Sequence record: NZ_CP118990.1
DNA length: 64,000 nucleotides
Source of the DNA: a plasmid
Strand: one strand, 5' to 3'
Shown here: one piece after another, positions 1-64,000 of the stretch
Layout: each line of letters starts with the position of its first letter
How positions within the stretch are numbered: the first letter of the stretch is position 1
Notes under the pieces: generated by a model
What the model was told of the DNA's origin: nothing
Seen by the model: only the letters and a program-made list of their open reading frames with translations
Databases searched by the model: none
Program-made: the position numbers and the translations under genes

Positions 1-388
1 GGCCGTGGAGCTCTATGAGCCGTTCCATGAACCTCTCCGGCGAGCTGGTGGCCGTATCATCGGGTGTAACATCTTCGATGTCACCCCGGATGATGTCGCC
101 AATGTAGATGTCGTGCTCATGAACCCGCCATTCTCTGGCGCTCAGGATGTGAAGCACGTTGAGTATGTCCTTTCTATTGTGCCTGATCGTGTGGAGGTCC
201 ACGCCATCATGTCAGGGGCGGTAAAGGACAACACAAGCCGGATCTATACGGGTTTTCGAACCTTGCTGGATGCGTTTGGAATAAAGCCGGAAGACCTGCC
301 TGCTGGAACCTTCAAGGACTCCGGCACTCAAGTTAAAAGCTGTATCGTTCGGATACCTAGCCGCCGCAAAGCTACGCTGGCTGCATAA
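1..388 (+). CDS. DNA methyltransferase, C-terminal fragment (amino-MTase class); gene starts upstream of the window
   Basis: Frame is open to the window edge. VVLMNPPF matches motif IV (N/D-PP-F/Y) of N6-adenine/N4-cytosine MTases. Confidence 0.5.
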   Translation, partial: AVELYEPFHEPLRRAGGRIIGCNIFDVTPDDVANVDVVLMNPPFSGAQDVKHVEYVLSIVPDRVEVHAIMSGAVKDNTSRIYTGFRTLLDAFGIKPEDLPAGTFKDSGTQVKSCIVRIPSRRKATLAA

Positions 389-470
389 GTGTCGTTGAAA
401 CAAAACCCTCACCGGGGTGCTTACCCGGAAGGGGAGGGCACCCTGCTTATTGATAATCAGGAGGCCCTCT

Positions 471-2921
471 ATGCAACATTCACTGAACTTTGACGTACCG
501 GCACAACCTCACCCAGTCCTTCTTCGGGGGGACAAGTGGGATTCGGTATGGTCAACACTGGCGGATAACGAGGATCTGAACTTCGTGGACGCGAGTCGAG
601 GTACCAGTCTTGCATCGTTGATCACCTCGTCCGTAGAAGCGATTCATACCGCTTTACTGGACGGCTGGACAATGATGGTAGGGTACTCTAGTGGCAAAGA
701 CTCTGAAACGGTGTTGCACTTGTTCCTGATGGCCCTTATCCGGGCTGTTCGGACAGGACAAACCATCAGTCAGCACCACTTTATTCTTCATACTGACACG
801 CTAATCGAGAGCCCAGAGGTTCGCTGGTTGGCGGATATGAAACTGGCTGCCCTGGAACGCTTCATCGCGAAGGAGAACCTTCCGTTGACTATCGTTCTGG
901 CAAAGCCAGGGATCACTCAAAGTTGGACTGGCCGCATCTTAACTGGGCGCGGATTGCCAACTTTTTCCAACAGTAGCGCCAGGCAGTGTAGTGCTGATTT
1001 GAAAATTTCGTCTGCCAAAAGGGCCAAGGCAGCCTACATGCGAGACCTTCCCAAGGAGGTGCGTGAGAGGGTTTGCCTGATGCTCGGTAGTCGTGATGCT
1101 GAGAGCAGCATTCGTGCGGCCAACATTGCCAAACAGCAAGGAAACTCCACTCGTGTCGTAAAGACAAAGGAGGGAGGTGAGTTGTATGTGGTGAAGCAAT
1201 GGCTGGCAAGCGACGTGTGGGAGTTGCTACTGTCCTCAGGAATGGGGGCGGCTTACCCTTTGCCAAGTTACTTGGAGAGCAACACCGAAACGGCGGAACT
1301 CTACAAGGCGGCGACAGGGGAATGTGTCTGGTCGGCCAATGATAAGAAGAAAAGCGACGCCTGTGGCGCCCGCTTTGGTTGTTGGGCCTGCCAGGCTGTT
1401 GGGTTAGACAAGTCGATGGAGACCCTACTCGCCACCGATCCTGAAAAACACAACTACATGAAGGGCCTGAATAGCATCCAGCGGTACCTTGCTAAGCGGC
1501 GTTACGCCTGGGAGGATCGTCATCCGGTCGGGAGAACGATCTATGCGGGCGGGTACATCAAAATTCAGCCAGACGTCTACCACCCCAAGTTCATCGAGAG
1601 GTTGCTCCATGTTTGTTGCAGCATGGACTTTATAGAGCAGCAGAGAGCCGAAAAGCAGGCTGATATGCTGGCTATGGGCCTGATCGAGGATAACGAGTGG
1701 AATCGTCGTATGGCTGAACCGCAGTTCCGGATCGTGTCGGAACAAGCGTTGGTGCACATCGACTTTATGTGGTCGTTCCATCACTTCAACGACAAACCGT
1801 TCCGGGCCCTGGAGATTTATCACAGGGTCTGGTCCTTTGGTGAGTTGGATTTGTTGGAGGATGAAGCTGAGTGTGAAACCTTTCCCCAGACGCCGATCCC
1901 CAAGCCCCTGTGGCTAAAGGTGGCCCGTTGGGGAGATGGCTCGCTCTCTGACGGCCTGGCCGATCCTATGGCGGAAATGACCTACTTTGACGGTGGCGAT
2001 GACCCAGCAGCAGTGCGGGTAATCAATACCGCGGACGGGAAAAGGCGGGTTGTTTGTTTCGCAGAAGATGACGAGGTGACGGTCGATCCGGATTCCGCCG
2101 CGTTCATTATCTGGGAGGAGTACCCGCGATTGCGTGAATCTGTACTGGCAGGACAATACACCCCCGGCAGTGCAGCGCAGTTCTACCTCAGGTTTGGAGT
2201 AATCCAGCTTGCGAAGGGGAAGGGCGCTCTGTATCACAGAATGATGCAGCGCGGCCAGACCTACCATCAAATGGGCCTCACCGGGTACCAGACGATGGAA
2301 GGCCTCCAGCAGCGCAAGGATGTCAAGGTGCTCAGCGATGCTAAGTACCGGGATCTGGTGAAACGAAAAATCAAAGGGAAACTGGCAACGGTGCGCTGGT
2401 GGCTGAATCTGGATCTCGCGTTCAGATACCACCTCCACCACAAAACGCCGATAGGCCTGTTCATCCAGGCTCGTCTTGATGCGGAAGCTCAGGCGGAGGC
2501 ACAGCAGCACCAAGCTCGTTGGTTTAACAACGTATCCGGTGCAATGCTTGGCTACTCCAGTGCTTTTGGCATGAGTGTCATGGAAGGGAGGGAAGGTGCC
2601 GGTAATACGGACATCCGTCGCTACATGATCGCCACACGAAGGAAGGCCTATAAGGCTCTCAACGAGCTTCTGGAACATGCTGGCATTGATTGGGCTGGCA
2701 AGGTTATCCATGAGCTTGTGAAAGAGTATGAAGGCATCCTGGCTGCGCTTAACGAGGGTTCAGCGTTAGCGCTGAGTCTGGACTGGTTGAATTTACTGTC
2801 AAAGCGTCATCCTGAGGCTCTGCATCGGCATGTCAGAACGATGATCAAGGCAATCCATCGCCAAGAGCATCTGCATGGTAAGCCGCACAGGGGACAGGTT
2901 GGCCTGTCTTTGGCCGCATAA
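471..2921 (+). CDS. PP-loop ATPase / PAPS-reductase-like protein (DndC-like), about 817 aa with a long unique C-terminal extension
   Basis: YSSGKDSETV PP-loop (SGGxDS-like) motif near the N-terminus and a Cys cluster CGARFGCWAC. AGGAGG RBS 7 nt before ATG 471; the ORF track starts earlier at 417. Confidence 0.5.
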   Translation: MQHSLNFDVPAQPHPVLLRGDKWDSVWSTLADNEDLNFVDASRGTSLASLITSSVEAIHTALLDGWTMMVGYSSGKDSETVLHLFLMALIRAVRTGQTISQHHFILHTDTLIESPEVRWLADMKLAALERFIAKENLPLTIVLAKPGITQSWTGRILTGRGLPTFSNSSARQCSADLKISSAKRAKAAYMRDLPKEVRERVCLMLGSRDAESSIRAANIAKQQGNSTRVVKTKEGGELYVVKQWLASDVWELLLSSGMGAAYPLPSYLESNTETAELYKAATGECVWSANDKKKSDACGARFGCWACQAVGLDKSMETLLATDPEKHNYMKGLNSIQRYLAKRRYAWEDRHPVGRTIYAGGYIKIQPDVYHPKFIERLLHVCCSMDFIEQQRAEKQADMLAMGLIEDNEWNRRMAEPQFRIVSEQALVHIDFMWSFHHFNDKPFRALEIYHRVWSFGELDLLEDEAECETFPQTPIPKPLWLKVARWGDGSLSDGLADPMAEMTYFDGGDDPAAVRVINTADGKRRVVCFAEDDEVTVDPDSAAFIIWEEYPRLRESVLAGQYTPGSAAQFYLRFGVIQLAKGKGALYHRMMQRGQTYHQMGLTGYQTMEGLQQRKDVKVLSDAKYRDLVKRKIKGKLATVRWWLNLDLAFRYHLHHKTPIGLFIQARLDAEAQAEAQQHQARWFNNVSGAMLGYSSAFGMSVMEGREGAGNTDIRRYMIATRRKAYKALNELLEHAGIDWAGKVIHELVKEYEGILAALNEGSALALSLDWLNLLSKRHPEALHRHVRTMIKAIHRQEHLHGKPHRGQVGLSLAA

Positions 2922-2924
2922 CAT

Positions 2925-2951
2925 GGACCTCCCTTCGGGGAGGTTTTTTTT
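2925..2951 (+). terminator. Rho-independent terminator after the PP-loop gene
   Basis: ACCTCCCttcgGGGAGGT stem followed by T8. Confidence 0.6.
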
Positions 2952-3126
2952 GCGCCCCAAAAAGGCATTTACAGCGTTTTACAAAAAGACCTGGGGCACA
3001 TAATATTTTCCCATTGTCAGCGCTTGCTGGCTCAATGGTAGCTGGCCCAAAACAGCAAAACTTCCTCAATCCGGAGAGCCCTCTCTGGGGGCGATCCAAA
3101 TCCCCCCCCATCAAGGAGAATGCCTC

Positions 3127-3324
3127 ATGGAAAAATTGAACTCACTCGTTTCTCAACTTGAGAACGTCCAGACCGAACTTGATGATGAAATCATCGAAGA
3201 GGTCATCAACGTCATTCAAACCCGAGAGCAAGGCTTGGCGCTGGAATTAGTTGGCTCGTTACCCGCGAACCATCCCTTCACGCCGTTTGTTGTCGCCCTC
3301 GCGCACAAGATCAACAATAAGTGA
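3127..3324 (+). CDS. hypothetical small protein (65 aa)
   Basis: AAGGAGA RBS 6 nt upstream of the ATG; compact ORF between terminators. Confidence 0.4.
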   Translation: MEKLNSLVSQLENVQTELDDEIIEEVINVIQTREQGLALELVGSLPANHPFTPFVVALAHKINNK

Positions 3325-3384
3325 CTGCTTGGCACCTCTCTAGCAAAATGCCGTGAGAGCACCAACCCACCTATCTCACTTTTA

Positions 3385-3413
3385 CCCACCGGGTACATCA
3401 TGCCCCGGTCGGG
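3385..3413 (+). promoter_or_regulatory. Conserved upstream hairpin motif copy 1 (CCGGG-tacatcatg-CCCGG)
   Basis: One of three related hairpins with a GGGTACATCAT loop, each 30-45 nt upstream of a gene start (3448, 4021, 5077). Confidence 0.45.
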
Positions 3414-3447
3414 CTTGGCGTACCTCCAACATCCAATTGGAGTCAAT

Positions 3448-3735
3448 ATGTCCGATATAGCCACACGCAGCCCTGGTCCTGGCTACCTCAAAATTAAGGA
3501 TTTTGGTTGTGACAAGCTCTTTCAATCTGTCGATGAGCTCAAAGGCGTATTGTCTGAACAGTACAAAGGCAAACACGTCACCATCGTTTACCCGTTGAAA
3601 AGCGGGATTCATAGAATGCTACTCGTCAGCATCAACGCAGAAGGTTGCGTCAATGAGACCTATGGGCAACAGAGGCCGATCGACTTCGCTGCTATCAACG
3701 CTGAACGTCAACTTGCAGAGGTGGTACTCGTATGA
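3448..3735 (+). CDS. hypothetical protein (about 95 aa)
   Basis: GGAG RBS before ATG 3448. The earlier ATG at 3400 lies inside the hairpin motif. Confidence 0.4.
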   Translation: MSDIATRSPGPGYLKIKDFGCDKLFQSVDELKGVLSEQYKGKHVTIVYPLKSGIHRMLLVSINAEGCVNETYGQQRPIDFAAINAERQLAEVVLV

Positions 3736-3950
3736 GTTATCGTCAGGTAGTGCTCGATTCTGATGAATGGCATAGCATGTGGGCCGAGCTGGCGTCTGAG
3801 GAGATCAACTCTGGCGATCCAGCGTGTGTCCATCCAGAAACTCAGGAAGCCTGGCAGTACATGGGTACCAGTAATGGCGTCCATTCGTTCCGTCATCGCA
3901 ATCATCCGGTAACTGGCACAAGAGAATATCGCCACGTTCCAATGAAGTAA
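3732..3950 (+). CDS. hypothetical protein (72 aa)
   Basis: ATGA stop/start overlap with the previous ORF. Confidence 0.35.
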   Translation: MSYRQVVLDSDEWHSMWAELASEEINSGDPACVHPETQEAWQYMGTSNGVHSFRHRNHPVTGTREYRHVPMK

Positions 3951-3958
3951 TCCATTAA

Positions 3959-3987
3959 CCCCACCGGGGACATCCGTCCCCGAGGGG
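3959..3987 (+). promoter_or_regulatory. Conserved upstream hairpin motif copy 2 (CGGGGA-catccg-TCCCCG)
   Basis: Related to the motif at 3385; positioned before the gene at 4021. Confidence 0.4.
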
Positions 3988-4020
3988 AGGGTGTCTCCCA
4001 CTGAAAATCAGGAGATACCT

Positions 4021-4866
4021 ATGATTAAGCAACATTTTCAAAATGAACTGGTCAAGCACGGCTACCCCGCAGATCTGACTATCGAATACAGTCTGGGATA
4101 CTGTCAGGGAGATGGCATGGCCTTCTACGGAAGCCTGGGTGTTGATGACGTTCAGGCACTGATGAAGCGTTTGTTCGGTACCGAGCAGGGCTCAGCCGAT
4201 GCAGTTCGCCGAGTGAAGAACCTGATGGCGCAAAAGGACATCGATCACATGATTAATGTTCTTCGCGATTACGGTAACTGTGACCTATCTATAACTCGAA
4301 ACAGCTTCGGTCAGCATTACAGTCACTGGAATACGATGAGAATCGATAGCAACGTGGACTTCACCGGGGTTTTCCCTGATGAAGAGACCATGCTGGGAAC
4401 TGGCATTGAGGGTATCAACCCTGAGATGTTGGAACGCTGGCAAGGTATCTGGGATCGCTTCATTGACGCGCTCCAGGACGACGTAAAGAGCTTATCCAAG
4501 AGGCTTGAAGCTGATGGATATAAGCTGATCGAAGCTACCCCGTATGAAGAGACAGTTGTTTGGCAACGAACTACTGAAAGCTACCAGGTACGTGTCATCG
4601 AGCTCCCTGAACACGAGTTTGACATGGATGACTGGGATGCAGATTGTCGAGACCAGACCATTCGCGATCTCCTGGATGGGAGTCAGCGAGTGCTGGGCCT
4701 ACGTGTTGAGGTTCGTGATCATGATGGCGATTACATCTTGGCTGACAACAGCATGTATGGTCTGACCCTATCCATCGATGATAAGAAGTACGATGGATAC
4801 AGACGTGAGATGCTCCGGGATGTGATAACGCAGGTCAGATTACTTAACGACCTTAAAGCGGCATGA
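4021..4866 (+). CDS. hypothetical acidic protein (about 281 aa)
   Basis: CAGGAGA RBS before ATG 4021; long clean ORF. Confidence 0.5.
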   Translation: MIKQHFQNELVKHGYPADLTIEYSLGYCQGDGMAFYGSLGVDDVQALMKRLFGTEQGSADAVRRVKNLMAQKDIDHMINVLRDYGNCDLSITRNSFGQHYSHWNTMRIDSNVDFTGVFPDEETMLGTGIEGINPEMLERWQGIWDRFIDALQDDVKSLSKRLEADGYKLIEATPYEETVVWQRTTESYQVRVIELPEHEFDMDDWDADCRDQTIRDLLDGSQRVLGLRVEVRDHDGDYILADNSMYGLTLSIDDKKYDGYRREMLRDVITQVRLLNDLKAA

Positions 4867-4872
4867 TGAAGG

Positions 4873-4896
4873 CAGGGGGAAACCCCCTGCTTTCCA
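4873..4896 (+). terminator. hairpin terminator
   Basis: GCAGGGGGaaaCCCCCTGC followed by a T-rich run. Confidence 0.5.
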
Positions 4897-5014
4897 GGTG
4901 GCATAAAATTTCACATGTGAAATTTTTGTGTTACTCGGAAAGCAAGATTTTGCTCTCTGCTGAGAGTAAATCGTGAGATAGCTGGTCTCCCAAAACAAAC
5001 AGCAATTTTATTAA

Positions 5015-5047
5015 CCCCTGCGGGTACATCATCCCGCTCGGGATCGG
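5015..5047 (+). promoter_or_regulatory. Conserved upstream hairpin motif copy 3 (GCGGG-tacatcatc-CCGC)
   Basis: Same GGGTACATCAT loop as the copy at 3385. Confidence 0.45.
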
Positions 5048-5076
5048 TGTACCCACCACAAAATGGAGTACACCTT

Positions 5077-5457
5077 ATGAACAAAGTTATTTTGGACCCT
5101 ACCCACATCCGTCAACAAGCTATCGATGATGAGCTGCTGGTGGACCATTCAGCGTTAGCTGAAAAAGCTGGTTTCCTAACTGGTGTGGCCGTCACTAAGG
5201 CGGTCTACCTCGGTGTTATCGGACTCAGCAGTAAAAACGTAGACGACCATCAGCTTCTGTTTTTGCAAGTCTGTTCAGCACAAACAAAGGTTGCGCTCAC
5301 CGACTACAAGCAGTGGCAGCGGATACGCTTTTACTACCCCATACCAACTTCTGACGGATTTTTCATTCCGAAGGAAGTGGTCATTAAATGCGATGTTAAT
5401 CACTCATTCGTCACGATCATGTTGGCCTCGGAAGAGGGCACTCAACTGTTTCTGTGA
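5077..5457 (+). CDS. hypothetical protein (about 126 aa)
   Basis: GGAG RBS before ATG 5077. Confidence 0.4.
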   Translation: MNKVILDPTHIRQQAIDDELLVDHSALAEKAGFLTGVAVTKAVYLGVIGLSSKNVDDHQLLFLQVCSAQTKVALTDYKQWQRIRFYYPIPTSDGFFIPKEVVIKCDVNHSFVTIMLASEEGTQLFL

Positions 5458-5467
5458 TGATCCTAAT

Positions 5468-5530
5468 CGGCCTCCCTTCGGGGGCTGATTTTTAAACCCC
5501 TGCCGGGGAGAGCTCCCCGGTTGGGGTGCC
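5468..5530 (+). terminator. Tandem hairpins / terminator region containing a TTTTTAAACCCC motif
   Basis: CCTCCCttcgGGGG and CCGGGGagagctCCCCGG hairpins. The TTTTTAAACCC motif recurs at 7585. Confidence 0.4.
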
Positions 5531-5629
5531 TCCTTGGCGTATCTGCCCGGTGTCGGGGTTTCCTTAAACCCCTTGCAACGGGGGGATTAAGGAAGCCTCG
5601 ATGCCGGGGTTATCGCTAAGGAGAAACCT

Positions 5630-7321
5630 ATGTCTTATTACAAAGCTGATACCGTTCGTAATGCAGCAGTCGGAAATTGGTTGTTCATCCTGGCGGCCCT
5701 GGCGCCCCATCTTGAACCCTCGCTCCGTAAGCCAGGTCGTCATGTTAGTTGCCCAATTCATGGGGGGCGTGATGGCTTTCGGTTGTTCAAAGATGTCCAT
5801 CAAACAGGAGGCGGTGTATGTAACACATGCGGTGCTTTCCATGATGGTTTTGAGCTGCTGATGTGGGTCAACAATCTTGACTTTAAGCAGTGTCTGATTG
5901 AAGTAGGTGAGTACCTGGGTGTCGAGAAAGAAGATAACCAGACTCAACAGCCGTCGGTGAAACCAGCGCAAGTTCCTGTACAGGCAAGTCCTGTTCAGCA
6001 AGGACCTGTAATGGTGAATAACAAACTTCGCGAGGGTAAACCTCACAAGGTTGTCAGCGGCACTCTTATTGCTCACGGCCAAGCGCCGTTTGACCATAAA
6101 GAGGAGAACGAGCTCAATTACTTCGCAGTGCTCCGTACCAAGTCCAATCATGAGCGGACTTGTTGGGGAGTGGATCTTGAGCGGGCCATTAGTGAATGTG
6201 GTGTTGAACTGGGCGAAGACATCATCATGACAAACCTCGGGCGCGAGCCTGTCACTGTCCTCATCCAAGTCAAGGATGAACAGGGGAATGTCGTGAAGGA
6301 ACAACCCATGCAAACCCACCGTAACACCTGGGTGGTAGAACGCAGTAATGCGACGGTGACAGCGCTTCGCGCTCGCTCAAACGGCGGTGTAGAACCTGTA
6401 GTCGGAAGTGAAGTGGCCATGTCTGTGGCCGCAGAACAACCGGTCGTGCCGGAAGCCCCAGCTGCAATAACCAACCAGAAGGTTGTTCCGATGTTCCGTG
6501 AACAACCGAAACCCTGGTTACTCGAACTTCAAGAGGAAATGGCGAAGCGTATGGAGCGTGAACGCGCCTACAGCGCTCGTCTTCGCGAGAAGATTGAGAA
6601 AATCTGGGAGGGGTGTGTTCCATATTCCTGCCGGATTACTGAGCCAATGAGGCTCTACCTCCAAAGCCGTGAACTCGTGTTCAACGTGGATGAGGTAGAG
6701 AAATCAGACTGCTTGCGGTTCCATCCAGAAATGGCCTACTACGACGAAGATGGCAATGAGGTCGGGAAGTTCCCGGCCATCGTTTGCGCCATCCGAGACG
6801 TTGACGGTAATTTGGTTACGCTCCACCGTACCTACCTGAGCAAAAGCGGTAAAAAGGCCAAGGTAGTTAACGCCAAAAAGATGATGCCAATTCCCGATGG
6901 ATTGGATGTCAATGGCGCGGCGGTGAGACTGGGTGAACCGACAGAAGGGATTCTGGGTCTGGCCGAAGGGCTCGAAACAGCGCTCTCGGCTTATCGAGTG
7001 ACTCAGATACCCGTCTGGTCAACGGTGAACGCAACCCTGATGGAGTCTGTCGAGATTCCGGCCGGTGTGCACACCGTCTTGATCTGGGCTGATAAAGACA
7101 AGTCGGTAACCGGCGAGAAGTCAGCAAACGTGCTGAAAGCCAAGCTGGAAAAGCTGGGCATTCAGGTTTACGTGCTGCTGCCTAAACTCCCGATCCCGGC
7201 AAAGGCGAAAGGCGTTGACTGGAATGACGTTCTGATGAGCCAGGGGACTCTCGGTTTCCCGAATGCTCGCTATCTGCGCGATTTTATTGCCAGAAGGAGA
7301 GCTGAATATGGCCGTTCTTAA
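5630..7321 (+). CDS. DNA primase: N-terminal zinc-binding domain plus C-terminal Toprim domain (TraC/P4-type)
   Basis: N-terminal C-x-H...C-x2-C (CPIHGG...CNTCG). The C-terminus has a Toprim-like GILGLAEGLETALS...LIWADKDKSVTGEKSAN. TAAGGAGA RBS. Confidence 0.6.
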   Translation: MSYYKADTVRNAAVGNWLFILAALAPHLEPSLRKPGRHVSCPIHGGRDGFRLFKDVHQTGGGVCNTCGAFHDGFELLMWVNNLDFKQCLIEVGEYLGVEKEDNQTQQPSVKPAQVPVQASPVQQGPVMVNNKLREGKPHKVVSGTLIAHGQAPFDHKEENELNYFAVLRTKSNHERTCWGVDLERAISECGVELGEDIIMTNLGREPVTVLIQVKDEQGNVVKEQPMQTHRNTWVVERSNATVTALRARSNGGVEPVVGSEVAMSVAAEQPVVPEAPAAITNQKVVPMFREQPKPWLLELQEEMAKRMERERAYSARLREKIEKIWEGCVPYSCRITEPMRLYLQSRELVFNVDEVEKSDCLRFHPEMAYYDEDGNEVGKFPAIVCAIRDVDGNLVTLHRTYLSKSGKKAKVVNAKKMMPIPDGLDVNGAAVRLGEPTEGILGLAEGLETALSAYRVTQIPVWSTVNATLMESVEIPAGVHTVLIWADKDKSVTGEKSANVLKAKLEKLGIQVYVLLPKLPIPAKAKGVDWNDVLMSQGTLGFPNARYLRDFIARRRAEYGRS

Positions 7322-7586
7322 TGCTGCGAAAGTTAACACTACGCCTGGCAATGACGCTGTGTGCCCCTTCTCACCCCCTTTGGGGTGGGAAGGTGACTCG
7401 GCGGCCTATATGGTATTGATGCGTTCTCGGTACACCGACTTGATGCACGGGCAGCGAATGTTGTTCATCAGCTCCTTCTCCAGAAGAGGGAACCTGGTGG
7501 AGATAGTCGGACCCTATGCAGAAGAGGCAACCAGGATCATTGAAGCCATGCACAACAAGCCAAAGGCCCTCAAGGCCTCGGCTTAA
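7308..7586 (+). CDS. hypothetical protein
   Basis: AGGAGA RBS before ATG 7308 (the internal Met of the ORF-track ORF starting at 7263). Confidence 0.35.
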   Translation: MAVLNAAKVNTTPGNDAVCPFSPPLGWEGDSAAYMVLMRSRYTDLMHGQRMLFISSFSRRGNLVEIVGPYAEEATRIIEAMHNKPKALKASA

Positions 7587-7651
7587 TTTTTAAACCCTTA
7601 GGGGGGCAAAGACCCCTGAGGGGGTCATGCGCCCTCCAATTTTTGGAGAGA

Positions 7652-7903
7652 ATGATGAAGAAGTTTTTGCGCATGAAAATGTGGTGGGTGCTGTTATTGG
7701 CCCCTGGCAAGAAGACACTAATGGCTATCGGCGACGACCTGCGTAAGGTCGGGGTCAACGCTCTGAGTGTCGGCATTGTCGGCGTGGTTGTCACTGGTGA
7801 TACAATAACCGGTGACGAAGCCTTGCTCGTACTGCTGGGTGGGGTTATCCTTTGGTTAACAGGGGTAATCCTGACCGGTATGGGCAATAGGGAGGATGAA
7901 TGA
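7652..7903 (+). CDS. small membrane protein (2 TM)
   Basis: Hydrophobic segments; GGAG RBS. Confidence 0.35.
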   Translation: MMKKFLRMKMWWVLLLAPGKKTLMAIGDDLRKVGVNALSVGIVGVVVTGDTITGDEALLVLLGGVILWLTGVILTGMGNREDE

Positions 7904-8019
7904 GCAGCATCGCCATCTTGGTCGGTCTGTTTGGATTCTTAATATTGTTTGCGATTGGAAGTGCATACCTTTTCCATGAGCGCGAAAAGCAAAAAAAGCA
8001 TCCTCACGGCCATCCGTGA
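7900..8019 (+). CDS. possible 39-aa hydrophobic peptide (MSSIAILVGLFGFLILFAIGSAYLFHEREKQKKHPHGHP)
   Basis: ATGA overlap with the previous gene; a terminator follows. Too short for the ORF track. Confidence 0.2.
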   Translation: MSSIAILVGLFGFLILFAIGSAYLFHEREKQKKHPHGHP

Positions 8020-8030
8020 ATCACGATGAT

Positions 8031-8066
8031 AAAAAGGGGTCAGCATAAGCTGACCCCTTTTTTTAT
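8031..8066 (+). terminator. Rho-independent terminator
   Basis: GGGGTCAGCataaGCTGACCCC followed by T7. Confidence 0.65.
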
Positions 8067-8155
8067 GCTCCAAATCCTGGGGGAAGGCACCAGCCCATGG
8101 TTACCCTTCATGAACACCTGATGGGATTTGTTTGGTCTCAGCGAACTAATCTTGG

Positions 8156-8185
8156 TGTGGGATGAAAATATTTTCATCCCACACT
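8156..8185. repeat. Perfect palindrome GTGTGGGATGAAAATATTTTCATCCCACAC
   Basis: Read directly. The same GGATGAAA..TTTCATCC palindrome family occurs three times in 14283-14608. Confidence 0.6.
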
Positions 8186-8354
8186 TGGGATTAAACTAGG
8201 TAGACATATTTGACTGGTAAGCAAGCCGGGGTTAAAGTGGACATATATGACAGTGCTAATCCGTAAGAAGTATCAAGGAACGGCAATGTATTGCCCTGCA
8301 TGAGTTGTTGTCCGCTTCCATACTTCGGCGATGCGGCTCCCGAGCTTGGAGATG

Positions 8355-8644
8355 AAATGGCCGCCGATGTGATAGCTGCTTTAAAGCGTATATCTTCAAG
8401 TAGTCAGGCAGATAAAGGGGTAATCATGACAGTAGAGCAGCTTTTGAAGATGGCCCCAGATGCCGCGATGGCTTGGGTGCAGGAGAACCGTGCAACATTT
8501 GAGCTCGTGCCTTTAACCCCTTCTGATGAAATGATCAAAGCCGCAGCGGGGCCCGATTATAGCCAAGAAGATCGTGAGTTGGTTACTCGGGAATGGGTAG
8601 ACATGATCGAGACGCACCGCCACGGCTATTCCATCGTGGCCTAA
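8355..8644 (+). CDS. hypothetical protein
   Basis: ORF with a GGAG-ATG at 8355. The ORF-track start is 8291. Confidence 0.3.
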
Positions 8645-8659
8645 ATCAGAGGGAAAGCT

Positions 8660-8887
8660 ATGAAATTGGTACGCATCACTCTCCCTGGTTACATGCTGAA
8701 AGGCGAAGCTGAATGCCTGCACTGTGATTACGTGAAGCCATACAGTATGAATCGTGAGGGAATGGCTCGTGGAACAGCGCTTGATAAGGCCCGTGCGGCT
8801 GTAGCGGCCCTCTGCTGCCCGTCATGCGGTACGAGCGATGATGGTTGTATAGCCGTACTGAGCCCCGGCCAGACCGGCGATAAGTAA
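8660..8887 (+). CDS. hypothetical Cys-containing small protein
   Basis: ORF with an RBS (GAGGGAAAGCT). Confidence 0.3.
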   Translation: MKLVRITLPGYMLKGEAECLHCDYVKPYSMNREGMARGTALDKARAAVAALCCPSCGTSDDGCIAVLSPGQTGDK

Positions 8888-8900
8888 GAGGATAAACGGC

Positions 8901-9149
8901 ATGGAACACACAGAAGGCCCTTGGGTCGTCAACGAAAAGCATCCTGCTCGTAGCAGCGACGCTGAGGTTATCATCGAGCAGAAGGGGGGCAGTGCCCCTA
9001 TCGCGATCTGCCCACCTATTTATGGTGGCCAGCAGAAAGCTAACGCCCGGCGCATCGTGGTCTGTCAGAAAATCTGCCGAGGTTACTCGACTGATGAACT
9101 CGAACAGAGAGGGCTCGTTGCCCTCGTCGGCGACGAGCTGCTGAAATAG
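8901..9149 (+). CDS. hypothetical protein
   Basis: ORF with an RBS (AGAGGATAAACGGC). Confidence 0.3.
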   Translation: MEHTEGPWVVNEKHPARSSDAEVIIEQKGGSAPIAICPPIYGGQQKANARRIVVCQKICRGYSTDELEQRGLVALVGDELLK

Positions 9150-9299
9150 GATGGACTGCTCAAGAGCATCAGGGAGCGAATCCGCGACTGGACTTCGATG
9201 ACCCCAGCCGACATGAAAGCCGCTCTGTCCGACATTGAGGACGAGATCTCCGCAGCCGAACTGCTGTGAGCGCGATAAGAGTTAAGGGAAAGACAGACC

Positions 9300-9620
9300 A
9301 TGGAAATGACTTTTACAGCCCTGATAGCCCTTGGCGTGAGCTGGTCAGCCGGTGCCGTTCTTGAGGTGTCATCGCATGACGCGGATGTGCGGAAGATGGT
9401 TCTTGATGATATAGCCGAGGACGGCGACAAGGAATTTATTGATGCTCTCGGCGCTGGTCTGCCAAAGTCGGGCCTTATCAAGGTTCATGCCGAACTGGTC
9501 GGCTGGCCGAGCGAGTATGAGGCGGGCGAGTACAGGCTAATCAGCGCCACGACAGTATTGGCTCCTGAGCTGGCTAATGTCATGGCGGCTGATGTGATCG
9601 CCGCAGCAAGCAACTGCTAG
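9300..9620 (+). CDS. hypothetical protein
   Basis: ORF with an RBS (GGGAAAG). Confidence 0.3.
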   Translation: MEMTFTALIALGVSWSAGAVLEVSSHDADVRKMVLDDIAEDGDKEFIDALGAGLPKSGLIKVHAELVGWPSEYEAGEYRLISATTVLAPELANVMAADVIAAASNC

Positions 9621-9790
9621 GGTGTTCATGCTCCGTCATGCGGCTAGCCGGTTGCTGGATCTGGAGTCAACTGAACTGACAGAGGGGGCCGATGGCCGCC
9701 CCGATCCGGTGAAGCTCAAAGAGGCCCAGGCAGTCGCCAAACGCCTTGAAGCGATGGCCGATAGGCTGGAATCCAAGGGATAGAGGAACA

Positions 9791-10087
9791 ATGGGAACAC
9801 TGATTTTTTACTCTAATGACCCCGCGATATTGCCACGGGTTTCCTCGAACGCCCGCGGGGCGGAGAGTTGGAGCGGACTTAGAGTTGATCAGCTTTCCGA
9901 AGAGCAAATAGAGCAGCTCTTTCGATACTGCCGCACGGAAGGATACCGGCAGGGGTGGAATGACGCTGTTGGTCGGCGCATGGGTGACAGCAGGAAGGGG
10001 CCATTCCATCCAGAACTACTGGGTGGGAAACCCAGTAAGTTGTGGCAGGAAAGCTATGACGATGGAACGGAGGAGAGGGGCGCATAG
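9791..10087 (+). CDS. hypothetical protein
   Basis: ORF; internal ATG with an AGAGGAA RBS. Confidence 0.3.
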   Translation: MGTLIFYSNDPAILPRVSSNARGAESWSGLRVDQLSEEQIEQLFRYCRTEGYRQGWNDAVGRRMGDSRKGPFHPELLGGKPSKLWQESYDDGTEERGA

Positions 10088-10191
10088 CCAATTCCCCACA
10101 GGCTCTCCATCCACATGCTGGCTGGGATGAACTGTGAATATATTCGCGTTCCTTTGGAAGATAATTATGACGAGAGGTAAGCCAGACACCT

Positions 10192-10554
10192 ATGACTAGC
10201 ACTAGCAAAGCTAACGGACCATTCCACCAGATCATTCGGGGGAAAGGTTGGACGCTGGTTGAGGTCGGCCTGCGCTGGGGGATTAAAGAACGGCAGATGA
10301 GCCGCATCGCAAACTCGGCAAAGCAAAGAGACCTTGATGCCGCCAACGGTCTACCGTTGAATGACAAAAATGCCTCAAAGATGGTGGGCGAGCCCATGCA
10401 CCAGCACATCCGGGGTAAAGGCTGGACGTTGACCGAGGTAGGAGAACGATGGGGCGTCGCTAAACGGCAAATGAGCCGCATCGTGAAGGCGGGCAAGCCA
10501 AAAGATCTTGATGCCGCAACCGGCTTGCCTCACCAAGACAAGTCAGCCAAGTGA
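10192..10554 (+). CDS. hypothetical protein made of two tandem about 55-aa repeats (possible HTH DNA-binding)
   Basis: IRGKGWTLVEVGLRWGIKERQMSRIANSAKQRDLDAANGLP is repeated as IRGKGWTLTEVGERWGVAKRQMSRIVKAGKPKDLDAATGLP. Confidence 0.4.
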   Translation: MTSTSKANGPFHQIIRGKGWTLVEVGLRWGIKERQMSRIANSAKQRDLDAANGLPLNDKNASKMVGEPMHQHIRGKGWTLTEVGERWGVAKRQMSRIVKAGKPKDLDAATGLPHQDKSAK

Positions 10555-10741
10555 TGGTCTCTAGGAGGTGTGGTGCGGGCATAGCCCATGCAGCCCCAGC
10601 CGAACCGGCTGGGGCTGGGTTTTATTGCGTTTTGCATATGCAGTTGCATTTTGAGATGCAGTGGTACCATTGAATAAAACATTAAGGGGGATTTGACGGT
10701 GAGACCGATCAACACCCTACAACACTAACGAGGTAAGTATC

Positions 10742-11467
10742 ATGATGACATTGACCACTGTCGCCAAAAAGACATCCAACAACTCAGCCCTGGTATTCTG
10801 GCGCGTAGGTACGAAACGCAAGGGCATTCTGGACGTTCGCACGGACTTCGAGCATGAGGAATCTGACCTCCTCGCAGAGTTGATCGCGATTCGACACCTG
10901 GCATTGGATAAGCAGGTATTCTGCCGGGAGCCAGGCGCCGGAGCTGGTTACAAGCTGGTGGTTTCGAAAGGTGCGATCAAGAAACTAGCGTTGGGGAAAT
11001 CAAGTAAGGCATTCGCCGCTAAGTTTGCATCCTTCCTGACTGGCAGGATGCAGGGGGCCACTATTGAAGTGGCCCAAGGCATGGATTACATGGATGAGCC
11101 CGGTGAGAGTAACATCGAACTCCTTGATGTGGACAAGCAGGCATTCACTCAAACCTATGATGAGATCAATACACCTGCTATTGGCCCAGTGCTTGTAACT
11201 CAACATGCCCTCAGCCAATATCAAGCTAGGATCACATCTGGTGACCCCAAGAAACCTTGGGCTTCGCTTGTCGGCCGCCTCAAGCACCCGGAGCTACAGT
11301 TGCAACCATTCGATGAGAGGGTGGCCCGCCACAAAGCAATGAGGTATGGCCGCGTGGATAACGTGGAAGTCTGGGGGCACCGGGATTCTAAATTCAAATA
11401 TCTGATGGTCATCAATGACGATAATAAGAAGCGGGTATTGGTAACTGTATTTGAACGAAAGGAATAG
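10742..11467 (+). CDS. hypothetical protein (241 aa); its last 26 codons lie in direct repeat 1
   Basis: Clean ORF. The C-terminus YLMVINDDNKKRVLVTVFERKE looks like a RelE/ParE terminal strand, but the call is uncertain. Confidence 0.4.
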   Translation: MMTLTTVAKKTSNNSALVFWRVGTKRKGILDVRTDFEHEESDLLAELIAIRHLALDKQVFCREPGAGAGYKLVVSKGAIKKLALGKSSKAFAAKFASFLTGRMQGATIEVAQGMDYMDEPGESNIELLDVDKQAFTQTYDEINTPAIGPVLVTQHALSQYQARITSGDPKKPWASLVGRLKHPELQLQPFDERVARHKAMRYGRVDNVEVWGHRDSKFKYLMVINDDNKKRVLVTVFERKE

Positions 11468-11552
11468 TTGAGTAATTTGTCATATAGATCTTATTCTGCA
11501 AGGTGTAAAAAATCGGTGCCGACTAGGCAGTTATCGGACAGATCGCCTTGAA
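11389..11552. repeat. Direct repeat copy 1 (164 bp, identical to 14609-14772)
   Basis: Perfect 164-bp match read in the sequence. Confidence 0.9.
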
Positions 11553-11900
11553 TGTGGATAGTCGATGAACGATCTCCGGGTTGATAGGAGCGACGCAGGG
11601 TCTTGCCATCAACGGCAATCAATGCCCCATCCATCTGCTGCTGGATGGCCTGGGTCCAGCGAATGAATGCTGCCTGAAACTGCTCTGGCTGGATGCGGGA
11701 GATGATCCTGGCGATGGTGTCATGCACAGGAATACCATTTAGAAACAGTCCCTTATCTTGAAGCCATGCCAGATGGACCTCGCCAAAGTCTTCGATGTCC
11801 TCCCACCCCTGAGCGCCACCAATCACAGCGCAAACGGTCAGAAACAGGACATCGTAAAAGGGATAAGAGATTTTTGGATGATGTCACACTGGTGGTTTCA
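11553..11900 (-). pseudogene. ISAs1-family (H-repeat) transposase N-terminal remnant, fused to direct repeat 1
   Basis: GAQGWEDIEDFG...GIPVHDTIARI...AVDGKTLRRSY aligns with the intact ISAs1 Tnp at 62383 (GAEGWNDIETYG...GIPRRHTVARI...AFDGKVLRGSF). GTG start; stop 5 codons upstream; 3' part absent. Confidence 0.7.
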
Positions 11901-12437
11901 GAAGGGGATACGACGCAGATAGACCACATTGTCGTTGCTCCAACCGGAATATTTGTCGTCGAGACAAAGTTCTATAAAGGCCGGATTTATGGCAAGGAAT
12001 CAGACAAGCAGTGGACCCAGAAAATCTTCAAGAACACCTATAAGTTCCAGAACCCGTTTCGTCAGAACTACAAGCATGTGAAGGCTATTGAGGCACTTCT
12101 TCCCAACATTGGGTTGGCAAACATTCATTCCGTGGTTGTCATGCTCGGGGAATGTGAGTGGGCAAGCAAAGATCGACCAGCAGCTCTCTTCACTTCCGGG
12201 TGGAAAGCGGCGGACTACATTAACGACATGATTGCCAGTGGACAGAAGGTGCTCGATGTCGAAGAGGCCTCTGCGAGGCTCCAGAGTCTCAGGCTAAATG
12301 TTTCTCGAAAGGCTGGGCGCGGTGGTAGGACTATTGCAGAGGCAGTTAAAGAAGGTATTAATGTTCGTGTAATACAAGAATCTAATGGTGATATTGTTTC
12401 GGGTTTTCCAACAAACGTACCAAGGAATCCAAAATGA
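11766..12437 (+). CDS. NERD (nuclease-related domain) protein; 5' end replaced by the IS remnant
   Basis: DHIVVAPTGIFVVETKFYKG...QNPFRQNYKHVKAIEALLP NERD core. The N-terminal 40 codons overlap ISAs1-derived sequence. Confidence 0.5.
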   Translation: MPDGPRQSLRCPPTPERHQSQRKRSETGHRKRDKRFLDDVTLVVSEGDTTQIDHIVVAPTGIFVVETKFYKGRIYGKESDKQWTQKIFKNTYKFQNPFRQNYKHVKAIEALLPNIGLANIHSVVVMLGECEWASKDRPAALFTSGWKAADYINDMIASGQKVLDVEEASARLQSLRLNVSRKAGRGGRTIAEAVKEGINVRVIQESNGDIVSGFPTNVPRNPK

Positions 12438-12709
12438 AAAATGAATATAGAGAAATTGAATCCACGCTAGATCTTTTGCTTATGGTGCTGTCTGATTCGT
12501 TTTCTGAATCTGAAAGTATAGAAGTGCAAGAATTTATTGATGTGGGTGAGTATGGAATCGCACTAGAAACTATCATTGACATTATTAATGAAGAGTCAAA
12601 GAACATAACAAATGAAGCTGAGTTTCTGATTGAAAAAGCAGGGAGGATAATGAATATGGATACTGCATCCATTGTGGATAAGATTTCAAAACATATAGAT
12701 AAAGAATAA
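12434..12709 (+). CDS. small acidic protein, immunity-protein-like (91 aa)
   Basis: pI-acidic, low GC; adjacent to the Rhs tip and small membrane proteins. Confidence 0.35.
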   Translation: MKNEYREIESTLDLLLMVLSDSFSESESIEVQEFIDVGEYGIALETIIDIINEESKNITNEAEFLIEKAGRIMNMDTASIVDKISKHIDKE

Positions 12710-12710
12710 G

Positions 12711-12953
12711 ATGAAAAAAATCGGTTTAAAATATAGAGCAGTATATCTGCTTGGATTTCCGTTAGCTGGAGTCCTTATAGGGATTGCAGTGTTCGCTTTA
12801 TTCAACTATGTGAATGGGCCTCTAAGTAAATTCGCCTTATATCTGTCCGTTGGTGTTTGGGGGGGGTATGGAGTGTTCTCAGGAACCTATGGATACTTAA
12901 ATCTAAGGAAAATATTAAAGTTAAAGAGAGCTAATGAGGAATCCAAGGATTAA
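12711..12953 (+). CDS. small membrane protein (2 TM), immunity-like
   Basis: Hydrophobic helices; low-GC island. Confidence 0.3.
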   Translation: MKKIGLKYRAVYLLGFPLAGVLIGIAVFALFNYVNGPLSKFALYLSVGVWGGYGVFSGTYGYLNLRKILKLKRANEESKD

Positions 12954-13000
12954 TTACGGCTCACATGGTTCTGCTATTGGCGTAGCTTTGGGGACGGTTT

Positions 13001-13300
13001 ATGGAAATCAATAACTGGTTTGATTTTATTATATACACAATTTATTTCTTTGGGGTTGTGATAGTTATCCTTCCTACTGGGGTTATCTTTCTTTGGTTGA
13101 CATTGAAAAATCTTGTCAAAATGAGAACCCCGAGATACGAAATAAAGCACTACAAGTATTTCTCTGCAAGAAATATATTTGAAGTGTGTGTTGCAGGTGT
13201 TTTTTCTGTGGCTTTTTCTGTTTGGTATCTGTTTTTTGCCAAAGGGGGAAATCTGTTTCTTTATCCGTCAGAGGTAATGAGATTTTTTTCAGGCGGATGA
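13001..13300 (+). CDS. small membrane protein, immunity-like
   Basis: Hydrophobic helices. Confidence 0.3.
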   Translation: MEINNWFDFIIYTIYFFGVVIVILPTGVIFLWLTLKNLVKMRTPRYEIKHYKYFSARNIFEVCVAGVFSVAFSVWYLFFAKGGNLFLYPSEVMRFFSGG

Positions 13301-13348
13301 TAGTGTGGATCAGGCTCTGGCGTTGGCCCGGCCGCCGTCAGCGGCCAA

Positions 13349-13759
13349 GTGGTTTGGAAGGCGAGCTACAGCCCGTTCGGTAAGGCCAGCGTCACCACCC
13401 AGGGGCCAACCTTCAACCTGCGATTCCCAGGACAGTATTACGACGCGGAGACCGGGCTCCATTACAACTGGCATCGCTACTATGACCCAGCACTTGGCCG
13501 TTACTTACAATCAGACCGCCTTGGCCTGTTCGATGGGGTGGATACCTATGGGTATGTTCGCGCAAACCCTTTATCTGCCGGAGCGGCGGCTGGTGCGGGT
13601 ATAGCCAGCCTGCTTGGTCAAAGTGCTGGTCTATATGTTTCAGGAAAGGATGTTACTGATTACTGTAATTATGATTTTTCCGCTGTGGCTGGAGCTGCGC
13701 TGGGAGGGGCTTTAGGAGGACCTCTAGGAAGTACAATAGGGCGTTATATTAGCCCTTAG
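13349..13759 (+). CDS. Orphan Rhs C-terminal fragment: last YD repeats, RHS core-end motif, and a short glycine-zipper toxin tip
   Basis: [51 protein letters not shown] matches the RHS repeat-associated core (RYYDPxxGRYxxxDPIGLxGGxNxYxYVxNNP). Then a Gly-rich [11 protein letters not shown]...[13 protein letters not shown] tail. Confidence 0.65.
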
Positions 13760-13823
13760 CGCTTTACAATCATTGGACGTCCATTAAGTTCATCAGGGAT
13801 AAATAAAATTCCGGGAAATACTG

Positions 13824-14153
13824 TTGGCTCTGTGGTTGAAGGTGTTACCGTTGGCTCGGGTGAATTATTTGGTAAGGGGTTTTAATATGATGTGGATTGT
13901 TACGGCCATGTACTTTGTTGTTGTATCAGGTCTTTTATTAGTAGGGTTCGTTGTTTATGGGAAAACTCTATTTTTCCTGGGTAGGTCCGGTGCCTTTGCT
14001 AAATATGTGGGGGGGGGGGTATTGTTTACGTGTTGTTTGCGTGTGTATTGGTTGCACCGTTATTTATTGCTCCCGTGTTTATCAATGGGTGGCGTGAAGC
14101 TTTTAATTCTAATGTGGTTTATGCAGTTTATTTTATGGTGCTTTTTGTTTTAG
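13824..14153 (+). CDS. small polytopic membrane protein, candidate immunity protein for the Rhs tip
   Basis: Immediately downstream of the Rhs CT; 3 hydrophobic helices. Confidence 0.35.
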   Translation: MALWLKVLPLARVNYLVRGFNMMWIVTAMYFVVVSGLLLVGFVVYGKTLFFLGRSGAFAKYVGGGVLFTCCLRVYWLHRYLLLPCLSMGGVKLLILMWFMQFILWCFLF

Positions 14154-14282
14154 CAGCATTACCGGGTGGGCTGTATTTCAAAAAGAATTTCTTATCTCGT
14201 CTGAGAAGGCTTGGCTACTTTAAGAAAAGGCAGTATTGAGAACGGCTTGAAATATTGCCACCAGCGGTTAAGCCTGCTGGTG

Positions 14283-14608
14283 GCGTAGGGAAGGTGCGAA
14301 TAAGTCACCAAACATAAAAATGTGTGGGATGAAAATAAAGTTTCATCCTTGCAAATAAAGTGTCATCCCAACGGGATGAAAGCATTGATTTTGCTGGGCT
14401 GTAGCCGTTCTTACTGCTCAAATCACTGACTTTAGGATGAAACTTTAACCATCGTAGCGGGCTGGATCGCAACGTAATTTCTGGGTTTCAAGGCGGCGAA
14501 AGGATGAAACTTTATTTTCATCCAACAAAATGCGCCCTTGTAAGTATTTGAATTTAATGAACTAAATTTTTCTGTTTCGTTGTGGAGGGTGCTTATTCGC
14601 ACCCTCCA
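14283..14608. repeat. Non-coding palindromic module (MITE-like) with three GGATGAAA-N-TTTCATCC palindromes and a terminal inverted repeat GGTGCGAATAAG / CTTATTCGCACC
   Basis: Palindromes at 14329-14350, 14363-14381 and 14501-14522. The right end forms a GGAGGGTGCttattcGCACCCTCC hairpin. Confidence 0.5.
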
Positions 14609-14772
14609 TAAATTCAAATATCTGATGGTCATCAATGACGATAATAAGAAGCGGGTATTGGTAACTGTATTTGAACGAAAGGAATAGTTGAGTAATTTGT
14701 CATATAGATCTTATTCTGCAAGGTGTAAAAAATCGGTGCCGACTAGGCAGTTATCGGACAGATCGCCTTGAA
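14609..14772. repeat. Direct repeat copy 2 (164 bp)
   Basis: Identical to 11389-11552. Confidence 0.9.
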
Positions 14773-15253
14773 AAAGCAGAGTAGAGATCTCTTGCTCTGT
14801 AATTAAATTATTGCTTTTAAGAACATTTATTAAGGCTGTATCAGCAATATCGTGGAATCCCTCAATAAGGTCTTCCACCATTGCGGCAGCCTTTCGTTCT
14901 TCTTCGCTTTTCCCCATCGACCCGTCGCAGAGCCAATCTTCCACATTGCCGTATTGGGCAACGTAACTGAGTTGTTCGCACTCATGCGCAATCAGCCCAG
15001 TAACTCTCTCCATGAGTAGGTCATCGTAGGTGGGGAGTACCAGCACTGCGCCATGGCCTGGGATGTTGCGTTGGACCGTCGCCTCACTCTGAGGGCTACT
15101 TTTGAGCCATGAGAAGGCCCAAAGACCAGAACCGATCTTTTCAAGAAATATGCCTCGCTCGGAGAAGAAATCGGAGACATTTTTGAAGATGGTGCCACCT
15201 GGAGCGGCCATCGAATAGATGGATGCCATTAGCTCATCCTGACTCATGTACAT
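14711..15253 (-). CDS. hypothetical protein (180 aa), convergent partner of the gene at 10742
   Basis: Clean ORF. Its last 19 codons (QGDLSDNCLVGTDFLHLAE) are duplicated in repeat copy 1, where they are fused to the ISAs1 remnant. Confidence 0.45.
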   Translation of the reverse strand: MYMSQDELMASIYSMAAPGGTIFKNVSDFFSERGIFLEKIGSGLWAFSWLKSSPQSEATVQRNIPGHGAVLVLPTYDDLLMERVTGLIAHECEQLSYVAQYGNVEDWLCDGSMGKSEEERKAAAMVEDLIEGFHDIADTALINVLKSNNLITEQEISTLLFQGDLSDNCLVGTDFLHLAE

Positions 15254-15496
15254 TCACACACACCTCTTGACTTGTTAATTTGTTTGTATAAGCGACCATC
15301 ACCGGGTCGATAATAAATCACGATCCTTGTACTAGACTTGTATAAGCAAAGATTGTACCAGTAGTACGGATTTCGAGTTAGGTTGCACAGTAAACTACCC
15401 GACAGACTATGACTGATAAAATTAAACTGCATCAGATTTTAGTCTATTCGATTGTAGACTGCTGAAAAGAGGATTAGCTCAAAGTGCGGGGGGAAC

Positions 15497-15543
15497 TTAA
15501 ATGGCTCATTGCGCTGAGTGTTTCTACACAATGAGCCATTTAA
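15497..15543. promoter_or_regulatory. 15-bp perfect inverted repeat TTAAATGGCTCATTG...CAATGAGCCATTTAA with a 17-nt loop, downstream of csf2
   Basis: Read directly. It is preceded by GCGGGGGGAACTTAAATGG, which resembles the CRISPR repeat 3' part. Confidence 0.4.
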
Positions 15544-15644
15544 TTGACCCTCTACAAGGGGAGGGAGTGACTGTTGGGGCTTTGAAGAGGCACCTAAGAC
15601 AATAGGCGTAAACCGCCAACTATTGGGCGGAAGCGACACGTCTG

Positions 15645-16676
15645 TCAGGCGTCTTTCTTTACCTTGTGGAAGGAGCTGGTGACGTCGTTGCGCCAAGCGT
15701 CATAGGCTAGGTGCAGCACTTCTCCCTCAACCCGGAACCCTTCACCATCAAATTCGATCTTACCAATAGTCACTGGGCTCAGTGCCTTCGGCGGCCAAGT
15801 CTTCACATCCCAAGAGCCGGATACCAAACCGCAGTTATGAGCTTGGTGTCCGCCCATGCGGGGGGAACGAGCGAATTCTAACAAAGCAGCAATGAAAAAG
15901 CCCAGTTCGATCTGACTGACTGACTTGAGGGACATGCGGTGCTCCATCACTGTACCGGCGCAGATCGCCTCGTATTGGTCGATGGGGCGACGTATAGACT
16001 CCCGAGCCTCCCCCTTCTGATCTTTGCGATCTTGGATTTGTGCGTCCAATGCCGCGAGCTGGTCAAACAACACCCTTTTCTCGTCGTTCGGAGCCGTTTT
16101 CAACTGTTTTTTCAGCTCTTTTTGCTTGTCCTTCAATACTCCGACGTCGGCGGAGGCAAGGGTCTGCTCTTCCAAAATGGTTTGGAGCCGGTTTCTTTCC
16201 GACTGATCCAGTGTTTCGAGGAGCTCCGGGGAGCGTTCAAACATGATGGTGCGAGCACCACCACCAAACATGGCCGTTGCATTGGCCGTGATGGGGAAGC
16301 CGTTCCCTATGTTAGCTTTTGATGGAAGCCCCCATATGCCGAAGAGACTCAGCATCGGGTTGCCTTCGCGCAAGTGTCGATCAGAGTTCACCTCGTCGTC
16401 GGCAGGGGCAGAAATATCTCCCACAATGTCTACCCCTTGGGCCAACATGAAATGCTCTGCCAGGTCAAATGGTGGGCGTTGATTGTCTTCATTGAACATC
16501 AACACAACCCGGTGCGCAGCATGGCGCAATGAACCACGGGTAGTCGTTGCAGGCCAATAAGCTGGGGCATCGAACCCGCCATTACGTGGCAGGCGGCCCT
16601 GGGTGTTTTTTATGGTGACGGTCAAGGGCTCAACTGCGGTCAGGTGGCCGTCGAAAACAAAGGTACTTTGAGTCAT
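15645..16676 (-). CDS. csf2: Type IV-A Cas7 (Csf2)
   Basis: 343 aa. Last gene of the dinG-containing cas operon. Gly-rich FGGGARTI loop; size and position fit Csf2. Confidence 0.6.
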   Translation of the reverse strand: MTQSTFVFDGHLTAVEPLTVTIKNTQGRLPRNGGFDAPAYWPATTTRGSLRHAAHRVVLMFNEDNQRPPFDLAEHFMLAQGVDIVGDISAPADDEVNSDRHLREGNPMLSLFGIWGLPSKANIGNGFPITANATAMFGGGARTIMFERSPELLETLDQSERNRLQTILEEQTLASADVGVLKDKQKELKKQLKTAPNDEKRVLFDQLAALDAQIQDRKDQKGEARESIRRPIDQYEAICAGTVMEHRMSLKSVSQIELGFFIAALLEFARSPRMGGHQAHNCGLVSGSWDVKTWPPKALSPVTIGKIEFDGEGFRVEGEVLHLAYDAWRNDVTSSFHKVKKDA

Positions 16677-16694
16677 GGAAATTCCTTGTTGATG

Positions 16695-17393
16695 TTAAAT
16701 CAGCTGGTGAAGCATTTCAGAACGGACCCTTTGGGGGGCGACAATGGGCATTTTTTCTTTTGAGTAATACGGAGGGAGCAGTGGCGATAGGCCTGGTACC
16801 CCATCGATCCCGGATGATACCGGGAGTGGTCGATTAGCCTTATCCAACAGGATAAGGCTGGCATCTTCCTGCATGGGGGTGATGATCAGATTATCAAAGG
16901 CTCCCATCTGGCAGTTCTGAGCGTCGTAACCTAAGCCCAGAACGAAAAAATCCAGCAACCCCTTTATCAGGTAGGGATTCCCCAATCCATCGAACACTGC
17001 AAAAGGGGCTTGGTAAGCGGGCATCTCCCGCAAGCGTCGTTTGGTCGGTCCTCCCTTGAGCTTGATCTTCACATAGCGTCCTTTGCCGTTGGGGGCAAAC
17101 ATCGCCGGAGATAGTTTCTCGGGAGTATGCCGATCTGCTCTGACGTAGCTGCCGACAGTCAAGCCAACGGCCATCGTGACACCGAATCTCATTGCCGAGG
17201 CATGGAAGACACCAAGTTGGTCGTTATAGAGAAGGTAGTTGCTCATTTCCTGCAAGAGTTCTTCCCTGCTGGCAAGTGGGGAGCGCTGGCTCAGAGCCTC
17301 AAAAACCAAAGCATCAAGAGTTGGGGGGTAGTCAGTTAATACCACCGGGGTCTTTAACGACATGACCAGGCGAAAGGGTTCAAATTCGAACAT
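16695..17393 (-). CDS. csf3: Type IV-A Cas5 (Csf3)
   Basis: 232 aa. Stop/start overlap with dinG; size and position fit Csf3. Confidence 0.55.
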   Translation of the reverse strand: MFEFEPFRLVMSLKTPVVLTDYPPTLDALVFEALSQRSPLASREELLQEMSNYLLYNDQLGVFHASAMRFGVTMAVGLTVGSYVRADRHTPEKLSPAMFAPNGKGRYVKIKLKGGPTKRRLREMPAYQAPFAVFDGLGNPYLIKGLLDFFVLGLGYDAQNCQMGAFDNLIITPMQEDASLILLDKANRPLPVSSGIDGVPGLSPLLPPYYSKEKMPIVAPQRVRSEMLHQLI

Positions 17394-19342
17394 CAGAAGT
17401 AAACCTCCAATGGAGTTGCAGGTGATTGCTCGCCGTCAGTTAACAGCCCTTTGGCCTGCCGGTACTGTTGCAGAAACCGAACGGGAATGATGTTTCGCAG
17501 GATGGCGTGTTTGGACGACAAATCGTGAGACAGTGGGAAACGGGGATCGAGAATATCGACTTCAATGCAATCGTCAGGTGAACGGATCCCGCGGCCAATG
17601 GCTTGTCGCATCAACCGAATAACGGCGTTTTGAGTACGCATATACTCCTGCTTGTAGAGCTGTTTACTCAGGTCAGTCTTCTTGGTCTTCTTGTAGAAAC
17701 TTACCAACGCTTCGACTTCGGAAGTGCGTGGTTGGCCGTAGGCAATTCGAGTGATCATCAGGCGATCGAATCCAACTGAGCCAGCGTCATCGGTGATATT
17801 GAGCCCGGTATGGCCCGCAGCGGTGATCATTACTCCCCGGCCATGATGTCTGCATACCTTCTTGAACTCTTCAATCAATGATTTGAGTGGGGTGCCACGC
17901 TGGTGGACCAGCACCTGCCGATGCTCAATTTGAGCCAAAACTGCGGCCAATTTACGGCTCTCTTCATGTGAAGCTGTCAGCACAACCACCCGTCCGCATC
18001 GGTTGGTGATCTGATGTGCGACTGCTTGCAACCATTTTTCAGAAAGGGCAGGGGCATTCCCCTCAGAGGACGGTCTTGAGTAGATAGCCGGGAACGAGGG
18101 GCCCGCCAGAGTCAGGGTCATGCTCCCATATTTTTTCGGGGAGAAAAGGGCAATGGCGCCGAGCATGGTGTCATCAATACCAAGTTCCATTCGCAACGAA
18201 GTGGTACCATTCACTGGCTCAGGCGTGATACTCAGTGTGCCGGAGGTGAGGAGAACAGACTCAAAAGCTGAGGTCGCGTATTTCCCGAAGAACCGAACAA
18301 ACCACGGGGAGAGTGAGACGATGGCCGGTTCCCGGCGTATCAGTGAAACGCCGATCCCCATGGACGAGGTTTGCATCATCAGGAGCTGCTGCTGCAAAGA
18401 TGTTGAGACATCCTTATCCAGGTTATTCAACCGGCAAATCTTCTCGATCTTTCCAATGGTGGCCCGCGCCAGTTCCGCCAGCTCGGTATCCCAGGCATAT
18501 TGCTGCATCCCCAGCCGCTCTTGGATTGTCTTAATTGAATTAGCAAGAGGGGCTAATTGCCGAGCTGATAGTTGCTCGCCCAACTGGGAGGCGACACGAA
18601 CAAGATTCAGGCGCCGCTGAGTCCATTCTTGCAACCGATTCACCAGGGCATCAGCTTCATCAACAATCAGCACTGTCGGCCGTGACTTATCGGCCAAAAG
18701 CGCATTATTTCGCAGCATGTCTACTGCGATCATGGCATGAGTTGTGACCACGATGTCGCATTTAGATTCAGCCTGTTGCTGTTCGTCAAATGCCTCATTT
18801 TCACACTCAGCCGTCAGGCAAATTTGAGAGGCCAACAAGTCGCAGGGGAGTCCGCCAAACTCATCCTCAAATTCTGCAATCGTCCCTGACCAGTCACGCA
18901 AAGTAGCCACTTCGCGCTCCTCTAGGGCTGACAGAGAGCGGTTGGTGAGGGCAATATTGATCCGCTTTGGCGATACGAAATTGACCCGTCCGAGAAGACG
19001 GCCGATAGACAACGGTCTATGTCCATAATGACGGGCGACTTTGGTCAGCAGCACACTGTCTTTTTCGAGAAGTTGTTGCATCAGTGCGTGGCTGTGTGTT
19101 GCGACGATAACCCGAGGGCGACGTGGGTCGCAGAGTGCAAACTGCATGGCTGGCAAGAGATAGCCCAGCGACTTTCCGAGGCCGGTGTCAGCGTGAAGAA
19201 GCGATATTTTCCCGGTGTCAGCCAGCACTTGCTCAATCATTAGCGCATATTGGGTCTGCTCATCCCGAGCGATGAGGCCGCCAGCGGCCATCAGCTCTCC
19301 GAACTTGGCTGTGTGGATCCCGTCCTCTGGCAAGGGGCTCAT
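17393..19342 (-). CDS. dinG: CRISPR-associated DinG-family helicase (Csf4)
   Basis: Walker A HADTGLGKSLGYLLPA and DEAD box VLIVDEADALV, typical of Rad3/XPD/DinG SF2 helicases. 649 aa. Confidence 0.8.
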   Translation of the reverse strand: MSPLPEDGIHTAKFGELMAAGGLIARDEQTQYALMIEQVLADTGKISLLHADTGLGKSLGYLLPAMQFALCDPRRPRVIVATHSHALMQQLLEKDSVLLTKVARHYGHRPLSIGRLLGRVNFVSPKRINIALTNRSLSALEEREVATLRDWSGTIAEFEDEFGGLPCDLLASQICLTAECENEAFDEQQQAESKCDIVVTTHAMIAVDMLRNNALLADKSRPTVLIVDEADALVNRLQEWTQRRLNLVRVASQLGEQLSARQLAPLANSIKTIQERLGMQQYAWDTELAELARATIGKIEKICRLNNLDKDVSTSLQQQLLMMQTSSMGIGVSLIRREPAIVSLSPWFVRFFGKYATSAFESVLLTSGTLSITPEPVNGTTSLRMELGIDDTMLGAIALFSPKKYGSMTLTLAGPSFPAIYSRPSSEGNAPALSEKWLQAVAHQITNRCGRVVVLTASHEESRKLAAVLAQIEHRQVLVHQRGTPLKSLIEEFKKVCRHHGRGVMITAAGHTGLNITDDAGSVGFDRLMITRIAYGQPRTSEVEALVSFYKKTKKTDLSKQLYKQEYMRTQNAVIRLMRQAIGRGIRSPDDCIEVDILDPRFPLSHDLSSKHAILRNIIPVRFLQQYRQAKGLLTDGEQSPATPLEVYF

Positions 19343-19911
19343 AACACCTCCAGGTTCGACAACTGGCCGTAGCCAAATACCCGCTTACGGCCAATGCCAT
19401 AAACAACAGCCTGCTCGGCCAGCGCAACATCCTTGATCTCAGCAACGACACTGACCGGGTTGCACTGGAGGGTGAAGCTCTGTTTTTTCTTGAGGTAGCG
19501 CTCCAGGTAGGGGCTGTTGGCTGAGTGGCTCTGGAGCGAGAGTCCTGCCCCTTCGCACTGCCTGGCTAGAACATCAGGCAAGATGGCCATCGGCAGATTC
19601 ATCGACCGTTTTTTGGTGGTGCCTGGGATCGGATGCTTGATTGGGAAGCAGAAGTTGAGGTTGAACATGACTGCATCTGCCACGTTCAGTTCAAGTTGTA
19701 CGGCTTGTTCGCCAGCTAGGCCAAGTTGCGTTGCCGATCGCAAGTAGATAACGGTTGTGTTGGGCTCATGAGGGTGAGCAATCCGCCGCCAGCTATAGGG
19801 GACTTTACAGCGCAATGTCTCCTGTACCAAATAATCAAGACGCTGGTGGACCAGATACGGAAGAGACGGGTCAGTTTCACGCAGTTTGAGGGTGTTTTCA
19901 TAGTAAATCAT
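19339..19911 (-). CDS. cas6: Cas6 endoribonuclease (Csf5 / Cas6e-like)
   Basis: 190 aa. C-terminal Gly-rich loop GIGRKRVFGYGQL (GxGxxxxxGxG signature of Cas6). Overlaps dinG and csf1. Confidence 0.65.
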   Translation of the reverse strand: MIYYENTLKLRETDPSLPYLVHQRLDYLVQETLRCKVPYSWRRIAHPHEPNTTVIYLRSATQLGLAGEQAVQLELNVADAVMFNLNFCFPIKHPIPGTTKKRSMNLPMAILPDVLARQCEGAGLSLQSHSANSPYLERYLKKKQSFTLQCNPVSVVAEIKDVALAEQAVVYGIGRKRVFGYGQLSNLEVL

Positions 19912-20744
19912 TGGAGCTTGTCCGCGATGTGAATCAGCTTGAGGCGCTGGTGGGGGTCCGCCGGTAAAGTGCGAAATATCGTGCCGAACGATGGTTTTTT
20001 GCTGATCTGTTCACTGGCCTGCTGGGGGGTAATGCGTCCGTTCGAGAGGCCAACGACTAACTTATTGAAGGCGTTGCGTTCCTGACTTGTTAGTGTGTTG
20101 AGCCCCCCTGATAGCCGCATGGCCGCATCCAGATTAACCGTGCATTCGACTCGGGTAACTGAATCCATACCGGCGTCACTACAGCAGTAGAGCGCCTGCG
20201 GTGACAGAGATATGGTCAACCCTCGCATAAGCGCCGCGGTTTTACGTCCGAAAGATTCGATGTATAGCAGAGGGAATTTTGCATTCTCTGCGATCCATGG
20301 CAGGTGACCACCAACGGTAATCTTCACCACATCGACGTGCTCTAAAAATGATGCAGGGAACTTGTCATACACCCCTGGTGGGGCTAGGAGCGTTGAACGC
20401 TGAGGCTTACCTGGGACATCTGCAATTTCGTGCACCCAACCGACACCACTCATCATTCCAAAGCGCTGGCCCACCTTCTTGTCGCTTTTCCCGGCAGTTC
20501 GCTCATTACCCATGATGTTGGGGTCGGTCACAAACATGGCCTGGCAAGGAGCACAGTGGTTGAACGGCGTTTTATAGCTATCCAGACCTTGATAACCCAC
20601 ACGGTCAAACGAGCTTGCAGGGCGCTTGCAGCAAGAACATGCCGCACCAGTCTTTACAGCTTCTCCCAAGGCTGGAGCCAAAATATGGGTGAGGTTGGCA
20701 TAAAGAAGATCAATTGGATGTTGCACGTCACCTCCGAGAAACAT
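19908..20744 (-). CDS. csf1: Type IV-A Cas8-like large subunit (Csf1) with a zinc finger
   Basis: 278 aa. First gene of the operon. CSCCKRP...HCAPC treble-clef-like Cys cluster. Confidence 0.55.
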   Translation of the reverse strand: MFLGGDVQHPIDLLYANLTHILAPALGEAVKTGAACSCCKRPASSFDRVGYQGLDSYKTPFNHCAPCQAMFVTDPNIMGNERTAGKSDKKVGQRFGMMSGVGWVHEIADVPGKPQRSTLLAPPGVYDKFPASFLEHVDVVKITVGGHLPWIAENAKFPLLYIESFGRKTAALMRGLTISLSPQALYCCSDAGMDSVTRVECTVNLDAAMRLSGGLNTLTSQERNAFNKLVVGLSNGRITPQQASEQISKKPSFGTIFRTLPADPHQRLKLIHIADKLQ

Positions 20745-20864
20745 TCTGAAACAGTTTCACATAAGATAATAGATTTCTTTTTTTTGTAAAGAGGCAGGTC
20801 CTTGATAATCGACCGTTTTTAGTGGCCTGGTAGAAACGGGTGCTGTATAAGCTAAAACCTCGGT

Positions 20865-20891
20865 ATGCCGCCCTTTGGCGGGGGTTAGCGG
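20865..20891 (+). repeat. Degenerate CRISPR-repeat-like sequence A (TGCCGCCCTTTGGCGGGGGTTAGCGG) in the cas promoter region
   Basis: Shares the hairpin plus GGGGGTTAACGG 3' part with the array repeats at 23890-24584; same orientation. Confidence 0.5.
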
Positions 20892-20936
20892 TTTGAGCCA
20901 GCGCAAAAACAAGCCAGAGCAGAGCCATGCTGGAGT

Positions 20937-20963
20937 GCCTCCCAGTGGCGGGGGTTAACAGAT
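20937..20963 (+). repeat. Degenerate CRISPR-repeat-like sequence B (GTGCCTCCCAGTGGCGGGGGTTAACAG)
   Basis: As for A. The two are separated by a 45-nt spacer-like segment. Confidence 0.45.
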
Positions 20964-21088
20964 GAATGGCAACCTCTGGGGTTGAACGGAGGTAAAGCTC
21001 CGGGGGCCATAGCCCCTATGTTGGGAGCGCCATGTTCAGTGACATTTTACCAACGGAACAAAGTTCTGGTGTTATTTCAGGGGGAAGT

Positions 21089-21751
21089 ATGAAGGGTAAT
21101 ATAATTTCATGGAAAGATGAAAAAGGCTTCGGCTTTATAAAAAATGATGAGAATGGCGAACATATATTTTTTCATATATCGAGCGTTATAAAAGGGACGA
21201 GGCAGCCTATTGTTGGTGATGCAGTTACATTTGATGTAGGGGTTGATTCCAGCAACCGAAAAAAAGCAAAAGATATTTTTATTGAAGGGGTGTCATTTAC
21301 CAATATCCCAAGGCGAGTATTTACGGAAAAGGTTAAGCGCGACCGTTTCGATTATTATTGTTACGTCGCGATAGTGTTATCAGTGGCAATAACACTCGCT
21401 GTGTATATTAAAATGGGGCAGCCTCGACTGGCATTATTTCCCGCCGCCGTTGCTATAATGCTGTTTTTGTATATCTCCGTCCGTACTAAAAAACCTGCAA
21501 ATGACATATTCTCATGCGGGAAATGCTCATCAGTGGTTAGACATGACGCAAGAACCATTCGGGCATGGAATAAGGGTGCGTGTAAATTATATTGCAGAAC
21601 CTGCAATCAGAACTGGCATCGTGAAAAGCCACAAAGGGATAGCACTAAAAAATATAATCGCCCTCAGAAGTCTGGATGTCTAGGGGTATTATTATTTATA
21701 ACATTCGTGCCGGTATTTTTAATTTCAAGCATCATCACCTTACTGGTGTAG
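21089..21751 (+). CDS. Cold-shock-domain protein fused to a 2-TM membrane domain and a C-terminal Cys4 zinc ribbon (CSD-DUF1294-like)
   Basis: GNIISWKDEKGFGFIKNDENGEHIFFHISSV is a CspA-type S1-like domain. Two hydrophobic helices follow. CGKCSSV...CKLYCRTC Cys cluster. Confidence 0.6.
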   Translation: MKGNIISWKDEKGFGFIKNDENGEHIFFHISSVIKGTRQPIVGDAVTFDVGVDSSNRKKAKDIFIEGVSFTNIPRRVFTEKVKRDRFDYYCYVAIVLSVAITLAVYIKMGQPRLALFPAAVAIMLFLYISVRTKKPANDIFSCGKCSSVVRHDARTIRAWNKGACKLYCRTCNQNWHREKPQRDSTKKYNRPQKSGCLGVLLFITFVPVFLISSIITLLV

Positions 21752-21786
21752 AAAGAAATGTTGAAGCCTTGTTGCCTGGACTATTA

Positions 21787-21822
21787 ACTGAATGAGCCTC
21801 ATCATAATCATGGGTGAGGCTT
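21787..21822 (+). terminator. Rho-independent terminator
   Basis: GCCTCAtcataatcatggGTGAGGC followed by T6. Confidence 0.65.
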
Positions 21823-21907
21823 TTTTAATGGCCCGATAAAGGGCGAAAAGTGTCGCTCTCAAATTGCCACGCACTGACCGCGTTTCCCAAGTCGATGACA
21901 CTGAATA

Positions 21908-22017
21908 GTGTACAAACTTTATTATGCAAGTGACTGATCTGTAGTGTCCGTTGTGTACAAACTTTACTGTCCGAGTCACCGCTACGCCGTGTTTGCTGCG
22001 TACAAACTTCATTGTCA
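21908..22017. promoter_or_regulatory. Three iteron-like direct repeats GTGTACAAACTTTAYTRTC spaced 46 and 44 bp apart
   Basis: Copies at 21908-21927, 21954-21973 and 21998-22017. Followed by an inverted repeat at 22099-22132 and an AT-rich stretch before the phosphatase gene. Confidence 0.55.
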
Positions 22018-22098
22018 CTGTACTGCTTGCGCAGCCTAACGGCGCCTGCGGCCACAGTACAGACAACCCCGCATTGCGTACTTCTCCATGCCCTCCTT

Positions 22099-22132
22099 CA
22101 CACACAGAGGCTCAAGCGTGTCTCTGTGTGTC
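22099..22132. promoter_or_regulatory. Inverted repeat CACACACAGAG-N12-CTCTGTGTGTC
   Basis: Read directly; upstream of the phosphatase-recombinase operon. Confidence 0.45.
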
Positions 22133-22222
22133 TCTACTTATTAAAATGATTCTTTGAAAAAGTAGTGTTTATAAAATAGGATAGTTGGCAGGAAAGTCCT
22201 TCATTTTTCACGGAGAGAACGC

Positions 22223-22753
22223 ATGAGAGAGGTGCACTTCATTAGCCAGGTCGAGGCCGAAAAACTGGCGCCGGTTGCCGGTGCGGCGATGATCTCGATC
22301 ACCGACCCGGACAAACCGGAGGCGGCCCTGGGAGATTGGCAACTCTTGTATCGGGACAGCTTTTACGATGGTGGCTACAGTGAGGACACCATCCGTACCA
22401 TGAAAGGGTCTTTTCGGATGAGCTACGCATCCTACATTGACTCCCATCAGGCGAAGAACCTATCCAACTACATCGATGAGCTGGTGCAGAGCGGCATCAG
22501 CCAGATCTTTGTTCACTGCTACTACGGGGAATCCCGAAGTGGCGCGATTGCTTTGTATCTGTGCAACAAACATGGATTCACCTCGAACAAGCCCATCACC
22601 AAGCCTAACAGGACGGTCTACGATCTCCTCTGCTCCCCTTTGAAATATGAAGCACTGATACAGAGTTACGAAACACAAGATGCTGCGCCTACCGAGAGTA
22701 TCTACACCAAGATATGGGATTTATTGCTCGTGGCTATCGGTGTTAGGAGGTAA
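22223..22753 (+). CDS. Cys-based phosphatase (CX5R P-loop; dual-specificity / PTP-like), 176 aa
   Basis: VHCYYGESRSG matches the HCxxGxxRS/T active-site signature. Confidence 0.6.
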   Translation: MREVHFISQVEAEKLAPVAGAAMISITDPDKPEAALGDWQLLYRDSFYDGGYSEDTIRTMKGSFRMSYASYIDSHQAKNLSNYIDELVQSGISQIFVHCYYGESRSGAIALYLCNKHGFTSNKPITKPNRTVYDLLCSPLKYEALIQSYETQDAAPTESIYTKIWDLLLVAIGVRR

Positions 22754-22755
22754 CT

Positions 22756-23760
22756 TTGCACCAACGGAACAACCGCGACACCACTGAACTTTCACACGCG
22801 AAAGTCATTGTCTTGCCAGAACAAACCTCAGGTGGAGGCCTCCCGCAAGTCACCGGGGGGCTCAGAAGCGCACAAGATAATCCGGCAGTTGCATACCTGA
22901 TCAGCCTTGGCTCCAGGCGCAGTCGGCAAACCATGGGCTCATTTCTCAGCATTGTTGCTCGGATGATCGGGTACCAAAACCTGCGTGATTGCGCGTGGGA
23001 GTCGATGCGGCGGCATCATGTCCAAGCTGTGATCCAAATGCTCAGTGACTCTGACCGAGCGCCAGCTACGATCAATACCTACCTGGCAGCGCTGAAAGGA
23101 GTTGCCCTGGAAGCGTGGACAATGAAGCTGATTGATACCGACAGTTACCAGCATATCAAGCAGGTGCGTTCGGTGAGAGGCTCTCGTTTACCCAACGGGC
23201 GGGCCCTCGAAAAGCACGAGGTCAGAGCCCTTTATTTCACATGTGAAAACGATCGGAGCTCCAAAGGGCTGCGTGACGCAGCCATCCTTGCTGTTTTAGT
23301 CGGGTGCGGACTTCGGCGCTCAGAGGTTGTCGCCCTCGATATGGAATGTGTCATCACCAGGGATCAGGCACTTCGTGTGCTCGGTAAGGGCAATAAAGAA
23401 CGCATCGCCTATGTGCCTGACGGGGCATGGCAGCGGCTTATGCGGTGGGTGGAGGAGGTTCGTGGTGATCAGCCGGGATCGCTGTTTCAGCGGATCAGGC
23501 GGTTTGATGATGTCACCGCCGACAGAATGACTGACCAGGCTATCTATCACATTCTTGAAACGAGAAGGATTGAGGCGGGGCTGGAAAAATTCGCTCCTCA
23601 TGATCTCCGCAGAACCTTTGCATCGGCCATGCTGGATAATGGCGAGGACATCATCACGGTCAAGGATGCGATGGGCCATGCCAGTGTCACGACCACGCAG
23701 AAGTATGATCGTCGGGGAGATGAGCGATTGAAACAGGCCAGTCGGCGACTCGATTTTTGA
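22756..23760 (+). CDS. Tyrosine site-specific recombinase (phage integrase / XerCD family)
   Basis: C-terminal HDLRRTFASAMLDNGEDIITVKDAMGHASVTTTQKYDRR carries the catalytic R...HxxR...Y region. Start is 3 nt after the phosphatase stop. Confidence 0.8.
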   Translation: MHQRNNRDTTELSHAKVIVLPEQTSGGGLPQVTGGLRSAQDNPAVAYLISLGSRRSRQTMGSFLSIVARMIGYQNLRDCAWESMRRHHVQAVIQMLSDSDRAPATINTYLAALKGVALEAWTMKLIDTDSYQHIKQVRSVRGSRLPNGRALEKHEVRALYFTCENDRSSKGLRDAAILAVLVGCGLRRSEVVALDMECVITRDQALRVLGKGNKERIAYVPDGAWQRLMRWVEEVRGDQPGSLFQRIRRFDDVTADRMTDQAIYHILETRRIEAGLEKFAPHDLRRTFASAMLDNGEDIITVKDAMGHASVTTTQKYDRRGDERLKQASRRLDF

Positions 23761-23862
23761 GTCGGAAGACCAATGTTAATCAGTTGCGCACTCAGAATTT
23801 AAGAGGTAAATTTCAGCCACCAATCCTCAAGTGTGCGAACATCGCTGAACGTGACCTAATCT

Positions 23863-23886
23863 TGATGGTAATTGTTGACTTGGTAA
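23863..23886 (+). promoter_or_regulatory. Candidate sigma70 promoter in the CRISPR leader (TTGATG-17-AAGTAT)
   Basis: Hexamers read directly. The leader 23761-23889 is AT-richer than its surroundings. Confidence 0.35.
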
Positions 23887-23889
23887 GTA

Positions 23890-24584
23890 TCGCCCCCCCG
23901 CAGGTGGGGGTTAACGGGCGTGTAAAGCGTCCAACGTGACTTACAGAAAATCGCCCCCCCGCAGGTGGGGGTTAACGGAGTGGATGCATTTGCTGACTTC
24001 CACCGATGAATCGTCCCCCGTGCCTGGGGGTTAACGGTACTCGGCCTGGCACAACATGGACCTCACCCGATTTCTCCCCCGCAGCTGGGGGTTAACGCCG
24101 CGAGGGGAGCTGTTGCTATAGCGGGAATGAATCCCCCACCGCAGGCGGGGGTTAACGGCGTCAGCACATCACACAGCTATTGAGCACCAGATCGATCCCC
24201 CGCAGGCGGGGGTTAACGGTTTTCGATGATGTCGGTGGCGTTTGCCATCATATCGCCCCCCGCAGGCGGGGGTTAACGGACGCTGATAACGCATATCGAC
24301 GACGGATTTGAATCACCCCCCCGCAGGCGGGGGTTAACGGCCCGCGGGATAGAGAAGTGGTGCCATCAGCGCATCTCTCCCCCGAGCCTGGGGGTTAACG
24401 GTGCCCTTTTTGTGCACAAACAAAAAAATCAAAATCCATCCCCCTGTTACGGGGGTTAACGAAGCGGGACGTCGTGGTGCTGTGCTGCGGCTGCATCTCC
24501 CCCCAGCAGGCGGGGGTTAACGTTAGCTTCACACCAGGCCTTGATAGCATCGCCGATCTATCCCTCGCGACTGGGGGTTATCGG
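23890..24584 (+). CRISPR. CRISPR array: 12 repeats of about 28 nt (consensus about TCGCCCCCCGCAGGCGGGGGTTAACGG) and 11 spacers of 32-37 nt. The degenerate terminal repeat is at the 3' end.
   Basis: Period about 61 bp. Spacers are unique. The conserved GGGGGTTAACGG 3' handle and C5-7/G5 stem resemble type I-E/IV-A repeat architecture. The last repeat is TCCCTCGCGACTGGGGGTTATCGG. Confidence 0.85.
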
Positions 24585-24772
24585 GAGGAAGCATGGCACA
24601 ACAGAACGTTTTCCTTCTTCGATTGAGGGTTATGCGCGAAATGGCCGCCGACACCGACTCGGTGATCTCTGCCGTCACGGCCGAGCTGCCAGTCGGTTTC
24701 CCTGAGCACATTAGCAAGGCCATTTTTTCTGGGTTGTCGGCTCAAGCAGCCAAGCTTCTGAGAGGGTGAGAA

Positions 24773-25270
24773 ATGGCTGAAATGAGCAATTTTGGGGAAA
24801 GCTTCAAGCTTTATTCCGACGGGCAACGAGATCCTGTCAAGCGCACAGGCCTGAACGTCCAGTACACAGAGACTCGGGCCAACTACCCGACAATCAGCAT
24901 CGAGATCGCTCCCATCCGGGCGGCAGGAGCAAAAGCAGACTGGGAGCAGAAGATCACAGTACAACTGACCAGGGCAGAGCTGACCGCGTTCTGCGGTGTG
25001 ATGTTTGGGCTCAGGAAGGATGCCACAGGGTCATACCATGGTGACGCCAACAACAAGAGCTTCGCGACATACTGCAACGGCAAGTCCGGCGTCGCCATCC
25101 TTCTCATGGCACGAGGGAACCAGTACCAGCACCTCATTACACCCGATGACCGAATGGAGCTAGCTGTATTCGCGATAAGGAGGTTGGCTGAGGCATGGAA
25201 GGTCACCCCTTCTGATGCGATTGCGATGCTCCGTCAAGGGGCGTGGATGAGCAAGAATCAGGTAAATTAG
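24773..25270 (+). CDS. hypothetical protein (165 aa)
   Basis: ORF with a GAGGGTGAGAA RBS; a terminator follows at 25289-25313. Confidence 0.4.
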   Translation: MAEMSNFGESFKLYSDGQRDPVKRTGLNVQYTETRANYPTISIEIAPIRAAGAKADWEQKITVQLTRAELTAFCGVMFGLRKDATGSYHGDANNKSFATYCNGKSGVAILLMARGNQYQHLITPDDRMELAVFAIRRLAEAWKVTPSDAIAMLRQGAWMSKNQVN

Positions 25271-25288
25271 AATGGGTTAGATAATGAA

Positions 25289-25313
25289 AATCCCGCTTGA
25301 GCGGGCTTTTCGA
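25289..25313 (+). terminator. Rho-independent terminator
   Basis: CCCGCTtgaGCGGG followed by CTTTTCG. Confidence 0.5.
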
Positions 25314-25526
25314 AATTTGGGGTGGCCCTGCATGACAGGGCCAGTACGAACCTAGTGTCATCACCAGTAAGGTAGCTGGGAGAGGACGGAGCCTAGAAGT
25401 AGAGATCCCGCTAGGTCCTCTTATTTTCAATTGGCTACTCTTGTCTGCTCTTGATTTGCACTTGTTTAATACTGATTCCGCCGCGGTTACTCTCCTCCTG
25501 CACCTGACCAAACGGAGAGAAATTAT

Positions 25527-26070
25527 GCGCTATCACTCACCTCTGCACGACCCGCTGACTCAAGATGAACTCAATGCACTTAGAGCCTCACTCTCTGCAA
25601 AAGAGTTCCAGCATGACTTATTCCGAGCATTCCTGTTCGTATGCGAGACAGGGTTGAGTTGGGAGGATGTTTACCTCCTAAAGTGGACGCAAATCGATAG
25701 GGAAAACCACCTGCTGGTTCACGACTATGAACGAATCAATGGACATCAAACCCAACGCCTTTCGCAGTTCGCATTGAATGTTTTGCCCGAGCAGAGCAGC
25801 AGCAAGGTCTTTCCTGATCTACATTTCGAGCTCATTCAAGACCGATATGGGGAATGGTGCTCGTCTGACCTATGGGTCTGGGGGAAGAGATCAAATATCA
25901 AGCGCGGGTTTTGTCTTGAGGCTGCTGGGGCCACCTTCGTTACCAAAATGACAGCTCAACACGTTGATGAGCATGAGCTCGCAAAAATGCTGAACATTAC
26001 CGAGCTCGACTTACGTTGGATTTACCCAATACGTTCATTTAACCCGATTGACCTAATGTTCCTCTCCTAA
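25527..26070 (+). CDS. hypothetical protein with a degenerate integrase-like segment
   Basis: LFRAFLFVCETGLSWEDVYLLKWTQID resembles recombinase box I, but it lacks the Arg and the C-terminal catalytic motifs. Confidence 0.3.
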
Positions 26071-26107
26071 ACGTTGTCCTGAGCGAACAAGGAAACCTGA
26101 TCGCATC

Positions 26108-27220
26108 ATGCCGCTAAAGTGCTTGCACCACCACACCACCATCTTCGCCTTTGATTTCGATGCAGCAGGTTGGGAGAAACTGAAAGCCAGCAACCGAGCA
26201 GATGCCGGCCTCATAATGACATGCTGCCAGGCCCGAGCGGTCCCGAAGGTATCCAAGCTCGGCACCCGGTTCTTTGCACATCACAAGAGTGGCGAATGTA
26301 CCAGCACACCGGAGACAGCGGAGCACCTATGGGCCAAGACCATCGTCTGTCAGGCTGCCCGAGCGGCAGGGTGGACAGCCGATACGGAGGTAAGGGGCCA
26401 AACTCCGGCCGGTGAAGACTGGGTGGCCGATGTGCTATCCACCAAAGGCAGCGCTAAGGTCGCCATCGAGATCCAGTGGTCACGCCAAGGCACCGAAGAG
26501 ACCCAGCGCCGTCAGCGTCGCTATGCCGACTCTGGAGTGCGAGCATTATGGCTACTGCGTCACCCTGACCTGCTGGTGGAGCGGGGCACGCCATCGTTCT
26601 TGTTGGATGTCCGAGCGAGTGAGTCAGCAGCCTTCGTGCGACTCCCATCAAGCCAATTCGATCCGCGCTGGGTCACCAACCGCAACAAGAGCGAAGCGGA
26701 ATATTGGCAGCAAACCATCGCGCTGGAGACGTTCGTCCGTGGAGCCCTGACCGGCTCATTAAAGTTCGCCCCGGCGATTGACCAGCCCATACCGGTGACC
26801 ATCAGTGCCACAAAGATCCGGTGCTGGCGCTGTAAGCGTGAGACCTGGACGGTACAAGGGCTTACCCTGGAGGTCAGTACGCGGTTCGCGGGTCACCCAG
26901 ACCTGCACACGAGCCTTGAAGAGCTCGATAGCGGGGAGGAGACTGCACCGTGGCTGGCTAACTTGTTCCCGGCCGCACTGTTGAAGCAACACGGGATAGG
27001 CGTGATCAAGCCGCGCTTTAGCCGCACAGCAGGATGCAGCTATCTATCGAACGGCTGTACACACTGCGACGCCCTCCAGGGTCGCCACTTTGACCACGAC
27101 GATTACCAGGAAGCGACCGACGTCTGCCAGTATGAAGTCACCCTGAGTAGTGAGTTGCTAGAGCAACTGGCTACCGTGGGCAACGATATTGCCTATCGCT
27201 GGTGGTTTGCAGAGAGGTAA
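26108..27220 (+). CDS. CoiA-like nuclease-family protein with a C-terminal zinc ribbon
   Basis: AIEIQWSRQG...RRYADSGVRALWL fits the CoiA-like (PD-(D/E)xK) signature. CWRCKRE...CTHCD Cys pairs. Confidence 0.45.
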   Translation: MPLKCLHHHTTIFAFDFDAAGWEKLKASNRADAGLIMTCCQARAVPKVSKLGTRFFAHHKSGECTSTPETAEHLWAKTIVCQAARAAGWTADTEVRGQTPAGEDWVADVLSTKGSAKVAIEIQWSRQGTEETQRRQRRYADSGVRALWLLRHPDLLVERGTPSFLLDVRASESAAFVRLPSSQFDPRWVTNRNKSEAEYWQQTIALETFVRGALTGSLKFAPAIDQPIPVTISATKIRCWRCKRETWTVQGLTLEVSTRFAGHPDLHTSLEELDSGEETAPWLANLFPAALLKQHGIGVIKPRFSRTAGCSYLSNGCTHCDALQGRHFDHDDYQEATDVCQYEVTLSSELLEQLATVGNDIAYRWWFAER

Positions 27221-27237
27221 ACGTGGCCGGTTTCTTC

Positions 27238-27527
27238 ATAAATTAGACCATCATGCAGCGAGGGGTAGAAAGCCCCACACCAACCCCCGAGGCCTACCTT
27301 TTACCCCGGCGCCGCTCCACTGAGCGCGTCTCTTCTTTCTCTCTCTTTTTCTCTCTTTCTCAATCTAATCTCCCGCGAGCGCGGGCCTAGCACAGGGGCT
27401 GAGCTCGTTCGGGGGTAAGGCTCACCGGGTCCAACATTGTCACGATAAAACATCGGGCTCACCCTCCCCCGACGCCGCGCAGCGGCGGCGATCATCTCTT
27501 ATACCCCTCGTTGCATGATGGTCTAAT
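27238..27527. repeat. 290-bp segment bounded by 25-bp inverted repeats (ATTAGACCATCATGCAGCGAGGGG / CCCCTCGTTGCATGATGGTCTAAT). The interior holds a polypyrimidine mirror tract and GC hairpins.
   Basis: Read directly; one mismatch between the arms. It lies immediately upstream of the Tus-like gene. Confidence 0.6.
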
Positions 27528-27582
27528 ATTGCCTATTCTCTAACCAATATTCTATCGGTACAAACCCCAGGTAAGGACCTCC

Positions 27583-28464
27583 ATGCAGACTAACTTCATC
27601 TCCGAACAGTACACAGCCATCACCCGTGACCTCGATCGCCTCGCAACTCTCATCCGGCGCCTGCCCCATCGCGACGCCCGTGTCGCGGCCATCACACCCA
27701 CGGCCAAAGGCTCCGAAAGCGAGCCTACAACCAACATTGTTGTCCTGGAACAAACCGGGAGCGATGCCCTGGCGCTCGCCGCCGACTGCTACCGGGATCT
27801 CCACATCATCCCCCAGCTCTCCCAGAAGTCGGCCCGCCGAACCGTCGGCGTATTGTGGCTCTCCCCTTCCCAGAGCGGCGCGGCCGCCACTGACGAGCTC
27901 CGGCAGCTGGTGGACCGCATCAACACCGCCAAGGCCGGTATCGAGACGTTCATCGTCTCCAACTACGGCACCCGCCAGGAGCGTTTTGAGGCACTCCGGG
28001 CCGAATGCCCCGGCGTGATGACCCTGCACCTGTACCGGCAGATCCGGTGCTATGCCGAGGGGGACGTGGATTCTATCCGGTTCACCTGGCAGCAGAAGGA
28101 CTCGCTCAAACGGCCCGACAAAGATGAGCTGATGCGCCGGATCCGGGTTGAACTGGAGAAAGCAGGGCCAGATTTTCGGCCGCAGCTGGAGGAGCTGCTC
28201 GACAAGATTTCCGGCACCCCCGAGGCAGCGCTGCGCGAGCGCCGGGAGGTAAAGGTGCAGCCGGTGGCAAACATCATGGCCGCGGGGGCACTGAGAACGG
28301 TGACGGCACCGATGCCTCTGATCCTGCTCCAGGATGCTGATGCCAAGATCAAGATGCTCAAGTCGTTTGACCCGAAGGCAGGGCGCAAAACGCGGAACGA
28401 CCGGGTGGAATCCCGTGTTATCGGGACATTTTGCGGGGTCGCCATCGAGGCATTTCCGTTGTGA
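27583..28464 (+). CDS. Tus-like DNA replication terminus site-binding protein homologue
   Basis: Similar to E. coli Tus: GVMTLHLYRQI vs GLITLNAYRTL, IRFTWQQKD vs LRFGWANKH, VKVQPVANI vs VKVQPIARV, APMPLILLQD vs CPTPLIALIN. Confidence 0.6.
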   Translation: MQTNFISEQYTAITRDLDRLATLIRRLPHRDARVAAITPTAKGSESEPTTNIVVLEQTGSDALALAADCYRDLHIIPQLSQKSARRTVGVLWLSPSQSGAAATDELRQLVDRINTAKAGIETFIVSNYGTRQERFEALRAECPGVMTLHLYRQIRCYAEGDVDSIRFTWQQKDSLKRPDKDELMRRIRVELEKAGPDFRPQLEELLDKISGTPEAALRERREVKVQPVANIMAAGALRTVTAPMPLILLQDADAKIKMLKSFDPKAGRKTRNDRVESRVIGTFCGVAIEAFPL

Positions 28465-28602
28465 TGACATGACGGGATAAGCAAGGTGGGCCGTTGAAAA
28501 CGGCCATATCCGGGGTTTGGGGAGCAATGGAACCAAAAACCAACGTAAGCTCTGAATCCCACCGTAAAGGGGCTTTCCGATCTCCAGCTCACCCGCCAGG
28601 CA

Positions 28603-29004
28603 TTACTCTCTGATCAGTGCCTCGATGATCGGGCAGATCGTTCCGCCGTCTCCCGCATCACATTGCTGCACCAGTTCGCCTAACAGTTGCTGCATGACGA
28701 CCAAGTCGGCCATCTTCTGCTCGATCAACGCGAGCTTGCGTGCAGCCCGTGCTCGCGTTTCGGCACAGGCGCACGACTCATCCAGCGTCAGCAGTCCACC
28801 GACTTCCGAGAGCGTGAAACCCAGCGCCTGAGCCCGCTTGATGAAACGCAGTCGCTTCACCATGTCCACCGGATAGCGCCGATGGCCACCCAAGGGTTTG
28901 GCTGGTTCATCCAGCAGCCCGCGTCGCTGGTAGTAGCGGATCGTCTCGACGTTCACCCCGGCGGCGTCTGCCAGCTTGCCAATGGTCAGCTCTGTGGCCA
29001 TCAC
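28603..29004 (-). CDS. merR: MerR-family mercury-responsive regulator (copy 1, divergent from merT)
   Basis: N-terminal [28 protein letters not shown]. Cys residues C...CDAGDGGTICP. Divergent from merT and merP. Confidence 0.8.
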   Translation of the reverse strand: MMATELTIGKLADAAGVNVETIRYYQRRGLLDEPAKPLGGHRRYPVDMVKRLRFIKRAQALGFTLSEVGGLLTLDESCACAETRARAARKLALIEQKMADLVVMQQLLGELVQQCDAGDGGTICPIIEALIRE

Positions 29005-29069
29005 TTTCTCCTTGATTCCGTACTTTGGTACGGAGTTTAGAATAGCACCTAGGCAATCAGGCTCAGGAG

Positions 29070-29426
29070 ATGGGAATGGGGATGCAACTCACCGGGAAAG
29101 GCTCGCTGGTCGCGAGTTCGCTGACCGCCATCGGTGCGTCGGTGTGCTGTGTCGGGCCACTGGTGCTGTTGGCACTCGGTGTCGGCGGTACGTGGGTGGG
29201 CGCTCTGACCATGATGGAGCCACTACGCCCCCTCTTCATCGGGTTGACTCTACTGTTCCTGGGATTGGCATTCCGCAAGCTCTACCTGGTGCCACAGGTT
29301 TGTACGCCAGGTACACCCTGCGCCGATCCGCGCACGCTCGTGCGACAGCGACTCGTGTTCTGGATCGTCAGCGTGCTGCTGCTCGGCCTATTGGCCGTGC
29401 CGTGGCTCGCCCCGCTGTTCTACTGA
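29070..29426 (+). CDS. merT: Mercuric transport protein MerT (copy 1)
   Basis: 3-TM protein with a CCxGP (VCCVGPLVLLALG) first-helix Cys pair and a second Cys pair in the loop. Confidence 0.8.
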   Translation: MGMGMQLTGKGSLVASSLTAIGASVCCVGPLVLLALGVGGTWVGALTMMEPLRPLFIGLTLLFLGLAFRKLYLVPQVCTPGTPCADPRTLVRQRLVFWIVSVLLLGLLAVPWLAPLFY

Positions 29427-29438
29427 AGGAGATTAACC

Positions 29439-29714
29439 ATGCGCAAACTGCTGATCGCCGTGCTTTTCGCCTTGCCCTTCGTGGCGCTGGCGGCTCCCCC
29501 GAAAACCGTCACGCTCGACGTGCAGAACATGACGTGCGGACTCTGTCCGATCACGGTCAAGAAGTCGCTGGAGAAGGTGTCCGGCGTGAGTGACGTCCAG
29601 GTCAATTTCGACCAGAAGACGGCGACCGTCACCTACGATCCCGATAAGGCCCAGCCCGAGGCACTGACTGAGGCGACCGCGAACGCGGGATACCCCTCCA
29701 CAGTGCAGAAGTGA
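29439..29714 (+). CDS. merP: Periplasmic mercury-binding protein MerP (copy 1)
   Basis: Signal peptide plus HMA motif GMTCGLCP. Confidence 0.85.
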   Translation: MRKLLIAVLFALPFVALAAPPKTVTLDVQNMTCGLCPITVKKSLEKVSGVSDVQVNFDQKTATVTYDPDKAQPEALTEATANAGYPSTVQK

Positions 29715-29721
29715 GGTCACG

Positions 29722-29934
29722 ATGAGCGCCATTGTCCTTGAGTCCGTGCTGACTTGCCCGCGCTGCGGCTTCGCCAAGCCGGAAACCATGCCCACGGACG
29801 CCTGCCAGTTCTATTACGAGTGCAGCAACTGCAAGGCGCTGCTGCGCCCCAACCCAGGGGATTGCTGCGTTTTCTGTTCGTTCGGCTCGGTGAAGTGCCC
29901 GCCGATCCAGCAGCAGCTTGGGTGTTGCTCATAG
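29722..29934 (+). CDS. Cysteine-rich 70-aa protein (10 Cys) at the position where merA is expected
   Basis: CPRCG..C..C..C..CCVFCSFGSVKCP. It ends 7 nt before the transposon IR. Confidence 0.4.
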   Translation: MSAIVLESVLTCPRCGFAKPETMPTDACQFYYECSNCKALLRPNPGDCCVFCSFGSVKCPPIQQQLGCCS

Positions 29935-29946
29935 CGTTTAGGGGGA

Positions 29947-32940
29947 TCACAGGTCGTCGTCTGGATTACGCAGTGGCCGCAGCTCGCCGCGCGCAACTTC
30001 TTCCGGTACCGCAAAGGAATACCGCCCGAGCATGTTGATGTGCTCGTAGATCAGCGGCGATAGCCGGGCCAAATCCTCTTCCAGCACTGGATAGCCGTGC
30101 TGCTTGAGCCGTTCCACGGCCGCCGTCATGTAGAGGGTGTTCCACAGCACGATGATGTTCACCACCAGGCCCAGAGCACCGAGCTGGTCTTCCTGGCCTT
30201 CGCGGTAGCGCTGGCGGAGCTCGCCGCGTTTGCCGTGGAACACGGCGCGGGCCAGGCTGTGCCCGCCTTCGCCTCGGTTCAACTGGGTCAGGGTGGCGCG
30301 GCGCTTGGACTCGTCGTCGATATAGGTCAACGTGTGCAGAGTCTTTTCGATCCGCCCGAATTCGGCCAGCGCCTGGGCCAGCCGGGTGGGTCTATCTCCC
30401 GTTTGCAGCGTGCGCATGATGCCAGTCGCCGGCACCCGGCCGAGTTTGAGCGAGCCGGCCAGGCGCAGCAGGTCGTCCCAGTGCTCGGCGATCAGGTCGA
30501 GTTTGACCGACTGGCGGGCCAGCCCGTTGAGCTTGCCGTAGTCCGCGTCCGGGCGCGTGCGCCAGAAGCGGGTACCGCCGACATCGGCCAGCCGCGGACT
30601 GAAGTGGTAGCCAAGTAGGCGGAAGAGCCCGAACACCACATCGCTGTAGGCCCCGGTGTCGGTCATGATTTGCGTCGGCTGCAACTCGGTCTGCTGTTCC
30701 AGCACGACCGCCAGCAACACCAGGCTGTCGCGCAGCGTGCCGGGCACGGTGATGGCGTTGAGGCCGGAGAATTGGTCGGAAATCAGGTTGTACCAGGTGA
30801 CACCCCGGCCGGTGCCGAAATACTTCGGATTGGGGCCGGCATGCACGGTGCGCACCGGTATGACGAAGCGCATGCCATCGGCGGAGGCGACCTCGCCGCC
30901 ACCCCAGACTTGGGCCAGTTCCAGTTGGCTTTGCGCTCCGACCAGGATGGCGTTAGCCGCTGACAGGGTGTCGTCGCGGATATAATTCTGGCTGACCCAG
31001 GACAGCCGGTCACGGCGCAGCGCCGGGTTGTCGGTGCGGATCAAGGGCTCCAGGCCGGTGTTGCAGGCCCCGCCCAACAGCACCGCGCAGAGGCTGGTGA
31101 CCAGGTTGTCGGCGCGTGCATTGCGTTCGGAGACATGGGTGAAGGCCTCGGAAAAGCCAGTGCGGGCGGCGATTTCCAAGAGGATTTCCGGCAGATCGAC
31201 ACGCGGCATCAGGTCAGACACGGCCGCCCGCAGTTGCAGCAACGAGCAGGGCTCGTCCAGCTTGTCCAGCGCCCCGAGCGACAGTTCGGTCTTGCCCTCG
31301 GTGTTCTCGCTCAGTTGAATCGCCGGGTTGTCGGGCAGGCGCGCGGCTACTGCCAGCCAGGTTGCATCCAGCTCGACGGACAAGGCGTCCAGGGTGGTTT
31401 TGGCGTCGATGGTCACGCCCAGTGACCGGCAGATGATCGGTCGCGCCGCCAGCCATTCGGCACCGTCGAGCAGGCCAAGGCGCGGGTCGGCATAGCGCCA
31501 ACTGGGCGAGACGAAGACATCGCGGCGGCGCAGGGCCGTGCGCAGCGCATCGAGCGTGCAGAACACATAGGCACCCATGTCGAGGGAGCCATCTTCGCGG
31601 GTGATGTGCTTCTGCCAAGCCTTGGCCACGATCTCCTGCGGCGCGTCATCCTCTGGCTTCCGGCGCGGCAGGTTCAGTTGCAGCCACTCCAGACTAGCCG
31701 CCACGCCCTTGCCGGCCGGGCTGAAGCCGAAGCGGATGTGCTTGAGCAGGTCGGGCAGGAAGCGGCGCACGCTGCGGTAGCGCGCTTCCAATGCAAGAAA
31801 ATAGACGTCATCTACCGGGCGGATCAGCGCGTTGACCTCTTCCAGGGCCTTTTCCAGGGTGGTCCTCGGCAGGTCGTTGAACAGCCGGGCGCGCACGTTG
31901 TCATCGCTGATCGAGCTGTCCAGCACGACCTTGCACGCGGCGGCGAGCGTCGCGGCCGACCGATCCAGGTCTTTCAGGCTGCGCATGCGGGCTTTCTTGT
32001 CGGCCTTCTCCGCGTTGCTGAACAGGTCGCGCAGCAAGGCCTCCAGGACTTCCAGTGCGTCGTCGTGCGCAGTCGCCTCCAGGCAGAGTGCGAAGGCCAC
32101 CAGTGTCGCCATCCGCCGCGACGCCGGCAGCCGATTAATCGCGGTGACCTTGGCCGTGTTGGCGAAGCGGGCCAGGGCGGCGATACGGCTGGGAGGGATG
32201 TGCGCCGCCGCCGGCAAGGTGATGCCGATGCCGCGCACGTCATCGAGCCGGCGCAGTGCCCGAATCAACGCGGGGCCACTGACCATGACCGGGCCGGAGC
32301 GCAATTGATCCAGCCGGGAGCTGCGGTTGCCTTCGGCCACCGTCAGCAAGTCTTGCAGTTGCAATCGCTGTTCCTCAGTCACGCTGCGGCCCAGCGTAAA
32401 CCAGAGGCGTTCTTCGACCCGACTGCGCAACTGGGCGATAAAGCGCTCTAGTTGAGACACACCAGGCAGGAGGACTTTCTGTGTGAACAGCCACGAGGTG
32501 GCTCGCTCAAACAGCACTCCCGGCCGGTCGGTGCCCGTCCAGCAGAGGGCATACAGCCAGCGGCTCAAGCGAAAGCCGATGCCCGGATCGGTGAAATGAC
32601 GATAGCCAAAGCGGTTCTGAATATCGGTGGCATGTATCCAGCGGCGATGATCGCTATAGCGCTGGAGGCAGTCGGGGTCTGGAATCGCCAGTTGTCGGCA
32701 AAGCACCTGCAGGACTTCCACCGGCACGGCGGCGGGCTTGTCCGGCAGAACGCCAACGAAGCGGACGGTGGTCAGCAGAACGGCATAACCCAGACGGTTA
32801 TGGTTACCCCGCAGCACCTGGATGGCTTCACGGTCTTCATCGCTCAGGTGGAAGTAACGTTCCAGCTCTTCACGGCTGGGCGAATCAACATAGCGGCCAA
32901 AACCGTCGCGTTGCTCTTGAGTCAGAAAACCGACCGGCAT
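29947..32940 (-). CDS. tnpA: Tn3-family transposase TnpA (997 aa)
   Basis: Length and the C-terminal DDE region ...VNIIVLWNTLYM... are typical of Tn3-family TnpA. Confidence 0.85.
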   Translation of the reverse strand: MPVGFLTQEQRDGFGRYVDSPSREELERYFHLSDEDREAIQVLRGNHNRLGYAVLLTTVRFVGVLPDKPAAVPVEVLQVLCRQLAIPDPDCLQRYSDHRRWIHATDIQNRFGYRHFTDPGIGFRLSRWLYALCWTGTDRPGVLFERATSWLFTQKVLLPGVSQLERFIAQLRSRVEERLWFTLGRSVTEEQRLQLQDLLTVAEGNRSSRLDQLRSGPVMVSGPALIRALRRLDDVRGIGITLPAAAHIPPSRIAALARFANTAKVTAINRLPASRRMATLVAFALCLEATAHDDALEVLEALLRDLFSNAEKADKKARMRSLKDLDRSAATLAAACKVVLDSSISDDNVRARLFNDLPRTTLEKALEEVNALIRPVDDVYFLALEARYRSVRRFLPDLLKHIRFGFSPAGKGVAASLEWLQLNLPRRKPEDDAPQEIVAKAWQKHITREDGSLDMGAYVFCTLDALRTALRRRDVFVSPSWRYADPRLGLLDGAEWLAARPIICRSLGVTIDAKTTLDALSVELDATWLAVAARLPDNPAIQLSENTEGKTELSLGALDKLDEPCSLLQLRAAVSDLMPRVDLPEILLEIAARTGFSEAFTHVSERNARADNLVTSLCAVLLGGACNTGLEPLIRTDNPALRRDRLSWVSQNYIRDDTLSAANAILVGAQSQLELAQVWGGGEVASADGMRFVIPVRTVHAGPNPKYFGTGRGVTWYNLISDQFSGLNAITVPGTLRDSLVLLAVVLEQQTELQPTQIMTDTGAYSDVVFGLFRLLGYHFSPRLADVGGTRFWRTRPDADYGKLNGLARQSVKLDLIAEHWDDLLRLAGSLKLGRVPATGIMRTLQTGDRPTRLAQALAEFGRIEKTLHTLTYIDDESKRRATLTQLNRGEGGHSLARAVFHGKRGELRQRYREGQEDQLGALGLVVNIIVLWNTLYMTAAVERLKQHGYPVLEEDLARLSPLIYEHINMLGRYSFAVPEEVARGELRPLRNPDDDL

Positions 32941-32943
32941 TGA

Positions 32944-33354
32944 TCACAGCACCTCGACGCAGAACACGGCGGGCGTGACGATCCGCGTGCGTTCGATGTG
33001 CCCGCGTTGCAGCAGGCCGGCGCGGCGATCACCGGTTATCAGGTAGTCCGCATCGCCCGCCAAGGCCATGGCCAGCAAAAACGAGTCATCCGGATCATCG
33101 GCTTCGACCTCGATGGTCAGGCGCTCCAGTACCACAGCCCGTTGCAGGTTATTGATCATGGCGCCCACCTTGGCGGGCTGTAGGATGGCCTGAAGCTTGG
33201 GATAGCGGCTGGCTCGACGAATTTCATCGAGTTGCATCCGCGAGGTCACCACCTCGAAACGCGCCGCCCGCCAGGCACGGTAGATCGCATCGGGCGCGCC
33301 ATGTGGCGAGATCAGGGCGCTGAACAGGATGTTGGTATCCAACACGACCCGCAT
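32944..33354 (-). CDS. PIN-domain toxin (VapC-like) of a transposon-borne toxin-antitoxin pair
   Basis: VLDTNIL...D..D acidic residues of the PIN fold. Its start abuts the antitoxin stop. Confidence 0.65.
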   Translation of the reverse strand: MRVVLDTNILFSALISPHGAPDAIYRAWRAARFEVVTSRMQLDEIRRASRYPKLQAILQPAKVGAMINNLQRAVVLERLTIEVEADDPDDSFLLAMALAGDADYLITGDRRAGLLQRGHIERTRIVTPAVFCVEVL

Positions 33355-33593
33355 CAGCGCTTACGTGCCCAGTCGAGCGCTTCGTCAACCGCGTTGGTCA
33401 ATTCTGCCTCACTCAGATGGGCGTTAGCGGCCTTGGCCTGCTCAGCGCTCAGCTCCAGGATGTGTGCCCGTACCGCTTCTTCGATGAAGCGCGACAGGTC
33501 GCCCTTACGGCCGCCGCCCTGGCTGGCCAGAAACATCCGAAGCGACTGGTCGGTGTCGGCCGAGACGGCGACATTCCAGCGAATGGTATTCAT
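33354..33593 (-). CDS. Ribbon-helix-helix antitoxin
   Basis: 79 aa, upstream of and overlapping the PIN gene. Lies between tnpA and the res/tnpR region, as in toxin-antitoxin-carrying Tn3-family elements. Confidence 0.55.
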   Translation of the reverse strand: MNTIRWNVAVSADTDQSLRMFLASQGGGRKGDLSRFIEEAVRAHILELSAEQAKAANAHLSEAELTNAVDEALDWARKR

Positions 33594-33690
33594 AGCGTTC
33601 TCCGCTAATAGGTGTTTGTGTGTTTATACGCCAATCACAAAGGGCGATGCAATGGTTCGACAAAACGAACGTATATGTGACAGGTACGAC

Positions 33691-34305
33691 ATGCTGATAG
33701 GCTACATGCGGGTATCGAAGGCGGACGGCTCCCAGGCTACCGATTTGCAGCGCGACGCGCTGATTGCCGCCGGGGTCGATCCAGTACATCTTTACGAGGA
33801 CCAGGCATCCGGCATGCGCGAGGATCGGCCCGGCTTGACGAGCTGCCTGAAGGCGTTGCGAACTGGCGACACACTGGTCGTGTGGAAACTGGATCGGCTC
33901 GGACGCGACCTGCGACATCTCATCAACACCGTGCACGACCTGACTGGGCGCGGCATCGGCTTGAAGGTATTAACCGGGCACGGCGCGGCCATCGACACCA
34001 CGACCGCCGCCGGCAAGCTGGTCTTTGGCATCTTCGCCGCCCTGGCCGAGTTCGAGCGCGAGTTGATCGCGGAGCGCACGATTGCCGGCCTAGCCTCGGC
34101 CCGCGCGCGCGGGCGGAAAGGCGGCCGGCCGTTCAAGATGACCGCCGCCAAGCTGCGGCTGGCGATGGCGGCAATGGGTCAGCCAGAGACCAAGGTCGGC
34201 GACCTGTGCCAGGAACTTGGCGTCACGCGGCAGACCCTGTATCGGCATGTTTCACCCAAGGGTGAGCTACGTCCAGATGGCGAGAAGCTACTCAGCCGAA
34301 TTTGA
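33691..34305 (+). CDS. tnpR: Serine recombinase / resolvase TnpR
   Basis: MLIGYMRVSKADGSQATDLQRDAL contains the catalytic Ser region; C-terminal HTH. Confidence 0.85.
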   Translation: MLIGYMRVSKADGSQATDLQRDALIAAGVDPVHLYEDQASGMREDRPGLTSCLKALRTGDTLVVWKLDRLGRDLRHLINTVHDLTGRGIGLKVLTGHGAAIDTTTAAGKLVFGIFAALAEFERELIAERTIAGLASARARGRKGGRPFKMTAAKLRLAMAAMGQPETKVGDLCQELGVTRQTLYRHVSPKGELRPDGEKLLSRI

Positions 34306-34357
34306 TGCCGGCATGAGGCAACGTAGCGACAGCGTGGTTTGTCTCAATGGGAAGCGC

Positions 34358-34594
34358 TCATGATCGACCTCTGAAGGCCCGCAGCAGCCGCGTCACAGAC
34401 AGGACAAACAAGCCGGTCAGCGTGAGGGCTGCAATACCCCAGTGCTCGCCGATGAACGCGCCGGCCGTCGTGCCGGCCAGCACAATGGCGAGAATCGGCA
34501 AATGACAGGGACAGGTGAGCACCGCCAGCGCACCCCACAGGTAGCCGGTGAACGGCTTGTGTGTCTCGGTCGGCAAGCGCTCGGGGCTGTTCAT
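34358..34594 (-). CDS. merE: MerE
   Basis: 78 aa with [14 protein letters not shown], characteristic of MerE. Confidence 0.85.
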
Positions 34595-34956
34595 GGCAGA
34601 CTCTCCGCTTGCTGGGCCGGCGCGGTCGGCATCGCGGCCAACTGCACTTCCAGATCGGCCAACGCTTCGCGTCGGCGTTCGACGAACTGACTCAGCACGG
34701 CAAGCTGTGCGGCTGTTTCATCGCAGTCCGCCGCATCCAGCGCCCGGCACAACCGCGCCAATGCGTCCAGGCCGATGCCCGCCTCAAAAGCGGCCCGCAC
34801 AAAGCACAGCCGCTGCAAGGCGGCGTCATCGAACAAGCCGTAGCCGCCCGTGGTGCAGGCGACTGGCCGCAGCAATCCGCGCAGCAGGTAGTCGCGCACG
34901 ATATGCACGCTCACCCCGGCCTCAAGGGCCAGTCGGGACACTGTGTAGGCGTTCAT
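34591..34956 (-). CDS. merD: MerD co-regulator
   Basis: MerR-like [32 protein letters not shown]; 121 aa. Confidence 0.85.
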
Positions 34957-34973
34957 CGAACACCTCCTTTTCC

Positions 34974-36722
<1,749 letters not shown>

Positions 36723-36730
36723 TCAGTGCC

Positions 36731-37006
36731 TCACTTCTTGACGCTGGACGGATAGCCTGCGTCTTCGGTGGCCTTGGTCAGCTTCTGCACGCTGGTCTTG
36801 GCATCATCGAAGGTGACAACCGCTTCGCGTGTCTCGAAGGTCACGTTAACTTTGCTGACGCCTTCGACCTTGGAAATCGCCTTCTTGACGGTGATCGGAC
36901 AAGCGGAGCAGGTCATGCCCGGTACGGACAGCGTGACGGTCTGGGTGGCGGCCCACACGGGGGCAACAACGGCAGCGATGGCGAGAGAGGCAAACAGTTT
37001 TTTCAT
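36731..37006 (-). CDS. merP: MerP (copy 2)
   Basis: GMTCSACP HMA motif; signal peptide. Confidence 0.9.
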   Translation of the reverse strand: MKKLFASLAIAAVVAPVWAATQTVTLSVPGMTCSACPITVKKAISKVEGVSKVNVTFETREAVVTFDDAKTSVQKLTKATEDAGYPSSVKK

Positions 37007-37021
37007 GATGAACTCCTGTGA

Positions 37022-37372
37022 TTAATAGAAAAATGGCATGACGTAGGGAAATCCGAGCGCGACCAGAACCAGCGCGGCCACGACCCAGAAAATGAGCTTG
37101 TAAGTAGCGCGCACTTGGGGAATCGCACACACATCCCCTGGTTTGCAGGCTTGCGCCGGTCGGTAGATGCGCCGCCAGGCGAAAAACAGCGCCACCAACG
37201 CCGCGCCGATGAAGATCGGGCGATAAGGTTCCAACACCGTCAAGTTGCCGATCCAAGCGCCGCTGAACCCCAGGGCGATCAGAACCAGCGGCCCCAGGCA
37301 GCAAGCCGAGGCGAGGATGGCGGCTAGCCCGCCAGTGAAGAGCGCCCCGCGCCCGTTTTGAGGTTCAGACAT
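37022..37372 (-). CDS. merT: MerT (copy 2)
   Basis: [15 protein letters not shown]; 116 aa. Confidence 0.9.
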
Positions 37373-37443
37373 ACGCTTGTCCTTTCAAATCTGGATTGGA
37401 TAGCTTAAGCTTACTTCCGTACCAATGTACGGAGTCAAGCGAT

Positions 37444-37878
37444 ATGGAAAAAAATTTGGAGAATCTGACTATTGGCGTTTTCGCCAAGGCGGCCGGGGTC
37501 AACGTGGAAACAATCCGGTTCTATCAGCGCAAGGGCTTGTTGCCGGAGCCGGACAAGCCCTATGGCAGCATCCGCCGCTATGGCGAGGCGGATGTGACGC
37601 GGGTGCGCTTCGTGAAATCAGCCCAGCGGCTCGGATTCAGCCTCGACGAGATCGCAGAGCTGCTGAGGCTGGATGACGGCACCCACTGCGAGGAAGCCAG
37701 CAGCCTGGCCGAGCACAAGCTTCAGGACGTGCGCGAAAAAATGACCGACCTGGCGCGCATGGAAACCGTGCTATCCGAACTTGTGTTCGCCTGCCATGCG
37801 CGGCAAGGGAACGTTTCTTGCCCGCTGATTGCTTCGCTGCAAGGGGAGAAAGAGCCGCGTGGTGCCGACGCGGTGTAG
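37444..37878 (+). CDS. merR: MerR (copy 2, Tn21/Tn501 type)
   Basis: [33 protein letters not shown]. The ORF-track start at 37396 is upstream of the true ATG at 37444. Confidence 0.9.
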
Positions 37879-38057
37879 CCGAGGGTAGTTACGCCTTAGC
37901 GTGCTTTATTTTCCGTTTTCTGAGACGACCCCTATTTGTCCACCCTGTGGATGAATAGCTTTTTTTTTGGGAGGACACTGTGATGCTAGCTTTTGTTTTC
38001 ACCTAAATCCTGTTTGCTGCATAAAAAATTTCAAGAGCTAAACAGGAGTAAATAAAA

Positions 38058-39533
38058 ATGAGTTTAATTATTAAAGCGAGAAACATACGCTTGGATTATG
38101 CTGGGCGTGATGTTTTGGATATTGATGAATTGGAAATTCACTCTTATGACCGTATTGGTCTTGTGGGTGATAACGGAGCAGGAAAGAGTAGTTTACTCAA
38201 AGTACTTAATGGCGAAATTGTTTTAGCCGAAGCGACATTACAGCGTTTTGGTGATTTTGCACATATCAGCCAACTGGGCGGAATCGAAATAGAAACGGTC
38301 GAAGACCGGGCAATGTTATCTCGCCTTGGTGTTTCCAATGTACAAAACGACACAATGAGTGGCGGAGAGGAAACTCGTGCAAAAATTGCTGCCGCATTTT
38401 CCCAACAAGTACATGGCATTCTAGCGGATGAACCAACCAGCCACCTTGATCTCAATGGAATAGATCTACTTATTGGTCAACTTAAAGCATTTGATGGAGC
38501 ATTACTTGTTATCAGTCATGACCGATATTTTCTTGATATGGTTGTAGACAAGATATGGGAGTTAAAAGACGGTAAAATTACGGAATATTGGGGTGGTTAC
38601 TCGGATTACTTGCGTCAAAAAGAAGAAGAGCGACAACACCAAGCCGTAGAATATGAGCTGATGATGAAGGAACGGGAGCGATTAGAATCTGCTGTGCAAG
38701 AAAAACGCCAGCAAGCTAATCGATTAGACAATAAGAAAAAAGGAGAAAAATCCAAAAACTCTACCGAAAGTGCTGGACGACTTGGGCATGCAAAAATGAC
38801 TGGCACCAAGCAAAGAAAACTGTATCAGGCAGCTAAGAGTATGGAAAAGCGTTTGGCTGCATTAGAAGATATTCAAGCACCAGAGCATTTGCGTTCTATT
38901 CGTTTTCGTCAAAGTTCAGCCCTAGAACTGCACAATAAGTTCCCGATTACGGCAGATGGTCTGAGCTTAAAATTTGGTAGCCGTACTATCTTTGATGACG
39001 CTAACTTTATAATACCGCTTGGCGCTAAAGTCGCTATAACTGGATCGAATGGAACAGGGAAAACGTCCTTGTTAAAAATGATATCAGAACGTGCTGATGG
39101 ATTAACCATATCTCCAAAAGCTGAAATTGGCTACTTTACACAAACAGGATATAAATTTAACACGCATAAATCTGTGCTCTCCTTTATGCAGGAAGAGTGC
39201 GAGTACACAGTTGCGGAAATTCGTGCAGTATTGGCTTCAATGGGGATCGGAGCGAATGATATTCAAAAAAACTTATCCGACTTATCGGGAGGTGAAATCA
39301 TCAAACTGCTTTTATCCAAAATGCTTTTAGGAAAATATAATATTTTGCTTATGGATGAACCAGGAAACTATCTTGACCTAAAAAGTATTGCCGCATTAGA
39401 AACAATGATGAAGTCCTATGCAGGAACTATTATCTTCGTATCTCATGACAAGCAATTGGTCGATAATATTGCTGACATTATCTACGAGATCAAAGACCAC
39501 AAAATCATCAAGACTTTTGAGAGAGATTGTTAA
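38058..39533 (+). CDS. msr(E): ABC-F ribosomal protection protein Msr(E) (macrolide resistance)
   Basis: 491 aa. Two ABC cassettes ([16 protein letters not shown]) with an interdomain linker. Low-GC module; sequence recognised as Msr(E). Confidence 0.85.
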
Positions 39534-39588
39534 TGATAGCCAATCTAATCCGAACATTAATTATTGAACTCTTTAAAGGAAATTAAAA

Positions 39589-40473
39589 ATGACAATTCAA
39601 GATATTCAATCACTTGCTGAAGCACACGGCTTGTTGCTTACGGACAAAATGAATTTCAATGAAATGGGCATTGATTTTAAGGTCGTTTTTGCTCTTGATA
39701 CAAAGGGGCAACAATGGTTGCTGCGTATTCCTCGTCGTGATGGCATGAGGGAACAAATCAAGAAAGAAAAACGCATTTTAGAATTGGTAAAAAAACATCT
39801 TTCTGTAGAGGTTCCTGATTGGAGAATTTCATCTACAGAATTAGTGGCTTATCCCATACTTAAAGATAATCCTGTTTTAAATTTGGATGCTGAAACCTAT
39901 GAAATAATTTGGAATATGGACAAAGATAGCCCGAAATACATAACATCTTTGGCAAAAACCTTATTTGAAATCCATAGTATTCCTGAAAAAGAAGTTCGGG
40001 AAAATGATTTGAAAATTATGAAACCTTCAGATTTAAGACCTGAAATAGCAAACAATTTGCAGTTAGTAAAATCTGAAATTGGTATAAGTGAGCAATTGGA
40101 AACCCGCTACAGAAAATGGTTGGATAATGATATTCTATGGGCAGATTTCACCCAATTTATACATGGCGATTTATATGCTGGGCATGTACTAGCTTCAAAG
40201 GATGGAGCTGTTTCAGGCGTTATTGATTGGTCAACAGCCCATATAGATGACCCAGCGATTGATTTTGCTGGGCATGTAACTTTGTTTGGAGAAGAAAGCC
40301 TCAAAACTCTAATCATCGAGTATGAAAAACTAGGGGGTAAAGTTTGGAATAAACTATATGAACAGACTTTAGAAAGAGCAGCGGCCTCTCCTTTGATGTA
40401 TGGTTTATTTGCCTTAGAAACTCAAAATGAAAGCCTTATCGTTGGAGCAAAAGCTCAGTTGGGAGTTATATAA
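39589..40473 (+). CDS. mph(E): Macrolide 2'-phosphotransferase Mph(E)
   Basis: 294 aa with an APH-type kinase fold (HGDLYAGHVL, VIDWSTAHIDD). Lies immediately after msr(E), as in the known module. Confidence 0.85.
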   Translation: MTIQDIQSLAEAHGLLLTDKMNFNEMGIDFKVVFALDTKGQQWLLRIPRRDGMREQIKKEKRILELVKKHLSVEVPDWRISSTELVAYPILKDNPVLNLDAETYEIIWNMDKDSPKYITSLAKTLFEIHSIPEKEVRENDLKIMKPSDLRPEIANNLQLVKSEIGISEQLETRYRKWLDNDILWADFTQFIHGDLYAGHVLASKDGAVSGVIDWSTAHIDDPAIDFAGHVTLFGEESLKTLIIEYEKLGGKVWNKLYEQTLERAAASPLMYGLFALETQNESLIVGAKAQLGVI

Positions 40474-40662
40474 TTTAAAAATATGATTGCTGAGAACTGC
40501 CTTGTTTTGAAACTTGGTTGGCTTTAATTAGTTTTTAGTATTCTTTATAGAAAATGCCTCGATCAAGGGGCATTTCTAACAATCATTTAACATAAAATTT
40601 CTTATGTGAAGTAACCTGAATGCAGCGGTGCCCCATTGGGGGCGCGTTGAGATAAGCCTCTT

Positions 40663-41274
40663 TTAGATAACTTTAGCAACTCGATAGACAGTTGCAACTC
40701 CACAATTCACTGCTTTGGCAATTTCTTCCTTAGTCATATTGCCAACTACTAGCAATTCTTTTATTCGTTTATGTTTAGCCTCATTTGCCTTCTTGCCTGT
40801 TGGTTTGTAACCCGAACGTGCCAGGCCCTGCTTAATACGTTCTATACGTTTCTCATTGTCTAGGCGGGCCATTGTTGCCAGAAGATCAATCAACATATTG
40901 TTGATGAGTTCCAAGATTGAATGAGTAATGCTGTCACTGGTTTGAATCATTTGGTAGGTAGTAGGAAGATCTGCTACGACTAAACGAAGTCCCTTCTCCT
41001 GGATCCTGCGCTTCAGCTCTTGAAAATCTCGTTGGGTTAGGCGTGATAAGCGGTCAATACTTTCAACTAACAATGTGTCACCTTGATTTGCTTCTGACAG
41101 TAGCTTATTCAATTCAGGTCGGTCTAACTTCGTACCACTATAGTTTTCCACGTACACAATGGTTTCACCCAAATTCAAGTTTTGGTTTAGATCCTGAAGA
41201 ATCTGCAAAGCCCTTTCTGCATCTTGATCTTTAGTTGAAGCTCGTAGATAAATACGTGTATTCATTTCTATCAT
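40663..41274 (-). CDS. Serine recombinase (resolvase/invertase family)
   Basis: IYLRASTKDQD catalytic Ser region; C-terminal HTH. Confidence 0.75.
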   Translation of the reverse strand: MIEMNTRIYLRASTKDQDAERALQILQDLNQNLNLGETIVYVENYSGTKLDRPELNKLLSEANQGDTLLVESIDRLSRLTQRDFQELKRRIQEKGLRLVVADLPTTYQMIQTSDSITHSILELINNMLIDLLATMARLDNEKRIERIKQGLARSGYKPTGKKANEAKHKRIKELLVVGNMTKEEIAKAVNCGVATVYRVAKVI

Positions 41275-41482
41275 TTAATCTTAATTCTATTAGATTAATG
41301 ATAATACTATCATTTAATTATTGCATTAAGTCTAATGATAGATATTGTATGCGATTTGGCTCGCTATCATTCAGGTATAGTCTTTTGATAAAAAAAGCAT
41401 GACTAAAAGCCATGCCTTGGGAATTCGTATAACGCCCATTATGTTAATTTTAGTTTTCCTTAATACGACAAAAATATCTACT

Positions 41483-42106
41483 TCATTTCACGAGAATTTC
41501 TTTTGCTAAAAGTTCTTCTTTCGTTACACCGAAATATCTTATTTCTAATTTAGGCCTGCCTAACATCTTTAAAAGATTGTTTTCATCATTTATATTTTTT
41601 ATAGCTTTGCTTACACAATCAATTACGTCATTAGTTTTAGAAATAGCTTCTTTTTCAGATACTTGATCGCTTACTTTTCGAGATATTAAGTCATCAAAAT
41701 ATATCCTATATTCTTCACAAACTAGATAAAAATAAGGGTCTAATCTATCTAAATCATATTCAGATTCAAAGGGTTTACGATCTAATAAATCTTTTTCAGG
41801 ATAAATAATCAATTGTCCTGCATCGAACCAAAACTCCACAGAAAAATTATCAAACTCAATTCCATTTAAATCATTACTAAAATTTTGAAAATACTGTAAT
41901 AAAAGATTTTCTATATCCTCTAAAAACTCTTTATTCTTAATATCAAATATTAAAGATTCATTAGAAATAGCTTTGATACAATCTTCTTGAATATCTAACC
42001 CCTTTAAAGTCATTTTTACTCCATTTAAATTTTTAGGTTTTGGTGCATTAAGAATTTTGATTAACTTAACATAATGGGTATTAAGTGTAGTGTGTTTGTC
42101 TATCAA
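41483..42106 (-). CDS. hypothetical low-GC protein (207 aa)
   Basis: ORF only. Confidence 0.35.
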   Translation of the reverse strand: MIDKHTTLNTHYVKLIKILNAPKPKNLNGVKMTLKGLDIQEDCIKAISNESLIFDIKNKEFLEDIENLLLQYFQNFSNDLNGIEFDNFSVEFWFDAGQLIIYPEKDLLDRKPFESEYDLDRLDPYFYLVCEEYRIYFDDLISRKVSDQVSEKEAISKTNDVIDCVSKAIKNINDENNLLKMLGRPKLEIRYFGVTKEELLAKEILVK

Positions 42107-42356
42107 TAAGAGATTTATCTAATTTAATTCAAGCCCCCGGCGCAGGTGGTAACCTGACAAGCCACAAAAACGCCCGCAAACCCTTGTCAGGGGATGTAAG
42201 CCGGAACCCCAGAAATTTCCGTCACCCTAGTTGGGTGGGCTCAACACTCGTGTCACCAGCTACCTTCTGGAGAATCGAGCTCGGCCATCCCTCCCTGGAC
42301 GGGCATCGCTCGACGATGTTCAACGGCTCCCTCACGGGGCCGTCGTTTTGTGGGGG

Positions 42357-43609
42357 CTATTCCATCCACAAGTCGTCGAGGTTCTTGAAGTTCCAGAGCG
42401 TCGGGTCTTCGGGGCCAGTGATACTGTCCTTGCAACTCGTGGCCGCCAGGTCGATGGTCTGCATCGGGATCGGCTCTCTCGAGCGTAGCGAGAAGAACAC
42501 GCGAACCTTGGGAGTCAGCAGTGATTCCATTCCCGGCTCAACGACAACGGCCAGACGCTGAGAGGACAGGCGAACCAAGGAGCCGACGGGGTAGATGCCC
42601 ACGGCCTTGACGAAGGCGTGGAAGATGCGTTTGTCGAAATGGCCCTCCCACTTGGCCATCTGCCGCATCGCCGCGGACGGGTCCCACGGCTTTTTGTAGG
42701 CTCGCTCCGACGTCACGGCATCATAGACGTCGCAGATTGCGCCCATGCGGGCCAGGAGTGAAATGGCGTCACCGGCCAAGCGATCCGGGTAGCCGGTTCC
42801 GTCGATCTTCTCGTGATGGTGCAGGGCAATGTCCACCACCCCGGGCTCGGCCCCGCCTGCGCGCAGCATCTTTGCGCCCTCCACAGGGTGGCGCTTCATG
42901 ATGGCGAACTCGGCATCGGTGAGCTTGCCTGGTTTGTTAAGCACTTCCAGCGGCATCGCGGCCTTGCCTAGGTCGTGCATCAGTCCGCCGATGCCAGCCA
43001 GGCGCGTTTGCTCCTCGTCTAGATCGAGATGCCGGGCCAGCGATAGCATCAGGGCGCAGACGGCAACCGAGTGCAGGTAGGTGTAATCGTCGTGCGTTTT
43101 GATGCGTGCGACGCTGATGAGGGCATGAGGTTGGCGCAGCACCGAGGCAGCGATTTCTCCGACCAGCGGCAACGTCGTGCTTGGGTCGACGGCCTTGCCA
43201 AGCCGGGCTTCCTGGAACATGTCCATGACTTGGGACTTGGCCGCAAGACAGAGTTTCCGTGCATAACACATTTCGCTCTCCATTGAGGTTGCGCCGTCAC
43301 TTTTCTTGCTTAGTGGACTAGACGGCAGAGATTGCTCCTCCGACAATTCTCTGGGCTCTGGGCTCTGGGCTCTGGGCTCTGGGCTCTGGGCTCTGGGCTC
43401 TCTGGGCTCTCTGGGCTCTCTGGGTCGACTTGGCTTTTGGCCAAGTCGACCCAGACCTCCCCGACGCCACATTCTCGAATGGCAGAGAGATCCTGAGGCT
43501 CGGTCAGCAGGAAGCTGCCGCGCCAGAATGGGTGTCGAAACCAAGAGCCGGCGAGCTTGTGGATGTACATGCCGAGACGAAGCTCGGATACGGGAATGCG
43601 TTTTACCAA
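42357..43609 (-). pseudogene. HD-GYP c-di-GMP phosphodiesterase gene split by a frameshift inside a heptanucleotide tandem repeat
   Basis: N-terminal domain ORF 43609-43310 (DUF3391-like MVKRIPVSELRLGMYIHKL). HD-GYP ORF 43544-42357 (HDLGK...HHHEKIDGTGYP). The two frames overlap across the (CTGGGCT)7(CTCTGGGCT)2 tract at 43349-43426. Confidence 0.7.
43349..43426. repeat. Tandem repeat (CTGGGCT)x7 followed by 9-mer variants, encoding a PEPRAQS/SPE peptide repeat in every frame
   Basis: Read directly. Confidence 0.9.
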
Positions 43610-43726
43610 CTTATTTTCCTTTCTGAGTTGGGTGGTTAGGCGTGCGCCGAGGCTGGCACCCAGCGGTAGAGCGGAGGTAAGGTCACGCCAAGATTCTTGG
43701 ATCAGCCGGAACCGCCGAAATTTCCG

Positions 43727-44119
43727 TCAGCCGATCAACATGGCTTTGTCTCGCGCTCGGTCGATGCGTTCCTGCATCGCCTGCATGACTTCTTCGTGGG
43801 TGTACGACTTGGCGTTGGGGTCGTCGGCCTCTCGGAGAGCTTCCTCGACCTCGCGGGTCATCCGCGCATATTCTTCCGGCCACAGCGCTTGCTCCATGCG
43901 CAGCGACGCCTGCCCAAGCAGGTGCAGCAGGCCGAACAGCCGCATGTCATTGGTGGCGACGACGTGCTCTCGAATCCGCTCCTGGATCACCTCGCAGGCC
44001 CGATGCGCCTCTGGCGTCGCCGTGCCCTCGTAGCCGGCTGGGAGTTCTGCTTCTTCAGCGATTCGCGCCCAAGCGATAGCCAGCGCCTCGATGGTGGACA
44101 GGTTCATTTGCTCATCCAC
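43727..44119 (-). CDS. hypothetical protein (130 aa)
   Basis: ORF inside the transposon; overlaps the next gene. Confidence 0.35.
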   Translation of the reverse strand: MDEQMNLSTIEALAIAWARIAEEAELPAGYEGTATPEAHRACEVIQERIREHVVATNDMRLFGLLHLLGQASLRMEQALWPEEYARMTREVEEALREADDPNAKSYTHEEVMQAMQERIDRARDKAMLIG

Positions 44120-44430
44120 TTGCGCAGCAGACGCTTTTTCAGGGAGGCGCGCTCTTGCGGATTGCGTCCCTTGTGGTTGGCAATGCGATCCGCCGTGGCG
44201 GCCTGGCGCTTGATGGGCCAGTAGGAGCGGCCATCCTTACCCATCGACCAGACGTTGCTGACCTGGTTTTCCAGTAGAGGCAGATGGGCGCATAGAGCTT
44301 CCGGCGACGCGCTGGCCAGCGCGGTGCGCTCGTGGGTTCGCCAGCGCTGATGCCAGAGTTTCTTGTCCTCGCGCTCGCTACGGCAGGTCGTGTGCCCAAC
44401 GATGGGCGTTTTGCGGCGGCTGCGGCTCAT
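44104..44430 (-). CDS. hypothetical basic protein (108 aa)
   Basis: ORF; overlaps its downstream neighbour. Confidence 0.35.
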   Translation of the reverse strand: MSRSRRKTPIVGHTTCRSEREDKKLWHQRWRTHERTALASASPEALCAHLPLLENQVSNVWSMGKDGRSYWPIKRQAATADRIANHKGRNPQERASLKKRLLRKWMSK

Positions 44431-44803
44431 GATGTGGTTGTCTCCAAGAACATTCAGGACAGGCTTTCTGGGTAGAGCGCCGTCAACCGGGACAGGGTTT
44501 CTTGCACTTGTTCCAGCGAGGTCATCAGATGATCAACCTGATCCTGAAGATCCACGGCGAGATCAAATAGCTCAGCCACTCGGCTGCGTGATCCCTCGTT
44601 GAACGCGGCCATTGCCAGTTGATGCAGCTTCAACAGGTCGGTGCGCAGTTGCGGAGGTGCGCCGTCTGCGCTGTCATTCAAATCGCCGCGCAGCACGTCC
44701 ACGGCATCGACTGCACGCAGCAGTGCCGTGGTATCGAAATTCTCGGGAGTCAGTTCGTCCCATTCGTCGTCGGTGATGCGGGCTGCCATCAGGAGAGCTC
44801 CGA

Positions 44804-45139
44804 TTAAGCGGTTGCGAGCGTTAGATGCCCGATCGGCTCGGCTGCTGGCCGTACCTTGATTTCGATGTCGTAGCCGAGGCGATTCAGACAATCCATCAGC
44901 TTGCGTTCGGATAGATTGGTGAAGTCGCCGCGCATCATGCCCGACACCTTCGGTTGCGGGATGCCCATGCGTTTGGCCGCCGCTTGTTGAGTCAGCCCAA
45001 GGGCGCGCATGGCCCTCCTGATCTCGACCACCAGGCCGGTCTTGATCTTGAGCTTTTCAGCGTCAGGCAGTCCAAGGTCGGCAAAGACGTTGCCCGAGCT
45101 GCGCTGAACCTCGACGCCTTCAATGATTCGTTTTTGCAT
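44804..45139 (-). CDS. XRE-family HTH antitoxin (HigA-like)
   Basis: HTH LGLTQQAAAKRMGIPQPKVSGMMRG. Located downstream of the toxin gene, in HigBA order. Confidence 0.6.
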   Translation of the reverse strand: MQKRIIEGVEVQRSSGNVFADLGLPDAEKLKIKTGLVVEIRRAMRALGLTQQAAAKRMGIPQPKVSGMMRGDFTNLSERKLMDCLNRLGYDIEIKVRPAAEPIGHLTLATA

Positions 45140-45140
45140 T

Positions 45141-45497
45141 TCATAGCTCCTGTGCCAATACCTCGGCCACCTTCAGCCGAGCGCGGATGATGTCCATGTC
45201 GGCCTTTGGCGTGGCGATTCCGCTCTTGCTCTTCTTCTGGAAGCAGTGCAGGACGAACACCGCTTCCGCAAACTTGACCGTGTATACCGCTCGATAGGTG
45301 CCGCCGGCATCGTCTTCGACGACCTTCAGCACGCCGGCACCACCGAACCCCTTGAGCTCCTTTGCTGCGTCATCCTGATCGCCTATCTGCGCCAACGAGA
45401 GCGCGTAACCGAAACGGCGACGCACGTCGGACGGCAACGCCATCAAATCCTTGTGGCTGCTCGCGATCCATTCGAGCGGTTTTTCTTTGTTTGTCAT
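45141..45497 (-). CDS. RelE/ParE-superfamily toxin (HigB-like, about 118 aa)
   Basis: Size, position before the HTH antitoxin, and a basic C-terminal region. Confidence 0.5.
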   Translation of the reverse strand: MTNKEKPLEWIASSHKDLMALPSDVRRRFGYALSLAQIGDQDDAAKELKGFGGAGVLKVVEDDAGGTYRAVYTVKFAEAVFVLHCFQKKSKSGIATPKADMDIIRARLKVAEVLAQEL

Positions 45498-45688
45498 GAC
45501 GGAATTTTATACCTGTTCAGGTAATGATGTAAACGCGGCAACCTCAAGGAGGTGTCGTAAAACATTTGTTTTGCGACAGGCTGTCAGCCGCCGCTGTGCT
45601 ACCTGTGCAACACCCCCTCAAAAATGTACGGAAAACTCTATCGCTATTCACTATTATGCGGAAACCTGTTTTTGATGGTTATCCGCCT

Positions 45689-46291
45689 ATGTTGGTTGGC
45701 TACATGCGCGTGTCGTCGGACTCCGACCGCCAGAGCACGGACTTGCAGCGCGACGCGCTGCTCGCCGCCGGCGTCGATCCGCGTCACCTGTTTGAGGATC
45801 GTGCCTCTGGCGCGAAGGATGACCGTGCCGGCTTGGCGCGGGCGCTTGAGTTCGTTCGAGCCGGCGATGTGCTGGTGGTGTGGAAACTCGACCGGCTCGG
45901 TCGCTCGCTGTCGCACCTGCTCGCCATTGTGACTTCGCTCAAGGACAAGCGGGTGGCGTTCCGCTCGCTGACAGAGAACCTGGACACTACGACGCCCTCG
46001 GGCGAATTCCTGTTCCAGGTGTTCGGTGCGCTCGCGCAGTACGAGCGCGCCTTGATTCAGGAGCGCGTCGTCGCGGGCTTGGCCGCCGCACGCAAACGCG
46101 GCCGGATCGGCGGCCGGCCGCAGGCGATCACTGGTGAGAAGCTGGACGCCATCGTCGCCGCGCTCGATGGCGGCATGTCTAAGGCGGCGGTGTGCCGCAA
46201 CTTCAATGTCAAGCGCACTACGTTGATCGAAACATTGACGCGAGCAGGTTGGCGTGGTGCGGGAAGGACGGTCGATGAGCAACAAGAATAA
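45689..46291 (+). CDS. tnpR: Resolvase TnpR
   Basis: MLVGYMRVSSDSDRQSTDLQRDAL; overlaps the tnpA start. Confidence 0.85.
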   Translation: MLVGYMRVSSDSDRQSTDLQRDALLAAGVDPRHLFEDRASGAKDDRAGLARALEFVRAGDVLVVWKLDRLGRSLSHLLAIVTSLKDKRVAFRSLTENLDTTTPSGEFLFQVFGALAQYERALIQERVVAGLAAARKRGRIGGRPQAITGEKLDAIVAALDGGMSKAAVCRNFNVKRTTLIETLTRAGWRGAGRTVDEQQE

Positions 46292-49200
46292 GCTACTCAC
46301 CGTCTTTTCTGACGCAGAGCAGGAAGCCTTGTACGGCCTACCGGACTTCGACGATGCTCAGCGGCTGGAATACCTGGCGTTGACCGAATCTGAACTGGCG
46401 TTCGCCAGCAGCCGGCCTAGCCTGCAGGCCCAAGTCTATTGCGTCTTGCAGATCGGCTACTTCAAGGCCAAGCATGCTTTCTTCCGCTTCGATTGGCATG
46501 AGGTCGAGGACGATTGCGCCTTCGTGCTGAGTCGCTATTTCCACGGCGAAGCGTTCGAACGCAAGGCGATCACCAAGCATGAGCACTACAGCCAGAGGGG
46601 TCAGATCGCCGAACTGTTCGGCTACCGGTCGTGGGCGGCTAGCTTCCTGCCGCAACTGGCACAGCAGGCTGAACAGATCGTGCGGCGCGACGTAATGCCA
46701 GGATTCGTGGCCGCCGAACTGATCGTTTGGCTCAGCGAGCACAAAATCATCCGGCCCGGCCACACCACCTTACAAGAGCTGGTCAGTGAAGCCCTGTCCA
46801 CCGAACGCAGGCGCTTGGGCGGCTTGCTGGCAGAAGTGTTGGACGAATCGGCCAAAGCTGCGCTGGGCCAGCTCCTGGTGCGTGACGACACCCTGTCTCA
46901 ACTGGCAGCGCTCAAGCAGGACGCTAAAGATTTTGGCTGGCGTCAGATGGCAGGGGAGCGCGAGAAGCGCGCCACGCTGAAGTCCTTGCACGGGATCGCC
47001 AAGGCGCTGCTGCCCAAGCTCGGCATCTCGCAGCAGAACCTGCTGTACTACGCGAGCCTGGCGAACTTCTATACCGTCCATGACCTGCGCCACCTGAAGG
47101 CGGAGCAGACCCGGCTCTACCTGCTGTGCTATGCCTGGGTACGTTACCGGCAGCTCACCGACAACCTGGTCGACGCGATGGCCTTCCACATGAAAAAACT
47201 TGAGGACGAGAGCCGCACGGGTGCGAAACAGTCCTTTGTCGCCGAACAGCTGCGACGCCATCAGGAAACGCCGCAGGTTGGCCGCCTGCTGTCGCTGTAC
47301 GTGGACGACAGCGTGGCCGATCCGACGCCGTTCGGCGAGGTGCGCCAACGCGCCTACAAAATCATGTCCAGGGAATTGCTGCAAAACACGGCGCAGCGCA
47401 TGAGCGTCAAGCCACTGAACAAACTGGCGCTGCACTGGCAGGCGGTGGACGGCCTGGCCGAACGCATTCGACGCCATCTACGGCCGCTGTACGTCGCGCT
47501 CGACTTCGCCGGCACGGCCCCCGATAACCCATGGCTCGCGGCGCTGACTTGGGCCAAGAGCGTGTTCGCCAAGCAGCAGCGCCTATCACAACGGCCACTC
47601 GACGAATGTCCGGCGGCAACGCTGCCGAAACGCTTGCGTCCGTACCTGCTGATGTTCGATGCCGAAGGCACGCCGACAGGCCTGCATGCCGATCGTTACG
47701 AATTCTGGCTTTACCGTCAGGTCAGGAAACGCTTCCAGGCGGGCGAGCTCTACATTGACGATAGCTTGCAGCACCGGCATTTGTCCGACGAGTTGGTTTC
47801 GATGGACGAGAAAGCCGCCGTGCTCGCGCAGATGGACATCCCCTTCCTGCGGCAGCCGGTCAGTGCCCAGCTCGATGCACTGGCGACCGAGTTGCGTGCG
47901 CAATGGGTGGCGTTCAATCGCGAGCTGAAACAGGGCAAGCTGACGCACCTGGAATACGACAAGGACACGCAGAGACTGACCTGGCGCAAGCCCAAGGGGG
48001 AGAACCAGAAGGCGCGCGAGCAAGCTCTCTACGAGCAACTGCCATACTGCGATGTCGCCGACGTGTTTCGCTTCGTCAACGGCCAGTGCCAGTTCCTGTC
48101 GGCGCTGACACCATTGCAGCCACGCTATGCGAAGAAGGTAGCCGACGCCGACAGTCTGATGGCGGTGATCATTGCCCAAGCCATGAACCACGGCAACCAG
48201 GTTATGGCACGTACCAGCGACATCCCGTACCACGTCCTGGAGAGTACCTACCAGCAGTACCTGCGCCAGGCGACGCTACATGTGGCCAACGATTGCATCA
48301 GCAACGCCATCGCCGCACTGCCGATCTTCCCGCATTACTCGTTCGACCTCGATTCGTTGTACGGTGCCGTTGATGGGCAGAAATTCGGCGTCGAGCGACC
48401 AACTGTGAAGGCGCGCTACTCGCGCAAATATTTCGGCCGCGGCAAGGGCGTCGTCGCCTACACGCTGCTGTGCAATCACGTGCCGTTGAACGGCTACCTG
48501 ATAGGCGCACACGAGTACGAGGCTCACCACGTGTTCGACATCTGGTACCGCAACACGTCGGACATCGTGCCGAGCGCGATCACCGGCGACATGCACAGCA
48601 TCAACAAGGCCAACTTCGCCATCCTGCACTGGTTCGGACTTCGTTTCGAGCCGCGCTTCACCGACCTCGACGACCAGTTGCAGGAGCTGTATTGCGCCGA
48701 TGATCTGGCATTGTACGAGAAATGCCTGATCCGGCCGGCTGGCCAGATCGACCGGCAACTCATCGTCGGTGAGAAGGCGAACATCGACCGAATCGTCGCC
48801 ACACTGGGCCTGAAGGAAATGACGCAGGGCACGCTGATCCGCAAGCTGTGCACCTATACGGCGCCGAACCCGACGCGGCGCGCAATCTTCGAGTTCGACA
48901 AGCTCATCCGCAGTATCTACACACTGCGCTACCTGCGCGACCCGCAACTGGAGCGTAATGTTCACCGCTCGCAGAACCGCATTGAGTCCTATCACCAGCT
49001 ACGCTCGACCATCGCCCAAGTCGGTGGGAAGAAGGAATTGACCGGCCGCACCGACATCGAAATCGAGATCAGCAACCAGTGCGCCAGGCTGATCGGCAAC
49101 GCGATCATCTTCTACAACTCGGCGATCCTGTCCCTGCTGCTGACGAAGTACGAGGCAGCTGGCAATGCCAAGGCGCTGGCGTTGATCACGCAGATGTCGC

Positions 49201-49304
49201 CAGCGGCCTGGCGGCACATCCTGCTGAACGGGCATTACACCTTCCAGACTGACGGCAAGTTCATCGACCTGGATGCGCTCGTGGCGGGACTGGAGCTGGG
49301 CTGA
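46275..49304 (+). CDS. tnpA: Tn3-family transposase TnpA (about 1010 aa)
   Basis: Length and the C-terminal DDE region are typical of Tn3-family TnpA. The stop lies inside the terminal IR. Confidence 0.85.
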   Translation: MSNKNKLLTVFSDAEQEALYGLPDFDDAQRLEYLALTESELAFASSRPSLQAQVYCVLQIGYFKAKHAFFRFDWHEVEDDCAFVLSRYFHGEAFERKAITKHEHYSQRGQIAELFGYRSWAASFLPQLAQQAEQIVRRDVMPGFVAAELIVWLSEHKIIRPGHTTLQELVSEALSTERRRLGGLLAEVLDESAKAALGQLLVRDDTLSQLAALKQDAKDFGWRQMAGEREKRATLKSLHGIAKALLPKLGISQQNLLYYASLANFYTVHDLRHLKAEQTRLYLLCYAWVRYRQLTDNLVDAMAFHMKKLEDESRTGAKQSFVAEQLRRHQETPQVGRLLSLYVDDSVADPTPFGEVRQRAYKIMSRELLQNTAQRMSVKPLNKLALHWQAVDGLAERIRRHLRPLYVALDFAGTAPDNPWLAALTWAKSVFAKQQRLSQRPLDECPAATLPKRLRPYLLMFDAEGTPTGLHADRYEFWLYRQVRKRFQAGELYIDDSLQHRHLSDELVSMDEKAAVLAQMDIPFLRQPVSAQLDALATELRAQWVAFNRELKQGKLTHLEYDKDTQRLTWRKPKGENQKAREQALYEQLPYCDVADVFRFVNGQCQFLSALTPLQPRYAKKVADADSLMAVIIAQAMNHGNQVMARTSDIPYHVLESTYQQYLRQATLHVANDCISNAIAALPIFPHYSFDLDSLYGAVDGQKFGVERPTVKARYSRKYFGRGKGVVAYTLLCNHVPLNGYLIGAHEYEAHHVFDIWYRNTSDIVPSAITGDMHSINKANFAILHWFGLRFEPRFTDLDDQLQELYCADDLALYEKCLIRPAGQIDRQLIVGEKANIDRIVATLGLKEMTQGTLIRKLCTYTAPNPTRRAIFEFDKLIRSIYTLRYLRDPQLERNVHRSQNRIESYHQLRSTIAQVGGKKELTGRTDIEIEISNQCARLIGNAIIFYNSAILSLLLTKYEAAGNAKALALITQMSPAAWRHILLNGHYTFQTDGKFIDLDALVAGLELG

Positions 49305-49338
49305 CGGAAATTTCTGGGATTCCGGCGTACAACCCCTA

Positions 49339-50334
49339 TTTTGAAATTTTGGCGTACTTGCTTACCGTACTGGCGGAAATATTGAGATCGTCGGCGATGG
49401 TGCTATGCGGGTATCCGGCAGCCTTCATGCTCTGAATGGCTTCCCACAACTCCCAGTTAGTCCGGCTTGTTCCCATGGGCCTCCCGCCCCCCTTGGAAAC
49501 CTTGCCCCCCTTGGCCCCTCTGGTTGCCTGAATGGCGCGGAACTCGGACGGGGTGAAATGTCGCCATACCCAACGGGCGATGCTCTTGGCCGTGGCCTTC
49601 GTCTCGGACACGGGCAACGGACCGCCCTGCTCCAGCCCAAACGCATTGGCACTGTCACAGGCAGCTCTGACAGCCTCAGCCCATGCGTCGTACCCATTGG
49701 GTCGCCAATACTCTCTGACGGCGCTGTAAGCCCACTCCCGCACGTTGTCGAACAGGGTGACGTTACGCCCTAGCCCGCTCGCCTCCTTGCGGCTGCGGCG
49801 ACTGTAGGCGGCGAGATCTTTATCCGGGCAGAACTCGGCCAGATAGTCGAGAGAATAGGGCTCAATGGGGTGCCAGACCGTCCACCAATCGCTGTGTGTG
49901 GGGTTCTTGGTGATGAGGCCTGTGAACCGCATGTCAGCCCCTAACCGATGCGCCATAACGTGTTCTATGGCGGCCAGATAGCGCAATGGCTTTCGCCTTG
50001 CTGCGCTGGTGCGGGCCACAGGGGTAGCCAGCATGTAACCGATGTGGGCACGGCCTCGATGACAGACCCCGTTCTCGTCCAGCCCTTCATCCAGGTTGAT
50101 GGCGATCCAGTGTGGAGCTGGCAGTCCAGCGGACTCCCATGCGGCGTATCCATCTGGTCGGTCGATATCGAATACCAGGCAGGCGACGTGCGGCGGCGGG
50201 TTGTGCTGGATGTGGCGATAGGCCAGCGCGGTAGCCTTCGGGCGGATCAACAGGCCCTGTGACGGGTCATCAGTACAGTAGGGGCGATGAGGCAGACGTT
50301 CGACAAACGAGGCGCGAGAGGCTGTTTTCGTCAA
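49339..50334 (-). CDS. rep: Plasmid replication initiator (Replicase/PriCT-type Rep with a C-terminal HTH)
   Basis: 332 aa with a C-terminal STIADDLNISASTVSKYAKI HTH. Its stop codon directly abuts the transposon IR. Confidence 0.5.
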
Positions 50335-50516
50335 TGATGCCCGCGCTTATTGGCGGGGCAGGGTTGTTTAGCGTGATCCATGTGTTATTATTTTCCTGTT
50401 CTTAGTGAACGACCCCGAACTCTCTTACCGACTCCGCCAAGATGAAGATAAGAGATTCGGGGTTTGTCTTTTCTGGCCAGTACGTTACCGCAGGCGGTCA
50501 CACCTTACAACGTCCG

Positions 50517-50804
50517 CTAATCAAGACGTGACATGGCATCCAGATATACCTCTTCCCGTTCGCGCCTCCCCACTGCGACCACGAATACCACCACCCGATC
50601 ATCCTGTACCTGGTAAACCAACCGATACCCCGCGCCACGCAATTTGATCTTGTAGCAATCAGACATCCCATTCAGCCTGTTTGCCTCAATCCTGGGGCGC
50701 TCGATCACCTCTGAAAGTTTCTTTTTGAACTGCTGGCGAACGGTATCGCCCAACTTTTTCCACTCTTTCCACGCTCGCGGATCAAACTCGAGTTCAAAGG
50801 TCAT
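50517..50804 (-). CDS. relE: RelE/ParE toxin
   Basis: 95 aa; KLRGAGYRLVYQVQDDRVVVFVVAVGRRE is a typical RelE C-terminus. Confidence 0.8.
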   Translation of the reverse strand: MTFELEFDPRAWKEWKKLGDTVRQQFKKKLSEVIERPRIEANRLNGMSDCYKIKLRGAGYRLVYQVQDDRVVVFVVAVGRREREEVYLDAMSRLD

Positions 50805-51036
50805 CCAGCGATACCTTGATGCCTTTCTGCGGGCTGGCCAAGCGCTCTCGCACGATGGCTAACAGTGCCTCTTCGTCCTCCGTCACCACGGTAGTGCGAA
50901 ACGGGCTCCGCCCCTGAGAGGCCACATACTCCAGGGTTTGCCGGATAATATCCGAGGGGGTCACCCCCAATTTGTCCAGCACCGCAAATGAACGTGCCTT
51001 CAGTTCATCATCAATGCGCAGGTTAATCGTGCCCAT
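50794..51036 (-). CDS. relB: RelB/DinJ antitoxin
   Basis: INLRIDDELKARSFAVLDKLGVTPSDIIRQ ribbon-helix-helix; overlaps relE. Confidence 0.75.
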   Translation of the reverse strand: MGTINLRIDDELKARSFAVLDKLGVTPSDIIRQTLEYVASQGRSPFRTTVVTEDEEALLAIVRERLASPQKGIKVSLDDL

Positions 51037-51214
51037 AACCGCCTCACTTTGTAATTTCAAACGCCATTACATTGTAATACTGGCAATACCGTTGCACAAC
51101 CAGAACTAGGGAGTGCAGGCCGGACGAACTCATGGAGTCTGGAACTTATTTTGATTGCTCATTGCATGTGCTTTTCTGTATTTTTACAAAACCACAAATA
51201 ATGAGAATTCAACC

Positions 51215-51844
51215 ATGATCATCGGACTGCTCAACCAGAAGGGCGGCGTTGGCAAGACCACCCTCAGCGTGAACCTGGCGGCTAGCTTGGCCCGCCGCGG
51301 CTTTCGGGTTCTTCTGATCGATGCCGATCCACAAGGCTCCGCCCTGGACTGGGCCGCAGCTCGTGATGGCGAGCCCCTGTTCTCGGTCGTCGGCCTCCCC
51401 AGAGCCACCGTGCATAAGGAGATCGGACAACTCGGCCAGGGCTATGACCACATTGTCATCGACGGACCACCACGGGTAACCGACCTCGCTCGCTCCGCGA
51501 TCATGGCCGCTGATGTGGTGCTGATCCCGGTACAACCCAGCCCCTACGACATCTGGGCAGCAGACGAGGTGGTGAAGCTGATTGAAGAGGCTCGCATCTA
51601 CAAGGAAGGACTGAAAGCCGCTTTTGTGGTTAATCGTAAAATCGCAAATACAGCCATAGGGCGGGATGTTGGTGCAGCTCTGGCCGCCTACCCCATACCT
51701 GTCCTAACCGCCAGTATCACCCAGCGCGTAGTGTTCGCAGAGGCCGCAGCCCAAGGCCGCGCTGTTCATGAAACTGATGAGACCGGTCCAGCCGCCGCAG
51801 AGATCGATGCCGTCATGGCAGAATTGATGGAGATTGCACGATGA
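51215..51844 (+). CDS. parA: ParA-family partition ATPase
   Basis: Deviant Walker A LLNQKGGVGKTT. Confidence 0.85.
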   Translation: MIIGLLNQKGGVGKTTLSVNLAASLARRGFRVLLIDADPQGSALDWAAARDGEPLFSVVGLPRATVHKEIGQLGQGYDHIVIDGPPRVTDLARSAIMAADVVLIPVQPSPYDIWAADEVVKLIEEARIYKEGLKAAFVVNRKIANTAIGRDVGAALAAYPIPVLTASITQRVVFAEAAAQGRAVHETDETGPAAAEIDAVMAELMEIAR

Positions 51845-52074
51845 GCAAGAAGGTCACCATCGGCGCCAAGCCGACCAGCAAGAGTGCGCAGGCCTCCGCC
51901 GATGAGTGGGTAGAGAACCGCAGCACCGGCAATGCACCTGAGCCGATGAAGCGGCTCACCATCGACATCCCCGAAAGCCTGCACCGCGCAATCAAGATGC
52001 AATGTGCATCGCGCGGAGCCAAGATCGCGGACGAGGTGCGCGAACTGCTTTTGAAGAAATACGGAAATCTGTAA
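51841..52074 (+). CDS. ParG/CopG-like ribbon-helix-helix partition protein
   Basis: 77 aa; overlaps the parA stop; RHH signature LTIDIPESLHRAIK. Confidence 0.55.
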   Translation: MSKKVTIGAKPTSKSAQASADEWVENRSTGNAPEPMKRLTIDIPESLHRAIKMQCASRGAKIADEVRELLLKKYGNL

Positions 52075-52123
52075 TTGCGATTTTGATAGGCAGCAAAAAG
52101 GGGCGGCGGATTTACCGTAACGC

Positions 52124-53513
52124 CCCTTCATGTACAGGACCTTAAGCGGCGAGTCCATTTAAAACGCCTTCCAAGGTCCTGTTCTGTATCGACTTTCTCT
52201 GCTTGGTTCGGCAGGCGTTCTTGGCCAAATAATCGGCAGCCCATTCCAATCTTTCCCTTATTTCTGTCAGCGCCCTATGGGCCACTGCTTCCAATAGCGG
52301 TAGCCACCACGTCGCACTGTTCTTCGACGCTTTCAGCATCGATAGCGCCCCACTCATCACACTCTGCGCGACCCGTCTCTTCATCACCAGCGACAGCAGG
52401 CTCGTCCACACCAACCCCTCGGCAATCGCTTTCTCGCCCGTCACAAACCCCTTGAGCCGGTTGTGCGATTTCCACTCTTTAAATAACAACTCCACCTGCC
52501 AACGGCAGCGATACAGGCTCATCACCTGCTCTGCTGACCATGCTGCTCGCGGTAGGTTCGTCATCCACAGACAGAACCGCTTTTCCTCAGCAAACCAGCG
52601 CCGGATCAACCGGTACTCGACCTGGCCGGACTTCACCACCATATCCAGTACCTCGGCCCGACAGCGTCGCCGTCCGGCCTCTCTCAGAGATAGTCCCGCC
52701 AGCTTGGGTACTTCCCGTCCATCACCGCGCCAGGCTTGGATTATCTTGGGGTTCAGGCTTTTCGTGCCGCGCACCAGATAAAATCCGCCAGCGTCGTTCA
52801 CCTGCTCAAACCAAGCCCTGTCAATGTAACCTGCGTCAGCCAGCAGCAGGCAGTTGGTCAGCGTGTGGGCTTCAGGCAGAAATTGCCGTTCCCCTGCGGT
52901 ATCGGCAGACACACTCATGCACAACGGGCTCTGCTCCGACAGTGACATGGTCATATGGCACTCGATAGCTGCCGGACTGATGGTCTTGAACCGGCCGGGA
53001 AAATCAGCAGCAAGGCGCCGATGCACCGCAAAGGAGGTGCCATCGTGCAGTAACACCTGCTTGAACGCGCCGAGGGAGGCTGCTTTGAGTTGATGGTCGA
53101 TACGCAAGGCGATGGCCCGCTCGACCAGGGCTTTCATAAACAGGGCAAAGCTCTCTTTGCGCAGCTGATTGTGAAACGGTTTGTAAGAAACCTGATGGGT
53201 GTTTACCAGTTGCAAGGCATTGAAATGGCGGTGTAAACCGGCAATGTCATTGACCTGGTCGCCTCCCATGGCCCGCAGCAGTGCAGGTACGAGCATGGCT
53301 GGGGTAATGGCACGCTGACGCAGACAAAACTTGCAGAGCCGAGCAATGCGCTCGAGTGCGGCGGGAGCCAAGAGTTGCTCCAGATAGTAATTAGCGTTGA
53401 TAATAGTCATAGGCTTCGCGCGTGTTGATTTTGTTTGGCGATAAAATCAGATCACAAACGAAGCCTTTTTTATATCTATTTCAATTGGTTGCCGCTAAAG
53501 ATCCTGTACATGA
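52124..53513 (-). mobile_element. IS4-family insertion sequence, copy A (Tnp 52142-53410, 422 aa)
   Basis: Terminal IRs TCATGTACAGGACCTTAAGCGGC / GCCGCTAAAGATCCTGTACATGA. DDE transposase. Confidence 0.7.
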
Positions 53514-53727
53514 GTGAGGGTTATGGTGGCTATATGCTGGATATTGCTATTCAGATGACAGCCATATGGGGAAGATTACAGGCGCCTGAAATAACAGCAG
53601 AGTATGGAGTGACTACCACGGCTGGAGGTTGGCACGGGCTGATCCCCTCTCCCTTTGGGAGAGGGTTAGGGTGAGGGGAGCTGGCTGACCGGGTGTAGCA
53701 ACCAGGCGGCATTACACCGCTGAATCT

Positions 53728-54129
53728 TCAGTTATTGAAATTCCACGCGATCGGCAGTTCGACGTCGAAGATAAGTGCATCCCCGTCGAGGCGAAAGGCC
53801 AGGCTGGTCTGGTGCTGGTCGTATTCGTTGATAATCAGGCAGCTCTCGGCGAAGTTGGACTCGTAGTTGATATGGGCCACTCCTTCACGGCCGTCAGCGA
53901 GTTCGATGCTGAGCACCCGCAGCGGGTTCTCCTGACTGAGGTTGACCCGGGTGTCCCCCACGTCCACCAGCCGTTCCAGCAGAGGGAAGAAATCTTGTCT
54001 GTGGGTCGTTATGGCCTGGGTGATGGCCTGCTCCAGCTCAGCCTGGGTGGCGAAGGGGCCGCCGAGTGGGTAGCGGGTCTGGATCCTTTCCTGAGTCATT
54101 GCGTTTCCTCCTGAACTGAGATGTGGCAA
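53728..54129 (-). CDS. hypothetical protein (133 aa) trapped between the two IS copies
   Basis: ORF with a GAGGAAACGCAATG RBS. Confidence 0.4.
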   Translation of the reverse strand: MPHLSSGGNAMTQERIQTRYPLGGPFATQAELEQAITQAITTHRQDFFPLLERLVDVGDTRVNLSQENPLRVLSIELADGREGVAHINYESNFAESCLIINEYDQHQTSLAFRLDGDALIFDVELPIAWNFNN

Positions 54130-54153
54130 CAGTTTGGCCGCTGCAGTGACCTG

Positions 54154-55550
54154 TCATGTACAGGATCTTTAGCTACAACCAATTGAAATAGATAGAAAAA
54201 AGGCTTCGTTTGTGATCTGATTTAATCGCAAAAAAAAACCGACACGCCCGAAGCCATGACTATTATCAATGCAACCCAGTACCTCAAGCAACTTCTTAGC
54301 TCTTCTGAACTCAACCGGATCGGTAAATTTACCGGTTTTTGTCAGCGACTCCGGGATATCCAGCCTGCGAGACTACTCCCGGCTCTGCTCTCAGGGCTTG
54401 GTTGCGACAAGGTGGATGGTATTGCTGGTTTGCATCGCCATTTCAATGCGTTGCAGCTCCATGATACTGACCAAATAGCGTATAAACCCTTTCACAACCA
54501 GTTACGCAAGCAGGGTTTTCCCTTGTTCATGCGCGCACTGGTTGAACGAGCCATCGCCTTACGCCTCAAGGAGTGTCTACCGGACGCCCACGGACTGGCA
54601 GGCTTTGAGCAGGTACTGCTGCAGGACGGGTCGTCATTCGCGTTACATCCGCAATTGGCAGAACATTTCCCGGGCCGATTCAATAAGCACAGCCCCGCTG
54701 CGGTAGAGTGTCATATGACCATGTCCTTGCTGGACCAGTCGCCGATATCGATGAGTATCACGGCGGATACCGAATCGGAGCGCAAGCATCTTCCGGCCGA
54801 AAATTCGTTAAATAACAAACTGTTATTGGCGGATGCCGGTTACATCAGCCGCGAGTACTTTGCTGATGTGACCAAAGCCAAAGGAAGCTATCTGGTCAGA
54901 GGGAGTCAAAATCTCAATCCCAAAGTACAGGCAGCTTACCGACAGGACGGCAGGGAAATGCCCAAGTTACTCGGAAAAAAGCTCAAGGATATCGATCGGA
55001 GAAGCTGCAGAGCCGAGGTTCTGGATCTGGATGTGAGTTCGGGAAAGTATAAATATCGACTCATAAGACGTTGGTTTGCAGAGGAAAAACGGTTCTGTAT
55101 ATGGATGACCAATCTTCCGCGTGAGCGATGGCCAGCCGAGAAGGTGATGGCATTGTATCGTTGCCGTTGGCAGATCGAACTGTTGTTCAAAGAGCTGAAA
55201 TCACATAACCGGTTGAAGGCGTTCGCGACACGACAAAAAGCGATAGCGGAAGGCTTGATCTGGGCTAGTTTGCTGGCCTTGCTGGTCAAACGTCGGCTGG
55301 CGCTGACGCTGATTGGCAGCGCGGAGTTATCGATGCTGAAGATTGCCAAAAACAGCGCGCTTTGGTTAATGCCGATATTGGCGAGCATCATCCATGGTGC
55401 GTGGCAGGAAATAACAGAGAAGTTGGAGTGGGCAATGGTGTATTTATCCAAAAACGGCAAAAAGAGTAGGCAGAGAAAATCCAAGCAAAACAACACGTTA
55501 GACGGTATTATTAATTCGCTTGCCGCTTAAGGTTCTGTACATGAACGCCC
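54154..55550 (+). mobile_element. IS4-family insertion sequence, copy B (Tnp 54256-55530, 424 aa), inverted relative to copy A and about 65% aa identical
   Basis: Ends TCATGTACAGGATCTTTAGC / GCCGCTTAAGGTTCTGTACATGA. Inner ends of A and B are reverse complements. Confidence 0.7.
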
Positions 55551-55613
55551 CTTATGCGCAATTTTTTGGGGGCGACAATTCAATAATAAAGATAATTCCC
55601 TTCATCCATATGT

Positions 55614-56234
55614 TTAATATTCATCATCTGTATCGCTGTAAAACCAACCCTCGTTTTCACTACGGAAACAACTTTCAGAATAATCACTCGCCTCATCAAA
55701 AATTTCCTTTCTCACCTCCTCCCTGGCCTTAAATTCATCAGAGCTTAATTCATTCTCACTCCAACTATATTCCTTGGCGAGGCGTTCAATTTCTAGCAAG
55801 GCATTTACCTGAATGAATACTGAAATGACTTCTGGCAATCTTGTTTTTTCTTGATGAGTTAAACGACGAAGCCTAGGTCTAACGATACTTTTATCATACA
55901 AAATTATTTCATTTCTCTCGAAATGAAATAATTCTACATACTTATCTTTTTGATCTGAACGAGTTGTTCTATCGAAGGCAACAATACTACCAAACCCATA
56001 TCCTTCATCGATAAAACCAAACCACAAAATTTTTATATAAAATCTATAATCCATATCACTAAGTGAGTGATTATGGGAGCGCTTCAGCAATTGCTCCTTA
56101 ATACATTCAGTAGTCAATTCCAAATCATCAGGATCATCTTTATCCATAGATAACTTAAGCTTAGCTGCCATACCATAATTACTGAGTTCCTTTTTCATAA
56201 AACCTCCATGACTACAACGGATGCAACATATCAC
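55614..56234 (-). CDS. hypothetical low-GC protein
   Basis: ORF only. Confidence 0.3.
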   Translation of the reverse strand: MICCIRCSHGGFMKKELSNYGMAAKLKLSMDKDDPDDLELTTECIKEQLLKRSHNHSLSDMDYRFYIKILWFGFIDEGYGFGSIVAFDRTTRSDQKDKYVELFHFERNEIILYDKSIVRPRLRRLTHQEKTRLPEVISVFIQVNALLEIERLAKEYSWSENELSSDEFKAREEVRKEIFDEASDYSESCFRSENEGWFYSDTDDEY

Positions 56235-56478
56235 AAGCAGAACATCAAGAGAAAAATGAACTCATGCCATATGTGACAAGATATGAAAAATGCGTTCTAA
56301 AACGATAGTTTGAGTTACGCTATTTGTGTTCAAGAGCCTATGGCGACCACCAGGCGGCGCCGATCATTACCAGTTGCACTAGAGTGGAACAGAGTGATGG
56401 TTTACATGGGGTATGCTCAGACACAAGGAATAGTGCAGAGCAGCATTAGATATAAGGTTCCACTAAAACATAGATCAA

Positions 56479-56736
56479 TTAATTTTGGTTATCACAATTA
56501 TATGTTGTGATTAATGACTCACCATTTACCACCACGGTCACTCCACCCTTGTCGATGATTTTTTTAAGATGGCGTAATGAATCCTGTAACTCAGACAAAA
56601 GCTTAACTGCATCCTTTTGCCGAAGAACATATTTGTCATTGCTTTCTAATTTTCCGTAGTCTAGGGCCAGATCAACCATGCGCTTACTGATTCCACGTTG
56701 TGTCATTCGCTGCTTGAAGTGATGCGTACATTCCAT
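56479..56736 (-). CDS. DUF4258-like small protein (putative toxin-like RNase fold)
   Basis: HFKQRMTQRGISKRMVDLALDYGK resembles the DUF4258 HAxERMxERGI pattern. No obvious antitoxin partner. Confidence 0.35.
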   Translation of the reverse strand: MECTHHFKQRMTQRGISKRMVDLALDYGKLESNDKYVLRQKDAVKLLSELQDSLRHLKKIIDKGGVTVVVNGESLITTYNCDNQN

Positions 56737-56792
56737 GTTCTAACCCTCCAGTAATACACTCTCACCATTTTTGACCAACCCTCTAGTTACTG

Positions 56793-57377
56793 TTATTTCG
56801 TAACTGGAAGTTGCTCTCGAATTGCCAATGCACTCTCCCGTTCGGCCACTAAGGCTTCGCGTTTAGCCAACACCGCTTCGCGATCCATCACTACAGCCTC
56901 ACGTTTTTTCAACGCTTCCATACGGTGATAGTCAGCACTCATTGCCTCAATCTCCTTAGTTAGTTTCTTGATGTCCCCCTTCTGCCTGTTCAGATACTTT
57001 TTAACTTCCCTCCAATCAATGCCTTCCCGAACGCAAAACGCCTCCTGTTCTCGTTCCTCATCCGCTTCCCTTTCCAGAAGCTTATTCATTAAGTCACGAG
57101 CGTACTGCGCTGCGTTGCGGCTGGCCTCGCGTCTGACCTCTTGAAACTCATTCCAATCCATACCTCGTTCAGCACACCACGCCTTATCAAGAGCTTCTCG
57201 CTCTGCCTCCAATTCACGCCATTTAGCTTCACGCTCGGCCAATTCGGCTGCCTTGCGAGCACGATAGTCGGCGGAGCGCTCTGCGGAGGTTTTGGCGATC
57301 CCTGTACTGGGGCGGCCGCGCTTTTTCATCTCTTCCATTCCATGCTCTCTTTTGTACTGCGTGTCATCTTGATTCAA
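56793..57377 (-). CDS. Coiled-coil protein with an N-terminal KRGRP motif (KfrA-like?)
   Basis: Highly charged heptad-like E/R/K/A repeats. Confidence 0.3.
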   Translation of the reverse strand: MNQDDTQYKREHGMEEMKKRGRPSTGIAKTSAERSADYRARKAAELAEREAKWRELEAEREALDKAWCAERGMDWNEFQEVRREASRNAAQYARDLMNKLLEREADEEREQEAFCVREGIDWREVKKYLNRQKGDIKKLTKEIEAMSADYHRMEALKKREAVVMDREAVLAKREALVAERESALAIREQLPVTK

Positions 57378-57826
57378 AGAATAATCGCTCCGTCACTATA
57401 ATGCAATTGGTGACGACACAAAAAAGTAGATAATTTTTAACCGCAAAAGATCCCGTTTGAGGAGTAAACGAGGTGCGCCTAACGCCTTTTATGTTCAATA
57501 GCCGATTTCGCATACCAAAACGGCAACTCCAGTCAAAACCAGCCTCCTGTATCGCGTTTTGGTTCATTGCAACACCCAAGGCAGTGCATTTGCTGCCTGA
57601 AAGTTTGCAACGCTTCTGAGGCGGTTTTAGGGCCGGATCCTGCAGGGTGTTTCTGGATCTGGCCACACTCCCGAACGGGGACGACTAGCGCAGTCTGTCG
57701 CGCCCCCTTCGGGAGTCGCCAAGCGCAGCGCGGCAGGCAGTTAGACCCGCATCCAGCGCAGCAGCAGGGCCAGCGCCGCAATCCATGCCGCCACATCCCA
57801 CGAAGGCCCGGCTAAGACGCTGTAAA

Positions 57827-57865
57827 GGGGGAGCCCGCAGAATTCGGAAAAAATCGTACGCTAAG
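57827..57865 (+). repeat. Tn21/Tn501-type terminal inverted repeat GGGGGAGCCCGCAGAATTCGGAAAAAATCGTACGCTAAG
   Basis: Near-identical to the Tn501 IR; adjacent to the tnpA C-terminal remnant. Confidence 0.8.
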
Positions 57866-58481
57866 GTTTTCCGGGCATCCGTAGGGGCCGAAACTTCCCG
57901 TCTTCCAGTCTGCGGCTCTGCCGCCAGACGTAATCGCCGGTTAGGTTGATGTGCTCCCAGCCCAGCGGCGACAGGAATTGCAGCAGCTCGCCGTCCACCG
58001 GCTTGCCGGCCTCGACCAACCCCTGGGTGGCGCGCTCCAGGTACACCGTGTTCCACAGCACGATAGCCGCCGTCACCAGGTTGAGGCCGCTGGCCCGGTA
58101 GCGCTGCTGCTCACGGATCAGCGCACGCTCGAACTCGGCGAAGGCCCCCATCACCGACAGCATCAGGTTGGCCATCGGCGAGTCCTCGCCGGTGAATACC
58201 AGCCCCTCCTTCAAGAACTCGATGCGTACGCCGCGCTGGGTCAGCTTCTGTACAAGGCGGCGCAGGTCGTCGAGGTTGCGGGCCAGACGATCCATGCTGT
58301 GCACCACCACGGTGTCGCCCTCGCGGACGAAGCTCAGTAGCGCTTCGAGCTGGGGGCGCTGGGTGTCCTTTCCCGAGGCTTTGTCGGTGAACACCTTGCT
58401 CACCTGGGTCTGTTCCAGCTGGCGTTCCGGGTTCTGGTCGAAGCTGCTGACCCGGACGTAGCCGATGCGGTGCCCCTGCAC
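57861..58481 (-). pseudogene. In-frame tnpR::tnpA deletion fusion: Tn21-type resolvase N-terminal 125 aa joined to a TnpA C-terminal about 80 aa
   Basis: [24 protein letters not shown]... (resolvase) then ...[14 protein letters not shown]...[10 protein letters not shown] (TnpA C-terminus, compare 29947-32940). Confidence 0.7.
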
Positions 58482-58817
58482 GATGTCTCCTTGGTTGAAG
58501 GCGGCTTAAGTGCTCCTTCTGTTCCGTTGTGCCTCAAACCCCGTTTCTGTCAGGCTGAAATCTATGACCTTCGCGGGCATGTGTCAAAAAATGCGAAAGA
58601 TGACTCTATTCTGACGAAGCGGCGCGGCCTTGCCTGACATCCAGTTAGGGTATAGCCTAGATTGACATGCGCGATGCAACCCTTAACTTGCTTGCACCTA
58701 TCGTTTCCATGCTAAATAGCTGTTCCGAATAGTAGATCACCGGAGGAAGGGAACTCAGTCCAGTTTGTGCGATCTGATTAGTCGCTAAACAAAACAAGCC
58801 ACACCCAAAGGACTGAG

Positions 58818-59852
58818 TTGATGCCTATCCTACCACCTCTGCCACGACCACAACGGCGCCGCATTCACAAAATCATCCATGCCACCCGTGATAAAGGACA
58901 TGCTCGTCGCTTGATGGCCATCTTGCTGTTACATGAAGGACGCACGATCACCGATGTTCATCACCTTACCGGCGCTGCGCGCTCGACCATCGGTCGTTGG
59001 CTTCGGTGGTATCGAGATGAAGGCATAGATGCGCTAGAAGCCTTACCGGCTGGCCGTGCCCCAGTCTTACCTATCGCCAAGATTGTCACCTTACTGGTGC
59101 TGCTCATGCAGTTTTCTCCGCAAGATTTTGGTTATCAGCGCAGCCGTTGGTGTACTGAACTATTGGCTATAAAAATCAATCGGTTAACAGGGCTCAATGT
59201 GGCAGCCTCCACGCTCCGCCGATGGTTACCTCGTATGGGCATTGTCTGGCGCAGGCCCGTGCCGACCTTGCGGATAAAAGACCCAGCCTATCAGGAAAAA
59301 ATGGCGAATATCGACGCCGCGCTGGCCCGCTGTGATGCCGATAATCCGGTGTTTTATGAGGATGAAGTCGATATAGACCTCAATCCCAAATTAGGAGCCG
59401 ACTGGATGTTCAGAGCGCAGCAAAAGCGGGTTGTCACACCGGGGCAGAATGCCAAGCATTATCTGGCAGGCGTTCTCCACGCAGGCAACGGAAGGGTACT
59501 TTACGTCAGCGGGATCAAGAAAAACTCATCGCTGTTTATTGCCATGCTGGAAAAGCTGCGCCACCACTACCGACGAGCCAAAACCATCACGTTGATCCTC
59601 GATAACTACATCATTCACAAAAGCAAACAGACCGAGCGATGGTTGAAGAAGAATCCCAAGTTCTGCCTGGTGTTCCAGCCAGTTTACAGCCCTTGGGTTA
59701 ATCACATAGAACGGCTATGGCACAAGTTACATGAAACCATCACGCGCAATCATCAATGCAGAGGGATGGCAAACCTGCTGGCCCGAGTGAAACACTTCAT
59801 GGATACCGTGTCTCCTTTCCCGGGGAATGGCTATGGCACAGCGAAGGTGTAG
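58818..59852 (+). CDS. IS630-family transposase (HTH + DDE)
   Basis: 344 aa with an N-terminal HTH and DDE residues (D...D...E) typical of IS630/Tc1. The IS ends are not resolved. Confidence 0.6.
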   Translation: MMPILPPLPRPQRRRIHKIIHATRDKGHARRLMAILLLHEGRTITDVHHLTGAARSTIGRWLRWYRDEGIDALEALPAGRAPVLPIAKIVTLLVLLMQFSPQDFGYQRSRWCTELLAIKINRLTGLNVAASTLRRWLPRMGIVWRRPVPTLRIKDPAYQEKMANIDAALARCDADNPVFYEDEVDIDLNPKLGADWMFRAQQKRVVTPGQNAKHYLAGVLHAGNGRVLYVSGIKKNSSLFIAMLEKLRHHYRRAKTITLILDNYIIHKSKQTERWLKKNPKFCLVFQPVYSPWVNHIERLWHKLHETITRNHQCRGMANLLARVKHFMDTVSPFPGNGYGTAKV

Positions 59853-60164
59853 CACTATTGGGATCAGTTATTTAGCTTTATCGTAACGCTCAAGAAATTG
59901 GGCTTAATGCCGAAAACAATAAAATAAAACAGCCAACCCTTGAGGTTCTTATGCGCCAGAATTTACCAGTGACGGGTCGAAACTTAGAACTCCCAAAAGA
60001 TGCCAATATTCTTGCGACTACCTCCCCTCAAAGCCATATCACGTACGTTAATCCTGACTTCATTAAAATCAGTGGTTTCACTGAGGAAGAACTATTAGGC
60101 CAGCCTCACAACATCGTAAGACACCCAGATATGCCGCCTGCTGCATTTGAGCATATGTGGAGTC

Positions 60165-61254
60165 GCGAATTCAACTCCGAAGTGCAACACCCGCCAAATC
60201 AAGCAACCTGTCGTAGTTCATCAAACACGATCTGCGGTTGCCTGAAATCCAAACATTTGCGCGGTCTAAGGTTGAGTCGCCGCTCGAAGGCCGACAACTC
60301 ATCCGGGCTGAGCTGGCTCAGGTCGCTGCCCTTGGGCACATACTGCCGCAACAAGCCATTGCTGTTCTCGTTCAGACCTCGCTCCCACGCGCTGTATGGA
60401 TGCGCGAAGTAAAACTGGGCATTTAGCACCTTGGCTACTCGCTCATGTTCCACAAATTCACTGCCATTGTCCGCGGTGATTGTATGAACATGTGCCTTGT
60501 AGGGCTCTAGCATGCAGATGATGGCATCGGCCACTGCAGCTGCCGTCTTGGCAGGCACATACTGCACTAGGTAGAGTCGGCTCTTACGCTCGGCCAGTGT
60601 CACGATGGCACCACTACCTTGTTTGCCCGAAACGGTATCCACCTCCCAGTCACCCAATCGGCTACGAGAGTCGACTATCGCTGGGCGCTCATCGATCGAT
60701 ACCGGGTTGGGGATCACGCAGCGCTTGGCATTCTGTCCCTTACGGTAACGTTTGTGGCCTTGCCGCAAGTGACGGAACAGCTTGCCACCGTTGGCCTTAT
60801 CCTGCGCCACATAGCGGTAGATCCACTCATGACTGACAGGGCAACCAATGCGCCTGCAGACCGAGCTTATCTGCTCCGGACTCCAGTCTGCGGCCAACGC
60901 CATGGTCACGAAAATAAGGGTATCTTCCGGGACACGATATTTGCTGCTGGAACATCGTCGCAGGGTGGCCGATTGATGAGCCTCTGCTGGTTGATAACCT
61001 TGCGCACACCGGTTGCGACGGAGTTCGCGACTAATGGTGGATGGATGCACACCCACCTTGCGGGCAATCATTGCTTGGCTCAAGCCATGGTCATGAAGGC
61101 AGGCGATCTGGTATCGTTGTCCTTCGGTCAACTGATGGTATCTCATGGTGTTCCGCTTTGTTTCTTTGGCGAGAAGAAGCGTACCAGAACCGGCAGTTGG
61201 CCTCTTCTCTCCTATGCACCATGGGTGTTGCAGTTATTATCTGAATTCGCGGTA
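60165..61254 (-). mobile_element. IS30-family insertion sequence (Tnp 60199-61146, 315 aa)
   Basis: IRs CGCGAATTCAACTCCGAAGTGCAACACCC / CGCGAATTCAGATAATAACTGCAACACCC (reverse complement). N-terminal HTH plus DDE. Confidence 0.7.
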
Positions 61255-62316
61255 CATTAAAATCTGGCCGCTCATGGATGGGGCTAGTAAAAAATCGCTG
61301 TAAAAATGGCGACCACTATTGGGTAAGTGCTTATGTAACGCCAATAGCTAAGAATGGTTCGATTGTTGAATACCAGTCTGTAAGGACCAAGCCTGAACCT
61401 GAGCAGGTTTTGGCTGCGGAAAAATTATATGCTCAATTGAGAAGCGGGAAGGCCGCGAGGCCGAAATTGGCTGCTAGCTTTTCCGTGAAAATACTCTTGC
61501 TCATATGGGGTAGTATTATATCAAGCGCAATGGCTGCCGGCATGCTTACTGATACATCAATAAGCAGCTTATTGTTAGCCACTTTAATGTCAGGAAGCTT
61601 AAGCTCTGTTAGTGTTTTGGCTATTCTCTCTCCTCTTGGAAGACTGGTTGAAAGAGCCAGGAATATTTCCAATAACCCATTAAGTCAATCCCTCTACACT
61701 GGGCGCACCGATGAGTTTGGCCAAATAGAGTTTGCTTTACGAATGATGCAAGCTGAAACAGGCGCCATAGTAGGTCGCATAGGTGATGCATCAAATCGGC
61801 TTAGCGAACACACCCGAGGCCTACTAAAGGATATTGAGTCAAGCAATGTACTTACAGTTGAGCAGCAGGCAGAGACAGATCAAATAGCAACGGCAGTAAA
61901 CCAAATGGTGGCAAGCATTCAAGAGGTTGCGAGCAATGCACAGCATGCTGCAGATGCGGCCGGAAGAGCAGACACTGAGACGGCATCTGGCCAGCGTCTG
62001 GTAGCCCACACAAGCCAGTCAATCACTGCCCTTGAAGGTGAAATTAGGCAAGCCGCTCAGGTTATTCATGAGCTTGAAGGTCAAAGTAACGAGATATCAA
62101 AAGTTCTTGACGTTATACGAGGGATCGCCGAGCAAACGAATTTGTTGGCACTCAACGCAGCAATTGAGGCCGCGCGTGCTGGTGAGCAGGGGCGTGGTTT
62201 TGCTGTTGTCGCCGATGAGGTTCGCAGTCTTGCTGCTCGCACACAGCAATCGACAACGGATATTCAAAGCATGATCAGCGCTCTACAAGAGCGAGCGCAA
62301 TCCGCTGTTACAGTCA

Positions 62317-63524
62317 GGGCGGGATCGCACTTTGTTAATGAAATTTGAACAGGCAGATCGTCTGTGATCTAATCGCGTCTCCATGCAGGAGGCACGCGCT
62401 ATGACGTTGATTGAACACCTTACCCTTGTCGAAGAAACTCGCTCTGAGATCAATCGTAAACATAACCTGGTTGATGTCATGTTCCTTGTCATCAGTGCCA
62501 TCATGAGTGGTGCCGAGGGCTGGAATGACATCGAAACCTATGGCGATTCAAAGATCGATTGGCTGCGTCAGCATCGCCCCTTTGCCAACGGCATCCCGCG
62601 GCGTCACACGGTTGCCCGCATTCTGCGCTGCATTGTCATCGATACCTTGCTTGAAGCGTTGCTGTGCTGGGTCAATGAACAGCGCACTCATCAGGGCAAA
62701 CCCATCATTGCCTTTGATGGCAAGGTGTTACGCGGCTCCTTTCGGGGAAATGCCAAGGATGCGCTTCAGTTGGTCACGGCTTACGATACCGAAAATGGGC
62801 TGGTGTTAAGCCAGAAAGCAACCCCTAACAAGAAGGGGGAAATCGAAACCGTCAAAGATATGCTGGACATTCTTGAGCTAAAAGGAGCCGTTGTCACACT
62901 CGATGCGTTGCATTGTCAGCGTGAGACACTGGAGAAAATCAGCGAGAAGAAGGCTCATGTAGTGGTACAGGTCAAGAATAATCAACCGAAGCTGTATCAA
63001 GCGGTTCAATCGCAATTCCAGTCACTGTTTGACGCCCAGAAAGAGAAGATTGTCGTCGAGCACAAAGAGAGTGGACATGGCCGCCAGGAAGAGCGTTATG
63101 TGTTTCAATTAAAAGCCAAATTACCGCCAGAGTTGACGGAGAAATGGCCGACAATCCGCAGCATCATTGCCGTTGAGCGTCACCGCAGCGCCAACGGAAA
63201 AGGAACGGTAGATACCTCTTACTATGTCAGCTCGTTATCCCCCAAGCACAAGCTGCTAGGGCACTATATACGGCAGCACTGGCGGATAGAGAACAGCCAG
63301 CATTACATTCTTGATGTGGTGTTCAACGAGGATGCTTCCAGGATAGCGATGGAGGATGCGGTCGAGAATATGGCGCTATTCCGGCGGTTCGTATTGAATA
63401 TCGTAAAACAGAGCAATTGTGGTGCTCGAAGTCAGAGAAACAAGCTAAAAAGAGCCGGCTGGAATGACGACTATCGGGCTCAGTTATTCTTTGGTTAAAA
63501 TATCAACAAAGTGTGCTCCCGCCC
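62317..63524 (+). mobile_element. ISAs1-family (H-repeat) insertion sequence (Tnp 62383-63498, 371 aa) with a 13-bp target-site duplication (TSD) GCTGTTACAGTCA
   Basis: IRs GGGCGGGATCGCACTTTGTT / AACAAAGTGTGCTCCCGCCC. Flanking duplication at 62304-62316 and 63526-63538. Confidence 0.8.
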
Positions 63525-64000
63525 TGCTGTTACAGTCATGGAGCAAAGTAGTCGGCAAGCGCACACGAGTGTAGCTCACGCAGAGGAAGCAGCTACAGCT
63601 CTTGATGGAATTGGCCAACGCGTTAACGAAATTACCGACATGAACGCGCAAATAGCGACTGCGGTCGAGCAGCAGGGAGCAGTAAGTGAAGACATAAACC
63701 GCAGTATTATCAATATACGCGATGCTGCTGATACCAATGTACAGACCGGGCAGAATAATTTGCAAAGTGCGAAATCTGTCGCTCAGTTAACTAGCGCTCT
63801 GAGCGAACTGGCAAAACAGTTTTGGGAAAAACGAGGATAACGCTTTTCAGTATCTCGACAGGGATAACTTACTTTACCATCGGTTATCCCTTTTAGCCGC
63901 ACAAATTTTAGCCATGGCTTTTCAGGAAGTCAGGGCTATCAGAATGGCCTTAGAAAGCCTAGTCAAAGAGCTGTCACGAGAACACCGTTAGCTTAGCGTA

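Follow-up and report, generated by a model that had tools for sequence, protein, structure and literature searches.

A 164-bp direct duplication brackets an Rhs-island remnant between two convergent plasmid genes

Campbell-type insertions and integrative elements can duplicate the 3′ end of a target gene, and phages can carry a replacement 3′ end for the gene that they target. In IncC (IncA/C) plasmids, a V. rumoiensis plasmid and contigs of the L036 type, a rhs region fills the slot between the orthologs of a 241-aa gene and of a minus-strand 180-aa gene; these islands have in common with the locus described here NERD, an EndoU-tipped rhs, mafI and two ORFs of 80 and 99 aa, at 96–99% nucleotide identity. 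Orphan Rhs toxin/immunity modules are made up of fragments shuffled by recombination (Poole et al. 2011, PMC3150448; Koskiniemi et al. 2014, PMC3967940). IS5 targets YTAR sites and duplicates 4 bp (PMC5009759). IS5-family elements can transpose replicatively via cointegrates, and IS copies without target duplications usually come from adjacent deletions or from recombination between IS copies (PMC11708052).

The same slot was analysed in a 64,000-nt stretch of plasmid DNA (sequence record NZ_CP118990.1), referred to below as the window. Judged from its sequence, the host plasmid is of Aeromonas type with a pAsa4/IncC-like backbone, which shows about 75–80% nucleotide identity to IncC. The features of the locus are as follows.

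10742–11467, plus strand: ORF, 241-aa conserved backbone gene of the pAsa4/IncC family, intact by way of repeat copy 1
11389–11552, no strand: repeat copy 1 (R), beginning at CTAA (11388–11391); single copy in empty-site contigs and in pAsa4
11553–11874, minus strand: ISAs1-family transposase gene fragment, about codons 19–128, truncated at both ends, 78% identity to ISKpn31
11766–12437, plus strand: chimeric 223-aa ORF (antisense ISAs1, then NERD fragment, then EndoU-type rhs end)
12434–12709, plus strand: immunity gene of the MafI family, intact and encoding 91 aa (64.5 bits with NCBIfam NF033691, cutoff 31)
12711–13300, plus strand: pair of short ORFs (80 aa and 99 aa) conserved in the island, in a gene order shared with L035 and L036
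13349–13759, plus strand: orphan Rhs tip, 136 aa, running from the RHS core end through the DPxGL region to a short glycine-zipper C-terminus
13824–14239, plus strand: small hydrophobic ORF region 3′ of the orphan tip, frameshifted at a G-run (14009–14010)
14289–14607, no strand: IS5-group MITE, 109 bp without its nested element, termini GGAAGGTGCGAATAAG / CTTATTCGCACCCTCC
14323–14527, no strand: nested MITE, 205 bp, with a 5-bp AAATG duplication
14608, no strand: one stray A that separates the MITE terminus from repeat copy 2; the empty-site equivalent (11388) is C
14609–14772, no strand: repeat copy 2 (R), source of the intact 3′ end of the 180-aa gene
14711–15253, minus strand: ORF, 180-aa conserved backbone gene, convergent with the 241-aa gene

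Orthologs of the 241-aa gene show 91% amino acid identity in pAsa4 and 87% in IncC plasmids, and its family (76 clusters) gave no match to Pfam, NCBIfam, PADLOC or PHROG. Those of the 180-aa gene show 78% in pAsa4 and 45% in IncC plasmids, where they lie beyond the Rhs island. A conserved tyrosine recombinase gene is also carried on the backbone, about 9 kb away.

The two copies of R are perfect over 164 bp (11389–11552 and 14609–14772) with a spacing of 3220 bp, and the bases immediately outside them mismatch; such a repeat cannot have arisen by chance. The 3056 bp between them (11553–14608) have a GC content of 0.442 against 0.51–0.54 in the flanks, and the low GC is patchy (0.38 in the part from the rhs 3′ end to mafI, 0.53 in the ISAs1 fragment). 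Coordinates and composition thus confirm the original prediction of perfect repeats bracketing a low-GC insert between convergent genes. Its statement that R holds both gene tails also stands. R holds the final 25 sense codons and the stop of the 241-aa gene (KFKYLMVINDDNKKRVLVTVFERKE), followed by a 23-bp spacer and by the last 19 codons of the 180-aa gene and the stop (QGDLSDNCLVGTDFLHLAE). As both copies of R are kept, both flanking genes are intact, which is probably the reason that the product survived. The two copies would also permit precise loss of the insert by RecA-type recombination, restoring the empty site. No further copy of R or of the insert was found elsewhere in the 64-kb window.

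Three structural states of the locus were observed. The empty state was found in three contigs from three SRA samples, each with 100% identity to the window as far as exactly 11552 and again from exactly 14609 onward; the sister sequence proposed as a check, in which a single R joins 11388 to 14773, is present in these three independent contigs. In pAsa4 the slot is likewise empty, at about 80% identity. The window-type state was found in two further isolate assemblies (L004 and L005), with both R copies and with both junctions identical to those of the window. These assemblies differ from the window at several sites in the insert, and L004 carries an extra IS inside it.

An assembly artefact, namely mis-joining at a short repeat in a plasmid that truly has one R, had been raised as assembly collapse in the original prediction. 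Repeats of 164 bp are longer than the k-mers in common use, and assembly graphs classically become ambiguous at them. Against this, the identical junctions occur in three assemblies of different samples that differ elsewhere in the insert, the exact flanking proteins lie four genes apart on a 208,934-bp record, and both junctions have a biologically meaningful anatomy. A free circle of R plus insert beside an empty plasmid would not be maintained either, since the insert has no replicon. An artefact is accordingly judged very improbable, and the locus is a real structural variant, an ordinary rearrangement of mobile DNA and no new system.

In the third state only the left junction (J1, 11552/11553) is present. 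In fourteen contigs, from metagenomes or from Logan, the sequence leads from the 241-aa gene across R and the ISAs1 fragment into NERD, unbroken at R; the nine of them that were examined stem from graph assemblies at k=31 and k=127 and from metagenome assemblies at NCBI. R is apparently single-copy in these samples, as judged from the behaviour of graph assemblers on contigs that are mostly metagenomic. Two of the contigs (L048 and L053) run on into an undeleted NERD 3′ end and the rhs 5′ region. The J1 contigs have 0 SNPs in 11166–11918 and about 3% divergence from 11919 onward; at that divergence 10.7 SNPs would be expected in the ISAs1 fragment (P=2e-5), which marks a mosaic boundary. Sample SRR13003751 holds an empty-site contig together with a contig carrying the undeleted island of the window allele, and the island was found on several haplotypes of the 241-aa gene. 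Neither the right end of the J1-only molecule nor a reciprocal product of the recombination was found. The proposal that the duplication event had delivered the island is too simple, as J1 is older and is joined elsewhere to a larger, undeleted island.

J1 is an illegitimate joint inside the ISAs1 transposase fragment with 1 nt of microhomology, of the same class as the internal scars of the insert. The fragment is identical to the parental element in another contig (L044) at 322 of 323 positions; J1 forms its left edge, and on the right it meets NERD at a joint with 3 nt of microhomology. As had been noticed from the sequence alone, the 180-aa tail of copy 1 is fused to this remnant; a 111-aa ORF joins the two in frame and carries a DDE_Tnp_1_assoc domain. 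The NERD fragment (11875–12295) covers about residues 66–206 of a 227-aa NERD protein, by tblastn and by blastn to three contigs (L002, L003 and L036), and is followed from 12296 by the last 46 codons of the EndoU-type rhs. This deletion joint (12295/12296) has 0 nt of microhomology and recurs in two further contigs (L059 and L061). The earlier call of a NERD gene held as to the domain (Pfam, 94.7 bits) and failed as to the gene: a complete one was rejected, as the ORF is a chimeric remnant in which about 65 codons are missing from the N-terminal end of NERD and about 20 from the C-terminal end, with antisense ISAs1 and the rhs 3′ end fused to what is left.

An identical MafI protein is encoded directly after full-length EndoU-tipped Rhs genes (1417 or 1420 aa) in six other sequences (L035, L036, L038, L040, L042 and L043). 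The 80-aa and 99-aa ORFs gave no matches in domain and family searches. The orphan Rhs tip matches TIGR03696 at residues 7–76 (77.9 bits against a cutoff of 32.5) and is 97–99% identical in nucleotides to pieces of the V. rumoiensis island; no other Rhs sequence is present in the 64-kb window. The hydrophobic region, which in sister L005 forms a 93-aa ORF, is possibly an immunity gene. By sequence comparison the insert is a decayed part of the NERD-rhs-mafI island, which occupies this slot in IncC plasmids. Its clearly intact cargo is limited to the orphan MafI gene and the small neighbouring ORFs, which plausibly protect against the EndoU Rhs toxin of full islands.

The right border is formed by the MITE, which shows the IS5-type terminal inverted repeats, small size and lack of a transposase gene of the IS5 group. 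Its terminal sequence GGAAGGTGCGAATAAG has two matches in the window, one at 14289 and one on the minus strand at 14607 that differs at 1 position (0.05 expected by chance). In other plasmids the same MITE is found as copies of 109–110 bp, and five of six other copies show a perfect 4-bp YTAR duplication, CTAG or CTAA. The MITE is mobile: L004 carries a new copy, flanked by a perfect CTAG duplication, where the window is uninterrupted (about 9617–9622). No full-length IS with these termini is present in the window, and a transposase would thus need to be supplied in trans. The window copy lacks the 4-bp duplication and is flanked by GTAG on the left, in Rhs-island DNA, and by ATAA on the right (A plus R); these mismatched flanks indicate that it has been rearranged since insertion. 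The island sequence of V. rumoiensis is uninterrupted at the left flank.

At the right junction (J2) the MITE terminus at 14607 abuts what reads in the empty site as the target C|TAA (11388–11391). This terminus at a YTAR site had been overlooked in the original prediction. The A at 14608 is identical in the window, L004 and L005; it replaces the expected C of CTAA and is accounted for by no model, so that J2 lacks the textbook IS5 form. The J2 pattern gave no match in JGI metagenomes, nor did the pattern of the island/MITE left junction in a species-representative genome collection.

A transposon target-site duplication was considered for the 164 bp and rejected, as had been anticipated from length: the IS5 group duplicates 4 bp, as seen in other copies of this MITE, and known IS families less than about 15 bp. 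Of the two ends of the insert, moreover, just the right one is an element terminus, the left one lying in an internal fragment of a transposase gene. The same ends are evidence against site-specific integration of an islet, in which R would be an att-type duplication made by an integrase. Such integration would agree with the restored 3′ ends of the flanking genes, and a tyrosine recombinase is encoded on the backbone. No recombinase domain was found in any insert ORF by domain and family searches, however; IncC plasmids with the full island in this slot show no duplicated gene tails, and the repeats are identical to the resident sequence where a diverged, element-borne copy would be expected. 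We regard this explanation as scarcely credible.

A one-step template switch, or duplicative illegitimate insertion, would have a nascent strand leave its template at 11552 during plasmid replication, copy already scrambled island DNA from a co-resident molecule, dissociate just past the hairpin at the MITE right end and re-anneal 164 bp back, so that R was copied twice. The 1-nt microhomology at J1 and the patchwork insert with joints of 0–3 nt are in keeping with this, and the MITE right end does form a perfect hairpin with a 9-bp stem (GGAGGGTGC-TTATTC-GCACCCTCC). The stray A could be untemplated or a base of the donor flank, and insertion between duplication copies without target duplication has been seen experimentally (PMC11708052). 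J1, however, exists in many samples without the rest of the structure, on an undeleted island and with an apparently single R, which indicates that J1 and J2 were not made together. The coincidence of J2 with an element terminus and with a YTAR site (0.7% of window positions) would also have to be chance. This origin is considered quite unlikely.

The explanation that we favour, with about even confidence, is that an island-bearing and an empty-site plasmid fused at the MITE end and were then resolved by homologous recombination. J1 would have been made first, as an old illegitimate joint that fused the tail of the 180-aa gene to the interior of an ISAs1 element adjoining the island. J2 would have been made later at the right terminus of the IS5-type MITE sitting in the island, when this terminus was joined to a second plasmid copy, of the empty-site form, at the CTAA that lies 164 bp upstream of J1. 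The route may have been replicative transposition to a cointegrate, recombination with a MITE already at the site, or a MITE-adjacent deletion in a multimer. Homologous recombination in the shared backbone would then give a monomer of the form A-R-island-MITE-R-B, and the 164 bp would represent the distance from the old joint to the MITE target, an overlap of two joints that differ in age and in the copy of the backbone on which each was made. The order of events and the cointegrate or recombination step are what we infer from the three states and the junctions. The part of the original prediction that invoked recombination is judged correct.

Campbell-type integration, in which a 3,220-bp circle of R plus insert from an island plasmid entered an empty-site plasmid by a single crossover in R, overlaps heavily with the fusion of two plasmids and differs in the intermediate alone. 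The circle could come from MITE-mediated intramolecular transposition or from recombination between the R copies of another window-type plasmid. Perfect flanking repeats and reversibility follow automatically, and the R copies indeed match each other and the single-copy target of the empty site without a difference. Plasmids with and without the insert, otherwise alike in their flanks, are both found in nature, a circle junction produced by intramolecular MITE attack on CTAA would look like the MITE terminus at J2, and the presence of the island on several 241-aa gene haplotypes fits spread by recombination. Such integration explains spread and leaves out origin, however, as the first circle still needs J1 and J2 on this backbone. 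With neither a replication nor a recombinase gene in the insert, a circle would be transient, and no circular form or circle-junction contig was seen; the predicted junction (14608 to 11389) is the J2 sequence itself. On balance it is unlikely, though the least so of the alternatives.

It is doubtful that R and the insert (3.2 kb) act as an integrase-free, reversible cassette for orphan Rhs-immunity genes that recombines through R. Were this the case, the convergent-gene slot of pAsa4/IncC-like plasmids would be a site of immunity-gene exchange, the duplication would let the cassette integrate without damage to either flanking gene, and immunity genes would be traded among plasmids by homology, seeded by MITE activity.

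Compared with the IncC island, the window keeps a 3-kb remnant from which the rhs body and both NERD ends are deleted, has an added ISAs1 fragment and two MITEs, and carries a 164-bp duplication that is absent in IncC plasmids. Like orphan Rhs modules, it lacks a full-length rhs and has immunity genes together with displaced pieces of the Rhs core end and C-terminal tip; the tip consists of a core end and variable tip without the N-terminal shell, and the immunity family is a recognised one for which protection is predicted. It differs from those modules in lying on a plasmid with no full-length rhs in the 64-kb window to recombine with, so the module could presumably serve only as immunity or as a reservoir. 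The MITE resembles IS copies without target duplications (PMC11708052; PMC5009759) in its mismatched flanks and in a terminus that abuts the canonical target motif. Unlike them it is a non-autonomous 109-bp element, the duplicated segment is short (164 bp), an illegitimate joint that involves no IS end forms the opposite border, and one base at the joint is anomalous. As in Campbell-type and integrative insertions, the direct repeats correspond to a single-copy target segment, the genes are left intact and the change would be reversible via the repeats; in place of an evident integrase or att core, the window shows a MITE end and illegitimate joining.

The region between two convergent backbone genes, the 241-aa gene (10742-11467, plus strand) and the 180-aa gene (14711-15253, minus strand), was found to carry the perfect 164-bp direct repeat reported in the original prediction. 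Positions 11389-11552 and 14609-14772 matched exactly, with mismatched bases at either outer side. The repeat (R) contained the last 25 codons and stop of the 241-aa gene on the plus strand, a 23-bp spacer, and the last 19 codons and stop of the 180-aa gene on the minus strand. Its two copies enclosed an insert of 3056 bp (11553-14608), the low GC content of which held overall (0.442, vs about 0.52-0.54 in the flanks) but was patchy, from 0.38 in the rhs3'-mafI part to 0.53 in the ISAs1 fragment. Within the 64-kb window no further copy of R or of the insert was found, nor any other homologous segment able to template a larger duplication. No known RNA family scored above threshold in the region, and no convincing terminator or promoter was seen inside R.

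The insert is a decayed mosaic of an IncC-type NERD-rhs-mafI island, composed of the following parts:

11553-11874, minus strand: internal fragment of an ISAs1-family transposase gene, about codons 19-128
11875-12295: NERD fragment with both ends missing
12296-13356: 3' end (46 codons) of an EndoU-tipped rhs, followed by a MafI-family immunity gene, intact, and by ORFs of 80 and 99 aa
13349-13759: orphan Rhs core-end and tip, with a small frameshifted hydrophobic ORF downstream
14289-14607: 109-bp IS5-type MITE with a nested 205-bp MITE

The ISAs1 fragment shared 78% identity with ISKpn31 and matched a complete element of metagenome contig L044 at 322/323 positions. The 12296-13356 part was collinear at 98.7% with the related sequences L035, L036 and L038, apart from a 4,319-bp deletion which, relative to these, had taken the NERD 3' end and nearly all of rhs. 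The orphan Rhs tip and the hydrophobic ORF were 97-99% identical to pieces of an island of V. rumoiensis. The supposed 223-aa NERD ORF proved to be a three-part chimera; mafI is the only clearly intact, recognisable gene of the insert.

The predicted sister sequence with a single copy of R was recovered from three SRA samples (contigs L006, L007 and L011), all matching the window at 100% as far as exactly 11552 and resuming exactly at 14609. Two isolate assemblies, L004 and L005, were of the window type, with both copies of R and with both borders of the insert, J1 (11552/11553) and J2 (14608/14609), identical to the window; within the insert, L004 and the window differed at seven sites. The assembly collapse at first suspected as a source of the duplication is very unlikely, since the window, L004 and L005 are concordant yet non-identical, the insert is without a replicon, and there is a 208,934-bp record; the exact 241-aa protein is present on this record, and the rest of its cluster is from Aeromonas. 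Window-type isolates are represented by GCA_027707385.1 and GCA_032739995.1 (L004) as well as by this record. Downstream of the orphan Rhs tip, a 93-aa hydrophobic ORF is split or whole according to the length of the G-run at 14009-14010, which was one G shorter in L005 and two shorter in L004 than in the window; the difference is either genuine, phase-like variation or an error of homopolymer sequencing. L004 also carried an additional IS of about 1.7 kb (L004 11608-13334) at window 12344-12349, in the rhs-3' part of the chimeric ORF, encoding a 538-aa transposase with DUF4277 and DDE_Tnp_1 domains and missing from the window and L005.

A third state had J1 only. The 111-aa ORF across J1 was found on 15 contigs (14 metagenome or Logan), and nine J1-only contigs examined (L046-L054), taken from k=31 and k=127 graph assemblies and NCBI metagenome assemblies, ran from the 241-aa gene through R and the ISAs1 fragment into NERD. 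As assemblies of all these kinds were unbroken at R, the behaviour of the assemblers suggests a single context for R in the J1-only samples. Among these samples are ERR13656165/229/243/271, ERR14653835 and SRR2097333. In contigs L048 and L053 the sequence went on beyond 12295, with the 3' end of NERD undeleted and the 5' region of rhs present; J1 and the ISAs1/NERD joint thus predate the 4.3-kb deletion, and J1 was at one time attached to a larger island. The window-specific deletion joint at 12295/6 was also present in L059 and L061. All J1 contigs were identical to window 11166-11918 and about 3% divergent from 11919 on; at that divergence 10.7 differences would be expected in the ISAs1 fragment, and none was seen (P=2e-5). 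The mosaic boundary at 11918/11919 shows that island alleles have recombined. The window's rhs3'-mafI allele was also found with undeleted rhs (L060, L062, L063), and sample SRR13003751 yielded both L063, with the undeleted island, and L011, with the empty site.

Contigs L039 (ENA ERZ2800311) and L041 (ERZ2800305) were considered as the right end of a J1-only plasmid and rejected, as they represent a Rep3 plasmid with the same island allele. Their rhs3'-mafI allele was 100% identical to window 12296-12765 and adjoined an inverted copy of window 22132-28469 (176-aa gene, integrase, CRISPR array and Ter gene); the Rep3 replication gene on these contigs marks another context for island and backbone segment. 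Neither the right end of the J1-only molecule nor the reciprocal product was found in searches of species-representative genomes, JGI metagenomes and L039/L041.

The two junctions were of different kinds. At J1 the tail of the 180-aa gene met the interior of the transposase gene at 1 nt of microhomology, a scar of the class also seen at the ISAs1/NERD (3 nt) and NERD/rhs3' (0 nt) joints. At J2 the right terminus of the MITE (14607) was followed by a single A and then by R, whose first three bases are the TAA of a CTAA site lying at 11388-11391 of the empty sequence. Elsewhere, six copies of this MITE had 4-bp flanks of CTAG (four copies), CTAA (one) or CTAA/TTAA (one), in agreement with the IS5 YTAR target rule (PMC5009759); YTAR sites make up 0.7% of window positions. 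The island copy had unmatched flanks, GTAG vs ATAA, and the V. rumoiensis island was uninterrupted at the MITE left flank, which together indicate that the MITE entered the island first and that its right flank was swapped later. Where an IS copy lacks a target duplication, the usual cause is an adjacent deletion or IS x IS recombination, and cointegrates can be formed by elements of the IS5 family (PMC11708052). In L004 (GCA_032739995.1) a new 109-bp MITE copy (L004 8767-8875) had a perfect CTAG duplication where the window site (9617-9622) was uninterrupted, evidence that the element is currently mobile on this plasmid lineage. The window contained no transposase with the termini of this MITE. 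A one-step template switch joining both ends at once would agree with the short microhomologies and with the hairpin that ends the MITE; the occurrence of J1 without J2 contradicts it, and it would make the coincidence of a MITE terminus with a YTAR site a matter of chance. Base 14608 was A where C is predicted, and no model accounts for it; a similar first-base mismatch (CTAA/TTAA) was seen at the MITE copy of Salmonella plasmid pN17-509.

No matches to the island/MITE left junction were obtained in species-representative genomes, nor to J2 with the odd base left free in JGI metagenomes, a scan that would also pick up a MITE simply inserted into the tail of the 241-aa gene. Truncated 241-aa variants, sought as marks of a MITE-only intermediate, amounted to N-terminal partials and one unrelated interruption (protein P0089). 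The latter, on an A. caviae contig (L033 8200-8234, GCA_033902065.1), lies at the window equivalent of about 11410, some 20 nt downstream from CTAA, and it ends with 17 nt of foreign sequence, TGAGCCTGTAAATGATT, which is probably an IS end. The 241-aa gene tail is struck repeatedly. The nested 205-bp MITE (14323-14527) had TG...CA termini (TGTGGGATGAAAATAAAGTTTCATCC) and a 5-bp target duplication, AAATG; a 100% identical copy in A. hydrophila pMCR5_045096 had the duplication GTTCT. The TG...CA ends of the insert itself, and the match of its first 5 nt to the nested-MITE terminus, were judged to be chance because the left end lies inside conserved transposase coding sequence. A Chi-like sequence, GCTGGTGG, 7 bp from the MITE was set aside; it belongs to a stem-loop which the uninterrupted V. 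rumoiensis sequence has as well.

The most likely history inferred is an IS/MITE-mediated recombinant of two sister plasmids, with a long incidental duplication. J1 would have been present on a plasmid of this backbone that bore the island; the right end of the MITE in that island would then have become linked to CTAA in another copy of the backbone with an empty site, by replicative transposition, by recombination with a MITE already at the site, or by MITE-adjacent deletion in a multimer; and homologous recombination in the backbone would have produced a monomer. Of the two R copies, the first would derive from the parent with the island and the second from the one without it, and the 164 bp would be the distance from J1 to the CTAA site. 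The predicted reciprocal joint is GGGATTCTAA/GGAAGGTGCGAATAAG (241-aa gene, CTAA, MITE left end), and the native island flank after the MITE right end would be GTAGATGTGCTC. Campbell-type integration of a circle comprising R and the insert leads to an identical structure and may account for the spread of the cassette; the first such circle would still require both J1 and J2. Under the sister-plasmid history, retention of both R copies keeps both flanking genes intact, which is probably why the product persisted. Perfect repeats also make the insert removable by homologous recombination, so that revertants could be among the empty-site plasmids; between empty and filled contigs there were no overlapping informative SNPs by which to distinguish them.

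The flanking genes belong to a backbone common to Aeromonas salmonicida pAsa4 and IncC plasmids, in the order toprim primase, small ORFs, 241-aa gene and, farther along, a tyrosine recombinase; pAsa4 has been described as a distant relative of IncA/C plasmids (PMC5088629, PMC13635750). The window's resistance region was 99.8% identical to Aeromonas caviae and A. media plasmids. PLSDB held no high-identity plasmid with this backbone (best flank match pAsa4-type, about 82%) and no J1. In pAsa4 the orthologs of the 241-aa and 180-aa genes (91% and 78% aa identity) were directly convergent and the equivalent of R was single-copy. In IncC plasmids the orthologs (87% aa, and 45% aa on the minus strand) enclosed the entire Rhs island, so the window insert occupies the same backbone slot. 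Integrase-mediated integration, with R as an att-like duplication, is not supported; vestigial duplicated gene tails were sought at the borders of IncC Rhs islands and none was there. Neither the flanking genes nor the small ORFs of the island received a function from PADLOC or PHROG.

Upstream of the 241-aa gene, a 120-aa ORF (10192-10554), conserved at this place in pAsa4 (76% aa), contained a 125-nt internal direct repeat (10225-10349 and 10399-10523, 73% identity) yielding two copies of the motif IRGKGWTL.EVG.RWG..RQMSRI. At 10515-10626 the Pseudomonas rnk leader (Rfam RF01772) matched weakly, at 31.5 bits vs a gathering score of 55 (E=0.017), probably by chance. Distant relatives of the 241-aa gene (57% aa; Vibrio and Shewanella sequences L026-L029) had Rhs core-end fragments 5-8 kb upstream, not downstream, and no 180-aa ortholog within 8 kb.

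A divergent type IV CRISPR-Cas module adjoined the 180-aa gene, at 15645-21900 (minus strand) and 23889-24584:

15645-16676, minus strand: Csf2/Cas7
16695-17393, minus strand: Csf3/Cas5
17393-19342, minus strand: DinG/Csf4 helicase

These were followed by genes of 190 and 272 aa, also seen in sister contigs, and, beyond the tyrosine recombinase, by a CRISPR array with about 12 repeats, each 29 nt long, at 60-61-bp spacing. All NCBIfam matches of the module were far below curated cutoffs, and the module was absent from pAsa4. L035 and L036 carried a different type IV-A set (Csf1, Cas6_csf5 and an 826-aa helicase) on the far side of the Rhs island; with different sets at this backbone region, the region gathers defence cargo.

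The slot between the convergent 241-aa and 180-aa genes is an island site common to IncC and pAsa4-like plasmids. As a worked example, the locus shows that where a long 'target duplication' borders an insert, it does not have to reflect an artefact or a new integration mechanism, and may be the overlap of two unrelated joints united by sister-plasmid recombination. The 109-bp IS5-type MITE is currently active on these Aeromonas resistance plasmids, and plasmid Rhs islands decay to immunity-only remnants. Nothing here overturns current understanding. Orphan Rhs toxin/immunity remnants have been described (PMC3150448, PMC3967940), and the content of the insert is such a remnant, from an IncC-type rhs region; each ingredient was already known, and their combination, with the series of empty, J1-only and window-type states, is a new instance, not a new kind.

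Follow-up and report, generated by a model that had tools for sequence, protein, structure and literature searches.

The window, by which we mean the whole 64,000-nucleotide stretch of plasmid DNA that was analysed (from sequence record NZ_CP118990.1), carries an island of ~3 kb (11553-14608) composed of ISAs1-family, NERD and rhs fragments, small genes for one acidic and several membrane proteins, and MITE sequences (Table 1). Its left edge agrees with the original prediction, which had ended the island at 14153; two nested MITEs within 14289-14607 move the right edge to 14608. The host backbone is that of an Aeromonas pAsa4-like plasmid (81% nucleotide identity) and not of IncC, and pAsa4 is collinear with the window after removal of 11553-14772. 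The slot corresponds to the backbone position of the IncA/C-family rhs locus, between a 241-aa gene and a gene of 180-200 aa. The 241-aa gene shares 76% nucleotide identity with the gene left of rhs in two related plasmids (L001 and L002), the 180-aa protein and the 200-aa protein on the right-hand side of the IncC locus are 45% identical, and neither backbone gene matched a Pfam or NCBIfam family. Taken one by one, the segments of the island are 96-99% identical to rhs loci of IncC and IncA-like plasmids, and over 12296-13366, a span reaching from the EndoU tip end through MafI and the 80-aa and 99-aa genes to the start of the next core-end motif, nucleotide identity to the IncC locus is 97.8%. 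Matching islands with matching repeats are present in Aeromonas sp. QDB54 and Klebsiella quasipneumoniae (L012), the island being retained in at least three hosts of two genera. The ORF list and domain searches revealed no recombinase or transposase encoded in the island, and a search of 11000-15600 with Rfam models (E up to 1) returned only a chance miRNA match outside it.

Table 1. Features of the island and of the direct repeats that border it.
Feature	Position	Strand	Remarks
Direct repeat copy 1, 164 bp	11389-11552	.	last 79 nt of 241-aa gene, 23-nt spacer, last 62 nt of 180-aa gene
ISAs1-family transposase fragment and its 5' end	11553-11871	-	~codons 9-100 of 314; internal cut at repeat junction; inserted in NERD gene
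NERD gene, internal fragment	11872-12295	+	codons 66-208 of 227; lacks N-terminal membrane anchor and last 19 codons
EndoU-type Rhs C-terminal toxin, last 47 codons	12296-12437	+	in-frame fusion to NERD fragment
MafI-family immunity gene, 91 aa, pI 4.2	12434-12709	+	intact; AAGGA ribosome-binding site 7 nt upstream
80-aa basic membrane protein	12711-12953	+	always after MafI; G8 tract at 12859-12866
99-aa membrane protein	13001-13300	+	two hydrophobic segments
Orphan Rhs core end and damaged Gly-zipper tip	13332-13885	+	ORF 13349-13759
116-aa three-helix membrane immunity gene of Gly-zipper tip	13887-14239	+	frameshifted; G11 tract at 14009-14019
Outer IS5-like MITE	14289-14607	.	terminal repeats GGAAGGTGCGAATAAG; ~110 bp uninterrupted; split by second MITE
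Inner MITE, 205 bp	14323-14527	.	28-bp terminal inverted repeats; nested in outer MITE
Direct repeat copy 2, 164 bp	14609-14772	.	continuous with intact 180-aa gene (14711-15253, minus strand)

The ISAs1 fragment expected at the edge of the island was readily confirmed: the minus strand at 11491-11826 matches NF033564 over profile positions 9-100 of 314 (E 2.2e-30) and PF13808 (E 3.5e-17), and nucleotide identity to ISKpn31 is 78% over 11552-11883. A full transposase with a DDE domain and two terminal inverted repeats is absent, and the left end at 11553 is an internal break inside a dead IS rather than an element end. Beyond the ISAs1/NERD boundary, which is precise only to ~12 nt, the sequence matches PF08378 (E 6.6e-27, positions 17-110 of 111) and is 96-97% identical in nucleotides to the NERD gene upstream of rhs in four related plasmids (L002, L004, L009 and L014). 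Described before as 5'-truncated, the NERD gene is truncated at both ends, with codons 1-65 and 209-227 of a 227-aa relative replaced by foreign sequence and the 3' end fused in frame to the EndoU remnant. A likeness to classical Rhs loci in their association with ISAs1 elements had also been proposed, and this needs correcting: the arrangement is one IS insertion into NERD followed by deletion and its layout is unlike that of classical E. coli H-rpt elements. Hill and co-workers reportedly described H-rpt (ISAs1-family) elements inside the classical E. coli Rhs elements in the 1990s; in both cases an rhs locus contains an ISAs1-family transposase fragment, whereas the IS in the window interrupts the upstream NERD gene, is itself cut by a deletion and does not form a standard part of the region downstream of the core extension. 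A separate insertion of ISKpn9, also of the ISAs1 family, is found in the corresponding locus of another IncC plasmid, pHS1496_KPC.

The chimeric NERD'-'EndoU ORF (11766-12437) is, from the alignment of its junction, the deletion scar of the main rhs gene. All 46 aligned residues of its EndoU part are identical to the C-terminus of the IncC Rhs protein (46/46, tblastn), which in intact form is matched by PF14436 (EndoU_bacteria) at residues 1308-1377. The gene that overlaps the stop codon of this remnant encodes the small acidic protein previously noted as immunity-like, and it belongs to the MafI family (NF033691, E 5.9e-18; a score of 64.5 bits where the cutoff is 31, with the full model aligned, positions 1-67 of 67). 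An identical protein is encoded directly 3' of full-length EndoU Rhs genes of 1417-1420 aa on four related plasmids (L013, L014, L016 and L019), and the 90-aa IncC copy matches at 89 of the first 91 positions, the window protein being longer by one residue. MafI is the predicted cognate partner of the deleted EndoU-type Rhs toxin, and not of the Gly-zipper tip beside which it had been placed. The single synonymous and single non-synonymous change that separate the window and IncC genes are too few to show purifying selection. A consensus scan found no promoter-like site upstream of MafI, in a region that holds fewer such sites than shuffled sequence, and the promoter and terminator scan of the region was uninformative.

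The two genes that follow encode an 80-aa protein with a hydrophobic segment, identical to its IncC copy at 75 of 81 aligned positions (stop counted), and a 99-aa protein identical at 97 of 100 (stop counted); the 3 synonymous and 6 non-synonymous changes in the 80-aa gene are again too few to show purifying selection. Paralogues of the 99-aa protein stand at the end of each toxin-immunity module in related arrays (L002 and L009). In the K. quasipneumoniae copy the tract of the 80-aa gene is G9, a frameshift, and an additional IS lies just upstream of MafI, which fits continuing neutral decay. Small membrane proteins had been anticipated and are present; there are three genes (80-aa, 99-aa and the split 116-aa gene) and not four, because the 116-aa gene is split by the G11 frameshift. 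None of the three proteins matched a Pfam or NCBIfam family.

The core-end motif standing without an Rhs body, the centre of the original prediction, is well founded. ORF 13349-13759 scores 77.9 bits with TIGR03696 (Rhs_assc_core; E 6.1e-22, cutoff 32.5) over profile positions 1-69 of 76 and also matches NF041261 (RHS_core) at the final 75 positions of that model, and no rhs continues upstream of it in any frame. Searching the whole 64 kb by tblastn with two full-length plasmid Rhs proteins, we found no Rhs body and no YD-repeat region, only the remnants at 13337-13882 and 12297-12434. The 60-aa glycine-zipper tail is likewise present, although it is no natural tail: it is what is left of a toxin domain of ~150 aa after a 159-nt in-frame deletion (53 codons) at 13573/13574 and a TAT-to-TAG nonsense change that places a premature stop at 13757-13759, and the last 41 tip codons (13760-13885) are now untranslated. 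These lesions were read from alignments to intact tips on four related plasmids (L002, L003, L004 and L009). At the boundary of core and tip, the intact relatives read ...RANPLRLIDPTGEYGL... and the window reads ...RANPL|SAGAAAG..., so that the DPxG-type motif falls within the 159-nt deletion; the RLIDPTGE/DPTGE self-cleavage motif and the first Gly zipper are both missing. An exact-pattern scan of metagenome contigs gave no match to the deletion junction. The immunity gene directly downstream of the tip is damaged as well, a +2 frameshift (G11 versus G9) splitting it into ORFs 13824-14153 and 14030-14239. An intact 116-aa protein is encoded in five related plasmids (L002, L003, L004, L009 and the sister copy L012) with tracts of G9 or G8, and the Aeromonas sp. 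QDB54 copy carries G10. Because the DPTGE motif and the first Gly zipper are missing, a premature stop has arisen and the immunity gene is frameshifted, the tip in the window is predicted to be neither toxic nor re-usable as a spare part.

Intact versions of this module exist elsewhere. Full-length Rhs proteins with the Gly-zipper tip are encoded at 4543-8694 of L003 and 1791-5999 of L009, and the intact Rhs together with its 116-aa partner is found on plasmids of Vibrio sp. YMD68, V. rumoiensis, S. profunda and E. hormaechei. The island was correctly recognised as a displaced orphan on a plasmid, but its cognate toxins need not be sought on a chromosome, as had been suggested, since full-length cognates are carried by related IncA/C-family plasmids; a chromosomal toxin may exist all the same. 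The intact tip contains 39% Gly+Ala and many small-xxx-small repeats and has no enzymatic domain. Its match to the glycine-zipper models of Pfam is below threshold, a phmmer search against all PDB chain sequences (E up to 10) gave two chance-level matches, and a large protein search yielded only 19 relatives, all of them short Rhs-associated fragments and none with a function. We also observed a hairpin, CTGGCGTTGG-N5-6-CAACGCCAG, at the starts of orphan modules. As a site for the plasmid's RecHS recombinase it was rejected, the RecHS IR2 sequence (TCTACTTATTAAAA-TGTATC-TTTGAAAAAGTAGA in L001) being unrelated.

The island is bordered by two copies of a 164-bp segment that are identical at 164 of 164 positions, each leaving one backbone gene whole. 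The segment is single-copy in pAsa4 and in two empty-site siblings (L020 and L022), and the empty-site plasmids, assembled from two public read sets, have flanks that are 100.000% identical over 1.8 kb and 7.4 kb without the island. Since the island is present or absent on plasmids with 100% identical flanks, it appears to come and go as a single unit, for which RecA-dependent recombination between the 164-bp repeats is the simplest mechanism. A target duplication made by a transposon was rejected as the origin of the repeat, which is far too long, has its left junction in a dead IS and has no counterpart in the IncC or V. rumoiensis loci. The two junctions differ in character. The left junction, inside ISAs1, is illegitimate. 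At the right junction the outer MITE, whose terminal sequence we take to be an IS5 end, meets repeat copy 2 within the 241-aa gene, at an IS5 target of CTAA type, and this joint looks transposase-made. The inverted repeats of this MITE are present and its flanks are unlike (GTAG and ATAA, with a native CTAA site at 11388-11391), from which it follows that one flank was exchanged; uninterrupted outer MITEs elsewhere have target duplications of CTAG (L006) and CTAA (L008). A 351-nt query that contains the outer and inner MITEs matched 300 plasmid records in all. The inner MITE has a 5-bp target duplication, AAATG (14318-14322 and 14528-14532), and has a 100% identical counterpart in A. hydrophila pMCR5_045096, a record that the query matches at 5 places.

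Taken together, we consider it highly probable that the island is an eroded remnant of the rhs polymorphic-toxin locus of IncA/C-family conjugative plasmids, one that may retain orphan immunity. Judging from related plasmids, the ancestral order would have been NERD, the main rhs gene with its EndoU tip, MafI, the 80-aa gene, the 99-aa gene, the orphan Gly-zipper tip and its 116-aa immunity gene. The alignments show that an ISAs1-family element entered NERD and was later truncated, and that a loss of ~4.3 kb took the rest of NERD and nearly all of rhs, leaving the in-frame chimera (in short, the ISAs1 insertion and two deletions cost the main rhs ~4.3 kb). The orphan tip lost its 53 codons and gained a stop codon, the tract of the 116-aa gene grew from G9 to G11, and the two MITEs arrived at the right end. 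With both toxin genes dead, one immunity gene intact, a 164-bp repeat on either side and the island absent from otherwise identical plasmids, this is a relic of a well-understood type rather than a new system, and it is predicted to be unable to make any toxin. What function is left is most likely, we infer, orphan immunity against Rhs toxins of related plasmids: the intact MafI would neutralise an EndoU RNase delivered by a neighbouring cell, and the 116-aa protein, in sister copies with a G9 tract, would counter a membrane-acting Gly-zipper toxin. To be expressed, the island would depend on transcripts reading through from the 241-aa gene and on translation coupled to that of the chimeric ORF.

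Comparison with described systems places the island among several of them. The rhs1/rhs2 locus of IncC (IncA/C2) plasmids serves as a marker for typing the backbone, and IS or resistance islands frequently truncate it (PMC6872532, PMC9709138). It shares the backbone interval and the reported IS-mediated truncation of rhs with the window, which differs from it in that nearly all of rhs is gone, the backbone is pAsa4-like, a NERD gene precedes the locus as in IncA-like Vibrio and Shewanella plasmids, the orphan Gly-zipper module lost in IncC is kept, and a 164-bp duplication absent from IncC flanks the island. In Neisseria, MafI blocks a MafB EndoU RNase (PMC4287609). The immunity protein of the window scores above the MafI model cutoff and its partner toxin on related plasmids has an EndoU_bacteria domain; the toxin carrier, however, is an Rhs shell and not MafB, and only the last 47 toxin codons are kept. 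In Tse5-Tsi5 of Pseudomonas aeruginosa, a pore-forming tip encapsulated by Rhs is paired with an immunity protein of the membrane (PMC9637101, PMC10684867). The intact Gly-zipper tip resembles it in being Gly/Ala-rich without an enzymatic domain and in having a three-helix membrane protein as partner, and by analogy would act by membrane depolarisation, whereas homology to the Tse5 C-terminal tip was not found, Tse5 entries being absent from the PDB chain matches. No paper addressing the delivery route of plasmid Rhs toxins was found. Finally, in the enterobacterial loci that combine a main rhs gene with orphan tip/immunity arrays (PMC3150448; Koskiniemi et al. 2014, cited in PMC4287609), the orphan likewise starts inside the conserved core end with its own immunity gene next to it, and orphan immunity genes can outlive their toxins. 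The locus in the window differs in being plasmid-borne, in having lost its main gene, and in carrying an orphan that is internally deleted and truncated and so, unlike those of the enterobacterial arrays, not re-usable.

A less favourable reading of the same relic is that nothing in it is expressed or selected and that it is simply carried along on a successful plasmid. We regard this as possible, at rather less than even weight. Five separate inactivating lesions, the further IS and frameshift damage in the sister copy, the want of a promoter-like site before MafI and the existence of island-free plasmids all agree with it; yet three small ORFs including MafI are intact despite the heavy erosion, the MafI protein is identical to copies paired with live toxins, and the island has been kept across its hosts and genera. 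Alternatively, the 3.2-kb unit of the island plus one repeat copy might circularise and re-enter empty sites at the 164-bp segment, or be moved by an IS5-family transposase acting on the MITE end, and spread immunity in this way. The perfect repeats on both sides and the presence or absence of the island on identical backbones are compatible with such a cassette, as is the MITE end, which coincides with the repeat boundary at a CTAA-type site and has the unlike flanks GTAG and ATAA, a pattern that fits a transposase-made joint. We nevertheless consider it unlikely, because the island encodes no enzyme for its own movement, its left junction lies within a dead IS, and one insertion followed by simple repeat-mediated deletions explains the pattern equally well. 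RecHS-like sites are absent too, IR2 of L001 being unrelated to the island junctions, and exact-pattern scans detected the repeat/ISAs1 junction in no other genome or metagenome contig.

The poly-G tracts raise the question of whether the 116-aa and 80-aa genes are contingency loci switched on and off by tract length, which we doubt strongly. Among near-identical islands the 116-aa gene does have tracts of G9 (in frame), G10 and G11, and the 80-aa gene has G8 (in frame) or G9; apart from these two tracts, the 64-kb window contains no G run of 8 or more. Homopolymer length errors in sequencing are, however, a simple alternative, and all copies paired with live toxins have the in-frame length, so that length changes appear only under relaxed selection. 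Tracts of this contingency type are also not known to be established in plasmids of Aeromonas or of enterobacteria. Just as doubtful is a combination of the two ideas, in which the 164-bp repeats would mark a recombination-driven plug-in/plug-out cassette, exchanged among plasmids of this lineage, for immunity against the Rhs toxins of rival IncA/C-family plasmids, with poly-G on/off switching; if true, this would amount to plasmid-against-plasmid toxin defence with its own variation mechanism. We dismiss as very improbable that the orphan tip and its immunity gene are kept as a store for recombination with a full-length rhs on a plasmid or chromosome, switching the toxin as shown for Salmonella orphan Rhs modules: the orphan does retain a 242-nt stretch of the core end (13332-13573) that is 82-97% identical to main rhs genes, and related plasmids show both orders (in V. 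rumoiensis the main tip is the Gly-zipper one with an orphan MafI, here the main tip is EndoU), so that tips have been swapped in this plasmid Rhs family, but a recombinant toxin would be without the DPTGE motif, the first Gly zipper and the last 41 residues, the immunity gene of the tip is frameshifted, and there is no rhs within 64 kb.

As an eroded rhs remnant, the island shows the course of decay of an IncA/C-family rhs locus and illustrates that, on a plasmid moving between Aeromonas and Klebsiella, an immunity gene can survive after its toxin is lost. It further draws attention to a Gly-zipper Rhs toxin, so far uncharacterised, whose immunity partner is a membrane protein and of which Vibrio, Shewanella and Enterobacter plasmids carry intact copies. 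Should MafI be expressed, it would shield carriers of the plasmid against the EndoU Rhs toxin of IncC plasmids, which are widespread in clinical settings; if true, this would be a small piece of plasmid-plasmid competition.

The island (11553-14608) belongs to a known kind of locus, the main-plus-orphan rhs array of IncA/C-family plasmids, and is unusually eroded. It lies between two backbone genes, encoding proteins of 241 and 180 aa, which in pAsa4 of Aeromonas salmonicida are adjacent and convergent without the island; the window minus 11553-14772 is collinear with pAsa4 at 81%. In IncC and IncA-like plasmids (the latter from Vibrio rumoiensis, Enterobacter hormaechei and Shewanella profunda) this interval is occupied by a full-length rhs of about 4.2 kb with immunity genes and orphan modules behind it, the modules being core ends carrying a tip (the variable C-terminal toxin part) without an Rhs body. 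The 180-aa protein shares 45% identity with the 200-aa protein to the right of the IncC locus. Typing of IncC plasmids routinely uses rhs1 and rhs2, which are often truncated (PMC6872532, PMC9709138). The NCBI pipeline names parts of the island "RHS repeat-associated core domain-containing protein" and "nuclease-related domain-containing protein". What is mildly unusual is limited to the 164-bp flanking repeat, with its corresponding empty-site plasmids, and to the G tracts of variable length.

Features of the island and its flanks (window coordinates unless a comparison record, L, is named)
Feature	Position	Strand	Evidence or remark
241-aa flanking gene	10742-11467	+
ISAs1-family transposase fragment	ORF 11491-11826	-	NF033564 E 2.2e-30, profile positions 9-100 of 314; PF13808 E 3.5e-17
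NERD domain	ORF 11766-12437	+	E 6.6e-27
MafI-family immunity protein, 91 aa, acidic, pI 4.2	12434-12709		E 5.9e-18, above cutoff
Hydrophobic 80-aa protein	12711-12953		ORF map, hydropathy
Hydrophobic 99-aa protein	13001-13300		ORF map, hydropathy
Orphan-module start region	13305-13357; L001 8694; L002 8473-8541, 12671-12739, 13229-13297; L004 several places
Rhs-associated core end	ORF 13349-13759		TIGR03696 E 6.1e-22
Two overlapping hydrophobic ORFs	13824-14153 and 14030-14239		ORF map
Outer IS5-like MITE, about 110 bp	14289-14607		interrupted by inner MITE
Inner MITE, 205 bp	nested in outer MITE		28-bp inverted repeats, AAATG duplication
180-aa flanking gene	14711-15253	-

The surroundings carry several further features. 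A type IV-A CRISPR-Cas operon (15645-20744, minus strand) adjoins the island and encodes Csf2 (343 aa), Csf3 (232 aa), a DinG-like helicase (649 aa), a Cas6-like protein (190 aa) and a 278-aa protein. Two degenerate repeat-like copies (20866-20957) lie beside it, and the CRISPR array (about 23890-24520; at least 10 repeats, period 60-61, repeat core CCCCCGCAGGCGGGGGTTAACGG) follows about 3 kb from the operon, past a tyrosine recombinase gene. The 120-aa ORF 10192-10554 contains a 125-nt direct repeat (10225-10349 and 10399-10523; 73% identity, spacing 174), so that a domain of about 58 aa is present twice in its product. A Tn3-family mercury-resistance transposon (about 28500-38000) with merR, merA, merD, resolvase, transposase and PIN toxin genes has counterparts with 96% identity on many Pseudomonas, Aeromonas and Klebsiella plasmids.

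Segments 11389-11552 and 14609-14772 agree at all 164 positions. Each unit spans the 3' ends of the 241-aa and 180-aa genes and the 23-nt spacer between them, and each backbone gene is therefore whole on its own side. Exact-protein look-up recovered the same island with its repeats in Aeromonas sp. QDB54 (GCA_027707385.1; 2 differences in 6.4 kb) and in Klebsiella quasipneumoniae (GCA_032739995.1); judging by protein names, an Aeromonas allosaccharophila plasmid may have a third. Assemblies from two public read sets (SRR28201386 and SRR13003751) have the same backbone, no island and a single copy of the 164-bp segment, with flanks 100.000% identical to the window (1,817 nt and 7,392 nt in the longer contig). 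Presence and absence on an identical backbone therefore mark the island as a discrete unit that was gained or lost; the simplest route of loss would be homologous recombination between the repeats. A repeat of this type is absent from the IncC and V. rumoiensis loci.

At the right junction the exact end of the outer MITE is joined to the 241-aa gene at CTAA, an IS5-type target (native 11388-11391; ATAA in the island copy), and this looks like a transposase-made joint. The two flanks of this MITE are unlike each other; at its other copies the target duplications read CTAG or CTAA. On the left, the joint falls within a dead ISAs1 gene and is thus illegitimate. The 164-bp duplication could have arisen by Campbell-type entry of a circle or, alternatively, by deletion from a cointegrate or dimer. 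For the inner MITE, a copy in A. hydrophila pMCR5_045096 matches at 100% identity, and a 351-nt query with both MITEs matched 300 plasmid records in all, mainly from Aeromonas and Enterobacterales, with up to 15 places per record.

ORF mapping and family scans confirmed every element named in the original prediction: the ISAs1 fragment, NERD, the acidic protein, the membrane ORFs and the Rhs core end. The ISAs1 segment (11553 to about 11871) aligns with ISKpn31 at 78% nucleotide identity; its left side is cut internally and its 5' end sits inserted in the NERD gene, which precedes rhs in IncA-like plasmids. Codons 66-208 of this 227-aa gene remain (11872-12295; 96-97% nucleotide identity to IncA-like plasmids), and an in-frame junction at 12295/12296 joins them to the last 47 codons of an IncC-type Rhs (46/46 residues identical in tblastn). 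Missing from the alignment at this point are about 4.3 kb, comprising the NERD end, the spacer and nearly the whole rhs. The predicted lack of an Rhs body upstream held: tblastn with two full-length plasmid Rhs proteins across the 64-kb window found no Rhs-like sequence beyond the known remnants, and therefore no hidden rhs body. An independent ISAs1-family insertion (ISKpn9; 6949-8076 of record L010) lies in the 99-aa gene region of E. coli pHS1496_KPC, whose IncC rhs locus is otherwise intact, a second case of such an element landing in an rhs locus.

Segment 12296-13366 is collinear with IncC at 97.8%, running from the toxin end through MafI and the 80-aa and 99-aa genes into the beginning of the following core-end motif. 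The IncC-type tip is an EndoU_bacteria domain (Pfam; residues 1308-1377 of the 1384-aa Rhs), of which the remnant keeps only residues from about 1338 onward. The acidic protein, MafI, belongs to this second, deleted EndoU toxin. Its gene is intact; an AAGGA site precedes the ATG by 7 nt, and this start overlaps with the chimeric ORF's stop codon. Its product is identical to the MafI behind full-length EndoU Rhs genes (1417-1420 aa) in four other contigs; on related plasmids the matching 91-aa gene carries the annotation MafI family immunity protein. In Neisseria, a MafB EndoU RNase is blocked by MafI (PMC4287609).

The orphan module (13332-14288) was aligned to intact relatives, in which it forms the main tip of a full-length Rhs (Vibrio sp. 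YMD68, V. rumoiensis, S. profunda, E. hormaechei pN069_1). Relative to these the window tip lacks 159 nt, or 53 codons (RLIDPTGEYGLAGAAYGLISGGIGGYISGGWQGALAGAGTGALVGFVNIFGAH), including the DPTGE self-cleavage motif and the first Gly zipper, and TAG for TAT at 13757-13759 cuts off its last 41 residues. The expected toxin-tip/immunity island thus stands as to its components, but the tip is dead. The four predicted membrane proteins are hydrophobic ORFs of three genes, because a G11 tract in place of G9 shifts the frame by +2 and splits the downstream 116-aa gene in two. The intact tip matched no curated family and showed no similarity to PDB chain sequences; a protein search returned only 19 homologues, all short Rhs-associated fragments. 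Its composition (39% Gly+Ala, many small-xxx-small repeats) and its three-helix membrane-protein partner (hydropathy) suggest, only by analogy with Tse5-Tsi5 (PMC9637101, PMC10684867), a membrane-depolarising toxin.

Every orphan module in related arrays begins at a shared 27-nt motif, GCCAGCGGCCAAGTGGTTTGGAAGGCG, the start of the Rhs core-end domain. Upstream lies an inverted repeat, CTGGCGTTGG-N5-6-CAACGCCAG, with conserved stem and variable loop; we rejected this hairpin as the plasmid's RecHS site, which is unrelated. Some modules join the motif straight to the immunity gene start, with the toxin precisely absent.

Near-identical island copies (the window's, L011 and L012) differ in the only two G runs of at least 8 in the window. 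The 116-aa gene tract is G8 in Vibrio sp. YMD68, G9 in V. rumoiensis, E. hormaechei, S. profunda and K. quasipneumoniae, G10 in Aeromonas sp. QDB54 and G11 in the window (14009-14019). The 80-aa gene tract (12859-12866) is G8 in all copies but that of K. quasipneumoniae, which has G9 and is thereby frameshifted. This variation could reflect true slippage where selection is relaxed, phase variation, or sequencing error in homopolymers.

Neither toxin can be made from the island: the Gly-zipper tip because it is internally deleted, truncated and without shell or start context, the EndoU remnant because it lacks most of its domain. Pure debris without function is about as probable as residual immunity. 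Counting against function are the lack of a promoter-like site upstream of MafI in a consensus scan, substitutions in the intact genes too few for a selection test, and further damage in the Klebsiella copy, where an IS1634-like element (L012 4186-5910, at window 12344-12349; 6-bp AGTTAA duplication) encoding a 538-aa DUF4277 and DDE_Tnp_1 transposase has entered the NERD'-'EndoU chimera. The original interpretation, with immunity to a chromosomal toxin, is partly supported, but the known cognate toxins are plasmid-borne. Our best reading is that the island would retain a residual role in orphan immunity, directed at Rhs toxins encoded by related plasmids.

Follow-up and report, generated by a model that had tools for sequence, protein, structure and literature searches.

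A predicted type IV-A3 CRISPR-Cas module with a detached array on an Aeromonas conjugative multiresistance plasmid

The cas operon and its subtype

Five open reading frames, all intact and full length, occupy the minus strand at 15645-20744 of the window, the whole 64,000-nucleotide stretch of plasmid NZ_CP118990.1 that was analysed. They lie where a previous sequence-only reading had placed five overlapping genes. From csf1 to csf2, neighbouring genes overlap by 4, 4 and 1 nt, followed by an 18-nt gap, with overlapping stop and start codons and translational coupling. The first gene, csf1 (19908-20744), encodes a Cas8-like large subunit of 278 aa (PADLOC Csf1_2_IVA3, E = 2.2e-65; PDB 8RC2_G, E = 4.7e-57); some gene callers choose a 272-aa version. 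The second, cas6 (19339-19911), encodes a Cas6e-like crRNA endoribonuclease of 190 aa (PADLOC Cas6_0_IVA3, E = 1.5e-23, with weaker Cas6e matches), for which Pfam CRISPR_assoc matched only below its cut-off and a PDB sequence search gave no match. Then follow dinG/csf4 (17393-19342) for a CasDinG helicase of 649 aa (PADLOC Csf4_0_IVA, E = 3.9e-154; PDB 8S35_M, E = 1.4e-97), csf3 (16695-17393) for a Cas5 of 232 aa (PADLOC Csf3gr5, E = 2.2e-72; PDB 8RC2_F, E = 6.3e-60) and csf2 (15645-16676) for the Cas7 backbone subunit of 343 aa (PADLOC Csf2_1_IVA3, E = 2.1e-103; PDB 8RC2_A, E = 1.4e-100).

The motifs named in the sequence-only reading could all be located. Csf1 carries an N-terminal Zn-finger cysteine cluster, CxCC...CxxC (C36, C38, C39, C64 and C67), and the Cas6 C-terminal G-rich loop, GIGRKRVFGYG, conforms to GxGxxxxxGxG. 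In DinG, the Walker A motif GLGKS (residue 54) and DEAD (residue 228) are invariant in an alignment of 20 sequences. Y57 of Csf1 aligns with the PAM-contacting tyrosine (Kpn Y51) of 8RC2_G, the Csf1 of K. pneumoniae IV-A3, and the PAM loop is 3 residues longer than in Klebsiella. Csf2 is full length including the IV-A3 thumb helices, and its alignment with 8RC2_A covers residues 5-331. Upstream of csf1, a consensus scan found a minus-strand site, TTTACA-16-TATCTT (20763-20790), that would serve as the cas-operon promoter; it falls within the sole ~50 nt upstream of csf1 that are conserved in the 90%-identical relatives (alignment with L018 and L019). Some gene callers also place a 66-aa minus-strand ORF here (20728-20928), which we treated as spurious because it overlaps the promoter and a degenerate repeat element and because its translation is basic and unprotein-like.

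Overall, type IV models of PADLOC and CRISPRCasTyper were matched by all five proteins (E from 1e-23 to 1e-154), and for three of them (Csf1, Cas6 and Csf2) the profiles were specific to IV-A3. Csf1, Csf2, Csf3 and DinG each matched a chain of the K. pneumoniae IV-A3 complex whose structure has been solved (E from 5e-57 to 1e-100). The locus also has a Cas6e-like processing enzyme, a hallmark of IV-A3 as opposed to the Cas6f or Csf5 of IV-A1/2. The profile search thus bore out the DinG-associated type IV-A assignment made before, and from these matches we assign the locus to subtype IV-A3. No cas1, cas2, Cas3 or Cas10 was found among the ten genes scanned at 14711-25270 and the called genes in ten contexts; the remainder of the window was classed as backbone and resistance DNA by similarity rather than protein by protein. 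An Rfam search of 15000-25500 returned no family at E <= 0.1.

The profile scores also separate the helicase from its relatives. DinG scored 513 bits on Csf4_0_IVA, compared with 60-65 bits on the IV-A1 DinG profiles, and fell far below the NCBIfam equivalog cut-offs (105 bits against 680 for YoaA; 88-98 bits against 598-789 for DinG). These scores identify it clearly as a CasDinG rather than a housekeeping DinG or YoaA. The sequence-only reading would have given up its assignment for a helicase that matched housekeeping DinG and retained Fe-S cysteines. The housekeeping match did not appear; four cysteines (167, 175, 180 and 195), however, are present in the pseudo-FeS region, which here falls between motifs Ia and II. 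Relatives that are at least 61% identical keep these cysteines, and their number dwindles to 3, 2, 1 and 0 across the family; the Klebsiella DinG has none. The position of E. coli DinG Cys120 is a serine in the alignment. The CasDinG subgroup has been described by a pseudo-FeS domain with one cysteine or none (PMC11981726), and with its four cysteines the window DinG falls outside that description.

The array, its leader and its spacers

The CRISPR array lies on the plus strand at 23889-24584 and comprises 12 repeats and 11 spacers with a periodicity of 60-61 nt. The first repeat lies 3,145 bp from the start of csf1, with three ORFs in between, so the earlier description of an array 3.1 kb upstream on the opposite strand, behind three unrelated genes, holds. 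The repeat consists of 28 nt, ATCGCCCCCCCGCAGGTGGGGGTTAACG, plus a 29th base that is mostly G. Its pattern matched 18 times in the window, compared with 1.5 matches expected by chance, and an nhmmer profile scored the 12 copies at E = 5e-8 to 2.5e-4. The repeat pattern scan found no second array in the 64-kb window. TRF misses the array because the spacers differ, which is not evidence against it.

The two leader-proximal repeats are identical to one another and the trailer repeats are degenerate; the newest end is the leader side. The leader itself (23761-23888, plus strand, 128 nt) was delimited by alignment with siblings and relatives. It is nearly identical in the cas-less sibling plasmids, in L018 and in L010, and its motif GAACATCGCTGAACGTG recurs in other Aeromonas IV-A3 loci whose arrays directly adjoin csf1. 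No sigma-70-like site was found in the leader at the scan threshold, so the array may have to be transcribed by read-through out of the recombinase operon.

The Klebsiella array begins no more than ~65 nt past csf2 and shares its strand, unlike the detached array of the window. Three hairpin-like units at 15484-15630, seen by eye, were considered as a decayed array downstream of csf2 and rejected; they are spaced 65 and 70 nt apart, and against the repeat profile they gave an E of 94 or no match. The position of the array is a trait of locus layout and not part of the IV-A3 definition, and other Aeromonas members deviate too: their arrays lie upstream of the cas genes or antisense to them. In L020 and L021, unlike the window, the array is directly upstream of csf1, with leader and cas promoter back to back; A. 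media pAeme3 (CP038446), also unlike the window, has one array after csf2 and a second one 5 kb upstream.

The spacers are 32-33 nt long. Only one of the 11 has a database match: spacer 6 (24220-24250) agrees at 29 of 31 positions with the pilin gene traA in six large plasmids of Aeromonas, where the matched site is flanked by AAG. The tra-region matches expected from plasmid databases were thus obtained for this spacer, and the other ten are unmatched. Spacers of sister arrays match traC (AAG), a 3-kb plasmid (GAG) and a 7.5-kb plasmid (32/32). The 5'-AAG PAM of IV-A3 is recovered in this small sample of four distinct protospacers: traA (in two target variants) and traC have AAG, pAerIX has GAG, and the flank of one perfect match, which belongs to a spacer of a sibling array, is GCA. 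The matches are confined to plasmids; none of 28 spacers matched a phage, and the window held no self-match. Together with the traA match, this makes the previously proposed role in inter-plasmid conflict plausible.

In 8 of the 11 units the 28-nt repeat is followed by a G, and this base corresponds to the G of AAG at the traA protospacer. Carriage of the PAM G into the array has been shown experimentally for IV-A3 with Cas1/2e (bioRxiv 10.1101/2023.06.23.546257). Spacer content differs among relatives; sibling plasmids have trailer-side spacers in common, and most differences between their arrays lie near the leader. A scan of genome contigs for chromosomal I-E arrays with the pattern CCCCN7GGGGGTTAACG was too loose, with at least 120 single chance matches.

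Plasmid context and alternative readings

The backbone is similar to MOBH/MPF_F Aeromonas plasmids, in agreement with the claim of a plasmid-borne system. By this similarity, the host replicon is classed as an Aeromonas conjugative multiresistance plasmid of pAsa4/IncA/C-like type with a MOBH relaxase and an F-type mating-pair system. The exact DinG sequence was found in 87 blocks of the assembly collection. Sibling plasmids AP019196, AP022242 and AP022282 carry a 17-repeat array at the same site with no DinG homologue and no cas gene, and contigs L013 and L014 carry the cas operon with no array within reach. Therefore, operon and array are not obligatorily linked. Each sits in a variable slot of its own in the backbone; in pAsa4 the array site is taken by a hipBA-like pair, and there is no cas insert. 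On the other hand, the cas genes and the detached array are found together in two lineages separated by ~10% divergence: L018, whose DinG is 90% identical, has the same backbone and the same array position behind backbone genes.

These observations bear on the possibility that the array is an independent backbone feature unserved by the neighbouring cas genes, either an orphan relic or a source of guides for another effector, such as a type I-E Cascade encoded on the chromosome or a IV-A3 effector from another replicon. The cas-less siblings, the separate slots and a repeat, spacer length and PAM that are all I-E-like would agree with it. The repeat geometry, however, fits IV-A3 repeats, the leader motif is that of arrays abutting csf1, and operon and array have stayed together in both lineages. 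In addition, an orphan-array spacer also occurs in the array of a cas-bearing relative, as expected if the siblings lost cas and not if their array arose independently. We consider an unserved array unlikely.

The region between csf1 and the array contains three genes and two degenerate, solitary repeat-like elements, all on the plus strand. Element 1, CGCCCTTTGGCGGGGGTTAGCGG (20869-20891; pattern match with 2 mismatches; nhmmer E = 2.2), lies on the array's strand 125 nt from csf1, is the second-best non-array nhmmer match in the window and is missing from L018 and L019 in the alignment. Element 2, CTCCCAGTGGCGGGGGTTAACAG (20939-20961; pattern match and fold), separated from the first by a 47-nt insert, is the best non-array match (nhmmer E = 0.16) and has hairpin and 3' tail in the register of a true repeat; L014 carries a version nearer the consensus. 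Then follows a gene for a 239-aa protein with a cold-shock domain (21032-21751; Pfam CSD, E = 2.5e-10; PADLOC CSD_V, E = 7e-8), hydrophobic segments and a Cys-rich stretch. This gene, divergent from csf1 and not a cas gene, adjoins csf1 in 10 of 10 contexts of the exact DinG and is missing in the 90% relatives; L018 has two backbone genes in place of it and of the two degenerate repeats. The second gene (22223-22753) is a 176-aa plasmid backbone gene with 92% DNA identity to pAsa4 and a weak phosphatase-like match (Pfam DSPc, below cut-off). The third (22756-23760) encodes a 334-aa XerC/D-like tyrosine recombinase (Pfam Phage_integrase, E = 3.4e-32) and is a backbone gene conserved in pAsa4 and IncC-type plasmids.

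Two degenerate repeats between csf1 and a small membrane-protein gene recall what we take to be the arrangement of CreTA/CreR-type regulators and RNA anti-CRISPRs. Unlike those, the pseudo-spacers have no PAM-plus-seed match in 20600-21200, which covers the cas promoter and its neighbour; elsewhere in the window they gave only chance matches of at most 11-14 nt, and in PLSDB none. Nor are the elements kept in the 90%-identical relatives. A self-regulating crRNA-like element was therefore not supported, and the simplest reading is that the elements are probably the vestige of an array that once abutted csf1.

Another reading takes the whole locus as a decaying, non-functional remnant of a rearrangement, with the detached array and the csf1-side repeats as signs of erosion. 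The degenerate trailer repeats, the ten unmatched spacers and the cas loss documented in siblings could be read in the same way. Nevertheless, the five ORFs are full length and translationally coupled, their catalytic and structural motifs are conserved, and an identical DinG recurs across many independent assemblies. The identical leader-proximal repeats, a leader nearly identical across lineages and the differing spacer content of relatives likewise argue against decay, which we regard as very improbable.

The sequence-only reading had called the gene order unusual and the locus rearranged, with the IV-A1 layout, helicase at one end, as its standard rather than that of IV-A3. The order csf1-cas6-dinG-csf3-csf2, with similar protein sizes, is unchanged in Klebsiella pENVA, K. 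oxytoca pKOX-ea2b, A. media pAeme3 and Aeromonas L018-L022; the synteny comparison it had proposed thus gave the reverse of its expectation. Other IV-A layouts do differ, with csf4, csf5, csf1, csf2, csf3 in Thioalkalivibrio (PMC7434947) and casDinG upstream and inverted relative to the locus in P. aeruginosa IV-A1 (PMC11981726), but the identical order in every IV-A3 locus inspected, Klebsiella and Aeromonas alike, is therefore the ancestral order of the subtype, and a helicase moved to mid-operon is exceedingly improbable.

Proposed function and place among type IV-A systems

The best explanation overall, to which we give a probability of roughly 0.85 from the sequence comparisons, is a complete IV-A3 interference module on a pAsa4/IncA/C-like conjugative multiresistance plasmid of Aeromonas. 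The five cas genes would form one operon in standard IV-A3 order. Guides would come from the array with its own conserved leader, 3.1 kb upstream and transcribed away from the operon, across a gap filled by the cold-shock-domain membrane gene, the 176-aa gene and the tyrosine recombinase. By homology with K. pneumoniae IV-A3, Cas6 would cleave the pre-crRNA at the foot of the repeat hairpin, on its 3' side, and Csf1, Csf3, several Csf2 and Cas6 would load the crRNA. The complex would then recognise a 5'-AAG PAM, form an R-loop on double-stranded DNA and recruit DinG, which would silence transcription and destabilise rival plasmids with no cutting of DNA. It is from this homology that we infer interference with rival plasmids. 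The locus is without cas1 and cas2, and new spacers would most likely be added in trans, through a type I-E-like adaptation module that the host supplies. Operon and leader-plus-array would thus act as two separable modules in two variable backbone slots.

Among known systems, the closest in kind are those of K. pneumoniae IncHI1B/IncFIB plasmids (p1530, pENVA; 8RC2, 8S35), which have the five genes of the window in an identical order, homology to its Csf1, Csf2, Csf3 and DinG over their full length, and a Cas6e-like Cas6. Both have a 28+1-nt hairpin repeat with a 7-nt 3' tail (about two-thirds of the repeat bases identical, by eye), 32-33-nt spacers and an AAG PAM. In neither locus was cas1, cas2 or a nuclease gene found; in both, the carrier is a large conjugative resistance plasmid, and spacers are directed against the conjugation genes of other plasmids. 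The host and the backbone, by contrast, are here Aeromonas and pAsa4/IncA/C-like, and the window DinG is only 33-36% identical to its Klebsiella counterpart. Nearer relatives are pAeme3 and the A. veronii/A. caviae contigs L018-L022, with the same operon, DinG 55-90% identical, arrays antisense to cas and a common leader motif. IV-A1 of Pseudomonas oleovorans and P. aeruginosa shares DinG-dependent, nuclease-free Csf interference (PMC11519345) and differs from the window in gene order, in a Cas6f-like or Csf5 enzyme and in I-F-like repeats (PMC7038947), as well as in the low DinG scores given above. The likeness to type I-E lies in repeat length (28-29 nt), GC hairpin, 7-8-nt 3' handle, spacer length, the Cas6e-like Cas6 and an AAG PAM whose G enters the array; the window locus, however, lacks cas3, cse1, cse2, cas1 and cas2, and its effectors are Csf and not Cascade.

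Two separate readings go further, and we hold each to be rather unlikely. One is that the four-Cys CasDinG still holds an Fe-S or Zn cluster, or has acquired one anew; the protein offers a simple biochemical test of the general claim that CasDinG lost its Fe-S cluster. The other is that the arrays of the cas-less siblings act in trans. In that case the siblings would keep a leader-bearing array since it still works, and it could load onto the IV-A3 effectors of a co-resident replicon or be updated by a host I-E Cas1-Cas2. If true, cas-less plasmids would be guide-only participants in plasmid warfare.

To our knowledge, type IV-A3 has been studied almost solely on Klebsiella IncHI1B/IncFIB plasmids, and the literature searched contains no description of Aeromonas type IV-A systems. 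Plasmids related to pAsa4 and IncA/C carry resistance genes from host to host, both in the clinic and in aquatic environments. Judged by its sequence, the predicted IV-A3 module adds something real and mildly new, a divergent branch on Aeromonas conjugative resistance plasmids, with spacers aimed at genes by which other plasmids of Aeromonas conjugate. The current view of the type IV-A mechanism is left unchanged. The layout of the Aeromonas branch is more flexible than that of Klebsiella, with arrays upstream, antisense, detached or orphaned, which is useful for annotation pipelines that expect an array beside csf2 and for asking whether arrays serve effectors in trans.

An intact type IV-A3 operon

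Five intact ORFs of 278, 190, 649, 232 and 343 aa (in transcription order) occupy the minus strand at 15645-20744, where neighbouring genes overlap by 4, 4 and 1 nt and the last two are separated by 18 nt. We utilized the PADLOC profile set, including the CRISPRCasTyper subtype models, to identify the genes. All five matched type IV profiles: csf1 (Csf1_2_IVA3, E=2e-65), cas6 (Cas6_0_IVA3, E=1.5e-23), dinG at 17393-19342 (Csf4_0_IVA, E=4e-154), csf3 (Csf3gr5, E=2e-72) and csf2 (Csf2_1_IVA3, E=2e-103). Moreover, four of the five proteins matched the solved K. pneumoniae IV-A3 effector/DinG complex over their full length, namely DinG (PDB 8S35_M, E=1e-97), Csf2 (8RC2_A, E=1e-100), Csf3 (8RC2_F, E=6e-60) and Csf1 (8RC2_G, E=5e-57). 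The motifs named in the sequence-only reading were all found: Walker A (GLGKS, residue 54) and DEAD (residue 228) in DinG, a CxCC...CxxC cysteine cluster in Csf1, and the G-rich loop GIGRKRVFGYG in Cas6. Against the NCBIfam DinG/YoaA models, DinG scored 88-105 bits, far under the cut-offs of 598-789, so it is no housekeeping enzyme. The gene assignments of that reading were therefore borne out.

Its view of the gene order was not. The order csf1-cas6-dinG-csf3-csf2 had been called unusual and the operon rearranged. Annotated IV-A3 loci were retrieved by tblastn with the window DinG, and the same order, with similar gene sizes, appeared in K. pneumoniae pENVA, K. oxytoca pKOX-ea2b, A. media pAeme3 and four further Aeromonas contigs, which refutes the idea of a rearranged operon. 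The layout that reading compared it with, dinG at one end, belongs to IV-A1-type loci (PMC7434947; PMC11981726). Judged from its sequence, the locus is genuine type IV-A3, intact and canonical in gene order. The window DinG shares 33-36% identity with the Klebsiella proteins and 61-62% with that of pAeme3, and its Aeromonas relatives in the protein database form a graded series of 90, 62, 55, 53 and 40% identity.

One feature of DinG deserves separate treatment. Four cysteines (167, 175, 180 and 195; C-x7-C-x4-C-x14-C; LPC..QIC..AEC..KCD) lie between motifs Ia and II, in the region of the vestigial or pseudo-FeS domain, whereas the solved Klebsiella DinG has no cysteine in this region. All four are kept in Aeromonas relatives of at least 61% identity, and across the IV-A3 family the number falls progressively to 3, 2, 1 and 0. 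A recent review describes CasDinG proteins as lacking these cysteines and counts three or four of them as an FeS domain (PMC11981726). The predicted four-cysteine protein contradicts the general statement that CasDinG lacks FeS-type cysteines. The position aligned with Cys120 of E. coli DinG is a serine, so the set is not the canonical motif.

The detached array and its plasmid setting

The array occupies 23889-24584 on the plus strand and consists of 12 repeats and 11 spacers with a period of 60-61 nt. Each unit comprises the 28-nt repeat ATCGCCCCCCCGCAGGTGGGGGTTAACG, a 29th base (G in 8 of 11 units) and a spacer of 30-32 nt. The window contains 18 occurrences of the repeat pattern, where chance predicts 1.5, and the repeat profile detected each of the 12 copies (E = 5e-8 to 2.5e-4); a scan of the 64-kb window with the pattern found no second array. 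The repeat RNA hairpin with its 7-nt 3' tail has the same register as the Klebsiella IV-A3 repeat GTATTCCCCCCGYRTGCGGGGGTTATCG. Since the first two repeats are identical to each other and those at the far end have degenerated, the leader is the 128 nt from the recombinase stop codon (23760) to the first repeat, and the array is read away from the cas operon. A 58-aa ORF (24596-24772, plus strand), called as a gene in related contigs, begins a few bases past the terminal degenerate repeat, which sits just upstream of its ribosome-binding site. Past the array region, 26108-28464 holds genes for a CoiA-like nuclease (370 aa) and a Tus/Ter replication-terminus protein (293 aa), as called by Pfam annotation of an identical contig.

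The position of the array had been described correctly in every particular: with its 11 spacers, it starts 3,145 bp upstream of csf1, on the opposite strand, behind three genes. These are a cold-shock-domain membrane gene (21032-21751, plus strand), a 176-aa gene and an XerC/D-like recombinase. The latter two are backbone genes, also present in pAsa4, which carries neither cas genes nor an array. Compared with pAsa4, one slot holds the cas operon as an insert of ~6 kb; in a second slot, the array stands in place of an HTH/HipA pair. The flanks share 88-92% identity with Aeromonas plasmids of the pAsa4 type, which have a MOBH relaxase and an F-type mating-pair system. For the recombinase region, identity is 81% to plasmid records of E. 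coli, Salmonella, Citrobacter and Klebsiella that we take to be IncC-type. On the right side of the window (~28500-49300) lies a resistance region with a Tn3-family transposase, a mer operon, msr(E) and IS66, 99.8% identical to plasmids of A. caviae, A. media and A. salmonicida; its GC content ranges from 34% to 65%, and at 43349-43419 it has 7.6 perfect tandem copies of the 7-nt unit CTCTGGG.

The position of the array varies among the related loci. In Klebsiella, the array begins ~65 nt past csf2 on the same strand, whereas the window array is upstream of csf1 on the opposite strand. Throughout the Aeromonas branch, arrays are antisense to cas. In two related Aeromonas contigs, L020 and L021, the array is directly upstream of csf1, with its leader back to back with the cas promoter; pAeme3 has two arrays (2036-2420 and 12875-13325), one past csf2 and one 5 kb upstream. 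The contig L018, from a 90%-identical lineage, has the same backbone and the same cas insert with the array likewise past the recombinase, and two other backbone genes replace the cold-shock-domain gene. The true peculiarity of the locus is this detached, divergently oriented array, a trait common to its relatives.

The leader (23761-23888) is near-identical in the window, L018, another related contig (L010) and the cas-less sibling plasmids, and pAeme3, L020 and L021 have its motif GAACATCGCTGAACGTG equally far from the first repeat of their arrays (alignment A4). Mainly because of this recurrence, the comparison suggests that the detached array remains part of the IV-A3 system and was relocated together with its leader as one unit. 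The motif may bind adaptation or host factors. With its variants it stands ~45-65 nt upstream of the first repeat and is common to all Aeromonas IV-A3 arrays, abutting csf1 or not. Scanning placed no sigma-70-like site at or above threshold within the leader, nor any terminator-like site between the array and the recombinase gene, so read-through transcription of the array from the recombinase side is possible.

Traces of an earlier arrangement may persist next to csf1. The two best non-array matches of the repeat profile in the window, at 20869-20891 (E=2.2) and 20939-20961 (E=0.16), are on the strand of the array (plus), 70 nt apart, between csf1 and the cold-shock-domain gene. They stand at about the position of the leader-proximal repeats in L021; they arrived on the segment that carries the cold-shock-domain gene. 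L018 lacks them, as does L019, another 90%-identical relative. No targets of their pseudo-spacers were found in PLSDB or the window. The simplest reading of these degenerate elements would be a vestige of an array once adjacent to csf1. The neighbouring cold-shock-domain gene is divergent from csf1 in 10 of 10 contexts of identical DinG and missing from close relatives. The cold-shock domain of its 239-aa product is N-terminal, and the protein also has hydrophobic segments and a Cys-rich stretch; it matched PADLOC CSD_V (retron-effector-type) weakly and scored far under the cut-off of the NCBIfam retron Se72 effector.

Arrays and cas genes also occur apart. In three PLSDB plasmids (AP019196, AP022242 and AP022282), a 17-repeat version of the array follows the same leader at the corresponding backbone site, as at 13758-14756 of NZ_AP022242.1, and none of the three has cas genes; tblastn with the window DinG found no homologue in any of the three. 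Eight spacers, mostly on the trailer side, are in common with the window, and eight others are mostly on the leader side. At the expected place of the cas operon, the sibling plasmids have IS66-family copies and Mu-like genes. One orphan-array spacer is also present in the array of the cas-bearing L018, so the orphan arrays would most simply descend from cas-bearing ancestors. Two further contigs (L013 and L014) have an identical cas operon with no array in reach on the contig. The spacer order of L010 differs from that of the window, pointing to recombination between arrays, as noted earlier for IV-A3 (PMC7038947).

Targets, proposed mechanism and significance

The 11 window spacers were searched together against 72,556 plasmids. 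The expected targeting of transfer genes on other plasmids held for spacer 6, which matched (29/31) the pilin gene traA of six large Aeromonas plasmids, a gene that some of these records annotate as 'pili assembly chaperone' or 'hypothetical protein'; the other 10 of 11 matched nothing beyond sibling arrays. AAG precedes both traA target variants. Against pMCR5_045096, the two mismatched spacer positions are 18 and 24. In I-E-type complexes every sixth base flips out; these two positions are also codon third positions, and no conclusion on a flipped-base pattern follows. Another 17 spacers from sister arrays, 28 in total, gave three more targets: traC of pAsa_2939 (flank AAG), the 3-kb plasmid pAerIX (flank GAG) and a 7.5-kb A. 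hydrophila plasmid (32/32, flank GCA). None of the 28 spacers matched among 50,697 phage records, and no window spacer matched the window outside the array.

The mostly-G 29th base corresponds to the G in the AAG flank of the traA protospacer. Such a base is the signature of Cas1-Cas2e integration, as experiments have demonstrated for IV-A3 (10.1101/2023.06.23.546257). In the alignment to 8RC2_G, the PAM-contacting tyrosine of Klebsiella Csf1, Y51, corresponds to Y57 of the window protein. The six spacer-6 target plasmids include pAeme3, the carrier of a sister IV-A3 system. The match to its traA suggests a conflict between two plasmid families, both with IV-A3 systems.

Components, gene order, repeat structure, leader, targets and PAM were read directly from the sequences compared here; the working steps would follow Klebsiella by homology. 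Cas6 would cut the repeat at its hairpin base and be retained on the 3' handle, Csf3 would cap the 5' UUAACGG handle, and Csf2 would polymerise along the spacer. Csf1 with Csf3 would then read the AAG PAM, and R-loop formation would recruit DinG to the non-target strand. Its 5'-3' translocation would block transcription and destabilise the target plasmid with no cutting. With traA or traC silenced, a rival plasmid would be unable to build its pilus.

Type IV-A in Aeromonas was described in none of the papers that the literature search covered. The value of the locus lies in a IV-A3 system from an under-described host and plasmid group, an incremental gain beyond the known systems.

Follow-up and report, generated by a model that had tools for sequence, protein, structure and literature searches.

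A degenerate two-repeat element upstream of csf1 in a plasmid-borne type IV-A3 locus: probable remnant of a small second CRISPR array

Upstream of the cas operon of a type IV-A3 CRISPR locus carried by a plasmid, two degenerate repeats flank a single spacer-like segment. Based on comparison with a related locus that has a better preserved array at the same site, this element is probably the decayed and rearranged remnant of a small second IV-A3 CRISPR array, without present function. Degenerate mini-arrays beside cas genes form a known class, some members of which have proved to be regulators. Since none was reported for type IV in the literature searched, whether the present element might be one was a question worth asking.

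The source DNA is an Aeromonas-type conjugative resistance plasmid (sequence record NZ_CP118990.1), and "the window" hereafter designates the whole stretch of 64,000 nucleotides that was analysed. Its cas genes follow an order identical to that of the Klebsiella and A. media IV-A3 loci, which, with the PADLOC and NCBIfam matches, places the operon in this subtype. The window Csf1 shares 64% identity with its counterpart in Aeromonas media pAeme3 and 41% with the one encoded by Klebsiella IncHI1B plasmids, and the identical Csf1 protein is recorded also in Klebsiella, Enterobacter and Salmonella. The locus comprises the following features, apart from the element itself:

15645 to 20726, minus strand: type IV-A3 cas operon, csf1-cas6-dinG-csf3-csf2 (PADLOC, NCBIfam, gene order)
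20726 to 19908, minus strand: csf1 (PADLOC Csf1_2_IVA3, 8.9e-66)
19911 to 19339, minus strand: cas6 (PADLOC Cas6_0_IVA3, 1.5e-23)
19342 to 17393, minus strand: dinG/csf4 (NCBIfam csf4, below the curated cut-off, best or near-best match)
17393 to 16695, minus strand: csf3 (NCBIfam csf3, below the curated cut-off, best or near-best match)
16676 to 15645, minus strand: csf2 (NCBIfam csf2, below the curated cut-off, best or near-best match)
20763 to 20790, minus strand: predicted csf1 promoter (-35 TTTACA at 20790-20785, 16 nt, -10 TATCTT ending at 20763)
21089 to 21751, plus strand: CSD cargo gene, directly 3' of the mini-array, for a membrane-anchored cold-shock-domain protein
22223 to 23760, plus strand: phosphatase-like gene and Xer-like recombinase
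23761 to 23888, plus strand: leader of the main array
23889 to 24584, plus strand: main CRISPR array of 12 repeats, co-oriented with the mini-array and the source family of its repeats

The main array is built of units of 60-61 nt, each with a 28-29-nt repeat and a 32-nt spacer. Its spacer 6 shares 30 of 32 positions with traA of Aeromonas plasmids, with a 5'-AAG PAM in this single protospacer. The two repeat-like sequences, TGCCGCCCTTTGGCGGGGGTTAGCGG (20866-20891) and GTGCCTCCCAGTGGCGGGGGTTAACAG (20935-20961), were first described from the sequence alone and proved to be real, both lying on the plus strand in the same orientation as the main array. With full-length repeats, the element and its surroundings read as follows, L009 being the related lineage to which they were compared:

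20798 to 20862, no strand: left flank, common only to L009 (76% identical), with the conserved box GGTATAAGCTA
20863 to 20891, plus strand: PsiR1, first degenerate repeat, GTATGCCGCCCTTTGGCGGGGGTTAGCGG (11.4 bits, E 0.58)
20892 to 20932, plus strand: psiS, spacer-like segment of 41 nt, a mosaic of two L009 spacers
20933 to 20961, plus strand: PsiR2, second degenerate repeat, GAGTGCCTCCCAGTGGCGGGGGTTAACAG (12.3 bits, E 0.3)
20974 to 20989, plus strand: possible 3' half of a third repeat, much more degraded, CTCTGGGGTTGAACGG (weak identification)

These scores come from a covariance model made from the 21 distinct repeats of the main array, on which PsiR1 and PsiR2 are the top non-array matches in the 64-kb window. 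Genuine repeats score 29.6-45.2 bits, that is, 17-33 bits above the two degenerate copies. Each match taken alone would be marginal; the pair, placed 70 nt apart on the array strand, is not. A simpler count points the same way: with at most one mismatch, the 11-mer GGCGGGGGTTA occurs nine times in the window, always on the plus strand (seven times in the main array, twice in the mini-array), against 0.79 in shuffled sequences. The element therefore has what defines direct repeats, at least two copies of one repeat family in one orientation, though the copies are strongly degenerate. No match to it was found in Rfam. A 66-aa ORF called across the element was discarded, as it is not conserved and a T-run indel breaks it in L034.

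Degeneration is reflected in the predicted folds. In PsiR1, a G-G mismatch breaks the canonical C5/G5 stem, and the lowest-energy hairpin is predicted to be shifted by 3 nt (CCGCC/GGCGG), leaving a tail of 10 nt after the stem in place of the normal 7 nt. PsiR2 is predicted to fold in the canonical register, its stem including one G-U pair, and this hairpin should be usable as such. The common 3' part initially attributed to both repeats holds only approximately, since PsiR1 ends in TTAGCGG and PsiR2 in TTAACAG, each with one mismatch to TTAACGG. The handle position altered in PsiR1 also varies among working systems, being TTATCGG in Klebsiella. Another repeat-like sequence proposed 3' of csf2, GCGGGGGGAACTTAAATGG (15486-15504), had to be rejected: TTAAATGG forms one half of a terminator palindrome that is conserved, and neither L005 nor L009 keeps the G-run.

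The preliminary description had located the element in the promoter region of the cas operon. It does lie in the divergent intergenic region, but at 75-170 bp upstream of the -35 box; with the predicted promoter at 20790-20763, the repeats are thus upstream of the csf1 core promoter and do not overlap it. Translation of csf1 most likely starts at GTG 20726, which is preceded by a GGAGG Shine-Dalgarno sequence, rather than at ATG 20744. L005-L008 hardly vary in the promoter block, and L009 agrees with the window there at 62 of 70 aligned bases (89%).

The origin of the element was traced through its relatives. Only three close lineages were detected among 5.8 billion proteins, and everything that protein look-ups returned belonged to the window lineage (as near-identical copies), to L009 or to the A. 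veronii type. The latter (L005, L007 and L008; Csf1 88% identical) carries the recombinase module and the main array, and lacks the CSD gene as well as the mini-array. L006, which has the same Csf1 as the L005 type, displays another upstream region, also devoid of the mini-array. Followed from csf1, the homology of L005 and L006 to the window ends just past the -35 box, at 20794-20797, and resumes at 22132 in L005. In L009, by contrast, Csf1 is 87% identical and the CSD protein only 56% identical, and a mini-array of 4-5 repeats and three spacers occupies the same site in the same orientation, directed away from csf1. Its units of 62-63 nt are near-canonical, and its repeats score 29.0, 21.5, 11.9 and 11.3 bits on the repeat model, with intact C5/G5 stems around very different loops. 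Over its whole length, the L009 spacer S2 agrees with traK of A. media plasmids at 28 of 32 positions, and AAA takes the place of the expected AAG PAM. Together with the traA match of spacer 6 in the window main array, this indicates ordinary plasmid-targeting arrays. The left flank of the mini-array is common to the window and L009.

Beyond these lineages, nothing comparable was found upstream of csf1 in Klebsiella, K. grimontii or A. media-type loci. A scan of genome contigs for relatives returned only Klebsiella grimontii, a metagenome scan three distant loci, all without the mini-array, and a pattern scan of viral contigs two matches, at chance level. The search for the same element in related IV-A loci, suggested at the outset, thus succeeded for L009 and failed for L005-L008, the A. 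media-type loci and Klebsiella IV-A3: of the four arrangements seen upstream of csf1 in the close clade, two include the mini-array, and every more distant IV-A3 locus examined lacks it. In both lineages that have it (the window lineage and L009), it co-occurs with the CSD gene. This gene encodes a protein with a cold-shock domain, 2 TM helices, a CxxC..CxxC motif and a C-terminal TM segment. The idea that it is a CRISPR-linked gene was abandoned, as homologues with 35-40% identity occur in ordinary chromosomal, non-CRISPR contexts.

The spacer-like segment carries the clearest trace of rearrangement. Its length, first given as 45 nt, is 41 nt with 29-nt repeats and 43 nt with the repeat boundaries used earlier, so that the mini-array unit amounts to 70 nt with a 41-nt spacer and departs from the canonical unit length. 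Nucleotides 1-28 of psiS resemble the 5' part of L009 spacer S3 (23 of 28, with one indel), and its last 17 nt resemble the 3' end of S2, the traK spacer (13 of 17, in register with the next repeat; simulated P of about 5e-5 per spacer). This double correspondence identifies psiS as a fusion of parts of two spacers rather than an acquired spacer. The repeats on either side tell a similar tale: PsiR1 has a loop like that of L009 R1 and a 3' end like that of R3, and PsiR2 with the preceding 10 nt is closest to the L009 S2(3')-R3 junction (30 of 37). A simpler derivation of psiS from S3 by a 9-nt insertion was set aside, the 3' end of S2 accounting better for the extra length. A resemblance between the sequence 3' of PsiR2 and the start of S2 was not significant (P 0.06).

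These observations argue for the remnant of a small array in which recombination between repeats, plus an illegitimate join or a duplication, would have collapsed the original units, leaving in the window lineage two repeat copies and one 41-nt spacer-like piece. With no recognisable leader, such an element would be incapable of new spacer uptake, and its scrambled 41-nt guide and mis-registered 5' hairpin would make a normal crRNA unlikely; any transcript would more likely be a mere upstream leader of the CSD gene. The mini-array would have been gained or lost together with the CSD gene in a variable cargo slot lying between the csf1 promoter and the phosphatase/recombinase/array module.

An array remnant had been among the first suggestions, and in this general form it agrees with the homologous L009 array at the same site and with the clear signs of decay. 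Its original version, in which the phosphatase/recombinase module would have separated the leader-proximal part of the main array from the cas genes, finds no support. The main array has its own leader, which is conserved and belongs to that array itself. Its leader end differs between the window and the related A. caviae plasmid L001 and its trailer end is common to both, indicating turnover at the leader end. In addition, L005, L007 and L008 carry module and array without any mini-array, and the flank upstream of the mini-array is not homologous to the main-array leader: comparison of 20791-20870 with the main-array leaders of the window, L005, L001 and L009 revealed no homology, hence no recognisable leader. 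This flank does contain a conserved -10-like box, GGTATAAGCTA at 20844-20854, which is a possible -10 for rightward transcription; no sigma-70 promoter was predicted on the plus strand of the flank.

The comparison covers two independent lineages, and conservation was weighed against the remaining DNA of the locus. Between the window and L009, the cas genes are only 54-66% identical at four-fold degenerate sites (34-46% differ); identity is 76% in the flank of the mini-array and 82% over nucleotides 1-28 of psiS. Other non-coding segments are equally similar, namely the region downstream of csf2 (80%), the main-array leader (74%) and the region upstream of the phosphatase gene (80%). This non-coding baseline of 74-80% leaves no excess conservation of the mini-array. 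Constraint deduced from the excess over four-fold sites was consequently dismissed, all non-coding DNA of the locus being at the same level. The element has nonetheless been retained in two lineages at this four-fold divergence and thus has not been erased, a property that it shares with all the non-coding DNA around it.

The main alternative, which we consider unlikely, is a crRNA-like RNA of the CreR/CreA or cargo-regulating type, cut by Cas6 and loaded on the Csf complex, in which 10-28 nt of the 5' part of psiS would guide repression. Its target might be the cas operon, the CSD protein as a CreT-like toxin, or a plasmid or host gene outside the window. The position is that of CreR, with a psiR-psiS-psiR unit (20863-20961) that adjoins the effector operon upstream of its genes and lies directly upstream of a cargo gene with which it co-occurs in both mini-array lineages. 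Type IV-A represses transcription and is thereby suited to the role. In class 1 complexes, as seen in type I and IV structures, guide positions 6 and 12 are flipped out, and these are positions at which psiS and S3 differ. The 5' 28 nt of psiS are better kept than its divergent 3' part, and a conserved 5' and divergent 3' portion is also a feature of regulatory mini-arrays, according to Shmakov et al. 2023 (doi 10.1101/2023.03.03.530964). This pattern and the usable PsiR2 hairpin keep a regulator conceivable.

CreR/CreA and other regulatory mini-arrays are, however, defined by a spacer whose PAM-proximal part matches a cas or cargo promoter next to a PAM, and IV-A3 binding depends strongly on NAAG. 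Target scans were ungapped, with seed scans ignoring every sixth position, and were run with and without AAG; at the csf1 and CSD promoters none of them exceeded chance. The partial complementarity to the csf1 promoter that the preliminary description had suggested looking for was not recovered, as no AAG-flanked seed match of psiS was present at the csf1 or CSD promoter regions of either the window or L009. Between 20600 and 21800, the best AAG-flanked site was a 6/12 match to psiS, with the same outcome for the L009 spacers, and over the 64-kb window the best AAG-flanked score, 10/15, equalled that of shuffled spacers. Related loci and plasmid backbone (the latter being NZ_AP022242.1 except about 18 kb), which together amount to about 290 kb, likewise yielded no AAG-flanked psiS seed match and only results at chance level. 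On its own plasmid, the search covered 64 kb of probably roughly 200 kb, and no host chromosome. A PAM-flanked, PAM-proximal match of about 9 bp or more to a cas promoter, as in CreR, was therefore not found, nor was a toxin-promoter target of the CreTA kind in the interval from the mini-array to the CSD gene or within this gene, in the window or L009. The lone 12/13 match of psiS, located in csf3 (17295-17283), was taken as chance: it is flanked by GGC instead of AAG, fits L009 S3 less well, and is no less conserved in L005, a locus without the mini-array.

Other properties weigh against a regulator as well. Position 7 of the psiS seed differs between the window and L009 lineages, against the conservation of seed and target expected of CreR. 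At 41 nt, psiS exceeds the typical 23-27 nt of CreA/CreR spacers in I-F, and PsiR1, which would be needed for the 5' handle, is the repeat with the mis-registered hairpin. Conservation does not rise above the non-coding baseline, and homologues of the CSD gene are common chromosomal genes. The more specific proposal of a first type IV crRNA-like regulatory RNA, with 10-28 nt of the psiS 5' part directed at a site outside the searched DNA, or with silencing of CSD through a non-AAG motif in a protein-toxin version of CreTA, would be quite improbable.

A minimal immune array that still works, supplying a single guide for Csf/DinG interference with an unsequenced plasmid or phage, appears improbable too, more so than regulation in general. 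The intact C5/G5 stems of the L009 sister array, maintained despite differing loops, suggest selection for processing; that array also carries a traK-derived spacer, and PsiR2 is in the canonical fold register. Most CRISPR spacers have no match in databases. With psiS being a mosaic, however, no full-length match to either original protospacer would be possible, the PsiR1 hairpin is shifted, and both repeats score far below functional ones. Searches of plasmids (7.3 Gb), phages (2.3 Gb) and E. coli genomes (28 Gb) retrieved no credible protospacer for psiS at E values up to 10, and hence no match to a mobile element with the correct PAM, as expected of an array spacer. Matches of L009 S3 in a Salmonella IncHI2 plasmid and in Citrobacter phage Miller were discarded since they contain indels and lack AAG.

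Finally, it is very improbable that the hairpins serve the CSD gene, either in a long structured 5' leader that Cas6 might cut or bind and that would tune expression of the gene, or as terminators or insulators between the divergent csf1 and CSD units. The element does share the strand of the gene, precedes its start by 128 nt in the window and about 50 nt in L009, is gained and lost with it, lies downstream of a conserved -10-like box and includes in L009 two repeats scored as terminator-like, and long 5' leaders with a regulatory role are well known in cspA-type genes. On the other side, the 256-nt region folds no better than shuffled sequence (z = -1.3), the window repeats have no terminator T-runs, and the number and content of units differ between the window and L009.

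A decayed second array is thus the preferred reading, and it can be placed among known systems. The element shares with the IV-A3 arrays of plasmids, such as the Klebsiella IncHI1B/IncFIB plasmids and Aeromonas media pAeme3 with its two arrays, the same repeat family, with a C-rich stem, G5 and a TTA(A/T)CGG handle. An AAG PAM was found for the window main array and is reported for Klebsiella IV-A3, and spacers against conjugation genes occur in the window main array and the L009 mini-array as they do in plasmid IV-A3 systems. Two or more arrays per locus are also seen in the A. media-type L002 and L020, and decay of terminal repeats is a further likeness. In contrast to plasmid IV-A3 arrays, the window element has only two repeats, scoring 11-12 bits against at least 29.6, no recognisable leader and a 41-nt mosaic in place of a spacer. 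It also lies directly between the csf1 promoter and a cargo gene rather than downstream of csf2.

CreR and CreA, described for type I and V-A only within the literature searched, resemble the element in having two degenerate repeats around one spacer-like segment beside effector genes, and the neighbouring gene might by analogy be a toxin. Unlike them, the element has no PAM-flanked match to a cas or toxin promoter, which is their defining property, psiS is longer than a normal spacer instead of shorter, and the hairpin of the first repeat is more damaged. The intergenic mini-arrays treated by Shmakov et al. 2023 (doi 10.1101/2023.03.03.530964) come close in other respects: degraded repeats form a pair within an extended intergenic stretch of a cas locus, the site is a gene-shuffling hotspot whose cargo varies, and some relatives have the mini-array and others do not. 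The regulatory cases of that study have predicted targets, whereas none was found for psiS; in the text examined, type IV appears only in the discussion and references, and no type IV mini-arrays are reported. Solitary repeat units, or Racr, are likewise repeat-derived hairpins outside an array, but consist of near-identical repeat copies with an intact hairpin, carried by phages or rival elements, which soak up Cas proteins. PsiR1 and PsiR2 are degenerate, paired and in their own locus, with low scores and one shifted hairpin.

The outcome for the regulatory question is mostly negative, and usefully so: a repeat-spacer-repeat unit beside a cas promoter is insufficient to call a CreR-type switch. 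The present case documents the decay of a small IV-A3 array by repeat-repeat deletion and spacer fusion, in a cargo slot that is swapped among related broad-host-range resistance plasmids of Aeromonas and Enterobacterales. Were the element a regulator after all, crRNA-guided self-regulation would extend to a nuclease-free, plasmid-borne CRISPR type.

Variation around the element was also recorded within the window lineage, which includes 10 further near-identical copies with five variable intergenic sites. Three of the five affect C-rich stems of the pseudo-repeats; L031 has a C at position 20940, which gives PsiR2 a perfect C5 stem. Two of the five polymorphic sites, 20974 and 20977, are within the possible third repeat, CTCTGGGGTTGAACGG, which itself lies inside a hairpin-rich stretch of 83 nt (20962-21044) missing from L009.

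The stretch from the csf1 promoter to the phosphatase gene forms a cargo slot whose content differs by lineage, as seen in the window and in the related loci L005 (of A. veronii type), L006 (encoding the same Csf1 as L005) and L009 (carrying a homologous mini-array). The Xer-like recombinase adjoining this slot is a candidate participant and might be involved.

Content of the cargo slot by locus
Window, 20795-22131: mini-array and CSD gene
Window, 21089-21751: the CSD gene itself, whose product is a membrane-anchored cold-shock-domain (CSD) protein with a CSD, two TM helices, CxxC..CxxC and a C-terminal TM
L009, 7565-9915: mini-array, CSD gene and 276-aa gene
L005, 4949-7251: 213-aa and 276-aa genes
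L006, 1-1207: two small ORFs

The CSD of the cargo protein is matched by PADLOC CSD_V (7.7e-8) and by the retron Se72 effector model (6.5e-6), and those of its homologues that share 35-40% identity with it are ordinary chromosomal genes. The window and L009 versions of this protein share only 56% identity, compared with 85-91% for the cas proteins.

Within the mini-array region, positions 20940, 20974 and 20977 are polymorphic among window-lineage copies that are otherwise 99.9% identical. One such copy, L031, carries both T20940C, by which PsiR2, the second degenerate repeat, regains a perfect C5 stem, and T20977C, which falls within a possible third repeat remnant, while C20974T is present in five copies. 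The 66-aa ORF that spans the mini-array in public gene calls (window 20728-20928, minus strand), and that stops 1 nt before csf1, is probably spurious: it encodes a basic, low-complexity product, it is shortened by a T-run indel in L034, another window-lineage copy, and it is not conserved in L009. The spacer-like piece of the mini-array, psiS, matches a site within csf3 (window 17283-17295, minus strand) at 12 of 13 nucleotides, corresponding to psiS positions 1 and 3-13 (TCTGAGCCAGCGC). This site is flanked by GGC instead of AAG, and every close relative preserves it as coding sequence, whether or not a mini-array is present.

Repeats of the main array share an invariant C5/G5 stem and GGGGGTTAACG, and vary widely in their loop and 5' end (GCAGGT, GTGCCT, GAGCCT, TGTTAC, GCGACT and others), both in the window (23889-24584) and in L001 (13758-14773), the locus of the A. 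caviae plasmid NZ_AP022242.1. The trailer half of the main array is common to the window and this plasmid, in which an IS66-family element occupies the expected position of the cas operon; its array is therefore an orphan.

The third repeat-like element of the preliminary description, located downstream of csf2, turned out to belong to a conserved perfect palindrome (window 15486-15545; TTAAATGGCTCATTG ... CAATGAGCCATTTAA), which is most likely the terminator of the cas operon. In the A. media-type IV-A3 loci L002 and L020, a repeat-like sequence on the cas strand directly follows csf2 (14078-14108 and 11069-11099, respectively), with scores of 17.6 and 20 bits under the window repeat model and an orientation opposite to that of the neighbouring array. 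Immediately upstream of csf1, these loci have an ORF of ca. 100 aa together with two or three palindromes (TTCAAATCAnATTTGATTT; L002 8430-8861, L020 5433-5527). The arrangement resembles a protein repressor and its operators, which would control the same operon in a different way.

The identical Csf1 protein is on record from Aeromonas, Klebsiella quasipneumoniae, Enterobacter kobei, Salmonella and compost metagenomes, and the element is therefore a broad-host-range resistance plasmid. Over window positions 34349-49337 and 1-11550, its Tn3 / mercury / msr(E) resistance region shares 99.8% identity with several Aeromonas plasmids, and pAsa4-type plasmids show ca. 91% identity to the backbone.
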